In this document: positions 1 through 64,000 of the stretch, in pieces
Layout: each line of letters opens with the position of its first letter
Numbering within the stretch: the stretch's first letter is position 1
DNA from: Eledone cirrhosa
Taxonomy: Eukaryota
Reading direction: 5' to 3'
NCBI GenBank assembly: GCA_964016885.1
Contig: OZ024743.1
Coordinates: 137,702,001-137,766,000, forward strand
DNA length: 64,000 bases
Notes under the pieces: generated by a model
The model's database searches: none
What the model was told of the DNA's origin: nothing
Seen by the model: only the letters and a program-made list of their open reading frames with translations
Made by a program: the position numbers and the translations under genes

Positions 1-3000
1 TTTGATGCTTGGTGCTTGGTGCTTGGTGTTTGGTGCTTGGTGCTTGGTGTTTGGTGCTTGGTGCTTGGTGTTTGGTGTTTGGTGCTTGGTGTTTGGTGCT
101 TGGTGCTTGGTGCTTGGTGCTTGGTCTTTGGAGGTTGGTGCTTGGTGCTTGGTGTTAGGTGTTTGGTGCTTGGTGCTTGGTGTTTGGTGTTTGGTGCTTG
201 GTGTTTGGTGTTTGGTGCTTGGTGTTTGGTGCTTGGTACTTGGTGCTTGGTGCTTGGTGTTAGGTGTTTGGTGCTTGGTGTTTGGTGTCTGGTTTTTGGT
301 GCTTGGTGCTTGGTGTTTGGTGCTTGCTGCTGGCTGCTTGGTGTTTGGTGCCTGGTGATTGGTGCTTGGTGTTTGGTGCTTGGTGTTTGGTGTTTGGTGG
401 TAGGTGCTTGGTGTTTGGTTCTTGGTGCTTGGTGTTTGTACTTGGTGCTTGGTGCTTGGTTCTTGGTGTTTGGTGCTTGGTGCTTGGTGTTTGGTGCTTG
501 GTGCTTGGTGTTTGGTGCTTGGTGTTTGGTGCTTGGTGTTTGGTGCTTGGTGCTTGGTGCTTGGTGTTTGGTGCCTGGTGTTTGGTGCTTGGTGTTAGGT
601 GTTTGGTGCTTGGTGCTTGGTGTTAGGTGTTTGGTGCTTGGTGTTTGGTGCTTGGTGTTTGGTGCTTGGTGCTTGGTGCTTGGTGCTTGGTGTTTGGTGG
701 TTGGTGTTTGGTGCTTGGTGTTAGGTGTTTGGTGCTTGGTGCTTGGTGTTTGGTGTTTGGTACTTGGTGTTTGGTGTTTGGCGCTTGGTGTTTGGTGCTT
801 TTTGCTTGGTGCTTGGTGCTTGGTGTTTGGTGCTTGGTGCTTGGTGTTTGGTGCTGGGTGCTTGGTGTTTGGTGTTTGGTGTTATATGCTTGGTGTTTGA
901 TGCTTGGTGCTTGGTGCTTGGTGTTTGGTGTTTGGTGTTTGTACTTGGTGCTTGGTGCTTGGTGCTTGGTGTTTGGTGCTTGGTGTTTGGTGCTTGGTGC
1001 TTGGTGCTTGGTGCTTGGTGCTTGGTGTTTGGTGGTTGGTGTTTGGTGCTTGGTGTTAGGTGTTTGGTGCTTGGTGCTTGGTGTTTGGTGTTTGGTGCTT
1101 GGTGTTTGGTGTTTGGTGCTTGGTGTTTGGTGCTTGGTACTTGGTGCTTGGTGCTTGGTGTTAGGTGTTTGGTGCTTGGTGTTTGGTGCTTGGTGTTTGG
1201 TGCTTGGTGCTTGGTGCTTGGTGCTTGGTGTTTGGTGGTTGGTGTTTAGTGCTTGGTGTTAGTTGTTTGGTGCTTGGTGCTTGGTGTTTGGTGTTTGGTG
1301 CTTGGTGTTTGGTGTTTGGTGCTTGGTGTTTGGTGCTTTTTGCTTGGTGCTTGGTGCTTGGTGTTTGGTGCTTGGTGCTTGGTGTTTGGTGCTGGGTGCT
1401 TGGTGTTTGGTGTTTGGTTTTATATGCTTGGTGTTTGATGCTTGGTGCTTGGTGTTTGGTGTTTGGTGCTTGGTGTTTGATGTTTGGTGCTTGGTGCTTG
1501 GTGTTTGGTGCTTGGTGCTTGGTGTTTGGTGCTTGGTGCTTGGTGTTTGGTGCTTGGTGTTTGGTGCTTGATGTTTGGTGCTTGGTGCTTGGTGCTTGGT
1601 GCTTGGTGTTTGGTCGTTGGTGCTTGGTGCTTGGTGTTAGGTGTTTGGTGCTTGGTGCTTGGTGTTTGGTGTTTGGTGCTTGGTGTTTGGTGTTTGGTGC
1701 TTGCTGCTGGCTGCTTGGTGTTTGGTGCTTGGTGATTGGTGCTTGGTGTTTGGTGCTTGGTGTTTGGTGTTTGGTGCTAGGTGCTTGGTGTTTGGTGCTT
1801 GGTGCTTGGTGTTTGTACTTGGTGCTTGGTGCTTGGTTCTTGGTGTTTGGTGCTTGGTGCTTGGTGTTTGGTGCTTGGTGCTTGGTGTTTGGTGCTTGGT
1901 GTTTGGTGCTTGGTGTTTGGTGCTTGGTTCTTGGTGCTTGGTGTTTGGTGCTTGGTGTTTGGTGCTTGGTGTTGGGTGTTTGGTGCTTGGTGTTTGGTGC
2001 TTGGTACTTGGTGCTTGGTGCTTGGTGTTAGGTGTTTGGTGCTTGGTGTTTGGAGTCTGGTTTTTGGTGCTTGGTGCTTGGTGTTTGGTGCTTGCTGCTG
2101 GCTGCTTGGTGTTTGGTGCTTGGTGATTGGTGCTTGGTGTTTGGTGCTTGGTGTTTGGTGTTTGGTGCTAGATGCTTGGTGTTTGGTGCTTGGTGCTTGG
2201 TGTTTGTACTTGGTGCTTGGTGCTTGGTTCTTGGTGTTTGGTGCTTGGTGCTTGGTGTTTGGTGCTTGGTGCTTGGTGTTTGGTGCTTGGTGTTTGGTGC
2301 TTGGTGCTTGGTGCTTGGTGTTTGTACTTGGTGCTTGGTGCTTGGTGTTTGGTTCTTGGTTCTTGGTGTTTGGTACTTGGTGCTTGGTGCTTGGTGCTTG
2401 ATGTTTGGTGTTTGGTGGTTGGTGTTTGGTGCTTGGTGCTTGGTGCTTGGTGTTAGGTGTTTGGTGCTTGGTCCTTGGTGTTTGGTGCTTGGTGTTTGGT
2501 GTTTGCTGTCTGCTTTTTGGTGTTTAGTGTTTGCTGTATGGTGTTTGGTGTTTGCTGTTTGGTGTTTGGTCTTTGGTGCTTGGTGTTTGGTGCTTGGTGC
2601 TTGGTGTTTGGTGTTTGGTGCTTGGTGCTTGGTGTTTGGTGTTATATGCTTGGTGTTTGATGCTTGGTGCTTGGTGCTTGGTGTTTGGTGTTTGGTGTTT
2701 GTACTTGGTGCTTGGTGCTTGGTGCTTGGTGTTTGGTGCATGGTGTTTGGTGCTTGGTGCTTGGTGCTTGGTGCTTGGTGCTTGGTGTTTGGTGGTTGGT
2801 GTTTGGTGCTTGGTGTTAGGTGTTTGGTGCTTGGTGCTTGGTGTTTGGTGTTTGGTGCTTGGTGTTTGGTGTTTGGTGCTTGGTGTTTGGTGCTTGGTAC
2901 TTGGTGCTTGGTGCTTGGTGTTAGGTGTTTGGTGCTTGGTGTTTGGTGCTTGGTGTTTGGTGCTTGGTGCTTAGTGCTTGGTGCTTGGTGTTTGGTGGTT

Positions 3001-6000
3001 GGTGTTTGGTGCTTGGTGTTAGGTGTTTGGTGCTTGGTGCTTGGTGTTTGGTGTTTGGTGATTGGTGTTTGGTGTTTGGTGCTTGGTGTTTGGTGCTTTT
3101 TGCTTGGTGCTTGGTGCTTGGTGTTTGGTGCTTGGTTCTTGGTGTTTGGTGCTGGGTGCTTGGTGTTTGGTGTTTGGTGTTATATGCTTGGTGTTTGATG
3201 CTTGGTGCTTGGTGCTTGGTGTTTGGTGTTTGGTGCTTAGTGTTTGATGCTTGGTGCTTGGTGCTTGGTGTTTGGTGCTTGGTGCTTGGTGTTTGGTGCT
3301 TGGTGCTTGGTGTTTGGTGTTTGGTGCTTGGTGTTTGGTGCTTGGTGCTTGGTGCTTGGTGCTTGGTGTTTGGAGGTTGGTGCTTGGTGCTTGGTGTTAG
3401 GTGTTTGGTGCTTGGTGCTTGGTGTTTGGTGTTCGGTGCTTGGTGTTTGGTGTTTGGTGCTTGGTGTTTGGTGCTTGGTACTTGGTGCTTGGTGCTTGGT
3501 GTTAGGTGTTTGGTGCTTGGTGTTTGGTGTCTGGTTTTTGGTGCTTGGTGCTTGGTGTTTGGTGCTTGCTGCTGGCTGCTTGGTGTTTGGTGCCTGGTGA
3601 TTGGTGCTTGGTGTTTGGTGCTTGGTGTTTGGTGTTTGGTGGTAGGTGCTTGGTGTTTGGTTCTTGCTGCTTGGTGTTTGTACTTGGTGCTTGGTGCTTG
3701 GTTCTTGGTGTTTGGTGCTTGGTGCTTGGTGTTTGGTGCTTGGTGCTTGGTGTTTGGTGCTTGGTGTTTGGTGCTTGGTGTTTGGTGGTTGGTGCTTGGT
3801 GCTTGGTGTTTGGTGCCTGGTGTTTGGTGCTTGGTGTTAGGCGTTTGGTGCTTGGTGCTTGGTGTTAGGTGTTTGGTGCTTGGTGTTTGGTGCTTGGTGT
3901 TTGGTGCTTGGTGCTTGGTGCTTGGTGCTTGGTGTTTGGTGGTTGGTGTTTGGTGCTTGGTGTTAGGTGTTTGGTGCTTGGTGCTTGGTGTTTGGTGTTT
4001 GGTACTTGGTGTTTGGTGTTTGGTGCTTGGTGTTTGGTGCTTTTTGCTTGGTGCTTGGTGCTTGGTGTTTGGTGCTTGGTGCTTGGTGTTTGGTGCTGGG
4101 TGCTTGGTGTTTGGTGTTTGGTGTTATATGCTTGGTGTTTGATGCTTGGTGCTTGGTGCTTGGTGTTTGGTGTTTGGTGCTTGGTGTTTGATGCTTGGTG
4201 CTTGGTGCTTGGTGTTTGGTAATTGGTGCTTGGTGTTTGGTGCTTGGTGCTTGGTGTTTGATGCTTGGTGCTTGGTGTTTGGTGCTTGGTGCTTGGTGCT
4301 TGGTGCTTGGTGTTTGGTGGTTGGTGCTTGGTGCTTGGTGTTAGGTGTTTGGTGCTTGGTGCTTGGTGTTTGGTGTTTGGTGCTTGGTGTTTGGTGTTTG
4401 GTGCTTGGTGTTTGGTGCTTGGTACTTGGTGCTTGGTGCTTGGTGTTAGGTGTTTGGTGCTTGGTGTTTGGTGTCTGGTTTTTGGTGCTTGGTGCTTGGT
4501 GTTTGGTGCTTGCTGCTGGCTGCTTGGTGTTTTGTGCTTGGTGATTGGTGCTTGGTGTTTGGTGCTTGGTGTTTGGTGTTTGGTGCTAGGTGCTTGGTGT
4601 TTGGTGCTTGGTGCTTGGTGTTTGTACTTGGTGCTTGGTGCTTGGTTCTTGGTGTTTGGTGCTTGGTGCTTGGTGTTTGGTGCTTGGTGCTTGGTGTTTG
4701 GTGCTTGGTGTTTGGTGCTTGGTGTTTGGTGCTTGGTGCTTGGTGCTTGGTGTTTGGTGCTTGGTGCTTGGTGTTTGTACTTGGTGCTTGGTGCTTGGTT
4801 CTTGGTGTTTGGTGCTTGGTGGTTGGTGTTTGGTGCTTGGTTTTTGGTGCTTGGTGTTAGGTGTGTGGTGCTTGGTGCTTGGTGTTTGGTGTTTGGTGCT
4901 TGGTGTTTGGTGTTTGGTGTTATATGCTTGGTGTTTGATGCTTGGTGCTTGGTGCTTGGTGTTTGGTGCTTGGTGTTTGATGCTTGGTGCTTGGTGCTTG
5001 GTGTTTGGTGCTTGGTGCTTGGTGTTTGGTGTTTGGTGCTTGGTGTTTGGTGTTTGGTGTTATATGCTTGGTGTTTGATGCTTGGTGCTTGGTGCTTGGT
5101 CTTTGGTGTTTGGTGTTTGTACTTGGTGCTTGGTGCTTGGTGCTTGGTGTTTGGTGCTTGGTGTTTGGTGCTTGGTGCTTGGTGCTTGGTGCTTGGTGCT
5201 TGGTGTTTGGTGGTTGGTGTTTGGTGCTTGGTGTTAGGTGTTTGGTGCTTGGTGCTTGGTGTTTGGTGTTTGGTGCTTGGTGTTTGGTGTTTGGTGCTTG
5301 GTGTTTGGTGCTTGGTACTTGGTGCTTGGTGCTTGGTGTTAGGTGTTTGGTGGTTGGTGTTTGGTGCTTGGTGTTTGGTGCTTGGTGCTTGGTGCTTGGT
5401 GCTTGGTGTTTGGTGGTTGGTGTTTGGTGCTTGGTGTTAGGTGTTTGGTGCTTGGTGCTTGGTGTTTGGTGTTTGGTGCTTGGTGTTTGGTGTTTGGTGC
5501 TTGGTGTTTGGTGCTTTTTGCTTGGTGCTTGGTGCTTGGTGTTTGGTGCTTGGTTCTTGGTGTTTGGTGCTGGGTGCTTGGTGTTTGGTGTTTGGTGTTA
5601 TATGCTTGGTGTTTGATGCTTGGTGCTTGGTGCTTGGTGTTTGGAGTTTGGTGCTTGGTGTTTGATGCTTGGTGCTTGGTGCTTGGTGTTTGGTGCTTGG
5701 TGCTTGGTGCTTGGTGTTTGTTGCTTGGTGTTTGGTGCTTGGTGTTTGGTGCTTGGTGCTTGGTGCTTGGTGTTTGGTGGTTGGTGCTTGGTGCTTGGTG
5801 TTAGGTGTTTGGTGCTTGGTGCTTGGTGTTTGGTGTTTGGTGCTTGGTGTTTGGTGTTTGGTGTTTGTTGTTTGGTGCTTGGTACTTGGTGCTTGGTGCT
5901 TGGTGTTAGGTGTTTGGTGCTTGGTGTTTGGTGTCTGGTTTTTGGTGCTTGGTGCTTGGTGTTTGGTGCTTGCTGCTGGCTGCTTGGTGTTTGGTGCTTG

Positions 6001-7300
6001 GTGATTGGTTCTTGGTGTTTGGTGCTTGGTGTTTGGTGTTTGGTGCTAGGTGCTTGGTGTTTGGTGCTTGGTGCTTGGTGTTTGTACTTGGTGCTTGGTG
6101 CTTGGTTCTTGGTGTTTGGTGCTTGGTGCTTGGTGTTTGGTGCTTGGTGCTTGGTGTTTGGTGCTTGGTGTTTGGTGCTTGGTGTTTGGTGCTTGGTGCT
6201 TGGTGCTTGGTGTTTGGTGTTTGGTGTTTGGTGCTTGGTGTTAGGTGTTTGGTGCTTGGTGCTTGGTGTTAGGTGTTTGGTGCTTGGTATTTGGTGCTTG
6301 GTGTTTGGTGCTTGGTGCTTGGTGCTTGGTGCTTGGTGTTTGGTGGTTGGTGTTTGGTGCTTGGTGTTAGGTGTTTGGTGCTTGGTGCTTGGTGTTTGGT
6401 GTTTGGTGCTTGGTGTTTGGTGTTTGGTGCTTGGTGTTTGGTGCTTTTTGCTTGGTGCTTGGTGCTTGGTGTTTGGTGCTTGGTTCTTGGTGTTTGGTGC
6501 TGGGTGCTTGGTGTTTGGTGTTTGGTGTTATATGCTTGGTGTTTGATGCTTGGTGCTTGGTGCTTGGTGTTTGGTGTTTGGTTCTTGGTGTTTGATGCTT
6601 GGTGCTTGGTGCTTGGTGTTTGGTGCTTGGTGCTTGGTGCTTGGTGTTTGGTGCTTGGTGTTTGGTGCTTGGTATTTGGTGCTTGGTGCTTGGTGCTTGG
6701 TGTTTGGTGGTTGGTGCTTGGTGCTTGGTGTTAGGTGTTTGGTGCTTGGTGCTTGGTGTTTGGTGCTTGGTGTTTGGTGTTTGGTGTTTGGTGTTTGGTG
6801 CTTGGTACTTGGTGCTTGGTGCTTGGTGTTAGGTGTTTGGTGCTTGGTGTTTGGTGTCTGGTTTTTGGTGCTTGGTGCTTGGTGTTTGGTGCTTGCTGCT
6901 GGCTGCTTGGTGTTTGGTGCTTGTTGATTGGTGCTTGGTGTTTGGTGCTTGGTGCTTGGTGCTTGGTGCTTGGTGTTTGGTGGTTGGTGCTTGGTGCTTG
7001 GTGTTAGGTGTTTGGTGCTTGGTGCTTGGTGTTTGGTGTTTGGTGCTTGGTGTTTGGTGTTTGGTGCTTGGTGTTTGGTGCTTGGTAATTGGTGCTTGGT
7101 GCTTGGTGTTAGGTGTTTGGTGCTTGGTGTTTGGTGTCTGGTTTTTGGTGCTTGGTGCTTGGTGTTTGGTGCTTGCTGCTGGCTGCTTGGTGTTTGGTGC
7201 CTGGTGATTGGTGCTTGGTGTTTGGTGCTTGGTGTTTGGTGTTTGGTGCTAGGTGCTTGGTGTTTGGTTCTTGGTGCTTGGTGTTTGTACTTGGTGCTTG
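1..7300 (+). repeat. Left-arm domain A: irregular higher-order repeats with about 0.54-kb and 0.93-kb modules and a 3242-bp-offset duplication
   Basis: The TATATGC marker occurs at 883, 1421, 2643, 3181, 4125, 4921, 5061, 5599 and 6529 (538-bp spacing three times, plus 944 and 930). Positions 1 to about 935 recur at 3243 to about 4175 (ORFs 2..358 and 3244..3600, and 264..626 and 3506..3868, are near-identical). Confidence 0.85.
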
Positions 7301-7349
7301 GTGCTTGGTTCTTGGTGTTTGGTGCTTGGTGCTTGGTGTTTGGTGCTTG

Positions 7350-10300
7350 GTGCTTGGTGTTTGGTGCTTGGTGCTTGGTGTTTGGTGCTTGGTGTTTAGT
7401 GTTTGGTGCTTGGTGCTTAGTGTTTGGTGCTAGGTGCTTGGTGTTTGGTGCTTGGTGTTTAGGTGCCTGGTGCTTGGTGTTTGGTGTTTGGTGTTTGGTG
7501 CTTGGTGCTTGGTGTTTGGTGTTTGCTGTTTGCTGTTTGGTGTTTGTTGTTTGGTGTTTGTTGTTTGGTGTTTGCTGTTTGGTGTTTGGTGTTTGCTTTT
7601 TGGTGTTTAGTGTTTGCTGTATGTTGTTTGCTGTTTGGTGTTTGGTGTTTGGTGTTTGGTGCTTGTTCCTTGGTGTTTGGTGCTTGGTGTTTGGTGCCTG
7701 GTGCTTGGTGCTTGGTGCTTGGTGTTTGGTGTTTGGTGCTTGGTGCTTGGTGCTTGGAGTTTGGTGTTTGGTGCTTGGTGCTTGGTGTTTTGTGTTTCGT
7801 GTTTGGTTTTTGGTGCTTGGTGCTTGGTGCTTGGTCCTTGGTGTTTGGTGCTGGGTGCTTTGTGTTTGGTGCTTGGTGCTTGGTGCTTGGTGTTTGGTGT
7901 TTGCTGCTTGGTGTTTGATGCTTGGTGCTTGGTGCTTGGTGTTTTGTGTTTGGTGCTTGGTGCTTGGTGTTTGGTGTTTGGTGCTTGGTGCTTGGTGCTT
8001 GGTGTTTGTACTTGGTGCTTGGTGCTTGGTGTTTGGTTCTTGGTTCTTGATGTTTGGTGTTTGGCGTTTGGTGTTTGGTGCTTGGTGCTTGGTGTTTGGT
8101 GCCTGGTGCTTGGTGCTTGGTGCTTGGAGTTTGGTGTTTGGTGTTTGGTTTTTGGTGCTGGGTGCTTGGGCCTTGGTGTTTGGTGCTGGGTGCTTTGTGT
8201 TTGGTGCTTGGTGCTTGGTGTTTGGTGTTTGCTGCTTGGTGTTTGATGCTTGGTGCTTGGTGCTTGGTGTTTTGTGTTTGGTGCTTGGTTCTTGGTGTTT
8301 GGTGCTTGGTGCTTGGTGCTTGGTGTTTGTACTTGGTGCTTGGTGCTTGGTGTTTGGTTCTTGGTTCTTGGTGTTTGGATACTTGTTGCTTGATGCTTGG
8401 TGCTTGATGTTTGGTGTTTGTTGCTTGGTGTTTGGTGCTTGGTGCTTGGTGCTTGGTGTTAGGTGTTTGGTGCTTGGTCCTTGGTGTTTGGTGCTTGGTG
8501 TTTGGTGTTTGCTGTTTGGTGTTTGGTGTTTGGTGTTTGCTGTTTGGTGTCTGCTTTTTGGTGTTTAGTGTTTGCTGTATGGTGTTTTGTGTTTGCTGTT
8601 TGGTGTTTGGTCTTTGGTGCTTGGTGCTTGGTGCTTGGTGTTATATATGCTTGGTGTTTGATGCTTGGTGCTTGGTGCTTGGTGTTTGGTGTTTGGTGTT
8701 TGATGCTTGGTGCTTGGTGTTTGGTGCTTGGTGCTTGGTGTTTGTACTTGGTGCTTGGTGCTTCGTGCTTGGTGTTTGGTGCTTGGTGTTTGGTGCTTGG
8801 TGCTTGGTGTTTGGTGCTTGGTGCTTGGTGCTTGGTGCTTGGTGTTTGGTGGTTGGTGTTTGGTGCTTGGTGTTAGGTGTTTGGTGCTTGGTGCTTGGTG
8901 TTTGGTGTTTAGTGCTTGGTGTTTGGTGCTTGGTGCTTGGTGTTTGGTGCTTGGTACTTGGTGCTTGGTGCTTGGTGTTAGGTGTTTGGTGCTTGGTGTT
9001 TGGTGCTTGGTGTTTGGTGCTTGGTGCTTGGTGCTTGGTGCTTGGTGTTTGGTGGTTGGTGTTTGGTGCTTGGTGTTAGGTGTTTGGTGCTTGGTGCTTG
9101 GTGTTTGGTGTTTGGTGCTTGGTGTTTGGTGTTTGGTGCTTGGTGTTTGGTGCTTGGTGCTTGGTGTTTGGTGTTGGGTGCTTGGTGCTTGGTGTTTGGT
9201 GTTTGGTGCTTGGTGCTTGGTGTTTGGTGTTTGGTGTTATATGCTTGGTGTTTGATGCTTGGTGCTTGGTGTTTGGTGTTTGGTGTTTGGTGCTTGGTGT
9301 TTGATGCTTGGTGCTTGGTGCTTGGTGTTTGGTGCTTGGTGCTTGGTGTTTGGTGTTTGGTGCTTGGTGTTTGGTGATTGATGCTTGGTGCTTGGTGCTT
9401 GGTGTTTGGTGGTTGGTGCTTGGTGCTTGGTGTTAGGTGTTTGGTGCTTGGTGCTTGGTGTTTGGTGTTTGGTGCTTGGTGTTTGGTGTTTGGTTGTTGG
9501 TGTTTGGTGCTTGGAACTTGGTGCTTGGTGCTTGGTGTTAGGTGTTTGGTGCTTGGTGCTTGGTGTCTGGTTTTTGGTGCTTGGTGCTTGGTGTTTGGTG
9601 TTTGGTGCTTGCTGCTGGTTGCTTGGTGTTTGGTGCTTGATGATTGGTGCTTGGTGTTTGGGGCTTGGTGTTTGGTGTTTGGCGCTAGGTGCTTGGTGTT
9701 TGGTGCTTGGTGCTTGGTGTTTGTACTTGGTGCTTGGTGCTTGGTTCTTTGTGTTTGGTGTTTGGTGCTTGCTGCTTGGTGCTTGGTGCTTGGTGTTTGG
9801 TGCTTGGTGCTTGGTGCTTGGTGTTTGGTGCTTGGTGTTAGGTGTTTGGTGCTTGGTGCTTGGTGTTTGGTGTTTGGTGCTTGGTGCTTGGTGTTTGGTG
9901 TTTGGTGCTTGGTGTTTGGTGTTTGGTGTTATATGCTTGGTGTTTGATGCTTGGTGCTTGGTGCTTGGTGTTTGGTGCTTGGTGTTTGATGCTTGGTGCT
10001 TGGTGCTTGGTGTTTGGTGCTTGGTGCTTGGTGTTTGTACTTGGTGCTTGGTGCTTGGTTCTTGGTGTTTGGTGCTTGGTGCTTGGTGTTTGGTGCTTGG
10101 TGCTTGGTGTTTGGTGCTTGGTGTTTTGTGCTTGGTGTTTGGTGCTTGGTGCTTGGTGCTTGGTGCTTGGTGTTTGGTGCTTGGTGTTTGGTGCTTGGTG
10201 TTAGGTGTTTGGTGCTTGGTGTTTGGTGCTTGGTGTTTGGTGCTTGGTGTTTGGTGCTTGGTGCTTGGTGCTTGGTGCTTGGTGTTTGGTGCTTGGTGTT

Positions 10301-13300
10301 TGGTGCTTGGTGTTTGGTGCTTGGTGCTTGGTGCTTGGTGTTTGGTGTTTGGTGGTTGGTGTTTGGTGTTTGGTGTTAGGTGTTTGGTGCTTGGTGTTTG
10401 GTGTTTGGTGCTTGGTGTTTGGTGCTTGGTGCTTGGTGTTTGGTGTTTGGTGCTTGGTGTTTGGTGCTTGGTGCTTGGTGCTTGGTGCTTGGTGTTTGGT
10501 GCTTGGTGTTTGGTGCTTGGTGTTAGGTGTTTGGTACTTGGTGTTTGGTGCTTGGTGTTAGGTGTTTGGTGCTTGGTGTTTGGTGCTTGGTGTTTGGTGC
10601 TTGGTGTTTGGTGCTTGGTGCTTGGTGCTTGGTGCTTGGTGTTTGGTGCTTGGTGTTTGGTGCTTGGTGTTTGGTGCTTGGTGCTTGGTGCTTGGTGTTT
10701 GGTGTTTGGTGGTTGGTGTTTGGTGTTTGGTGTTAGGTGTTTGGTGCTTGGTGTTTGGTGTTTGGTGCTTGGTGTTTGGTGCTTGGTGCTTGGTGTTTGG
10801 TGTTTGGTGCTTGGTGTTTGGTGCTTGGTACTTGGTGCTTGGTGCTTGGTGTTAGGTGTTTGGTGCTTGGTGCTTGGTGTTTGGTTTTTGGTGCTTGGTG
10901 TTTGGTGTTTGGTGCTTGCTGCTGGCTGCTTGGTGTTTGATGCTTGGTGATTGGTGCTTGGTGTTTGGTGCTTGGTGTTTGGTGTTTGGTGCTAGGTGCT
11001 TGGTGTTTGGTGCTTGGTGCTGGGTGGTTGGTGTTTAGTGTTTGGTGTTTGGTGCTGGGTGCTTGGTGTTTGCTGCTTGGTGCTTGGTGTTTGGTGCTTG
11101 GTGTTTGGTGTTTGGTGCTTGGTGCTTGGTGCTTGGTGTTTGGTGCTTGGTGCTTGGTGTTTGGTGCTTGGTGTTTAGTGTTTGGTGCTTGGTGCTTAGT
11201 GTTTGGTGCTAGGTGCTTGGTGTTTGGTGCTTGGTGTTTAGGTGCCTGGTGCTTGGTGTTTGGTGTTTGGTGTTTGGTGCTTGGTGCTTGGTGTTTGGTG
11301 TTTGCTGTTTGCTGTTTGGTGTTTGTTGTTTGGTGTTTGTTGTTTGGTGTTTGCTGTTTGGTGTTTGGTGTTTGCTTTTTGGTGTTTAGTGTTTGCTGTA
11401 TGTTGTTTGCTGTTTGGTGTTTGGTGTTTGGTGTTTGGTGCTTGTTCCTTGGTGTTTGGTGCTTGGTGTTTGGTGCCTGGTGCTTGGTGCTTGGTGCTTG
11501 GTGTTTGGTGTTTGGTGCTTGGTGCTTGGTGCTTGGAGTTTGGTGTTTGGTGCTTGGTGCTTGGTGTTTTGTGTTTCGTGTTTGGTTTTTGGTGCTTGGT
11601 GCTTGGTGCTTGGTCCTTGGTGTTTGGTGCTGGGTGCTTTGTGTTTGGTGCTTGGTGCTTGGTGCTTGGTGTTTGGTGTTTGCTGCTTGGTGTTTGATGC
11701 TTGGTGCTTGGTGCTTGGTGCTTGGTGTTTTGTGTTTGGTGCTTGGTGCTTGGTGTTTAGTGTTTGGTGCTTGGTGCTTGGTGCTTGGTGTTTGTACTTG
11801 GTGCTTGGTGCTTGGTGTTTGGTTCTTGGTTCTTGATGTTTGGTGTTTGGCGTTTGGTGTTTGGTGCTTGGTGCTTGGTGTTTGGTGCCTGGTGCTTGGT
11901 GCTTGGTGCTTGGAGTTTGGTGTTTGGTGTTTGGTTTTTGGTGCTGGGTGCTTGGGCCTTGGTGTTTGGTGCTGGGTGCTTTGTGTTTGGTGCTTGGTGC
12001 TTGGTGTTTGGTGTTTGCTGCTTGGTGTTTGATGCTTGGTGCTTGGTGCTTGGTGTTTTGTGTTTGGTGCTTGGTTCTTGGTGTTTGGTGCTTGGTGCTT
12101 GGTGCTTGGTGTTTGTACTTGGTGCTTGGTGCTTGGTGTTTGGTTCTTGGTTCTTGGTGTTTGGATACTTGTTGCTTGATGCTTGGTGCTTGATGTTTGG
12201 TGTTTGTTGCTTGGTGTTTGGTGCTTGGTGCTTGGTGCTTGGTGTTAGGTGTTTGGTGCTTGTTCCTTGGTGTTTGGTGCTTGGTGTTTGGTGTTTGCTG
12301 TTTGGTGTTTGGTGTTTGGTGTTTGGTGTTTGCTGTTTGGTGTCTGCTTTTTGGTGTTTAGTGTTTGCTGTATGGTGTTTGGTGTTTGCTGTTTCGTGTT
12401 TGGTCTTTGGTGCTTGGTGCTTGGTGCTTGGTGTTATATATGCTTGGTGTTTGATGCTTGGTGCTTGGTGCTTGGTGTTTGGTGTTTGATGCTTGGTGCT
12501 TCGTGCTTGGTGTTTGGTGCTTGGTGTTTGGTGCTTGGTGCTTGGTGTTTGGTGCTTGGTGCTTGGTGCTTGGTGCTTGGTGTTTGGTGGTTGGTGTTTG
12601 GTGCTTGGTGTTAGGTTTTTGGTGCTTGGTGCTTGGTGTTTGGTGTTTAGTGCTTGGTGTTTGGTGCTTGGTGCTTGGTGTTTGGTGCTTGGTACTTGGT
12701 GCTTGGTGCTTGGTGTTAGGTGTTTGGTGCTTGGTGTTTGGTGCTTGGTGTTTGGTGCTTGGTGCTTGGTGCTTGGTGCTTGGTGTTTGGTGGTTGGTGT
12801 TTGGTGCTTGGTGTTAGGTGTTTGGTGCTTGGTGCTTGGTGTTTGGTGTTTGGTGCTTGGTGTTTGGTGTTTGGTGCTTGGTGTTTGGTGCTTTTTGCTT
12901 GGTGCTTGGTGCTTGGTGTTTGGTGCTTGGTGCTTGGTGTTTGGTGTTGGGTGCTTGGTGCTTGGTGTTTGGTGTTTGGTGCTTGGTGCTTGGTGTTTGG
13001 TGTTTGGTGTTATATGCTTGGTGTTTGATGCTTGGTGCTTGGTGTTTGGTGTTTGGTGTTTGGTGCTTGGTGTTTGATGCTTGGTGCTTGGTGCTTGGTG
13101 TTTGGTGCTTGGTGCTTGGTGTTTGGTGTTTGGTGCTTGGTGTTTGGTGATTGATGCTTGGTGCTTGGTGCTTGGTGTTTGGTGGTTGGTGCTTGGTGCT
13201 TGGTGTTAGGTGTTTGGTGCTTGGTGCTTGGTGTTTGGTGTTTGGTGCTTGGTGTTTGGTGTTTGGTTGTTGGTGTTTGGTGCTTGGAACTTGGTGCTTG

Positions 13301-14050
13301 GTGCTTGGTGTTAGGTGTTTGGTGCTTGGTGCTTGGTGTCTGGTTTTTGGTGCTTGGTGCTTGGTGTTTGGTGTTTGGTGCTTGCTGCTGGTTGCTTGGT
13401 GTTTGGTGCTTGATGATTGGTGCTTGGTGTTTGGGGCTTGGTGTTTGGTGTTTGGTGCTAGGTGCTTGGTGTTTGGTGCTTGGTGCTTGGTGTTTGTACT
13501 TGGTGCTTGGTGCTTGGTTCTTTGTGTTTGGTGTTTGGTGCTTGCTGCTTGGTGCTTGGTGCTTGGTGTTTGGTGCTTGGTGCTTGGTGCTTGGTGTTTG
13601 GTGCTTGGTGTTAGGTGTTTGGTGCTTGGTGCTTGGTGTTTGGTGTTTGGTGCTTGGTGCTTGGTGTTTGGTGTTTGGTGCTTGGTGTTTGGTGTTTGGT
13701 GTTATATGCTTGGTGTTTGATGCTTGGTGCTTGGTGCTTGGTGTTTGGTGCTTGGTGTTTGATGCTTGGTGCTTGGTGCTTGGTGTTTGGTGCTTGGTGC
13801 TTGGTGTTTGTACTTGGTGCTTGGTGCTTGGTTCTTGGTGTTTGGTGCTTGGTGCTTGGTGTTTGGTGCTTGGTGCTTGGTGTTTGGTGCTTGGTGTTTG
13901 GTGCTTGGTGTTTGGTGCTTGGTGCTTGGTGCTTGGTGCTTGGTGTTTGGTGCTTGGTGTTTGGTGCTTGGTGTTAGGTGTTTGGTGCTTGGTGTTTGGT
14001 GTTTGGTTTTTGGTGCTTGGTGCTTGGTGTTTGGTGCTTGCTGCTGGCTG
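7350..14050 (+). repeat. About 3.78-kb higher-order duplication (two copies)
   Basis: Rare markers are paired: GGATACTTG at 8377/12163 (3786), GGAACTTGG at 9513/13286 (3773) and TATATATGC at about 8642/12435. ORFs 7463..7918 and 11242..11697 are identical. Confidence 0.9.
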
Positions 14051-17000
14051 CTTGGTGTTTGATGCTTGGTGATTGGTGCTTGGTTTTTGGTGCTTGGTGT
14101 TTGGTGTTTGGTGCTAGGTGCTTGGTGTTTGGTGCTTGGTGCTTGGTGCTTGGTGTTTGGTGCTTGGTGCTTGGTCTTTGGTGCTTGGTGTTTGGTGTTT
14201 GGTGCTTGGTGCTTGATGCTTGGTGTTTGGTGCTTGGTGCTTGGTGTTTGTTGCTTGGTGCTTAGTGTTTGGTGCTTGGTGCTTAGTGTTTGGTGCTAGG
14301 TGCTTGGTGTTTGGTGCTTGGGACTTGGTGTTTGGTGCCTGGTGCTTGGTGTTTGGTGCTTGGTGCTTGGTGTTTCGTGCCTGGTGCTTGGTGCTTGGTG
14401 CTTGGTGTTTGGTGTTTGGTGCTTGGTGCTTGGTGCTTGGAGTTTGGTGTTTGGTGCTTGGTGCTTGGTGTTTTGTGTTTCGTGTTTGGTTTTTGGTGCT
14501 TGGTGCTTGGTGCTTGGTCCTTGGTGTTTGGTGCTGGGTGCTTTGTGTTTGGTGCTTGGTGCTTGGTGCTTGTTTTGTGTTTGGTGCTTGGTGCTTGGTG
14601 CTTGGTGCTTGGTGCTTGGTGTTTGTACTTGATGCTTGGTGCTTGGTGTTTGGTTCTTGGTTCTTGGTGTTTGGTACTTGGTGCTTGGTGTTTGGTGTTT
14701 GCTGTTTGGTGTTTGGTGTTTGGTGTTTGGTGTTTGCTGTTTGGTGTCTGCTTTTTGGTGTTTAGTGTTTGCTGTATGGTGTTTGGTGTTTGCTGTTTGG
14801 TGTTTGGTCTTTGGTGCTTGGTGTCTGGTGCTTGGTGTTTGGTGCTTGGTGTTTGGTGTTTGGTGCTTGGTGTTTGGTGTTTGGTGTTTGGTGCTTGGTG
14901 CTTGGTGTTTGGTGTTTGGTGTTTGGTGCTTGGTGTCTGGTGCTTGGTGTTTGGTGTTTGGTGATTGGTGTTTGGTGTTTGGTGTTTGGTGCTTGGTGCT
15001 TGGTGCTTGGTGTTTGGTGTTTGGTGTTTGGTGCTTGGTACTTGGTGTTTGGTGCTTGGTGCTGAGTGGTTGGTGTTTGGTGCTTGGTGTTTGGTGCTGG
15101 GTGCTTGGTTTTTGGTCCTGGGTGCTTGGTGTTTGGTGCTTGGTGCTTGGTCTTTGGTGCTTGGTCTTTGGTGCTTGGTGCTTGGTGCTTGGTGTTTGGT
15201 GCTTGGTGCTTAGTGTTTGGTGCTAGGTGCTTGGTGTTTGGTGCTTGGTGTTTGGTGCTTGGTGCTTGGTGTTTGGTGTTTGGTGTTTGGTGCTTGGTGC
15301 TTGGTGTTTGCTGTTTGCTGTTTGGTGTTTGCTTTTTGGTGTTTGGTGTTTGCTGTATGTTGTTTGCTGTTTGGTGTTTGGTGTTTGGTGTTTGGTGTTT
15401 GGTGTTTGGTGTTTGGTGCTTGGTGTTTGGTGCTTGGTGCTTGGTGTTTGGTGCCTGGTGCTTGGTGCTTGATGCTTGGTGTTTGGTGTTTGGTGCTTGG
15501 TGCTTGGTGTTTCGTGATTGGTGCTTATTTTTTTGTGTTTCGTGTTTGGTTTTTGGTGCTTGGTGCTTGGTGCTTGGTCCTTGGTGTTTGGTGCTGGGTG
15601 CTTTGTGTTTGGTGCTTGGTGCTTGGTGCTTGGTGTTTGGTGTTTGCTGCTTGGTGTGTGATGCTTGGTGCTTGGTGCTTGGTGTTTGGTTCTTGGTTCT
15701 TGGTGTTTGGTGTTTTGCGTTTGGTTTTTGGTGCTTGGTGCTTGGTGTTTGGTGCCTGGTGCTTGGTGCTTGGTGCTTGGTGTTTGGTGTTTGGTGCTTG
15801 GTGCTTGGAGTTTGGTGTTTGGTGCTTGGTGCTTGGTGCTTGGTCCTTGGTGTTTGGTGCTGGGTGCTTTGTGTTTGGTGATTGGTGCTTGGTGTTTGGT
15901 GTTTGCTGCTTGGTGTTTGATGCTTGGTGTTTTGTATTTGATGCTTGGTGCTTGGTGTTTGGTGCTTGGTGCTTGGTGCTTGGTGTTTCTACTTGGTGCT
16001 TGGTGCTTGGTGTTTGGTTCTTGGTTCTTGGTGTTTGGTACTTGGTGCTTGGTGCTTGGTGCTTGATGTTTGGTGTTTGGTGCTTGGTGTTTGGTGCTTG
16101 GTGCTTGGTGCTTGGTGCTTGGTGCTTGGTGTTAGGTATTTGGTGCTTGGTGCTTGGTGTTTGGTGCTTGGTGTTTGGTGTTTGCTGTTTGGTGTTTGGT
16201 GTTTGCTGTTTGGTGTTTGCTGTTTGGTGTTTGGTGTTTGCTGTTTGGTGTTTGGTCTTTGGTGCTTGGTGTTTGGTGCTTGGTGTTTGGTGTTTGGTGC
16301 TTGGTGCTTGGTGTTTGGTGTTTGGTGCTTGGTGCCTGGTGTTTGGTGTTTGGTGTTTGGTGCTTGGTGTCTGGTGCTTAGTGTTTGGTGCTTGGTGTTT
16401 GGTGTTTGGTGCTTGGTGCTTGGTGTTTGGTGTTTGGTGCTTGGTGCTTGGTGTTTGGTGCTTGTTGCTTGGTGCTTGATGTTTGGTGCTTGGTGCTTGG
16501 TGTTTGGTGCTGGGTGCTTGGTGCTTGTTATTTGGTTTTTGGTGCTTGGTGCTTGGTGTTTGGTGTTTGGTGTTATATGCTTGGTGTTTGATGCTTGGTG
16601 CTTGGTGCTTGGTGTTTGGTGTTTGGTGTTTGGTGCTTGGTGCTTGGTGTTTGGTGCTTGGTGCTGAGTGGTTGGTGTTTGGTGCTTGGTGTTTGGTGCT
16701 GGGTGTTTGGTGCTGGGTGCTTGGTGTTTGGTGCTTGGTGCTTGGTCTTTGGTGCTTGGTGTTTGGTGCTTGGTGCTTGGTGCTTGGTGTTTGGTGCTTG
16801 GTGCTTGGTGTTTGGTGCTTGGTGCTTGGTGTTTGCTGTTTGCTGTTTGGTGTTTGTTGTTTGGTGTTTGTTGTTTGGTGTTTGCTGTTTGGTGTTTGGT
16901 GTTTGCTTTTTGGTGTTTGGTGTTTGCTGTATGTTGTTTGCTGTTTGGTGTTTGGTGTTTGGTGCCTGGTGCTTGGTCCTTGGTGCTTGGTGTTTGGTGT

Positions 17001-19226
17001 TTGGTGCTTGGTGCTTGGTGCTTGGTGTTTGGTGCTTGGTGCTTGGTGTTTTGTGTTTCGTGTTTGGTTTTTGGTGCTTGGTGCTTGGTGCTTGGTCCTT
17101 GGTGTTAGGTGCTGGGTGCTTTGTGTTTGGTGCTTGGTGCTTGGTGTTTGGTGTTTGCTGCTTGGTGCTTGATGCTTGGTGTTTGGTGCTTGGTGCTTGG
17201 TGCTTGGTGTTTGTACTTGGTGCTTGGTGCTTGGTGTTTGGTTCTTGGTTCTTGGTGTTTGGTGTTTGGCATTTGGTGTTTGGTGCTTGGTGCTTGGTGT
17301 TTGGTGCTTGGTGCTTGGTGTTTGGTGCCTGGTGCTTGGTGCTAGGTGTTTGGTGTTTGGTGCTTGGTGCTTGGTGTTTGGTGCTTGGTGCTTGGTGCTT
17401 GGTGTTTGTACTTGGTGCTTGGTGTTTGGTGTTTGGTTCTTGGTTCTTGGTGTTTGGTACTTGGTGCTTGGTGCTTGGTGCTTGGTGTTAGGTATTTGGT
17501 GCTTGGTGCTTCGTGTTTGGTGCTTGGTGTTTGGTGTTTGCTGTTTGGACTTTGGTGTTTGGTGTTTGGTTTTGCTGTCTGGTGTCTGCTTTTTGGTGTT
17601 TAGTGTTTGCTGTATGGTGTTTGCTGTTTCGTGTTTGGTGTTTGCTGTTTGGTGTTTGGTCTTTGGTGCTTGGTGTTTGGTGCTTGGTGTTTGGTGTTTG
17701 GTGCTTGCTGCTTGGTGTTTGGTGTTTGGTGCTTGGTGCTTGGTGTTTGGTGTTTAGTGTTTGGTGCTTGGTGTCTGGTGCTTGGTGTTTGGTGTTTGGT
17801 GCTTGGTGTTTGGTGTTTGGTGATTGGTGCTTGGTGTTTGGTGTTTGCTGCTTGGTGTTTGATGATTGGTGCTTGGTGTTTTGTGTTTGGTGCTTGGTGC
17901 TTGGTGTTTGGTGCTTGGTTCTTGGTGCTTGGTGTTTGTACTTGGTGCTTGGTGCTTGGTGTTTGGTTCTTGGTTCTTGGTGTTTGGTACTTGGTGCTTG
18001 GTGTTTGGTGTTTGCTGTTTGGTGTTTGGTGTTTGGTGTTTGGTGTTTGCTGTTTGGTGTCTGCTTTTTGGTGTTTAGTGTTTGCTGTATGGTGTTTGGT
18101 GTTTGCTGTTTGGTGTTTGGTCTTTGGTGCTTGGTGTTTGGTGCTCGGTGCTTGGTGTTTGGTATTCGGTGCTTGCTGCTTGGTGTTTGGTGCTTGGTGT
18201 TTGGTGTTTGGTGTTTGGTGCTTGGTGTCTGGTGCTTGGTGTTTGGTGCTTGGTGTTTGGTGTTTGGTGCTTGGTGTTTGGTGTTTGGTGTTTGGTGCTT
18301 GGTGCTTGGTGTTTGGTGTTTGGTGTTTGGTGCTTGGTGTCTGGTGCTTGGTGTTTGGTGTTTGGTGCTTGGTGTTTGGTGTTTGGTGTTTGTTGCTTGG
18401 TGCTTGGTGCTTGGTGTTTGGTGTTTGGTGTTTGGTGCTTGGTGCTTGGTGTTTGGTGCTTGGTGCTGAGTGGTTGGTGTTTGGTGCTTGGTGTTTGGTG
18501 CTGGGTGCTTGGTTTTTGGTCCTGGGTGCTTGGTGTTTGGTGCTTGGTGCTTGGTGCTTGGTGTTTGGTGCTTGGTGCTTAGTGTTTGGTGCTAGGTGCT
18601 TGGTGTTTGGTGCTTGGTGTTTGGTGCTTGGTGCTTGGTGTTTGGTGTTTGGTGTTTGGTGCTTGGTGTTTGGTGCTTGGTGCTTGGTGTTTGGTGTTTG
18701 GTGCTTGGTGCTTGGTGCTTGGTGTTTGGTGTTTGGTGTTTGGTGCTTGGTGCTTGGTGTTTGGTGCTTGGTGCTGAGTGGTTGGTGTTTGGTGCTTGGT
18801 GTTTGGTGCTGGGTGCTTGGTTTTTGGTCCTGGGTGCTTGGTGTTTGGTGCTTGGTGCATGGTGCTTGGTGTTTAGTGCTTGGTGCTTGGTGTTTGGTGC
18901 TTGGTGCTTAGTGTTTGGTGCTAGGTGCTTGGTGTTTGGTGCTTGGTGTTTGGTGCTTGGTGCTGGGTGTTTGGTGTTTGGTGTTTGGTGCTTGGTGCTT
19001 GGTGTTTGCTGTTTGTTGTTTGGTGTTTGTTGTTTGGTGTTTGTTGTTTGGTGTTTGCTGTTTGGTGTTTGGTGTTTGCTATTTGGTGTTTGGTGTTTGC
19101 TCTATGTTGTTTGCTGTTTGGTGTTTGGTGTTTGGTGTTTGGTGTTTGGTGTTTGGTGTTTGGTGCTTGGTGTTTGGTGCTTGGTGCTTGGTGTTTGGTG
19201 CCTGGTGCTTGGTGCTTGATGCTTGG

Positions 19227-22200
19227 TGTTTGGTTTTTGGTGCTTGGTGCTTGGTGCTTGGTCCTTGGTGTTTGGTGCTGGGTGCTTTGTGTTTGGTGCT
19301 TGGTGCTTGGTGCTTGGTGCTTGGTGCTTGGTGCTTGGTGTTTGTACTTGGTGCTTGGTGCTTGGTGTTTGGTTCTTGGTTCTTGGTGTTTGGTGTTTTG
19401 CGTTTGGTGTTTGGTGCTTGGTGTTTGGTGCTTGGTGCTTGGTGTTTGGTGCCTGGTGCTTGGTGCTTGGTGCTTGGTGTTTGGTGTTTGGTGCTTGGTG
19501 CTTGGAGTTTGGTGTTTGGTGCTTGGTGCTTGGTCCTTGGTGTTTGGTGCAGAGTGCTTTGTGTTTGGTGATTGGTGCTTGGTGTTTGGTGTTTGCTGCT
19601 TGGTGCTTGGTGCTTGGTGTTTCTACTTGGTGCTTGGTGCTTGGTGTTTGGTTCTTGGTTCTTGGTGTTTGGTACTTGGTGCTTGGTGCTTGGTGCTTGA
19701 TGTTTGGTGTTTGGTGCTTGGTGTTTGGTGCTTGGTGGTTGGTGCTTGGTGCTTGGTGCTTGGTGTTAGGTATTTGGTGCTTGGTGCTTGGTGTTTGGTG
19801 CTTGGTGTTTGGTGTTTGCTGTTTGGTGTTTGGTGTTTGCTGTTTGGTGTTTGCTGTTTGGTGTTTGGTGTTTGCTGTTTGGTGTTTGGTCTTTGGTGCT
19901 TGGTGTTTGGTGCTTGGTGTTTGGTGTTTGGTGCTTGGTGCTTGGTGCTTGGTGTTTGGTGCTTGGTGCTTGGTGTTTTGTGTTTCGTGTTTGGTTTTTG
20001 GTGCTTGGTGCTTGGTGCTTGGTCCTTGGTGTTAGGTGCTGGGTGCTTTGTGTTTGGTGCTTGGTGCTTGGTGTTTGGTGTTTGCTGCTTGGTGCTTGAT
20101 GCTTGGTGTTTGGTGCTTGGGGCTTGGTGCTTGGTGTTTGTACTTGGTGCTTAGTGCTTGGTGTTTGGTTCTTGGTTCTTGGTGTTTGGTGCTTGGCATT
20201 TGGTGTTTGGTGCTTGGTGCTTGGTGTTTGGTGCTTGGTGCTTGGTGTTTGGTGCCTGGTGCTTGGTGCTTGGTGCTTGGTGTTTGGAGTTTGGTGTTTG
20301 GTGCTTGGTGCTTGGTGCTTGGTCCTTGGTGTTTGGTGCTGGGTGCTTTGTGTTTGGTGATTGGTGCTTGGTGTTTGGTGTTTGCTGCTTGGTGTTTGAT
20401 GCTTGGTGCTTGGTGTTTTGTGTTTGGTGCTTGGTGCTTGGTGTTTGGTGTTTGGTTCTTGGTTCTTGGTGTTTGGTACTTGGTGCTTGGTGCTTGGTGC
20501 TTGGTGTTAGGTATTTGGTGCTTGGTGCTTCGTGTTTGGTTCTTGGTGTTTGGTGTTTGCTGTTTGGAGTTTGGTGTTTGGTGTTTGGTTTTGCTGTCTG
20601 GTGTCTGCTTTTTGGTGTTTAGTGTTTGCTGTATGGTGTTTGCTGTTTCGTGTTTGGTGTTTGCTGTTTGGTGTTTGGTCTTTGGTGCTTGGTGTTTGGT
20701 GCTTGGTGTTTGGTGTTTGGTGCTTGCTGCTTGGTGTTTGGTGTTTGGTGCTTGGTGCTTGGTGTTTGGTGTTTAGTGTTTGGTGCTTGGTGTCTGGTGC
20801 TTGGTGTTTGGTGTTTGGTGCTTGGTGTTTGGTGTTTGGTGATTGGTGCTTGGTGTTTGGTGTTTGCTGCTTGGTGTTTGATGCTTGGTGCTTGGTGTTT
20901 TGTGTTTGGTGCTTGGTGCTTGGTGTTTGGTGCTTGATGTTTGGTGTTTGGTGCTTGGTGTTTGGTGCTTGGTGCTTGGTGCTTGGTGCTTGGTGCTTGG
21001 TGCTTGGTGTTAGGTATTTGGTGCTTGGTGCTTGGTGTTTGGTGCTTGGTGTTTGGTGTTTGCTGTTTGGTGTTTGGTGTTTGCTGTTTGGTGTTTGCTG
21101 TTTGGTGTTTGGTGTTTGCTGTTTGGTGTTTGGTCTTTGGTGCTTGGTGTTTGGTGATTGGTGTTTGGTGTTTGGTGCTTGGTGCTTGGTGTTTGGTGTT
21201 TGGTGCTTGGTGCCTGGTGTTTGGTGTTTGGTGTTTGGTGCTTGGTGTCTGGTGCTTGGTGTTTGCTGCTTGGTGTTTGGTGTTTGGTGCTTGGTGCTTG
21301 GTGTTTGGTGTTTGGTGCTTGGTGTTTGGTGTTTGGTGCTTGTTGCTTGGTGCTTGATGTTTGGTGCTTGGTGCTTGGTGTTTGGTGCTGGGTGCTTGGT
21401 GCTTGTTATTTGGTTTTTGGTGCTTGGTGCTTGCTGTTTGGTGTTTGGTCTTTGGTGCTTGGTGTTTGGTGCTTGGTGTTTGGTGTTATATGCTTGGTGT
21501 TTGATGCTTGGTGCTTGGTGCTTGGTGTTTGGTGTTTGGTGTTTGGTGCTTGGTGCTTGGTGTTCGGTGCTTGGTGCTGAGTGGTTGGTGTTTGGTGCTT
21601 GGTGTTTGGTGCTGGGTGCTTGGTGTTTGGTGCTGGGTGCTTGGTGTTTGGTGCTTGGTGCTTGGTCTTTGGTGCTTGGTGTTTGGTGCTTGGTGCTTGG
21701 TGCTTGGTGTTTGGTGCTTGGTGCTTGGTGTTTGGTGCTTGGTGCTTGGTGTTTGCTGTTTGCTGTTTGGTGTTTGTTGTTTGGTGTTTGTTGTTTGGTG
21801 TTTGCTGTTTGGTGTTTGGTGTTTGCTTTTTGGTGTTTGGTGTTTGCTGTATGTTGTTTGCTGTTTGGTGTTTGGTGTTTGGTGCCTGGTGCTTGGTGCT
21901 TGGTGCTTGGTGTTTGGTGTTTGGTGCTTGGTGCTTGGTGCTTGGTGTTTGGTGCTTGGTGCTTGGTGTTTTGTGTTTCGTGTTTGGTTTTTGGTGCTTG
22001 GTGCTTGGTGCTTGGTCCTTGGTGTTTGGTGCTGGGTGCTTTGTGTTTGGTGCTTGGTGCTTGGTGCTTGGTGCTTGGTGCTTGGTGCTTGGTGTTTGTA
22101 CTTGGTGCTTGGTGCTTGGTGTTTGGTTCTTGGTTCTTGGTGTTTGGTGTTTTGCGTTTGGTGTTTGGTGCTTGGTGTTTGGTGCTTGGTGCTTGGTGTT

Positions 22201-24780
22201 TGGTGCCTGGTGCTTGGTGCTTGGTGCTTGGTGTTTGGTGTTTGGTGCTTGGTGCTTGGAGTTTGGTGTTTGGTGCTTGGTGCTTGGTCCTTGGTGTTTG
22301 GTGCAGAGTGCTTTGTGTTTGGTGATTGGTGCTTGGTGTTTGGTGTTTGCTGCTTGGTGCTTGGTGCTTGGTGTTTCTACTTGGTGCTTGGTGCTTGGTG
22401 TTTGGTTCTTGGTTCTTGGTGTTTGGTACTTGGTGCTTGGTGCTTGGTGCTTGATGTTTGGTGTTTGGTGCTTGGTGTTTGGTGCTTGGTGGTTGGTGCT
22501 TGGTGCTTGGTGCTTGGTGTTAGGTATTTGGTGCTTGGTGCTTGGTGTTTGGTGCTTGGTGTTTGGTGTTTGCTGTTTGGTGTTTGGTGTTTGCTGTTTG
22601 GTGTTTGCTGTTTGGTGTTTGGTGTTTGCTGTTTGGTGTTTGGTCTTTGGTGCTTGGTGTTTGGTGCTTGGTGTTTGGTGTTTGGTGCTTGGTGCTTGGT
22701 GCTTGGTGTTTGGTGCTTGGTGCTTGGTGTTTTGTGTTTCGTGTTTGGTTTTTGGTGCTTGGTGCTTGGTGCTTGGTCCTTGGTGTTAGGTGCTGGGTGC
22801 TTTGTGTTTGGTGCTTGGTGCTTGGTGTTTGGTGTTTGCTGCTTGGTGCTTGATGCTTGGTGTTTGGTGCTTGGGGCTTGGTGCTTGGTGTTTGTACTTG
22901 GTGCTTAGTGCTTGGTGTTTGGTTCTTGGTTCTTGGTGTTTGGTGCTTGGCATTTGGTGTTTGGTGCTTGGTGCTTGGTGTTTGGTGCTTGGTGCTTGGT
23001 GTTTGGTGCCTGGTGCTTGGTGCTTGGTGCTTGGTGTTTGGAGTTTGGTGTTTGGTGCTTGGTGCTTGGTGCTTGGTCCTTGGTGTTTGGTGCTGGGTGC
23101 TTTGTGTTTGGTGATTGGTGCTCGGTGTTTGGTGTTTGCTGCTTGGTGTTTGATGCTTGGTGCTTGGTGTTTTGTGTTTGGTGCTTGGTGCTTGGTGTTT
23201 GGTGTTTGGTTCTTGGTTCTTGGTGTTTGGTACTTGGTGCTTGGTGCTTGGTGCTTGGTGTTAGGTATTTGGTGCTTGGTGCTTCGTGTTTGGTTCTTGG
23301 TGTTTGGTGTTTGCTGTTTGGAGTTTGGTGTTTGGTGTTTGGTTTTGCTGTCTGGTGTCTGCTTTTTGGTGTTTAGTGTTTGCTGTATGGTGTTTGCTGT
23401 TTCGTGTTTGGTGTTTGCTGTTTGGTGTTTGGTCTTTGGTGCTTGGTGTTTGGTGCTTGGTGTTTGGTGTTTGGTGCTTGCTGCTTGGTGTTTGGTGTTT
23501 GGTGCTTGGTGCTTGGTGTTTGGTGTTTAGTGTTTGGTGCTTGGTGTCTGGTGCTTGGTGTTTGGTGTTTGGTGCTTGGTGTTTGGTGTTTGGTGATTGG
23601 TGCTTGGTGTTTGGTGTTTGCTGCTTGGTGTTTGATGCTTGGTGCTTGGTGTTTTGTGTTTGGTGCTTGGTGCTTGGTGTTTGGTGCTTGATGTTTGGTG
23701 TTTGGTGCTTGGTGTTTGGTGCTTGGTGCTTGGTGCTTGGTGCTTGGTGCTTGGTGCTTGGTGTTAGGTATTTGGTGCTTGGTGCTTGGTGTTTGGTGCT
23801 TGGTGTTTGGTGTTTGCTGTTTGGTGTTTGGTGTTTGCTGTTTGGTGTTTGCTGTTTGGTGTTTGGTGTTTGCTGTTTGGTGTTTGGTCTTTGGTGCTTG
23901 GTGTTTGGTGATTGGTGTTTGGTGTTTGGTGCTTGGTGCTTGGTGTTTGGTGTTTGGTGCTTGGTGCCTGGTGTTTGGTGTTTGGTGTTTGGTGCTTGGT
24001 GTCTGGTGCTTGGTGTTTGCTGCTTGGTGTTTGGTGTTTGGTGCTTGGTGCTTGGTGTTTGGTGTTTGGTGCTTGGTGTTTGGTGTTTGGTGCTTGTTGC
24101 TTGGTGCTTGATGTTTGGTGCTTGGTGCTTGGTGTTTGGTGCTGGGTGCTTGGTGCTTGTTATTTGGTTTTTGGTGCTTGGTGCTTGCTGTTTGGTGTTT
24201 GGTCTTTGGTGCTTGGTGTTTGGTGCTTGGTGTTTGGTGTTATATGCTTGGTGTTTGATGCTTGGTGCTTGGTGCTTGGTGTTTGGTGTTTGGTGTTTGG
24301 TGCTTGGTGCTTGGTGTTCGGTGCTTGGTGCTGAGTGGTTGGTGTTTGGTGCTTGGTGTTTGGTGCTGGGTGCTTGGTGTTTGGTGCTGGGTGCTTGGTG
24401 TTTGGTGCTTGGTGCTTGGTCTTTGGTGCTTGGTGTTTGGTGCTTGGTGCTTGGTGCTTGGTGTTTGGTGCTTGGTGCTTGGTGTTTGGTGCTTGGTGCT
24501 TGGTGTTTGCTGTTTGCTGTTTGGTGTTTGTTGTTTGGTGTTTGTTGTTTGGTGTTTGCTGTTTGGTGTTTGGTGTTTGCTTTTTGGTGTTTGGTGTTTG
24601 CTGTATGTTGTTTGCTGTTTGGTGTTTGGTGTTTGGTGCCTGGTGCTTGGTGCTTGGTGCTTGGTGTTTGGTGTTTGGTGCTTGGTGCTTGGTGCTTGGT
24701 GTTTGGTGCTTGGTGCTTGGTGTTTTGTGTTTCGTGTTTGGTTTTTGGTGCTTGGTGCTTGGTGCTTGGTCCTTGGTGTT
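19227..24780 (+). repeat. Near-perfect 2754-bp tandem duplication
   Basis: ORF pairs have a constant 2754 offset (19788/22542, 20036/22790, 20532/23286, 21158/23912). The GCAGAGTGC marker lies at about 19549/22303. 2754 equals 394 units of which four are 6 bp long. Confidence 0.93.
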
Positions 24781-24989
24781 AGGTGCTGGGTGCTTTGTGT
24801 TTGGTGCTTGGTGCTTGGTGTTTGGTGTTTGCTGCTTGGTGCTTGATGCTTGGTGTTTGGTGCTTGGTGCTTGGTGCTTGGTGTTTGTACTTGGTGCTTG
24901 GTGCTTGGTGTTTGGTTCTTGGTTCTTGGTGTTTGGTGTTTGGCATTTGGTGTTTGGTGCTTGGTGCTTGGTGTTTGGTGCTTGGTGCT

Positions 24990-27900
24990 TGGTGTTTGGT
25001 GCCTGGTGCTTGGTGCTTGGTGCTTGGTGTTTGGAGTTTGGTGTTTGGTGCTTGGTGCTTGGTGCTTGGTCCTTGGTGTTTGGTGCTGGGTGCTTTGTGT
25101 TTGGTGATTGGTGCTTGGTGTTTGGTGTTTGCTGCTTGGTTTTTGATGCTTTGTGCTTGGTGTTTTGTGTTTGGTGCTTGGTGCTTGGTGTTTGGTGCTT
25201 GGTGCTTGGTGCTTGGTGTTTGTACTTGGTGCTTGGTGTTTGGTGTTTGGTTCTTGGTTCTTGGTGTTTGGTACTTGGTGCTTGGTGCTTGGTGCTTGGT
25301 GTTAGGTATTTGGTGCTTGGTGCTTCGTGTTTGGTGCTTGGTGTATGGTGTTTGCTGTTTGGAGTTTGGTGTTTGGTGTTTGGTTTTGCTGTCTGGTGTC
25401 TGCTTTTTGGTGTTTAGTGTTTGCTGTATGGTGTTTGCTGTTTCGTGTTTGGTGTTTGCTGTTTGGTGTTTGGTCTTTGGTGCTTGGTGTTTGGTGCTTG
25501 GTGTTTGGTGTTTGGTGCTTGCTGCTTGGTGTTTGGTGTTTGGTGCTTGGTGCTTGGTGTTTGGTGTTTAGTGTTTGGTGCTTGGTGTCTGGTGCTTGGT
25601 GTTTGGTGTTTGGTGCTTGGTGTTTGGTGTTTGGTGATTGGTGCTTGGTGTTTGGTGTTTGCTGCTTGGTGTTTGATGCTTGGTGCTTGGTGTTTTGTGT
25701 TTGGTGCTTGGTGCTTGGTGTTTGGTGCTTGTTTCTTGGTGCTTGGTGTTTGTACTTGGTGCTTGGTGCTTGGTGTTTGGTTCTTGGTTCTTGGTGTTTG
25801 GTACTTGGTGCTTGGTGTTTGGTGTTTGCTGTTTGGTGTTTGGTGTTTGGTGTTTGGTGTTTGCTGTTTGGTGTCTGCTTTTTGGTGTTTAGTGTTTGCT
25901 GTATGGTGTTTGGTGTTTGCTGTTTGGTGTTTGGTCTTTGGTGCTTGGTGTTTGGTGCTCGGTGCTTGGTGTTTGGTATTCGGTGCTTGCTGCTTGGTGT
26001 TTGGTGCTTGGTGCTTGGTGTTTGGGTTTTGGTGCTTGGTGTCTGGTGCTTGGTGTTTGGTGCTTGGTGTTTGGTGTTTGGTGCTTGGTGTTTGGTGTTT
26101 GGTGTTTGGTGCTTGGTACTTGGTGTTTGGTGTTTGGTGTTTGGTGCTTGGTGTCTGGTGCTTGGTGTTTGGTGTTTGGTGCTTGGTGTTTGGTGTTTGG
26201 TGTTTGTTGCTTGGTGCTTGGTGCTTGGTGTTTGGTGTTTGGTGTTTGGTGCTTGGTGCTTGGTGTTTGGTGCTTGGTGCTGAGTGGTTGGTGTTTGGTG
26301 CTTGGTGTTTGGTGCTGGGTGCTTGGTTTTTGGTCCTGGGTGCTTGGTGTTTGGTGCTTGGTGCTTGGTGCTTGGTGTTTGGTGCTTGGTGCTTGGTGTT
26401 TGGTGCTTGGTGCTTAGTGTTTGGTGCTAGGTGCTTGGTGTTTGGTGCTTGGTGTTTGGTGCTTGGTGCTTGGTGTTTGGTGTTTGGTGTTTGGTGCTTG
26501 GTGTTTGGTGCTTGGTGCTTGGTGTTTGGTGTTTGGTGCTTGGTGCTTGGTGCTTGGTGTTTGGTGTTTGGTGTTTGGTGCTTGGTGCTTGGTGTTTGGT
26601 GCTTGGTGCTGAGTGGTTGGTGTTTGGTGCTTGGTGTTTGGTGCTGGGTGCTTGGTTTTTGGTCCTGGGTGCTTGGTGTTTGGTGCTTGGTGCTTGGTGC
26701 TTGGTGTTTGGTGCTTGGTGCTTGGTGTTTGGTGCTTGGTGCTTAGTGTTTGGTGCTAGGTGCTTGGTGTTTGGTGCTTGGTGTTTGGTGCTTGGTGCTT
26801 GGTGTTTGGTGTTTGGTGTTTGGTGCTTGGTGCTTGGTGTTTGCTGTTGCTGTTTGGTGTTTGTTGTTTGGTGTTTGTTGTTTGGTGTTTGCTGTTTGGT
26901 GTTTGGTGTTTGCTATTTGGTGTTTGGTGTTTGCTCTATGTTGTTTGCTGTTTGGTGTTTGGTGTTTGGTGTTTGGTGTTTGGTGTTTGGTGTTTGGTGC
27001 TTGGTGTTTGGTGCTTGGTGCTTGGCGTTTGGTGCCTGGTGCTTGGTGCTTGATGCTTGGTGTTTGGTTTTTGGTGCTTGGTGCTTGGTGCTTGGTCCTT
27101 GGTGTTTGGTGCTGGGTGCTTTGTGTTTGGTGCTTGGTGCTTGGTGCTTGGTGTTTGGTGTTTGCTGCTTGGTGTTTGATGCTTGGTGCTTGGTGCTTGG
27201 TGTTTTGTGTTTGGTGCTTGGTGCTTGGTGTTTGGTGTTTGGTGCTTGGTGCTTGGTGTTTGTACTTGGTGCTTGGTGCTTGGTGTTTGGTTCTTGGTTC
27301 TTGGTGTATGGTGTTTTGCGTTTGGTGTTTGGTGCTTGGTGTTTGGTGCTTGGTGCTTGGTGTTTGGTGCCTGGTGCTTGGTGCTTGGTGCTTGGTGTTT
27401 GGTGTTTGGTGCTTGGTGCTTGGAGTTTGGTGTTTGGTGCTTGGTGCTTGGTGCTTGGTCCTTGGTGTTTGGTGCAGGGTGCTTTGTGTTTGGTGATTGG
27501 TGCTTGGTGTTTGGTGTTTGCTGCTTGGTGCTAGGTGCTTGGTGTTTCTACTTGGTGCTTGGTGCTTGGTGTTTGGTTCTTGGTTCTTGGTGTTTGGTAC
27601 TTGGTGCTTGGTGCTTGGTGCTTGATGTTTGGTGTTTGGTGCTTGGTGTCTGGTGCTTGGTGGTTGGTGCCTGGTGCTTAGTGCTTGGTGTTAGGTATTT
27701 GGTGCTTGGTGCTTGGTGTTTGGTGCTTGGTGTTTGGTGTTTGCTGTTTGGTGTTTGGTGTTTGCTGTTTGGTGTTTGCTGTTTGGTGTTTGGTGTTTGC
27801 TGTTTGGTGTTTGGTCTTTGGTGCTTGGTGTTTGGTGCTTGGTGTTTGGTGTTTGGTGCTTGGTGCTTGGTGCTTGGTGTTTGGTGCTTGGTGCTTGGTG

Positions 27901-30300
27901 TTTTGTGTTTCGTGTTTGGTTTTTGGTGCTTGGTGCTTGGTGCTTGGTCCTTGGTGTTAGGTGCTGGGTGCTTTGTGTTTGGTGCTTGGTGCTTGGTGTT
28001 TGGTGTTTGCTGCTTGGTGTTTGATGCTTGGTGTTTGGTGCTTGGTGCTTGGTGCTTGGTGTTTGTACTTGGTGCTTAGTGCTTGGTGTTTGGTTCTTGG
28101 TTCTTGGTGTTTGGTGCTTGGCATTTGGTGTTTGGTGCTTGGTGCTTGGTGTTTTTGGTGCTTGGTGCTTGGTGTTTGGTGCCTGGTGCTTGGTGCTTGG
28201 TGCTTGGTGTTTGGAGTTTGGTGTTTGGTGCTTGGTGCTTGGTGCTTGGTCCTTGGTGTTTGGTGCTGGGTGCTTTGTGTTTGGTGATTGGTGCTTGGTG
28301 TTTGGTGTTTGCTGCTTGGTGTTTGATGCTTGGTCCTTGGTGTTTTGTGTTTGGTGCTTGGTGCTTGGTGTTTGGTGCTTGGTGCTTGGTGCTTGGTGTT
28401 TGTACTTGGTGCTTGGTGTTTGGTGTTTGGTTCTTGGTTCTTGGTGTTTGGTACTTGGTGCTTGGTGCTTGGTGCTTGGTGTTAGGTATTTGGTGCTTGG
28501 TGCTTCGTGTTTGGTGCTTGGTGTTTGGTGTTTGCTGTTTGGAGTTTGGTGTTTGGTGTTTGGTTTTGCTGTCTAGTGTCTGCTTTTTGGTGTTTAGTGT
28601 TTGCTGTATGGTGTTTGCTGTTTCGTGTTTGGTGTTTGCTGTTTGGTGTTTGGTCTTTGGTGCTTGGTGTTTGGTGCTTGGTGTTTGGTGTTTGGTGCTT
28701 GCTGCTTGGTGTTTGGTGTTTGGTGCTTGGTGCTTGGTGTTTGGTGTTTAGTGTTTGGTGCTTGGTGTCTGGTGCTTGGTGTTTGGTGTTTGGTGCTTGG
28801 TGTTTGGTGTTTGGTGATTGGTGCTTGGTGTTTGGTGTTTGCTGCTTGGTGTTTGATGCTTGGTGCTTGGTGTTTTGTGTTTGGTGCTTGGTGCTTGGTG
28901 TTTGGTGCTTGGTGCTTGGTGCTTGGTGTTTGTACTTGGTGCTTGGTGCTTGGTGTTTGGTTCTTGGTTCTTGGTGTTTGGTACTTGGTGCTTGGTGTTT
29001 GGTGTTTGCTGTTTGGTGTTTGGTGTTTGGTGTTTGGTGTTTGCTGTTTGGTGTCTGCTTTTTGGTGTTTAGTGTTTGCTGTATGGTGTTTGGTGTTTGC
29101 TGTTTCGTGTTTGGTCTTTGGTGCTTGGTGTTTGGTGCTCGGTTCTTGGTGTTTGGTATTCGGTGCTTGGTGCTTAGTGTTTGGTGCTTGGTGTTTGGTG
29201 TTTGGTGTTTGGTGCTTGGTGTCTGGTGCTTGGTGTTTGGTGCTTGGTGTTTGGTGTTTGGTGCTTGGTGTTTGGTGTTTGGTGTTTGGTGCTTGGTGCT
29301 TGGTGTTTGGTGTCTGGTGTTTGGTGCTTGGTGTCTGGTGCTTGGTGTTTGGTGTTTGGTGCTTGGTGTTTGGTGTTTGGTGTTTGGTGCTTGGTGCTTG
29401 GTGCTTGGTGTTTGGTGTTTGGTGTTTGGTGCTTGGTGCTTGGTGTTTGGTGCTTGGTGCTGAGTGGTTGGTGTTTGGTGCTTGGTGTTTGGTGCTGGGT
29501 GCTTGGTTTTTGGTCCTGGGTGCTTGGTGTTTGGTGCTTGGTGCTTGGTGCTTGGTGTTTGGTGCTTGGTGCTTGGTGTTTGGTGCTTGGTGCTTAGTGT
29601 TTGGTGCTAGGGGCTTGGTGTTTGGTGCTTGGTGTTTGGTGCTTGGTGCTTGGTGTTTGGTGTTTGGTGTTTGGTGCTTGGTGTTTGGTGCTTGGTGCTT
29701 GGTGTTTGGTGTTTGGTGCTTGGTGCTTGGTGCTTGGTGTTTGGTGTTTGGTGTTTGGTGCTTGGTGCTTGGTGTTTGGTGCTTGGTGCTGAGTGGTTGG
29801 TGTTTGGTGCTTGGTGTTTGGTGCTGGGTGCTTGGTTTTTGGTCCTGGGTGCTTGGTGTTTGGTGCTTGGTGCTTGGTGCTTGGTGTTTGGTGCTTGGTG
29901 CTTGGTGTTTGGTGCTTGGTGCTTAGTGTTTGGTGCTAGGTGCTTGGTGTTTGGTGCTTGGTGTTTGGTGCTTGGTTCTTGGTGTTTGGTGTTTGGTGTT
30001 TGGTGCTTGGTGCTTGGTGTTTGCTGTTTGGTGTTTGGTGTTTGTTGTTTGGTGTTTGTTGTTTGGTGTTTGCTGTTTGGTGTTTGGTGTTTGCTATTTG
30101 GTGTTTGGTGTTTGCTGTATGTTGTTTGCTGTTTGGTGTTTGGTGTTTGGTGTTTGGTGTTTGGTGTTTGGTGTTTGGTGCTTGGTGTTTGGTGCTTGGT
30201 GCTTGGTGTTTGGTGCCTGGTGCTTGGTGCTTGATACTTGGTGTTTGGTTTTTGGTGCTTGGTGCTTGGTGCTTGGTCCTTGGTGTTTGGTGCTTGGTGC
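24990..30300 (+). repeat. About 3180-bp higher-order duplication, related to the block at about 17400-19230
   Basis: ORF pairs 25327/28507, 25421/28601, 26421/29601 and 26750/29930 are all offset by 3180. ORF 17513..18469 is near-identical to 25327..26283. Confidence 0.88.
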
Positions 30301-32400
30301 TTGGTGTTTGGTGCTTGGTGCTTGGTGCTTGGTGTTTGTACTTGGTGCTTGGTGCTTGGTGTTTGGTTCTTGGTTCTTGGTGTTTGGTGTTTTGCGTTTG
30401 GTATTTGGTGCTTGGTGTTTGGTGCTTGGTGCTTGGTGTTTGGTGCCTGGTGCTTGGTGCTTGGTGCTTGGTGTTTGGTGTTTGGTGCTTGGTGCTTGGA
30501 GTTTGGTGTTTGGTGCTTGGTGCTTGGTGCTTGGTCCTTGGTGTTTGGTGCTGGGTGCTTTGTGTTTGGTGATTGGTGCTTGGTGTTTGGTGTTTGCTGC
30601 TTGGTGTTTGATGCTTGGTGTTTTGTATTTGGTGCTTGGTGCTTGGTGTTTGGTGCTTGGTGCTTGGTGCTTGGTGTCTCTACTTGGTGCTTGGTGCTTG
30701 GTGTTTGGTTCTTGGTTCTTGGTGTTTGGTACTTGGTGCTTGGTGCTTGGTGCTTGATGTTTGGTGTTTGGTGCTTGGTGTTTGGTGCTTGGTGGTTGGT
30801 GCTTGGTGCTTGGTGCTTGGTGCTTGGTGTTTGGTGCTTGGTGTTTGGTGTTTGCTGTTTGGTGTTTGGTGTTTGCTGTTTGGTGTTTGCTGTTTGGTGT
30901 TTGGTGTTTGCTGTTTGGTGTTTGGTCTTTGGTGCTTGGTGTTTGGTGCTTGGTGTTTGGTGTTTGGTGCTTGGTGCTTGGTGTTTGGTGTTTGGTGCTT
31001 GGTGCTTGGTGTTTGGTGTTTGGTGTTTGGTGCTTGGTGTCTGGTGCTTGGTGTTTGGTGTTTGGTGCTTGGTGTTTGGTGTTTGGTGCTTGGTGCTTGG
31101 TGTTTGGTGTTTGGTGCTTGGTGTTTGGTGTTTGGTGCTTGTTGCTTGGTGCTTGATGTTTGGTGCTTGGTGCTTGGTGTTTGGTGCTGGGTGTTTGGTG
31201 TTTGGTGCTTGGTGCTTGGTGTTTGGTGCTTGGTGCTGAGTGGTTGGTGTTTGGTGCTTGGTGTTTGGTGCTGGGTGCTTGGTGTTTGGTGCTGGGTGCT
31301 TGGTGTTTGGTGCTTGGTGCTTGGTCTTTGGTGCTTGGTTTTTGGTGCTTGGTGCTTGGTGCTTGGTGTTTGGTGCTTGGTGCTTGGTGTTTGGTGCTTG
31401 GTGCTTGGTGTTTGCTGTTTGCTGTTTGGTGTTTGTTGTTTGGTGTTTGTTGTTTGGTGTTTGCTGTTTGGTGTTTGGTGTTTGCTTTTTGGTGTTTGGT
31501 GTTTGCTGTATGTTGTTTGCTGTTTGGTGTTTGGTGTTTGGTGTTTGGTGCTTGGTGCTTGGTGTTTGGTGCCTGGTGCTTGGTGCTTGGTGCTTGGTGT
31601 TTGGTGTTTGGTGCTTGGTGCTTGGTGCTTGGTGTTTGGTGTTTGGTGCTTGGTGCTTGGTGTTTTGTGTTTCGTGTTTGGTTTTTGGTGCTTGGTGCTT
31701 GGTGCTTGGTCCTTGGTGTTAGGTGCTGGGTGCTTTGTGTTTGGTGCTTGGTGCTTGGTGTTTGGTGTTTGCTGCTTGGTGCTTGATGCTTGGTGTTTGG
31801 TGCTTGGTGCTTGGTGCTTGGTGTTTGTACTTGGTGCTTGGTGCTTGGTGTTTGGTTCTTGGTTCTTGGTGTTTGGTGTTTGGCATTTGGTGTTTGGTGC
31901 TTGGTGCTTCGTGTTTGGTGCTTGGTGCTTGGTGTTTGGTGCCTGGTGCTTGGTGCTTGGTGCTTGGTGTTTGGTGTTTGGGGCTTGGTGCTTGGAGTTT
32001 GGTGTTTGGTGCTTGGTGCTTGGTGCTTGGTGTTTGGTGCTGGGTGCTTTGTGTTTGGTGATTGGTGCTTGGTGTTTGGTGTTTGCTGCTTGGTGTTTGA
32101 TGCTTGGTGCTTAGTGTTTTGTGTTTGGTGCTTGGTGCTTGGTGTTTGGTGCTTGGTGCTTGGTGCTTGGTGTTTGTACTTGGTGCTTGGTGTTTGGTGT
32201 TTGGTTCTTGGTTCTTGGTGTTTGGTACGTGGTGCTTGGTGCTTGGTGCTTGGAGTTAGGTATTTGGTGCTTGGTGCTTCGTGTTTGGTGCTTGGTGTTT
32301 GGTGTTTGCTGTTTGGAGTTTGGTGTTTGGTGTTTGGTTTTGCTGTCTGGTGTCTGCTTTTTGGTGTTTAGTGTTTGCTGTATGGTGTTTGCTGTTTCGT

Positions 32401-32430
32401 GTTTGGTGTTTGCACCCAACACCAAACACC
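32401..32430. other. Spacer-less inversion junction (strand switch) between the two arms
   Basis: Sequence reads gtttggtgtttg-c-acccaacaccaaacacc. C32413 can belong to either arm (1-bp overlap), and there is no inserted foreign DNA. Confidence 0.97.
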
Positions 32431-35400
32431 AAACATCAAACACCAATCACGAATCACCAAACAGCAAACAGCAAACACCAAACACCAAACACCAAACACC
32501 AAGCACCAAGCACCAAACACCAAACACCAAGCACCAAGCACCAAACACCAAATACCAAGCACCAAGCACCAAGCACCAAGCACCAAACACCAAGCACCAA
32601 GCACCAAGCACCAAACACCAAGCACCAAACACCAAGCACCAGACACGAAGCACCAAGCACCAAATACCAAGCACCAAAAACCAAGCACCAAGCTCCAAGG
32701 ACCAAACACCAAGCACCACACACCAAACACCAAGCACCAAGCATGAAACACCAAGCATCAAGCGCCAAATACCAAACACCAAGCACCAAGCACCAAATAC
32801 CAAGCACCAAGCACCAAGCACCAAGCACCAAACACCAAACACCAAACACCAAACAGCAAACAGCAAACTCCAAACACCAAACACCAAACAGCAAACACCA
32901 AACACCAAACAGCAAACACCAAACAGCAAACAGCAAACACCAAACACCAACCAGCAAACACCAAGCACCAAACACCAAGCACCAAGCAACAAGCACCAAT
33001 CACCAAGCACCAAGCACTAAACACCAAACACCAAGCACCAAGCACCATGGACCAAACACCAAGCATCAAGCACCAAGCACCAAACGCCAAGCACCAAGCA
33101 CCAAACACCAAGCACCAAGCACCATGCACCAAACACCAAGCACCAAAGACCAAGCACCAAATACCAAGCACCAAGCACCAAACACCAATCACCAAGCACC
33201 AAGCACCAAACACCAAGAACCCAGCACCAATCACTAAACACCAAACACCAAGCACCAAGCACCAAGTACCAAACTCCAAACACCAAACACCAAGCACCAA
33301 GCACCAAATCGCAAGCACCAAACACCAAGCACCAAGCACCAAACACCAAACACCAAGCACCAAGCACCATGGACCAATCACCAAACACCAAGCACCAAGC
33401 ACCAAACACCAAACACTAAGCACCAAGCACCAAACAGCAAACACCAAGCACCTAGCACCAAGCACCAAGCACCAAGCACCAAACACCAAGCACCAAGCAC
33501 CAAGCCCCAAACACCAAGCACCAAACACCAAGCACCAGACACGAAGCACCAAGCACCAAATACCAAGCACCAAAAACCAAGCACCAAGCTCCAAGGACCA
33601 AACACCAAGCACCAAACACCAAACACCAAGCACCAAGCATGAAACACCAAGCACCAAGCGCCAAACACCAAACACCAAGCACCAAGCACCAAATACCAAG
33701 CACCAAGCACCAAGCACCAAGCACCAAACACCAAACACCAAACACCAAACACAAAACAGCAAACAGCAAACTCCAAACACCAAACACCAAACAGCAAACA
33801 CCAAACACCAAACAGCAAACACCAAACAGCAAACACCAAACACCAACCAGCAAACACCAAACACCAAACACCAAACAGCAAACGCCAAACAGCAAACGCC
33901 AAACACCAAACGCCAAACAGTAAGCACCAAGCACCAAACACCAAACACCAAGCACCAAGCACCAAACACCAAACACCAAGCACCAAGCACCAAACACCAA
34001 ACACCAAGCACCAAGCACTAAACACCAAACACCAAGCACCAAGCACCAAGCCCCAAACACCAAGCACCAAGCACCAAGCACCAAACACCAAGCACCAAGC
34101 ACCAAACACGAACCAGCAAACACCAAACACCAAACACCAAACAGCAAACACAAAACACCAAACACCAAATAGCAAACGCCGAAAAGCAAACGCCAAACCC
34201 CAAACGCCAAACAGCAAACGCCAAGCACCAAACACCAAACACCAAGCACCAAGCACCAAACACCAAACACCAAGCACCAAGCACCAAACACCAAACACCA
34301 AGCACCTAGCACCAAATAGCAAACACCAAGCCCCAAGCACCAAACACCCAACACCAAACACCAAACATCAAACACCAATCACGAATCACCAAACAGCAAA
34401 CAGCAAACACCAAACACCAAATACCAAACACCAAGCACCAAGCACCAAACACCAAACACCAAGCACCAAGCACCAAACACCAAATACCAAGCACCAAGCA
34501 CCAAGCACCAAGCACCAAACACCAAGCACCAAGCACCAAGCACCAAACACCAAGCACCAAACACCAAGCACCAGACACGAAGCACCAAGCACCAAATACC
34601 AAGCACCAAAAACCAAGCACCAAGCTCCAAGGACCAAACACCAAGCACCAAACACCAAACACCAAGCACCAAGCATGAAACACCAAGCACCAAGCGCCAA
34701 ACACCAAACACCAAGCACCAAGCACCAAATACCAAGCACCAAGCACCAAGCACCAAGCACCAAACACCAAACACCAAACACCAAACAGCAAACAGCAAAC
34801 TCCAAACACCAAACACCAAACAGCAAACACCAAACACCAAACAGCAAACACAAAACAGCAAACAGCAAACACCAAACACCAACCAGCAAACACCAAGCAC
34901 CAAACACCAAGCACCAAGCAACAAGCACCAATCACCAAGCACCAAGCACTAAACACCAAACACCAAGCACCAAGCACCATGGACCAAACACCAAGCATCA
35001 AGCACCAAGCACCAAACGCCAAGCACCAAGCACCAAACACCAAGCACCAAGCACCATGCACCAAACACCAAGCACCAAACACCAAGCACCAAATACCAAG
35101 CACCAAGCACCAAACACCAATCACCAAGCACCAAGCACCAAACACCAAGAACCCAGCACCAATCACTAAACACCAAACACCAAGCACCAAGCACCAAGTA
35201 CCAAACTCCAAACACCAAACACCAAGCACCAAGCACCAAATCGCAAGCACCAAACACCAAGCACCAAGAACCAAACACCAAACACCAAGCACCAAGCACC
35301 ATGCACCAATCACCAAACACCAAGCACCAAGCACCAAAGACCAAACACTAAGCACCAAGCACCAAACACCAAACACCAAGCACCTAGCACCAAGCACCAA

Positions 35401-38400
35401 GCACCAAGCACCAAACACCAAGCACCAAGCACCAAGCCCCAAACACCAAGCACCAAACACCAAGCACCAGACACGAAGCACCAAGCACCAAATACCAAGC
35501 ACCAAAAACCAAGCACCAAGCTCCAAGGACCAAATACCAAGCACCAAACACCAAACACCAAGCACCAAGCCTGAAACACCAAGCACCAAGCGCCAAACAC
35601 CAAACACCAAGCACCAAGCACCAAATAACAAGCACCAAGCACCAAGCACCAAGCACCAAACACCAAACACCAAACACCAAACACCAAACACCAAACAGCA
35701 AACTCCAAACACCAAACACCAAACAGCAAACACCAAACAGCAAACACCAAACACCAACCAGCAAACACCAAACACCAAACACCAAACAGCAAACGCCAAA
35801 CATCAAACGCCAAACACCAAACGCCAAACAGCAAACGCCAAACACCAAACGCCAAACAGTAAGCACCAAGCACCAAACACCAAACACCAAGCACCAAGCA
35901 CCAAACACCAAACACCAAGCACCAAGCACCAAACACCAAACACCAAGCACCAAGCACTAAACACCAAACACCAAGCACCAAGCACCAAGCCCCAAACACC
36001 AAGCACCAAACACCAAGCACCAAACACCAAGCACCAAACACCAAGCACCAAACACCAAGCACCAAGCACCAAGCACCAAACACCAAGCACCAAGCACCAA
36101 ACACCAACCAGCAAACACCAAACACCAAACACCAAACAGCAAACTCCAAACACCAAACACCAAATAGCAAACGCCAAAAAGCAAACGCCAAACCCCAAAC
36201 GCCAAACAGCAAACGCCAAGCACCAAACACCAAACACCAAGCGCCAAGCACCAAACAGCAAACACCAAGCACCAAGCACCAAACACCAAACACCAAGCAC
36301 CAAGTACCAAAGAGCAAACACCAAGCCCCAAGCACCAAACACCCAACACCAAACACCAAACATCAAACACCAATCACGAATCACCAAACAGCAAACAGCA
36401 AACACCAAACACCAAACACCAAACACCAAGCACCAAGCACCAAACACCAAACACCAAGCACCAAGCACCAAACACCAAATACCAAGCACCAAGCACCAAG
36501 CACCAAGCACCAAGCACCAAACACCAAGCACCAAGCACCAAGCACCAAACACCAAGCACCAAACACCAAGCACCAGACACGAAGCACCAAGCACCAAATA
36601 CCAAGCACCAAAAACCAAGCACCAAGCTCCAAGGACCAAACACCAAGCACCAAACACCAAACACCAAGCACCAAGCATGAAACACCAAGCACCAAGCGCC
36701 AAACACCAAAAACCAAGCACCAAGCACCAAATACCAAGCACCAAGCACCAAGCACCAAGCACCAAACACCAAACACCAAACACCAAACAGCAAACAGCAA
36801 ACTCCAAACACCAAACACCAAACAGCAAACACCAAACACCAAACAGCAAACACCAAACAGCAAACAGCAAACACCAAACACCAACCAGCAAACACCAAGC
36901 ACCAAACACCAAGCACCAAGCAACAAGCACCAATCACCAAGCACCAAGCACTAAACACCAAACCCCAAGCACCAAGCACCATGGACCAAACAACAAGCAT
37001 CAAGCACCAAGCACCAAACGCCAAGCACCAAGCACCAAACACCAAGCACCAAGCACCATGCACCAAACACCAAGCACCAAAGGCCAAGCACCAAATACCA
37101 AGCACCAAGCACCAAACACCAATCACCAAGCACCAAACACCAAACACCAAGAACCCAGCACCAATCACTAAACACCAAACACCAAGCACCAAGCACCAAA
37201 TCCCAAGCACCAAACACCAAGCACCAAGCACCAAACACCAAACACCAAGCACCAAGCACCATGCACCAATCACCAAACACCAAGCACCAAGCACCAAACA
37301 CCAAACACCAAGCACCAAGCACCAAACACCAAACACCAAGCACCTAGCACCAAGCACCAAGCACCAAGCACCAAACACCAAGCACCAAGCACCAAGCCCC
37401 AAACACCAAGCACCAAACACCAAGCACCAGACACGAAGCACCAAGCACCAAATACCAAGCACCAAGCTCCAAGGACCAAACACCAAGCACCAAACACCAA
37501 ACACCAAGCACCAAGCATGAAACACCAAGCACCAATCGCCAAACACCAAACACCAAGCACCAAGCACCAAATACCAAGCACCAAGCACCAAGCACCAAGC
37601 ACCAAACACCAAACACCAAACACCAAACACCAAACAGCAAACAGCAAACTCCAAACACCAAACACCAAACAGCAAACACCAAACACCAAACAGCAAACAC
37701 CAAACAGCAAACACCAAACACCAAACACCAACCAGCAAACACCAAACACCAAACACCAAACAGCAAACGCCAAACATCAAACGCCAGACACCAAACGCCA
37801 AACAGCAAACGCCAAACACCAAACGCCAAACAGCAAGCACCAAGCACCAAACACCAAACACCAAGCACCAAGCACCAAACACCAAACACCAAGCACCAAG
37901 CACCAAACACCAAACACCAAGCACCAAGCACTAAACACCAAACACCAAGCACCAAGCACCAAGCACCAAACACCAAGCACCAAACACCAAGCACCAAACA
38001 CCAAGCACCAAGCACCAAGCACCAAGCACCAAACACCAAGCACCAAGCACCAAACACCAACCAGCAAACACCAAACACCAAACACCAAACAGCAAACACC
38101 AAACACCAAACACCAAATAGCAAACGCCAAAAAGCAAACGCCAAGCCCCAAACGCCAAACAGCAAACGCCAAGCACCAAACACCAAACACCAAGCGCCAA
38201 GCACCAAACACCAAACACCAAGCACCAAGCACCAAACACCAAACACCAAGCACCAAGCACCAAAGAGCAAACACCAAGCCCCAAGCACCAAACACCCAAC
38301 ACCAAACACCAAACATCAAACACCAATCACGAATCACCAAACAGCAAACAGCAAACACCAAACACCAAACACCAAACACCAAGCACCAAGCACCAAACAC

Positions 38401-38450
38401 CAAACACCAAGCACCAAGCACCAAACACCAAACACCAAGCACCAAGCACT
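32413..38450 (-). repeat. About 1.95-kb higher-order repeat, three copies plus the start of a fourth, beginning at the junction
   Basis: CACCCAACACC occurs at 32413, 34345, 36340 and 38293, and GAATCACC at 32451, 34383, 36378 and 38331. Periods are 1932, 1995 and 1953 (276, 285 and 279 x 7). The internal marker GCTCCAAGGACC occurs at 32692/33588, 34624/35520 and 36626/37466. Confidence 0.93.
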
Positions 38451-40369
38451 AAACACCAAACACCAAGCAGCAAGCACCAAGCACCAAACACCAAGCACCA
38501 AGCACCAGGCACCAAACACCAAGCACCAAGCACCAGACACCAAAAACCAAGCACCAAACAACAAGCACCAAACACCAAGCACCAAGCACCAAGCACCAGA
38601 TACCAAGCACCAAGCACCAAGCACCAAACACCAAACACCAAGCACCAAGTACCACGTACCAAACACCAAACACCAAGCACCAAACACCAAGCACCAAACA
38701 CCAAGCACCAAGCACCAAAACACCAAAAACCAAGCACCAAGCACTAAACACCAAGCACCAAGCACCAAGCACCAAGCACCAAACACCAAGCACCAAGCAG
38801 CAGGCACCAAGCACCAAACACCAAGCATCAAGCACCAAACAGCAAACATCAAGCACCAAACACCAAACACCAAGTACCAAGCACCAAACACCAAACACCA
38901 AGGACCAAACAGCAAACACCAAACAGCAAACACCAAACACCAAACACCAACCAGCAAACACCAAACACCAAACACCAAACCACAAACACCAAACAGCAAA
39001 CACCAAACAGCAAAGACCAAACACCAAAGACCAAACAGCAAACGCCAAAAAGCAAACGCCAAACCCCAAACGCCAAACAGCAAATGCCAAACCCCAAATG
39101 CCAAACAGCAAACGCCAAGCACCAAACACCAAACACCTAGCACCAAGCACCAAACCCCAAACACCAAACACCAAGTACAAAACACCAACCACCAAGCACC
39201 AAACACCAAACAGCAAACGCCAAAAAGCAAATGCCAAACCCCATACGCCAAACAGGAAATGCCAAACCCCAAACGCCAAACAGCAAACGCCAAGCACCAA
39301 ACACCAAACACCAAGTGCCAAGCACCAAACACCAAACACCAAGCACCAAGCACCAAACACCAAACACCAAGCAGCAATCACCAAACACCAAGCACCAAGC
39401 GCCAAACACCAAACACCAAACTCCTAGCACCAAGCACCAAGCACCAAACACCAAGCACCAAACACCAAGCACCAAGCACAAAGCACCAAGCACCAAACAC
39501 CAATCACCAAGCCCCAAGCACCAAACACCAAACACCAAGCACCAAGCACCAAGCACCAAGCACCAGACACCAAACACCAAGCACGAAGCACCAAACACCA
39601 AAAACCAATCACCAAGCCCCAAGTACCAAACACCAAGCACCAAACACCAAACAGCAAACACTAAACAACAAACTCCAAACAGCAAACACCAAACACCAAA
39701 TATCAAACACCAAACAGCAAACACCAAACAGCAAACAGCAAACACCAAACACCAACCAGCAAACACCAAACAGCAAACACCAAACAGCAAACGCCAAACA
39801 GCAAACACAAACACCAAACACCAAACACCAAGCACCAAGCACCAAGCACAAAACACCAAGCACCAAGCGCCAAACACCAAACACCAAGCACTAAGCACCA
39901 AGCACCAAGCACCAAACACCAAACACCAAACACCAAACAGCAAACACCAATCACCAAACACCAAACACGAAACACCAAACAGCAAACACCAAACACCAAA
40001 CACCAAACACCAAACAGCAAACACCAAACACCAAACACCAAACAGCAAACACCAAACAGCAAACACCAAACAGCAAACACCAAACAGCAAACACCAAACA
40101 GCAAACAGCAAACACCAAACACCAAGCACCAAACACCAAGCACCAAGCAACAAGCGCCAATCAGCAAGCACCAAGCACTAAACACCAAACACCAAGCACC
40201 AAGCACCATGCACCAAACACCAAGCATGAAGCACCAAGCACCAAACGCCAAGCACCAAGCACCAAACACCAAGCACCAAGCACCAAGCACCAGACACCAA
40301 GCACCAAAGACCAAGCACCAAATACCAAGCACCAAGCCCTAAACACCAATCACCAAGCCCCAAGCACCA

Positions 40370-41940
40370 AACACCAAGAACCAAGCACCAAAACACCAAA
40401 AACCAAGCACCAAGCACTAAACACCAAGCACCAAGCACCAAGCATCAAGCACCAAGCACCAAGCACCAAGCACCAAACACGAAGCACCAAGCACCAGGCA
40501 CCAAACCGCAAACACCAAGCACCAAACACCAAGCACCAAGCACCAAACACCAAACACCAAGCACCAAGCACCAAACACCAGACACCAAGCACCAAACAGC
40601 AAACACCAAACAGCAAACACCAAACACCAAACACCAACCAGCAAACACCAAACACCAAACACCAAACCACAAACACCAAACAGCAAACACCAAACAGCAA
40701 ACACCAAACACCAATCACCAAGCCCCAAGCACCAAACACCAAGCACCAAGCACCAAGCACCCAGAACCAAGCACCAAGCACCAAAGACCAAACACCAAGC
40801 ACCAAGCACCAAACACCAAACACCTAGCACCAAGCACCAAGCACCAAGCACCAAACACCATGCACCAAGCACGAAGCACCAAACACCAAGAACCAAGCAC
40901 CAAAACACCAAAAACCAAGAACCAAGCACCAAAACACCAAACACCAAGCACCAAGCACCAAACACCAAACACCAAGCACCAAACAGCAAGCATCAAGCAC
41001 CAAGCACCAAGCACCAAGCACCAAACACCAATCATCAAGCACCAAACAGCAAACACCAAGCACCAAACACCAAACACCAAGCACCAAGCACCAAACACCA
41101 AACACCAAGCACCAAGCACCAAACACCAAGCACGAAGCACCAAACAGCAAACACCAAACAGCAAACACCAAACACCAAACACCAACCAGCAAACACCAAA
41201 CACCAAACACCAAACCACAAACACCAAACAGCAAACACCAAACAGCAAACACCAAACACCAATCACCAAGCCCCAAGCACCAAACACCAAGCACCAAGCA
41301 CCAAGCACCCAGAACCAAGCACCAAGCACCAAAGACCAAACACCAAGCACCAAGCACCAAACACCAAACACCAAGCACCAAGCACCAAGCACCAAACACC
41401 ATGCACCAAGCACGAAGCACCAAACACCAAGAACCAAGCACCAAAACACCAAAAACCAAGAACCAAGCACCAAAACACCAAAAACCAAGCACCAAGCACT
41501 AAACACCAAGCACCAAGCACCAAGCATCAAGCACCAAGCACCAAGCACCAAGCACCAAACACCAATCATCAAGCACCAAACAGCAAACACCAAGCACCAA
41601 ACACCAAACACCAAGCACCAAGCACCAAACACCAAACACCAAACACCAAACAGCAAACACCAAACATCAAACACCAAACACCAAACACCAACCAGCAAAC
41701 ACCAAACACCAAACCACAAACACCAAACAGCAAACACCAAACAGCAAACACCAAACACCAATCACCAAGCCCCAAGCACCAAACACCAAGCACCAAGCAC
41801 CAAGCACCCAGAACCAAGCACCAAGCACCAAAGACCAAACACCAAGCACCAAGCACCAAACACCAAACACCAAGCACCAAGCACCAAGCACCAAGCACCA
41901 AACACCATGCACCAAGCACGAAGCACCAAACACCAAAAAC
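40370..41940 (-). repeat. About 0.5-kb module in three tandem copies, containing 8-bp CACCAAAA units
   Basis: CCAGAACC marker at 40761, 41309 and 41808 (548 and 499 apart, each 7n+2, matching two 8-bp units per copy). Confidence 0.8.
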
Positions 41941-42299
41941 CAATCACCAAGCACCAAAGAGCAAACACCAAGCCCCAAGCACCAAACACCAAACACCAAA
42001 CACCAAACAGCAAACACTAAACACCAAACACCAAACAGCAAACACCAAACACCAAATATCAAACACCAAACAGCAAACACCAAACAGCAAACAGCAAACA
42101 CCAAACACCAACCAGCAAACACCAAACAGCAAACACCAAACAGCAAACGCCAAACAGCAAACACAAACACCAAACACCAAACACCAAGCACCAAGCGCCA
42201 AACACCAAACACCAAGCACCAAGCGCCAAACACCAAACACCAAGCACCAAGCACCAAGCACCAAGCACCAAACACCAAACAGCAAACAGCAAACAGCAA

Positions 42300-45200
42300 A
42301 CAGCAAACAGCAAACACCAAACACCAAACACCAAGCACCAAACACCAAGCACCAAGCAACAAGCACCAATCAGCAAGCAGCAAGCACTAAACACCAAACA
42401 CCAAGCACCAAGCACCATGCACCAAACACCAAGCATGAAGCACCGAGCACCAAACGCCAAGCACCAAGCAACAAACACCAAGCACCAAGCACCAAGCACC
42501 AAGCACCAAACACCAAGCACCAAAGACCAAGCACCAAATACCAAGCACCAAGCACCAAACACCAATCACCAAGCCCCAAGCACCAAACACCAAGAATTAA
42601 GCACCAATCACTAAACACCAAACACCAAGCACCAAGCACCAAACTCCAAACACCAAACACCAAGCACCAAGCACCAAATCCCAAGCACCAAACACCAAGC
42701 ACCAAGCACCAAACGCCAAACACCAAGCACCAAGCACCAGACACCAAGCACCAAGCACCAAGCACCAAACACCAAAAACCAAGCACCAAGCTCCAAGCAC
42801 CAAACACCAAGCACCAAACACCAAACACCAAGCACCAAGCACCAAACACCAAGCACCAAGCGCCAAACACCAAACACCAAGAACAAAGTACCAAACACCA
42901 ACCACCAACCACCAAGCACAAAACACCAAGCACCAAGCACCAATCACCAAACACCAAGCACCAAGCACCAAACACCAAACACCAAGCACCAAGCACCAAA
43001 CACCAAACACCAAGCACCAAGCACCAATCACCAAGCACCAAGCACCAAGCACCAAGCACCAAACACCAAGCACCAAGCACCAAGCACCAAACACCAAGCA
43101 CCAAACACCAAACACCAAGCACCAAGCACGAAACACCAAGCACCAAGCGCCAAACACCAAACACCAAGCACCAAGCACCAAATACCAAGCACCAAGCACA
43201 AAGAACCAAGCACCAAACACCAAACAGCAAACAGCAAACACCAAACACCAAACACCAAACAGCAAACAGCAAACACCAAACCGCAAACACCAAACAGCAA
43301 ACACCAAACACCAAACACCAACCAGCAAACACCAAACACCAAACACCAAACAGCAAACGCCAAACATCAAACGCAAAACACCAAACGCCAAACAGCAAAC
43401 GCCAAACACCAAACGCCAAACAGCAAGCACCAAGCACTAAACACCAAACACCAAACACCAAGCACCAAGCACCAAACACCAAACACCAAGCACCAAGCAC
43501 CAAGCACCAAACACCAAGCACCAAGCACCAAGCACCAAACACCAAGCACCAAGCACCAAACACGAAGCACCAAACACCAAGCACCAAGCACCAAGCACCA
43601 AACACCAAGCACCAAACAGCAAGCACCAAACACCAAGCACCAAGCACCAAAACACCAAAAACCAAGCACCAAGCACTAAACACCAAGCACCAAGCACCAA
43701 GCATCAAACACCAAGCACCAAGCACCAAGCACCAAACACCAAGCACCAAGCACCAGGCACCAAGCCCCAAACACCAAGCATCAAGCACCAAACAGCAAAC
43801 ACCAAGCACCAAACACCAAGCATCAAGCACCAAGCACCAAGCACCAAGCACCAAACACCAAGCACCAAGCACCAGGCACCAAACACCAAACACCAAGCAC
43901 CAAGCACCAAACACCAAACACCAAGCACCAAGCACCAAACACCAAACCACAAACACCAAACAGCAAACACCAAACAGCAAACAGCAAACACCAAACACCA
44001 AACAGCAAACGCCAAAAAGCAAATGCCAAACCCCATACGCCAAACAGCAAATGCCAAACCCCAAACGCCAAACAGCAAACGCCAAGCACCAAACACCAAA
44101 CACCAAGCGCCAAGCACCAAACACCAAACACCAAGCACCAATCACCAAACACCAAGCACCAAGCGCCAAACACCAAACACCAAACTCCTAGCACCAAGCA
44201 CTAAGCACCAAACACCAAGCACCAAACACCAAGCACCAAGCACCAAGCACCAAGCACCAAACACCAATCACCAAGCCCCACGCACCAAACACCAAGCACC
44301 AAGCACCAAGCACCCAGAACCAAGCACCAAGCAACAAACACCAAACACCAAGCACGAAGCACCAAACACCAAACACCAAGCACCAAGCAGCAAGCACCAA
44401 GCACCAAACACCATACACCAAGCACGAAGCACCAAACACCAAAAACCAATCACCAAGCACCAAAGAGCAAACACCAAGCCCCAAGTACCAAACACCAAAC
44501 ACCAAACACCAAACAGCAAACACTAAACACCAAACTCCAAACAGCAAACACCAAACACCAAATATCAAACACCAACCAGCAAACACCAAACAGCAAACAC
44601 CAAACAGCAAACACCAAACAGCAAACAGAAAACACCAAACACCAACCAGCAAACACCAAGCACCAAACACCAAACAGCAAACGCCAAAAAGCAAATGCCA
44701 AACCCCATACGCCAAACAGCAAATGCCAAATCCCAAACGCCAAACAGCAAACGCCAAGCGCCAAACACCAAACACCAAGCGCCAAGCACCAAACACCAAG
44801 CACCAATCACCAAACACCAAACACCAAACTCCTAGCACCAAGCACCAAGCACCAAACACCAAGCACCAAACACCAAGCACCAAGCACCAAGCACCAAGCA
44901 CCAAACACCAATCACCAAGCCCCAAGCACCAAATAACAAGCACCAAGCACCAAGCACCCAGAACCAAGCACCAAGCACCAAGCTCCAAGCACCAAGCACC
45001 AAGCACCAAACACCAAACACCAAGCACCAAGCACCAAACACCAAGCACCAAGCGCCAAACACCAAACACCAAGAACAAAGTACCAAACACCAAGCACCAA
45101 CCACCAAGCACAAAACACCAAGCACCAAGCACCAAGCACCAAACACCAAGCACCAAGCACCAAGCACCAAACACCAAACACCAAGCACCAAGCACCAAGC

Positions 45201-48150
45201 ACCAAGCACCAAACACCAAACAGCAAACACCAAACAGCAAACAGCAAACAGCAAACACCAAACACCAAACACCAAGCACCAAACACCAAGCACCAAGCAA
45301 CAAGCACCAATCAGCAAGCAGCAAGCACTAAACACCAAACACCAAGCACCAAGCACCATGCACCAAACACCAAGCATGAAGCACCAAGCACCAAACGCCA
45401 AGCACCAAGCACCAAATACCAAGCACCAAGCACCAAACACCAATCACCAAGCCTCAAGCACCAAACACCAAGAATTAAGCACCAATCACTAAACACCAAA
45501 CACCAAGCACCAAGCACCAAACTCCAAACACCAAACACCAAGCACCAAGCACCAAATCCCAAGCACCAAACACCAAGCACCAAGCACCAAACACCAAACA
45601 CCAAGCACCAAGCACCAGACACCAAGCACCAAGCACCAAGCACCAAGCACCAAAAACCAAGCACCAAGCTCCAAGCACCAAACACCAAGCACCAAACACC
45701 AAACACCAAGCACCAAGCACCAAACACCAAGCACCAAGCGCCAAACACCAAACACCAAGAACAAAGTACCAAACACCAACCACCAACCACCAAGCACAAA
45801 ACACCAAGCACCAAGCACCAATCACCAAACACCAAGCACCAAGCACCAAACACCAAACACCAAGCACCAAGCACCAAACACCAAACACCAAGCCCCAAGC
45901 ACCAAACACCAAATACCAAGCACCAAGCACCAAGCACCAAGCACCAAACACCAAGCACCAAGCACCAAGCACCAAACACCAAGCACCAAACACCAAACAC
46001 CAAGCACCAAGCACGAAACACCAAGCACCAAGCGCCAAACACCAAACACCAAGCACCAAGCACCAAATACCAAGCACCAAGCACAAAGAACCAAGCACCA
46101 AACACCAAACAGCAAACAGCAAACACCAAACACCAAACACCAAACAGCAAACAGCAAACACCAAACCGCAAACACCAAACAGCAAACACCAAACACCAAA
46201 CACCAACCAGCAAACACCAAACACCAAACACCAAACAGCAAACGCCAAACATCAAACGCAAAACACCAAACGCCAAACAGCAAACGCCAAACACCAAACG
46301 CCAAACAGCAAGCACCAAGCACTAAACACCAAACACCAAGCACCAAACACCAAACACCAAGCACCAAGCACCAAACACCAAACACCAAGCACCAAGCACC
46401 AAACACCAAACACCAAGCACCAAGCACCAAGCACCAAACACCAAGCACCAAGCACCAAGCACCAAACACAAAGCACCAAGCACCAAACACGAAGCACCAA
46501 ACACCAAGCACCAAGCACCAAGCACCAAACACCAAGCACCAAACAGCAAGCACCAAACACCAAGCACCAAGCACCAAAACACCAAAAACCAAGCACCAAG
46601 CACTAAACACCAAGCACCAAGCACCAAGCATCAAACACCAAGCACCAAGCACCAAGCACCAAACACCAAGCACCAAGCACCAGGCACCAAGCCCCAAACA
46701 CCAAGCATCAAGCACCAAACAGCAAACACCAAGCACCAAACACCAAGCATCAAGCACCAAGCACCAAGCACCAAGCACCAAACACCAAGCACCAAGCACC
46801 AGGCACCAAACACCAAACACCAAGCACCAAGCACCAAACACCAAACACCAAGCACCAAGCACCAAACACCAAACCACAAACACCAAACAGCAAACACCAA
46901 ACAGCAAACAGCAAACACCAAACACCAAACAGCAAACGCCAAAAAGCAAATGCCAAACCCCATACGCCAAACAGCAAATGTCAAACCCCAAACGCCAAAC
47001 AGCAAACGCCAAGCACCAAACACCAAACACCAAGCGCCAAGCACCAAACACCAAACACCAAGCACCAATCACCAAACACCAAGCACCAAGCGCCAAACAC
47101 CAAACACCAAACTCCTAGCACCAAGCACTAAGCACCAAACACCAAGCACCAAACACCAAGCACCAAGCACCAAGCACCAAGCACCAAACACCAATCACCA
47201 AGCCCCACGCACCAAACACCAAGCACCAAGCACCAAGCACCCAGAACCAAGCACCAAGCAACAAACACCAAACACCAAGCACGAAGCACCAAACACCAAA
47301 CACCAAGCACCAAGCAGCAAGCACCAAGCACCAAACACCATACACCAAGCACGAAGCACCAAACACCAAAAACCAATCACCAAGCACCAAAGAGCAAACA
47401 CCAAGCCCCAAGTACCAAACACCAAACACCAAACACCAAACAGCAAACACTAAACACCAAACTCCAAACAGCAAACACCAAACACCAAATATCAAACACC
47501 AACCAGCAAACACCAAACAGCAAACACCAAACAGCAAACACCAAACAGCAAACAGAAAACACCAAACACCAACCAGCAAACACTAAGCACCAAACACCAA
47601 ACAGCAAACGCCAAAAAGCAAATGCCAAACCCCATACGCCAAACAGCAAATGCCAAATCCCAAACGCCAAACAGCAAACGCCAAGCGCCAAACACCAAAC
47701 ACCAAGCGCCAAGCACCAAACACCAAACACCAAGCACCAAGCACCAAACACCAAACACCAAGCACCAATCACCAAACACCAAGCACCAATCGCCAAACAC
47801 CAAACACCAAACTCCTAGCACCAAGCACCAAGCACCAAACACCAAGCACCAAACACCAATCACCAAGCCCCAAGCACCAAATAACAAGCACCAAGCACCA
47901 AGCACCCAGAACCAAGCACCAAGCACCAAGCTCCAAGCACCAAGCACCAAGCACCAAACACCAAACACCAAGCTCCAAGCACCAAACACCAAGCACCAAG
48001 CGCCAAACACCAAACACCAAGAACAAAGTACCGAACACCAAGCACCAACCACCAAGCACAAAACACCAAGCACCAAGCACCAAGCACCAAACACCAAGCA
48101 CCAAGCACCAAGCACCAAACACCAAACACCAAGCGCCAAGCGCCAAACAC
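42300..48150 (-). repeat. About 2.9-kb higher-order tandem duplication
   Basis: GAATTAAGC at 42594/45472 (2878) and CCCCACGCACC at 44276/47203 (2927). ORFs 44023..44526 and 46950..47453 are near-identical. Confidence 0.9.
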
Positions 48151-48279
48151 CAAATACCAAGCACCAAGCACTAAACACCAAACAGCAAGCACCAAGCACC
48201 AAGCACCAAGCACCAAGCACCAAACACCAAGTACAAAGCACCAAGCACCAAACACCAAACACCAAACACCAAGCACCAA

Positions 48280-48830
48280 GCACCAAACACCAAACACCAA
48301 GCACCAAGCACCAGACACCAAGCACCAAGCACCAAGCACCAATCACCTAACACCAAGCACGAAGCACCAAACACCAAACACCAAGCACCAAGCACCAAAC
48401 ACCAAATACCAAGCACGAAGCACCAAGCACCAAGCACCAAATACCAAACACCAAGCAACAAGCACCAAACACCAAACACCAAACACCAGGCACCAAGCAC
48501 CAAGCACCAAGCACCAAGCAAAAAACACAAAGCACCAAGCACCAAGCACCAAACACCAAACACCAAGCACCAAGCACCAGACACCAAGCACCAAGCACCA
48601 AGCACCAATCACCTAACACCAAGCACGAAGCACCAAACACCAAACACCAAGCACCAAGCACCAAACACCAAATACCAAGCACGAAGCACCAAGCACCAAG
48701 CACCAAATACCAAACACCAAGCAACAAGCACCAAACACCAAACACCAAACACCAGGCACCAAGCACCAAGCACCAAGCACCAAGCAAAAAACACAAAGCA
48801 CCAAGCACCAAGCACCAAACACCAAACACC
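48280..48830 (-). repeat. 266-bp (38-unit) tandem duplication
   Basis: AATCACCTAACACCAAGCACGAAG occurs twice, with CCTAA at about 48346 and 48612. ORFs 48343 and 48609 share their C-terminal translation. Confidence 0.85.
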
Positions 48831-51599
48831 AAACACCAGGCACCAAGCACCAAGCAGCAAGCACCAAGCACCAAGCACAAAGCACCAAACACCAAACACC
48901 AAGCACTAAGCACCAAACACCAAACACCAAGCACAAAGCACCAAAGAAGAAAAACAAAGCACCAAGCACCAAACACCAAACACCAAACACCAAACACCAA
49001 ACAGCAAACACCAAACAGCAAAAACCAAACAGCAAACAGCAAACACCAAACACCAAACACCAAGCACCAAGTACCAAGCACCAAACAACAACACCAAGCA
49101 CCAAGCACCAAACACCACGCACCAAGCACCAAACACCAAACACCAAGCTCCAAGCACCAAACACCAAACACCAAGCACCAAGCAGCAAACACCAATCACC
49201 AAGCACCAAGCACCAAACACCAAGCACCAAACACCAAGCACCAATCACCAAACACCAAACACCAAGAACCAAGCACCAAACACCAAACACCAAGCACCTA
49301 GCACCAAACACCAAGCACCAAGCACCAAGCAGCAAACACCAAGCACCAAGCACCAAACACCAAGCACCAAGCACGAAACACCAAGCACCAAGCACCGAGC
49401 ACCAAACACCAAGTAGCAAGCACCAATCACCAAACACCAAGCACCAAGCACCAAACACCAAACACCAAAAACCAAGCACCAAACACCAAATACCAAGCAC
49501 CAAGCACCAAACACCAAGCACCAAGCACCAAGCACAAAACACCAAGCACCAAGCGCTAAACATAAAACACTAAGCACCAAGCACCAAGCACCAAGCACCA
49601 AACACCAAACATCAAACACCAATCACCAAACATCAAACAGCAAACACCAAACACCAAACACCAAACATCAAACAGCAAACAACAAACAACAAATGCCAAA
49701 CATCAAACGCCAAACACCAAACACCAAATAGCAAACACCAAACCGCAAACACCAAACACCAAACAGGAAACACCAAACACCAAACAGCGAACACCAAACA
49801 GCAAACACCAAACACCAAGCACCAAGCACCAAGCACCAAACACCAAGCACCAAGCACCAAACACCAAAAACCAAGCACCAAGCACTAAACACCAAGCACC
49901 AAACCCCGAGCACCAAACACCAAGTACCAAGCACCAATCACCAAACACCAAGCACCAAGCACCAAACACCAAACACCAAACACCAAGCACCAAGCACCAA
50001 ACACCAAACACCAAGAACCAAGCACCAAACACCAAACACCAGGCACCAAGGACCAAGCACCAAGCACCAAGCAAAAAACACAAAGCACCAAGCACCAAGC
50101 ACCAAACACCAAACACCAAACACCAGGCACCAAGCACCAAACACCAAGCACCAAACACCAAACACCAAGCACCAAGCACCAAGCACAAAGCACCAAACAC
50201 CAAACACCAAGCACTAAGCACCAAACACCAAACACCAAGCACCAAACACCAAACAGCAAACACCAAACAGCAAACACCAAACAGCAAACAGCAAACACCA
50301 AACACCAAACACCAAGCACCAAGTACCAAGTACCAAACAACAACACCAAGCACCAAGCACCAAACACCAAGCACCAAGCACCAAACACCAAACACCAAAC
50401 ACCAAACAGCAAACACCAAACAGCAAACACCAAACAGCAAACAGCAAACACCAAACACCAAACACCAAGCACCAAGTACCAAGCACCAAACAACAACACC
50501 AAGCACCAAGCACCAAACACCAAGCACCAAGCACCAAACACCAAACACCAAGCTCCAAGCACCAAACACCAAACACCAAGCACCAAGCAGCAAACACCAA
50601 TCACCAAGCACCAAGCACCAAACACCAAGCACCAAACACCAAGCACCAATCACCAAACACCAAACACCAAGAACCAAGCACCAAACACAAAACACCAAGC
50701 ACCAAACACCAAACACCAAGCACCAAGCACCAAGCACCAAATACCAAACACCAAACACCAAGCACCTAGCACCAAACACCAAGCACCAAGCACCAAGCAA
50801 CAAACACCAAGCACCAAGCACCAAACACCAAGCACCAAGCACGAAACACCAAGCACCAAGCACCGAGCACCAAACACCAAGTACCAAGCACCAATCACCA
50901 AACACCAAGCACCAAGCACCAAACACCAAACACCAAACACCAAGCACCAAGCACCAAACACCAAACACCAAGAACCAAGCACCAAACACCAAATACCAAG
51001 CACCAAGCACCAAACACCAAGCACCAAGCACCAAGCACAAAACACCAAGCACCAAGCGCTAAACATAAAACACTAAGCACCAAGCACCAAGCACCAAGCA
51101 CCAAACACCAAACATCAAACACCAATCACCAAACATCAAACAGCAAACACCAAACACCAAACACCAAACATCAAACACCAAACAGCAAACAAGAAACAAC
51201 AAATGCCAAACATCAAACGCCAAACACCAAACACCAAATAGCAAACACCAAACCGCAAACACCAAACACCAAACAGGAAACACCAAACACCAAACAGCGA
51301 ACAACAAACAGCAAACACCAAACACCAAGCACCAAGCACCAAGCACAAAAGACCAAGCACCAAGCGCCAAACACCAAACACCAAGCACCAAGCACCAAAC
51401 ACCAAGCACCAAACACCAAACACCAATCACCAACCGCCAAACACCAAATACCAAGCACCAAGCACTAAACACCAAACACCAAGCACCAAGCACCAAGCAT
51501 CAAGCACCAAGCACCAAACACCAAGCACCAAGCACCAAGCACCAAGCACCAAACACAAAACACCAAGTACCAAGCACCAAGCACCAAACACCAAACACC

Positions 51600-54450
51600 A
51601 AACACCAAGCACCAAGCACCAAACACCAAACACCAAGCACCAAGCACCAGACACCAAGCACCAAGCACCAAGCACCAATCACCAAACACCAAGCACTAAG
51701 CACCAAATACCAAACACCAAGCTCCAAGCACCAAACACCAAGCACCAAGCACCAAACCTCAATCACCAAGCACCAAGCACCAAACCCCAAGCACCAAACA
51801 CCAAGCACCAATCACCAAACACCAAACACCAAGAACCAAGCACCAAACACAAAACACCAAGCACCAAGCACCAAACACCAAGCACCAAGCACCAAGCACC
51901 AAACACCAAGCACCAAGTACCAAACACCAAACACCAAGCACCAAGCACCAAGCACCAAACACCAAACACCAAGCACCAAGCACCAAACACTAAACACCAG
52001 GCTCCAAGCACAAAACACCAAGCACCAAGCACCAAGCACCAAACACCAAACACCAAACACCAAGCACCGAGCACCAAACACCAAGCACCAAGCACCAAGC
52101 AACAAACAACAAGCACCAAGCACCAAACACCAAGCCCCAAGCACCAAGCACCAAATACCAAACACCAAGCACCAAGCACCAAGCACCAAGCACCAAGCAC
52201 CAGACACGAAGCACCAAGCACCAAGCACCAAGCATCAAGCACCAAATACCAAACACCAAGCACCAAGCACCACACACCAAACACCAAGCACCAAGCACCA
52301 AACACCAAACACCAAACACCAGGCACCAAGCACCAATCACCAAGCACCAAGCCAAAAACACAATGCACCAAGCACCAAGCACCAAACACCAAACACCAAA
52401 CACCAGGCACCAAGCACCAAGCAGCAAGCACCAAGCACCAAGCACCAAGCACCAAACACCAAACACCAATCACCAAGCACCAAACACCAAACACCAAGCC
52501 CAAAGCACCAAAGAGCAAAAACAAAACACCAAGCACCAAACACCAAACACCAAGCACCAAACACCAAACACCAAGCACCAAGCACTAAACACCAAACACC
52601 AAGCAGCAAGCACCAAGCACCAAACACCAAGCACCAAGCACCAAGCACCAAACACCAAGCACCAAGCACCAAACACCAAACACCAAGTGCCAAACACCAA
52701 GCACCAAACACCAAGCACCAAGCACCAAGCACCAGACACCAAGCACCAAGCACCAAGCACCAAACACCAAACACCAACCACCAGGTACCAAGAACCAAAC
52801 ACCAAGCACCAATCACCAAACACCAAGCACCAAGCACCAAGCACCAAGCACCAAACACCAAGCACCAAGCACTAAACACCAAGCAACAAGCACCAAGCAT
52901 CAAGCACCAAGCACCAAGCACCAAGCACCAAACACCAAGCACCAAGCACCAAGCACCAAACACCAAGCACCAAGCACCAAACAGCAAATACCAAGCACCA
53001 AACACCAAACACCAAGCACCAAGCACCAAACACCAAACACCAAGCACCAAGCACCAGACACCAAGCACCAAGCACCAAGCACCAATCACCAAACACCAAG
53101 CACTAAGCACCAAATACCAAACACCAAGCTCCAAGCACCAAACACCAAGCACCAAGCACCAAACCTCAATCACCAAGCACCAAGCACCAAACCCCAAGCA
53201 CCAAACACCAAGCACCAATCACCAAACACCAAACACCAAGAACCAAGCACCAAACACAAAACACCAAGCACCAAGCACCAAACACCAAGCACCAAGCACC
53301 AAGCACCAAACACCAAGCACCAAGTACCAAACACCAAACACCAAGCACCAAGCACCAAGCACCAAACACCAAACACCAAGCACCAAGCACCAAACACTAA
53401 ACACCAGGCTCCAAGCACAAAACACCAAGCACCAAGCACCAAGCACCAAACACCAAACACCAAACACCAAGCACCGAGCACCAAACACCAAGCACCAAGC
53501 ACCAAGCAACAAACAACAAGCACCAAGCACCAAACACCAAGCCCCAAGCACCAAGCACCAAATACCAAACACCAAGCACCAAGCACCAAGCACCAAGCAC
53601 CAAGCACCAGACACGAAGCACCAAGCACCAAGCACCAAGCATCAAGCACCAAATACCAAACACCAAGCACCAAGCACCACACACCAAACACCAAGCACCA
53701 AGCACCAAACACCAAACACCAAACACCAGGCACCAAGCACCAATCACCAAGCACCAAGCCAAAAACACAATGCACCAAGCACCAAGCACCAAACACCAAA
53801 CACCAAACACCAGGCACCAAGCACCAAGCAGCAAGCACCAAGCACCAAGCACCAAGCACCAAACACCAAACACCAATCACCAAGCACCAAACACCAAACA
53901 CCAAGCCCAAAGCACCAAAGAGCAAAAACAAAACACCAAGCACCAAACACCAAACACCAAGCACCAAACACCAAACACCAAGCACCAAGCACTAAACACC
54001 AAACACCAAGCAGCAAGCACCAAGCACCAAACACCAAGCACCAAGCACCAAGCACCAAACACCAAGCACCAAGCACCAAACACCAAACACCAAGTGCCAA
54101 ACACCAAGCACCAAACACCAAGCACCAAGCACCAAGCACCAGACACCAAGCACCAAGCACCAAGCACCAAACACCAAACACCAACCACCAGGTACCAAGA
54201 ACCAAACACCAAGCACCAATCACCAAACACCAAGCACCAAGCACCAAGCACCAAACACCAAGCACCAAGCACTAAACACCAAGCAACAAGCACCAAGCAT
54301 CAAGCACCAAGCACCAAGCACCAAGCACCAAACACCAAGCACCAAGCACCAAGCACCAAACACCAAGCACCAAGCACCAAACAGCAAATACCAAGCACCA
54401 AACACCAAACACCAAGCACCAAGCACCAAACACCAAACACCAAGCACCAA
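51600..54450 (-). repeat. Near-perfect 1407-bp (201-unit) tandem duplication
   Basis: AAACCTCAATC at 51754/53161 and CCAGGTACC at 52781/54188. ORF pairs 51759/53166, 51763/53170, 51812/53219 and 51990/53397 are identical. Confidence 0.93.
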
Positions 54451-54779
54451 ACACCAAGCACCAAGTCCCAAGCACCCAACACCAAGCACCAAGCACCAAA
54501 CACCAAGCACCAAGCACCAAGCACCATGCACCAAACACCAAGCACCAAGCACCAAACAGCAAACACCAAACAGCAAACACCAAACAGCAAACACCAAACA
54601 GCAAACACCAAACAGCAAACAGCAAACACCAAACACCAAACAGCAAACGCCAAAAAGCAAACGCCAAACCCCAAACGCCAAACAGCAAATGCCAAACCCC
54701 AAATGCCAAACAGCAAACGCCAAGCACCAAACACCAAACACCTAGCACCAAGCACAAAACACCAAACACCAAGCACCAA

Positions 54780-57700
54780 GCACCAAACACCAAACACCAA
54801 ACACCAGGCACCAAGCACCAATCACCAAGCACCAAGCAAAAAACACAAATCACCAAGCACCAAGCACCAAACACCAAACACCAAACACCAGGCACCAAGC
54901 ACCAAGCAGCAAGCACCAAGCACCAAGCACCAAGCACCAAACACCAAACACCAAGCACTAAGCACCAAACACCAAACACCAAGCACAAAGCACCAAAGAG
55001 CAAAAACAAAGCACCAAGCACCAAACACCAAACACCAAACACCAAACACCAAACAGCAAACACCAAACAGCAAACACCAAACAGCAAACAGCAAACACCA
55101 AACACCAAACACCAAGCACCAAGCACCAAGCACCAAACAACAACACCAAGCACCAAGCACCAAACACCAAGCATGAAGCACCAAACACCAAACACCAAGC
55201 TCCAAGCACCAAACACCATACACCAAGCACCAAGCACCAAACACCAATCACCAAGCACCAAGCACCAAACCCCAAGCACCAAACACCAAGCACCAATCAC
55301 CAAACACCAAACACCAAGAACCAAGCACCAAACACAAAACACCAAGCACCAAGCACCAAACACCAAACACCAAGCACCAAGCACCAAACACCAAACACCA
55401 GGCTCCAAGCACAAAACACCAAGCACCAAGCACCAAGCACCAAGCACCAAACACCAAACACCAAACACCAAGCACCAAGCACCAAACACCAAGCACCAAG
55501 CACCAAGCAACAAACACCAAGCACCAAGCACCAAACACCAAGCAGCAAGCACGAAACACCAAGCACCAAGCACCGAGCACCAAACACCAAGTACCAAGCA
55601 CCAATCACCAAACACCAAGCACCAAGCACCAAACACCAAACACCAAACACCAAGCACCAAGCACCAAACACCAAATACCAAGCACCAAGCACTAAGCACC
55701 AAACACCAAGCACCATGCACCAAGCATCAAGCACCAAGCACCAAACACCAAGCACCAAGCACCAAGCACCAAGCACCAAACACAAAACACCAAGTACCAA
55801 GCACCAAGCACCAAACACCAAACACCAAACACCAAGCACCAAGCACCAATCACCAAGCACCAAGCACCAAACCCCAAGCACCAAACACCAAGCACCAATC
55901 ACCAAACACCAAACACCAAGAACCAAGCACCAAACACCAAGCACCAAGCACCAAGCACAAAACACCAAGCACCAAGCGCTAAACATAAAACACTAAGCAC
56001 CAAGCACCAAGCACCAAGCACCAAACACCAAACATCAAACACCAATCACCAAACATCAAACAGCAAACACCAAACACCAAACACCAAACATCAAACACCA
56101 AATAGCAAACACCAAACCGCAAACACCAAACACCAAACAGGAAACACCAAACACCAAACAGCGAACAGCAAACAGCAAACACCAAACACCAAGCACCAAG
56201 CACAAAACACCAAGCACCAAGTGCCAAACACCAAACACCAAGCACCAAGCACCAAACACCAAGCACCAAACACCAAGCACCAATCACCAAACACCAAACA
56301 CCAAGAACCAAACACCAAACACAAAACACCAAGCACCAAGCACCAAACACCAAGCACCAAGCACCAAGCACCAAACACCAAACACCAAACACCAAGCACC
56401 TAGCACCAAACACCAAGCACCAAGCACCAAGCAACAAACACCAAGCACCAAGCACCAAACACCAAGCACCAAGCACCAAGGATCAAGCACCAAGCACCAA
56501 ACACCAAGCACCAAGCACCAAGCACCAAGCACCAAACACAAAACACCAAGTACCAAGCACCAAGCACCAAACACCAAACACCAAACACCAAGCACCAAGC
56601 ACCAAACACCAAATACCAAGCTCCAAGCACCAAACACCAAATACCAAGCACCAAGCAACAAACACCAATCACCAAGCACCAAGCACCAAACCCCAAGCAC
56701 CAAACACCAAGCACCAATCACCAAACACCAAACACCAAGAACCAAGCACCAAACACCAAGCACCAAGCACCAAGCACAAAACACCAAGCACCAAGCGCTA
56801 AACATAAAACACTAAGCACCAAGCACCAAGCACCAAGCACCAAACACCAAACATCAAACACCAATCACCAAACATCAAACAGCAAACACCAAACACCAAA
56901 CAGCAAACATCAAACACCAAACAGCAAACAACAAACAACAAATGCCAAACTTCAAACGCCAAACACCAAACACCAAACCGCAAACACCAAACACCAAACA
57001 GGAAACACCAAACACCAAACAGCGAACACCAAACAGCAAACACCAAACACCAAGCACCAAGCACCAAGCACAAAACACCAAGCACCAAGCGCCAAACACC
57101 AAACACCAAGCACCAAGCACCAAACACCAAGCACCAAACACCAAACACCAATCACCAAGCGCCAAACACCAAATACCAAGCACCAAGCACTAAACACCAA
57201 ACACCAAGCACCAAGCACCAAGCATCAAGCACCAAGCACCAAACACCAAGCACCAAGCACCAAGCACCAAGCACCAAACACAAAACACCAAGTACCAAGC
57301 ACCAAGCACCAAACACCAAACACCAAACACCAAGCACCAAGCACCAAACACCAAACACCAAGCACCAAGCACCAGACACCAAGCACCAAGCACCAAGCAC
57401 CAATCACCAAACACCAAGCACGAAGCACCAAACACCAAACACCAAGCACCAAGCACCAAACACCAAACACCAAGCACCAAGCACCAAGCACCAAACACCA
57501 AGTACCAAGCACCAAGCACCAAACACCAAACACCAAACACCAAGCACCAAGCACCAAACACCAAACACCAAGCAACAAGCACCAGACACCAAGCACCAAA
57601 CACCAAGCACCAATCACCAAACACCAAGCACGAAGCACCAAATACCAAACACCAAGCACCAAGCACCAAACACCAAACACCAAGCACCAAGCACCAAGCA

Positions 57701-60700
57701 CCAAACACCAAGCACCAAGCACCAAGCACCAAACACCAAGCACCAAATACCAAGCACCAGACACGAAGCACCAATCACCAAATACCAAACACCAAACACC
57801 AGGCACCAAGCACCAATCACCAAGCACCAAGCAAAAAACACAAAGCACCAAGCACCAAGCACCAAACACCAAACACCAAACACCCGCACCAAGCACCAAG
57901 CAGCAAGCACCAAGCACCAAGCACCAAGCACCAAACACCAAACACCAAGCACTAAGCACCAAACACCAAACACCAAGCACAAAGCACCAAAGAGCAAAAA
58001 CAAAGCACCAAGCACCAAACACCAAACACCAAACACCAAACACCAAACACCAAACACCAAACAGCAAACACCAAACAGCAAACAGCAAACACCAAACACC
58101 AAACACCAAGCACCAAGTACCAAGCACCAAACAACAACACCAAGCACCAAGCACCAAACACCAAGCACCAAGCACCAAACACCAAACACCAAGCTCCAAG
58201 CACCAAACACCAAACACCAAGCACCAAGCAGCAAACACCAATCACCAAGCACCAAGCACCAAACACCAAGCACCAAACACCAAGCACCAATCACCAAACA
58301 CCAAACACCAAGAACCAAGCACCAAACACAAAACACCAAGCACCAAGCACCAAACACCAAGCACCAAGCACCAAGCACCAAACACCAAACACCAAACACC
58401 AAGCACCTAGCACCAAACACCAAGCACCAAGCACCAAGCAACAAACACCAAGCACCAAGCACCAAACACCAAGCACCAAGCACAAAACACCAAGCACCAA
58501 GCACCGAGCACCAAACACCAAGTACCAAGCACCAATCACCAAACACCAAGCACCAAGCACCAAACACCAAACACCAAACACCTACCACCAAGCACCAAAC
58601 ACCAAACACCAAGAACCAAGCACCAAACACCAAATACCAAGCACCAAGCACTAAACACCAAACACCAAGCAGCAAGCACCAAGCATCAAGAACCAAGCAC
58701 CAAACACCAAGCACCAAGCACCAAGCACCAAGCACCAAACACAAAACACCAAGTACCAAGCACCAAGCACCAAACACCAAACACCAAACACCAAGCACCA
58801 AGCACCAAACACCAAATACCAAGCTCCAAGCACCAAACACCAAATACCAAGCACCAAGCAACAAACACCAATCACCAAGCACCAAGCACCAAACCCCAAG
58901 CACCAAACACCAAGCACCAATCACCAAACACCAAACACCAAGAACCAAGCACCAAACACCAAGCACCAAGCACCAAGCACAAAACACCAAGCACCAAGCG
59001 CTAAACATAAAACACTAAGCAACAAGCACCAAGCACCAAGCACCAAACACCAAACATCAAACACCAATCACCAAACATCAAACAGCAAACACCAAACACC
59101 AAACACCAAACATCAAACAGCAAACAGCAAACAACAAACAACAAATGCCAAACATCAAACGCCAAACACCAAACACCAAATAGCAAACACCAAACCGCAA
59201 ACACCAAACACCAAACAGGAAACACCAAACACCAAACAGCGAACACCAAACAGCAAACACCAAACACCAAGCACCAAGCACCAAGCACAAAACACCAAGC
59301 ACCAAGCGCCAAACATCAAACACCAAGCACCAAGCACCAAACACCAAGCACCAAACACCAAACACCAATCACCAAGCGCCAAACACCAAATACCAAGCAC
59401 CAAGCACTAAACACCAAACACCAAGCAACAGGCACCAAGCATCAAGCACCAAGCACCAAACACCAAGCACCAAGCACCAAGCACCAAGCACCAAACACAA
59501 AACACCAAGTACCAAGCACCAAGCACCAAACACCAAACACCAAACACCAAGCACCAAGCACCAAACACCAAACACCAAGCACCAAGCACCAGACACCAAG
59601 CACCAAGCACCAAGCACCAATCACCAAACACCAAGCACGAAGCACCAAACACCAAACACCAAGCACCAAGCACCAAACACCAAACACCAAGCACCAAGCA
59701 CCAAACACCAAATACCAAGCACCAAGCACCAAGCACCAAGCACCAAACACCAAGCACCAAGCACCAAGCACCAAACACCAAGCACCAAACACCAAGCATC
59801 AGACACGAAGCACCAAGCACCAAGCACCAAACACCAAGCACCAAGCACCACACATCAAACACCAAGCACCAAGCACCAAACACCAAACACCAAACACCAA
59901 ACAGCAAACACCAAACAGCAAACACCAAACAGCAAACAGCAAACACCAAACACCAAACACCAAGCACCAAGCACCAAGCACCAAACAACAACACCAAGCA
60001 CCAAGCACCAAACACCAAGCACCAAGCACCAAATACCAAACACCAATCTCCAAGCACCAAACACCAAGCACCAAGCACCAAACACCAATCACCAAGCACC
60101 AAGCACGAAACCCCAAGCACCAAACACCAAGCACCGATCACCAAACACCAAACACCAAGAACCAAGCACCAAACACAAAACACCAAGCACCAAGCACCAA
60201 ACACCAAGCACCAAGCACCAAGCACCAAACACCAAACACCAAGTACCAAACACCAAACACCAAGCACCAAGCACCAAACACCAAGCACCAAGCACCAAAC
60301 ACTAAACACCAGGCTCCAAGCACAAAACACCAAGCACCAAGCACCAAGTACCAAGCACCAAGCACCAAACACCAAACACCAAACACCAGGCACCAAGCAC
60401 CAATCACCAAGCACCAAGCAAAAAACACAAATCACCAAGCACCAAGCACCAAACACCAAACACCAAACACCAGGCACCAAGCACCAAGCAGCAAGCACCA
60501 AGCACCAAGCACCAAGCACCAAACACCAAACACCAAGCACTAAGCACCAAACACCAAACACCAAGCACAAAGCACCAAAGAGCAAAAACAAAGCACCAAG
60601 CACCAAACACCAAACACCAAACACCAAACACCAAACAGCAAATACCAAACAGCAAACACCAAACAGCAAACAGCAAACACCAAACACCAAACACCAAGCA

Positions 60701-63700
60701 CCAAGCACCAAGCACCAAACAACAACACCAAGCACCAAGCACCAAACACCAAGCATGAAGCACCAAACACCAAACACCAAGCTCCAAGCACCAAACACCA
60801 TACACCAAGCACCAAGCACCAAACACCAATCACCAAGCACCAAGCACCAAACCCCAAGCACCAAACACCAAGCACCAATCACCAAACACCAAACACCAAG
60901 AACTAAGCACCAAACACAAAACACCAAGCACCAAGCACCAAACACCAAACACCAAGCACCAAGCACCAAACACCAAACACCAGGCTCCAAGCACAAAACA
61001 CCAAGCACCAAGCACCAAGCACCAAGCACCAAACACCAAACACCAAACACCAAGCACCAAGCACCAAACACCAAGCACCAAGCACCAAGCAACAAACACC
61101 AAGCACCAAGCACCAAACACCAAGCAGCAAGCACGAAACACCAAGCACCAAGCACCGAGCACCAAACACCAAGTACCAAGCACCAATCACCAAACACCAA
61201 GCACCAAGCACCAAACACCAAACACCAAACACCAAGCACCAAGCACCAAACACCAAATACCAAGCACCAAGCACTAAGCACCAAACACCAAGCACCAAGC
61301 ACCAAGCATCAAGCACCAAGCACCAAACACCAAGCACCAAGCACCAAGCACCAAGCACCAAACACAAAACACCAAGTACCAAGCACCAAGCACCAAACAC
61401 CAAACACCAAACACCAAGCACCAAGCACCAATCACCAAGCACCAAGCACCAAACCCCAAGCACCAAACACCAAGCACCAATCACCAAACACCAAACACCA
61501 AGAACCAAGCACCAAACACCAAGCACCAAGCACCAAGCACAAAACACCAAGCACCAAGCGCTAAACATAAAACACTAAGCACCAAGCACCAAGCACCAAG
61601 CACCAAACACCAAACATCAAACACCAATCACCAAACATCAAACAGCAAACACCAAACACCAAACACCAAACATCAAACACCAAATAGCAAACACCAAACC
61701 GCAAACACCAAAAACCAAACAGGAAACACCAAACACCAAACAGCGAACAGCAAACAGCAAACACCAAACACCAAGCACCAAGCACAAAACACCAAGCACC
61801 AAGCGCCAAACACCAAACACCAAGCACCAAGCACCAAACACCAAGCACCAAACACCAAGCACCAATCACCAAACACCAAACACCAAGAACCAAACACCAA
61901 ACACAAAACACCAAGCACCAAGCACCAAACACCAAGCACCAAGCACCAAGCACCAAACACCAAACACCAAACACCAAGCACCTAGCACCAAACACCAAGC
62001 ACCAAGCACCAAGCAACAAACACCAAGCACCAAGCACCAAACACCAAGCACCAAGCACCAAGCATCAAGCACCAAGCACCAAACACCAAGCACCAAGCAC
62101 CAAGCACCAAGCACCAAACACAAAACACCAAGTACCAAGCACCAAGCACCAAACACCAAACACCAAACACCAAGCACCAAGCACCAAACACCAAATACCA
62201 AGCTCCAAGCACCAAACACCAAATACCAAGCACCAAGCAACAAACACCAATCACCAAGCACCAAGCACCAAACCCCAAGCACCAAACACCAAGCACCAAT
62301 CACCAAACACCAAACACCAAGAACCAAGCACCAAACACCAAGCACCAAGCACCAAGCACAAAACACCAAGCACCAAGCGCTAAACATAAAACACTAAGCA
62401 CCAAGCACCAAGCACCAAGCACCAAACACCAAACATCAAACACCAATCACCAAACATCAAACAGCAAACACCAAACACCAAACACCAAACATCAAACACC
62501 AAACAGCAAACAACAAACAACAAATGCCAAACTTCAAACGCCAAACACCAAACACCAAACCGCAAACACCAAACACCAAACAGGAAACACCAAACACCAA
62601 ACAGCGAACACCAAACAGCAAACACCAAACACCAAGCACCAAGCACCAAGCACAAAACACCAAGCACCAAGCGCCAAACACCAAACACCAAGCACCAAGC
62701 ACCAAACACCAAGCACCAAACACCAAACACCAATCACCAAGCGCCAAACACCAAATACCAAGCACCAAGCACTAAACACCAAACACCAAGCACCAAGCAC
62801 CAAGCATCAAGCACCAAGCACCAAACACCAAGCACCAAGCACCAAGCACCAAGCACCAAACACAAAACACCAAGTACCAAGCACCAAGCACCAAACACCA
62901 AACACCAAACACCAAGCACCAAGCACCAAACACCAAACACCAAGCACCAAGCACCAGACACCAAGCACCAAGCACCAAGCACCAATCACCAAACACCAAG
63001 CACGAAGCGCCAAACACCAAACACCAAGCACCAAGCACCAAACACCAAACACCAAGCACTAAGCACCAAGCACCAAACACCAAGTACCAAGCACCAAGCA
63101 CCAAACACCAAACACCAAACACCAAGCACCAAGCACCAAACACCAAACACCAAGCACCAAGCACCAGACACCAAGCACCAAACACCAAGCACCAATCACC
63201 AAACACCAAGCACGAAGCACCAAATACCAAACACCAAGCACCAAGCACCAAACACCAAACACCAAGCACCAAGCACCAAGCACCAAACACCAAGCACCAA
63301 GCACCAAGCACCAAACACCAAGCACCAAATACCAAGCACCAGACACGAAGCACCAATCACCAAATACCAAACACCAAGCACCAAGCACCAAACACCAAAC
63401 ACCAAACACCAAGCACCAAGCACCAATCACCAAGCACCAAGCAAAAAACACAAAGCACCAAGCACCAAGCACCAAACACCAAACACCAAACACCAAGCAC
63501 TAAGCACCAAACACCAAACACCAAACACCAAGCACCAAGCACCAATCACCAAGCACCAAGCAAAAAACACAAAGCACCAAGCACCAAGCACCAAACACCA
63601 AACACCAAACACCAGGCACCAAGCACCAAGCAGCAAGCACCAAGCACCAAGCACCAAGCACCAAACACCAAACACCAAGCACTAAGCACCAAACACCAAA

Positions 63701-64000
63701 CACCAAGCACAAAGCACCAAAGAGCAAAAACAAAGCACCAAGCACCAAACACCAAACACCAAACACCAAACACCAAACACCAAACACCAAACAGCAAACA
63801 CCAAACAGCAAACAGCAAACACCAAACACCAAACACCAAGCACCAAGTACCAAGCACCAAACAACAACACCAAGCACCAAGCACCAAACACCAAGCACCA
63901 AGCACCAAACACCAAACACCAAGCTCCAAGCACCAAACACCAAACACCAAGCACCAAGCAGCAAACACCAATCACCAAGCACCAAGCACCAAACACCAAG
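54780..64000 (-). repeat. About 5.58-kb higher-order duplication (second copy runs off the window)
   Basis: GCGCTAAACATAAAACACTAAGC at 55976/61558 and 56795/62377 (5582 offset), also at 49553, 51056 and 58998. ORF pairs 54822/60404, 55173/60755 and 57152/62734 are offset by 5582. Confidence 0.9.

What the first reader, a model, noticed from the sequence alone, without database searches (positions are those of the whole stretch)
32380..32460. Clean, spacer-less polarity switch joining two truncated higher-order units with 1-bp microhomology
Seen: the left-side text GCTGTTTCGTGTTTGGTGTTTGC occurs five other times (final C at 17645, 20664, 23418, 25459, 28639) and always continues TGTTTGGTGTTTGGTCTTTGG. 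At 32413 it is cut. The right-side text CACCCAACACCAAACACCAAACATC occurs at 34345, 36340 and 38293, always preceded by CAAGCCCCAAGCACCAAA, which is missing at 32413. Both breakpoints therefore map to single-base resolution and share only one C, with no filler. Inference: a single end-joining or template-switch event fused two pre-existing arrays in opposite orientation, and little has changed since.
Basis: partly seen in the sequence, partly recalled or inferred. Interest (0 to 1): 0.75.

Follow-up and report, generated by a model that had tools for sequence, protein, structure and literature searches.

The report
Satellite inversion joint copied ten times
The direction flip in this repeat DNA is real, but the same join occurs ten times along one 14.6-million-base satellite block, so it is likely one old rearrangement scar carried along by megabase-sized duplications, not a unique or functional site.

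Summary
It occurs 10 times (9 forward, 1 reversed) within a 14.6-Mb array on one contig. Each copy carries about 0.3% private substitutions, so a mis-join or chimeric read is unlikely. Every copy opens a 105-256 kb reversed block closed by a partner joint (a 40-bp palindrome, its centre deleted in one copy). Two such blocks are collinear over 100 kb, and markers recur at matching offsets. So one joint was copied, in a burst, inside a 0.4-1.9 Mb macro-repeat, later nested in a ~2.7 Mb duplication and an inverted duplication. The array has 31 orientation changes: 29 direct joints from 7 origins, 2 at an island of other satellites. One shared base arises in 16% of random joins, so it does not reveal the mechanism. 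Bases beside the joint mutate at the background rate. Raw-read support could not be tested. Spacer-less, amplified inversion sites are described in Tribolium satellites, and the scan reported this array before from other windows. New member of a known kind; interest 0.3.

The parts
1..32413 (+). Left arm: 7-bp satellite, G/T strand on +, higher-order type L; the last 32 kb of a forward block that starts at C4:137.412 Mb
   Evidence: TRF period 7, 4626 copies, 84% matches; composition; block start
32413..32413 (.). Joint A: the single C shared by both arms; one of 10 copies in the genome (C4:137,734,413)
32399..32429 (.). Predicted hairpin tip at the joint: 12-bp perfect stem, 7-nt loop; a by-product of any strand switch in this satellite
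   Evidence: DNA fold of 120 nt: -36.6 kcal/mol, against 0 and -1.2 for the two uncut donor regions
32413..64000 (-). Right arm: first 31.6 kb of the 156-kb reversed block R (different higher-order type, about 1.9-2.0 kb period near the joint), closed by partner joint E at C4:137,890,777 outside the window
17623..17645 (+). Uncut copy of the left donor word
20642..20664 (+). Uncut copy of the left donor word
23396..23418 (+). Uncut copy of the left donor word (second copy of a 2,754-bp tandem duplication at 0.04% divergence)
25437..25459 (+). Uncut copy of the left donor word
28617..28639 (+). Uncut copy of the left donor word
34327..34369 (+). Uncut copy of the right donor word with its 18-base lead-in
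36322..36364 (+). Uncut copy of the right donor word with its 18-base lead-in
38275..38317 (+). Uncut copy of the right donor word with its 18-base lead-in

Best explanation
The switch at 32413 is one of ten copies of the same spacer-less joint in a 14.6-Mb satellite array; it likely arose once by end-joining or a replication template switch, and was likely then copied passively as part of a roughly megabase-sized repeat unit. Shown: the unit is [forward block - joint A - reversed block of 105-256 kb - joint E - forward block], spaced 0.44-1.85 Mb apart. Inferred: most copies arose in a short burst (unequal crossing-over or break-induced replication), because their differences are mostly private. 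Later events, inferred from shared variants and repeated landmarks, were a long-range inverted duplication (130.0-130.4 to 134.5-135.0 Mb), a ~2.7-Mb duplication carrying joint H and a satellite island, exchange between units, gain and loss of tens of kb inside each unit, and deletion of the palindrome centre of one E copy. Not resolved: whether A began as an inversion breakpoint or as the new joint of a duplication of a segment that already held E.
For: 10 copies, 9 on + and 1 on -, all on C4 130.2-141.0 Mb, none elsewhere in 3.0 Gb, control 0. 10 of 10 have E (9) or its derivative D (1) as the next switch on the reversed side, 105-256 kb away; the inverted A copy has an inverted E. Two whole reversed blocks (105 and 156 kb) are collinear: 27 diagonals of 1.2 kb or more at 0-1.1% divergence. 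A marker 108 kb past the window's E recurs 108-173 kb past E/D in 6 units (11 hits). Private substitutions 58 in 22,781 and 83 in 25,949 aligned bases on the two A arms, with only 7 and 8 sites shared by several copies. A130.209/A134.761 share 4 variants on the left arm, their E partners share 3, and both have joint F 192-220 kb beyond A. H occurs twice, 2.64 Mb apart, and the island-to-satellite join twice, 2.72 Mb apart, at 0.26-0.31%. Substitutions within 150 bp of A: 9/2,965 against 142/34,954 further out, p=0.54; for E 4/2,897 against 72/30,368, p=0.41.
Against: No raw reads were laid across any copy, so reality rests on the assembly. The array holds at least one scaffold gap (200 N at C4:137,411,371), and I fetched only part of it, so the order of units across gaps may be wrong and unseen pairs of switches are possible. 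A and E genealogies are not fully congruent: the right arm of A130.209 shares 3 variants with A138.740, not with A134.761; A135.989 and A138.740 share none although their E partners share 5; the window's A is no closer to A140.594 (0.65-0.85%) than to others. This needs exchange between units on top of duplication. The constraint test has low power (9 and 4 events). A and E are not clean reciprocal ends: the donor continuation of A does not match the start of either E arm. E141.214's left arm could not be aligned to the reference (0 bases covered).
Confidence: 0.85

Rival explanations
1. Functional structural element: the paired joints are kept and multiplied because their hairpins or cruciforms organise (peri)centromeric chromatin, as proposed for Tribolium macro-dyad symmetries, or because breakage at the E palindrome drives the amplification.
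For: Both joints fold into long hairpins (A -36.6, E -68.3 kcal/mol per 120 nt). E is a 40-bp perfect palindrome in 9 of 10 copies. One further copy (D) has lost about 80 bp on one side and 425-650 bp on the other side of that centre, which fits occasional breakage there. Tribolium authors propose such a role (PMC13081366, 10.1101/2024.12.02.626372; passages).
Against: Any strand switch in this satellite folds. No excess conservation at A or E (p=0.54 and 0.41). Copies carry point changes 9 and 20 bases from A and a 35-bp deletion starting within about 25 bases. Joints are sparse (2.1 per Mb) and were found on one contig only. No chromatin data.
Confidence: 0.08
2. Recurrent formation: the same breakpoint arose independently many times at a hotspot defined by the two variant units.
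For: Uncut donor words are common (56 exact copies of the right word); another joint (G) cuts the same kind of unit at the same phase.
Against: All 10 copies share about 2.5 kb of flank on both sides at under 1% divergence where alignable, far closer than the two arms are to each other (7-14%). The right donor word lies only inside the reversed blocks, within 20 kb of A or 16 kb of E/D. Whole blocks are collinear.
Confidence: 0.03
3. Assembly artefact: a chimeric read or mis-join, repeated by false duplication.
For: No read-level confirmation was obtained; the array has at least one gap.
Against: Each copy has its own substitutions and whole-unit (7n) indels, which read error or false duplication would not give. 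No N lies within 5 kb of any A or E copy. The arms are not mirror copies, unlike a fold-back chimeric read. The pairing with E holds even in the inverted copy.
Confidence: 0.04

Closest known systems
Tribolium freemani TfSat01 inversion segments (10.1101/2024.12.02.626372; 12 passages seen)
   Same: A few joint types (six there), each an abruptly cut unit joined to a reversed cut unit with no foreign sequence, present in many near-identical copies (95.0-99.9%); predicted hairpin tip.
   Different: There: 166-bp monomer, kb to tens-of-kb subarrays, 1,793 two-subarray arrays, joints shared by 3-7 chromosomes, eccDNA shown. Here: 7-bp unit, blocks of 0.01-1.3 Mb, 10 copies on one contig, carried in a megabase macro-repeat whose lineage can be traced.
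Tribolium madens TmSat1/TmSat2 macro-dyad symmetries, INV_1a, INV_1b, INV_2 (PMC13081366; abstract and 12 passages)
   Same: Conserved, multiplied inversion sites in megabase satellite regions; conserved transition zones between two satellites (as at the island here).
   Different: Thousands of copies (2,044 to 6,428), dyads up to 75 kb, a degenerate subunit at the site, confirmed on raw HiFi reads. The paper says such symmetries were documented only in Tribolium. Here the arms are different higher-order types, not a mirror pair.
Human HSat3B5 (chr9) and beta-satellite strand switches; alpha-satellite macro-repeats (10.1101/2021.07.12.452052; passages)
   Same: Simple-sequence satellite of many Mb with many inversion breakpoints (over 200); large macro-repeats inside arrays (chr12).
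   Different: The passages seen count breakpoints but do not describe their sequence or whether they descend from few origins; supplements could not be seen.
Inverted amplification by template switching (ODIRA; PMC10766183, abstract only) and DUP-TRP/INV-DUP structures (recalled)
   Same: Joint B elsewhere in the array looks like a fold-back with about 4 kb asymmetry and a 2-bp overlap.
   Different: Joint A itself is not a fold-back: no mirror segment within 31 kb.

Membership tests
Conserved, amplified satellite inversion sites (Tribolium type) | Orientation switch made of two truncated units of the same satellite with no foreign sequence | tested here: met
Conserved, amplified satellite inversion sites (Tribolium type) | Few joint types, each in many near-identical copies | tested here: met
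   A x10, E x10 plus derivative D, F x3, H x2, B, C, G x1
Conserved, amplified satellite inversion sites (Tribolium type) | Predicted hairpin extending almost to the tip | tested here: met
   12-bp stem, 7-nt loop at A
Conserved, amplified satellite inversion sites (Tribolium type) | Same joint shared between non-homologous chromosomes | tested here: not met
   All A, E, F and H matches in 1,796 contigs are on C4 128.8-143.4 Mb; the tool calls its counts lower bounds
Conserved, amplified satellite inversion sites (Tribolium type) | (Peri)centromeric location, presence in eccDNA | not testable with these tools
   No CENP-A, FISH or 2D-gel data
Fold-back inversion (breakage-fusion-bridge or ODIRA junction) | Arms are near-identical mirror copies with a small offset | tested here: not met
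   0 mirror segments for A within 31 kb; 13 for joint B and 6 for joint G within 5 kb
Balanced (reciprocal) inversion A-E | The two breakpoints rejoin to the uncut donors | tested here: not met
   The uncut continuation of A's left arm does not match the start of either E arm, compared by eye
Microhomology-mediated joint (MMEJ or template switch) | Overlap longer than random joining gives | tested here: inconclusive
   A has 1 bp; 16.3% of random joins give 1 or more, 2.6% give 2 or more. Of 4 joint types with donors on both sides: A 1, B 2, D 1, C 0 or unclear
Telomere-telomere fusion | Head-on telomeric repeats at the joint | tested here: not met
   The unit is TTGGTGY with higher-order structure, and the joint is internal and repeated 10 times; the organism's telomere repeat was not determined

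The most novel reading that the evidence does not exclude
The A-E cassette is an engine rather than a passenger: hairpin or cruciform breakage at the spacer-less joints, above all at the perfect E palindrome, triggered the burst that turned one block into a 14.6-Mb array of megabase units, with the centre-deleted D copy as a frozen repair product. That would make this a natural, base-resolved record of palindrome-driven megabase amplification of satellite DNA outside Tribolium.
Probability: 0.12. Interest if true: 0.62.

Novelty: new member of a known kind. Interest (0 to 1): 0.3.

Why it matters
It corrects a tempting reading: a clean strand switch in a satellite looks like a unique fusion scar but can be one of many copies. 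The joints are single-origin markers inside otherwise unalignable DNA, so they give the growth history of a 14.6-Mb array: megabase units, a burst, nested and inverted duplications. They also bear on a question raised in the Tribolium papers, whether conserved inversion sites are kept by function or simply copied along: here the bases beside the joint change about as fast as their flanks, which favours passive copying, although the test is weak.

Tried and rejected
Raw-data check: the best public holders of window 31900-32900 (X17-X19, one sample, 0.61-0.65 of words) are short-read unitigs; no listed record bridged the joint in a 251-bp or a 57-bp stretch (most records were not shown, and those listed were 71 bp or shorter). 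Three RAD-seq runs of the same species label laid 0 reads. Neither is a test of presence or absence. Generic switch patterns missed joints with variant units (searches missed A134.327, F134.981 and both H copies), so I added joint-specific searches and sampling. First idea that the extra 70 kb in the window's reversed block was a private expansion: rejected, most of it matches the terminal block at 142.95-143.02 Mb, so it was more likely lost from the 105-kb copy, though it holds very young 11.3-kb duplications (0.02-0.04%). Idea that the reversed block began as a 3.7-kb piece next to E: rejected, its two ends are only 93-96% alike in patches. Idea that the terminal block holds the uncut donor of A: not shown; it follows the window's block for about 134 of 156 kb from E, then passes into another subtype without the A-proximal layer. 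The product of overlap probabilities printed left out joint C and is not used; counting C as 0, three of four with an overlap has a chance of about 0.015 (hand arithmetic). Global-alignment divergences above about 1.5% reflect alignment across local rearrangements; that call held 9 of 10 A copies. A paper search for palindrome centre deletion gave nothing usable, so that parallel is recalled only. Searches listed no paper on this satellite; none was aimed at its unit sequence, so I make no claim that it is undescribed. No absolute dating: no mutation rate is available. The organism was not determined.
Full report
1. Observation. The window is a single 7-bp satellite, consensus TTGGTGY, about 84% unit identity, with the G/T strand on + up to 32413 and the A/C strand after it. 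The two arms are different higher-order types: they share 747 of 8,317 left-arm 35-mers and no 150-mer; the best cross-arm diagonals differ by 7-14%.

2. The joint is not unique. The window is G000:C4:137,702,001-137,766,000 (3.0 Gb genome, contig 378.8 Mb). A 37-base junction word matches 8 times exactly; a 32-base word with up to 3 mismatches matches 10 times, at 130.209, 131.437, 133.037, 134.327, 134.761 (minus strand), 135.989, 137.734 (this window), 138.740, 140.594 and 141.034 Mb, with 0 for the reversed control. All 10 have the same breakpoint. Each carries private substitutions (2-13 on the left arm, 3-15 on the right, in 1.2-3.0 kb aligned; 0.26% and 0.32% overall) and indels of whole units. 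That pattern argues against a chimeric read or false duplication. Read-level proof was not obtained (inconclusive).

3. The partner joint. The reversed block that starts in the window ends 156 kb further on at joint E (C4:137,890,777), a spacer-less switch that forms a 40-bp perfect palindrome in 9 of 10 copies. E occurs 10 times. An eleventh related joint, D at 131.693, matches E on both sides but lacks about 80 bp left and 425-650 bp right of the centre; it also lacks a short irregular unit that E copies have, so it either split early or arose in two steps. All 10 A copies have E (9) or D (1) as the next switch on their reversed side, 105-256 kb away. One E (142.890, inverted) has no A.

4. 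Map of the array. It runs from about 128.823 to 143.422 Mb, 14.6 Mb. I located 29 direct joints: A x10, E x10, D, F x3 (129.212, 130.017, 134.981), H x2 (136.967, 139.610), and single B (134.467), C (142.158) and G (129.226). Two more orientation changes pass through an island of other satellites: 140.036-140.137 Mb (64 of 100 kb read, plus one 1-kb sample) and 137.411 Mb, where a 200-N gap leaves only 600 bp of it. The 31 changes alternate correctly. I hold about 1.27 Mb, partly overlapping, of which most lies in the array, so missed pairs remain possible.

5. The copied unit is large. Two whole reversed blocks (105 kb at 134.33; 156 kb at 137.73) are collinear, with 27 diagonals of 1.2 kb or more at 0-1.1% divergence; about 70 kb of the longer one is missing from the shorter but largely present in the terminal block. 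A 45-base marker 108 kb past the window's E recurs 108-173 kb past E or D in 6 units (11 hits; absent from the other 5 E copies, two of which are followed by only 35 and 59 kb). A second marker lies about 289-295 and 316-319 kb before A in 2 units only. Successive forward A copies lie 0.44-1.85 Mb apart.

6. Order of events (inferred). Most differences among copies are private, with 7, 8, 9 and 6 shared sites on the four arms: a star-like burst. The inverted cassette at 134.5-135.0 Mb shares 4 variants with A130.209 and 3 with E130.436, and both have F 192-220 kb beyond A: a later inverted duplication over 4.5 Mb, direction unknown. E136.174 and E138.931 share 5 variants, and H and the island join recur 2.64 and 2.72 Mb apart at 0.26-0.31%: a younger ~2.7-Mb duplication. 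Against a simple tree: A130.209's right arm sides with A138.740; A135.989 and A138.740 share nothing; the window's A is not especially close to A140.594. So units also exchange sequence.

7. How A first formed. It is not a fold-back (0 mirror segments within 31 kb), whereas B (0.21% over 486 bp at about 4 kb offset) and probably G are. A and E are not clean reciprocal ends. One shared base is found in 16.3% of random blunt joins, so it is weak evidence. Across the four joint types with donors on both sides the overlaps are 1, 2, 1 and 0 or unclear, compatible with mild use of microhomology. End-joining and template switching cannot be told apart. Whether A is an inversion breakpoint or the joint of a duplication that already contained E is open.

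8. Function. A folds into a hairpin (-36.6 kcal/mol; E -68.3; D -51.4; uncut donors about 0), as any switch in this satellite must. Substitution density within 150 bp of A is 0.30% against 0.41% further out (p=0.54), and for E 0.14% against 0.24% (p=0.41): no sign of constraint, low power. Passive copying is the best reading.

9. Comparison. Tribolium freemani TfSat01 has six types of spacer-less inversion segments made of truncated monomers, 95.0-99.9% alike and shared by several chromosomes (10.1101/2024.12.02.626372, passages); T. madens has thousands of conserved inversion sites (PMC13081366, abstract and passages). Human HSat3B5 and beta-satellite arrays hold over 200 breakpoints, and alpha-satellite arrays show macro-repeats (10.1101/2021.07.12.452052, passages; supplements not seen and may describe the breakpoints). 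ODIRA: abstract only (PMC10766183). This case works like the Tribolium sites but is sparser, confined to one contig and carried in megabase units. Earlier notes of this scan describe joints E and H of the same array and reach the same reading; they are AI notes, not independent support. One note calls the genome a likely octopus; I did not test that.

10. Verdict. Observation confirmed; interpretation partly supported; new member of a known kind; interest 0.3.

Noticed in passing
G000:C4:131,693,280 (L095) against E copies (L085-L094): Joint D is an E copy without the palindrome centre (about 80 bp left, 425-650 bp right removed; 1-bp overlap); resembles centre deletions that stabilise palindromes (parallel recalled, no paper seen).
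   Followed up: partly
G000:C4:140,036,400-140,136,676 (L235-L240, L212, L213): 100-kb island inside the array: an AT-rich, diverged ~12-bp satellite that itself flips strand every few kb with (AT)n at some turns, then at least 36 kb of a mixed 25/28-bp satellite that joins the 7-mer at a shared short word.
   Followed up: partly
G000:C4:137,411,371-137,411,570 (L181): 200-N scaffold gap, 290 kb before the window; a second copy of the island appears collapsed here (only 600 bp of the 25/28-bp satellite remain).
   Followed up: yes
G000:C4:134,466,815 (L096) and 129,226,100 (L128): Single-copy joints B and G have mirror-like arms (offsets about 4 kb and 3 kb) and sit between inverted pairs of E and F: candidate fold-back centres.
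   Followed up: partly
L174:5313-9561, L218:962-1037 (left edge); L175:659-732, L219:6765-6838 (right edge): tRNA-Arg genes or tRNA-like repeats flank both ends of the array: 6 on + at the left edge (5 TCG, 1 GCG), 1 Arg-TCG and 1 Ala on - at the right edge (5 loci scanned), hinting that the array sits inside an inverted tRNA cluster.
   Followed up: no
window 19226-24780 and 54768-63378; G000:C4:137.77-137.79 Mb: Very young local duplications: 2,754 bp at 0.04%, 5.6-5.7 kb at 0.05-0.33%, 11.3-11.6 kb at 0.02-0.04%. The youngest could also be haplotype or assembly duplicates.
   Followed up: no
G000:C4:143.015-143.022 Mb (L228, L229): The terminal block passes from type R to another subtype in the same orientation without joint A; may be the state before A arose, or a later same-strand join.
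   Followed up: partly
G000:C1:171,138,665; C2:297,630,125; C24:23,438,515: Short inverted repeats matched by the loose pattern (control gave 1); probably unrelated hairpins.
   Followed up: no
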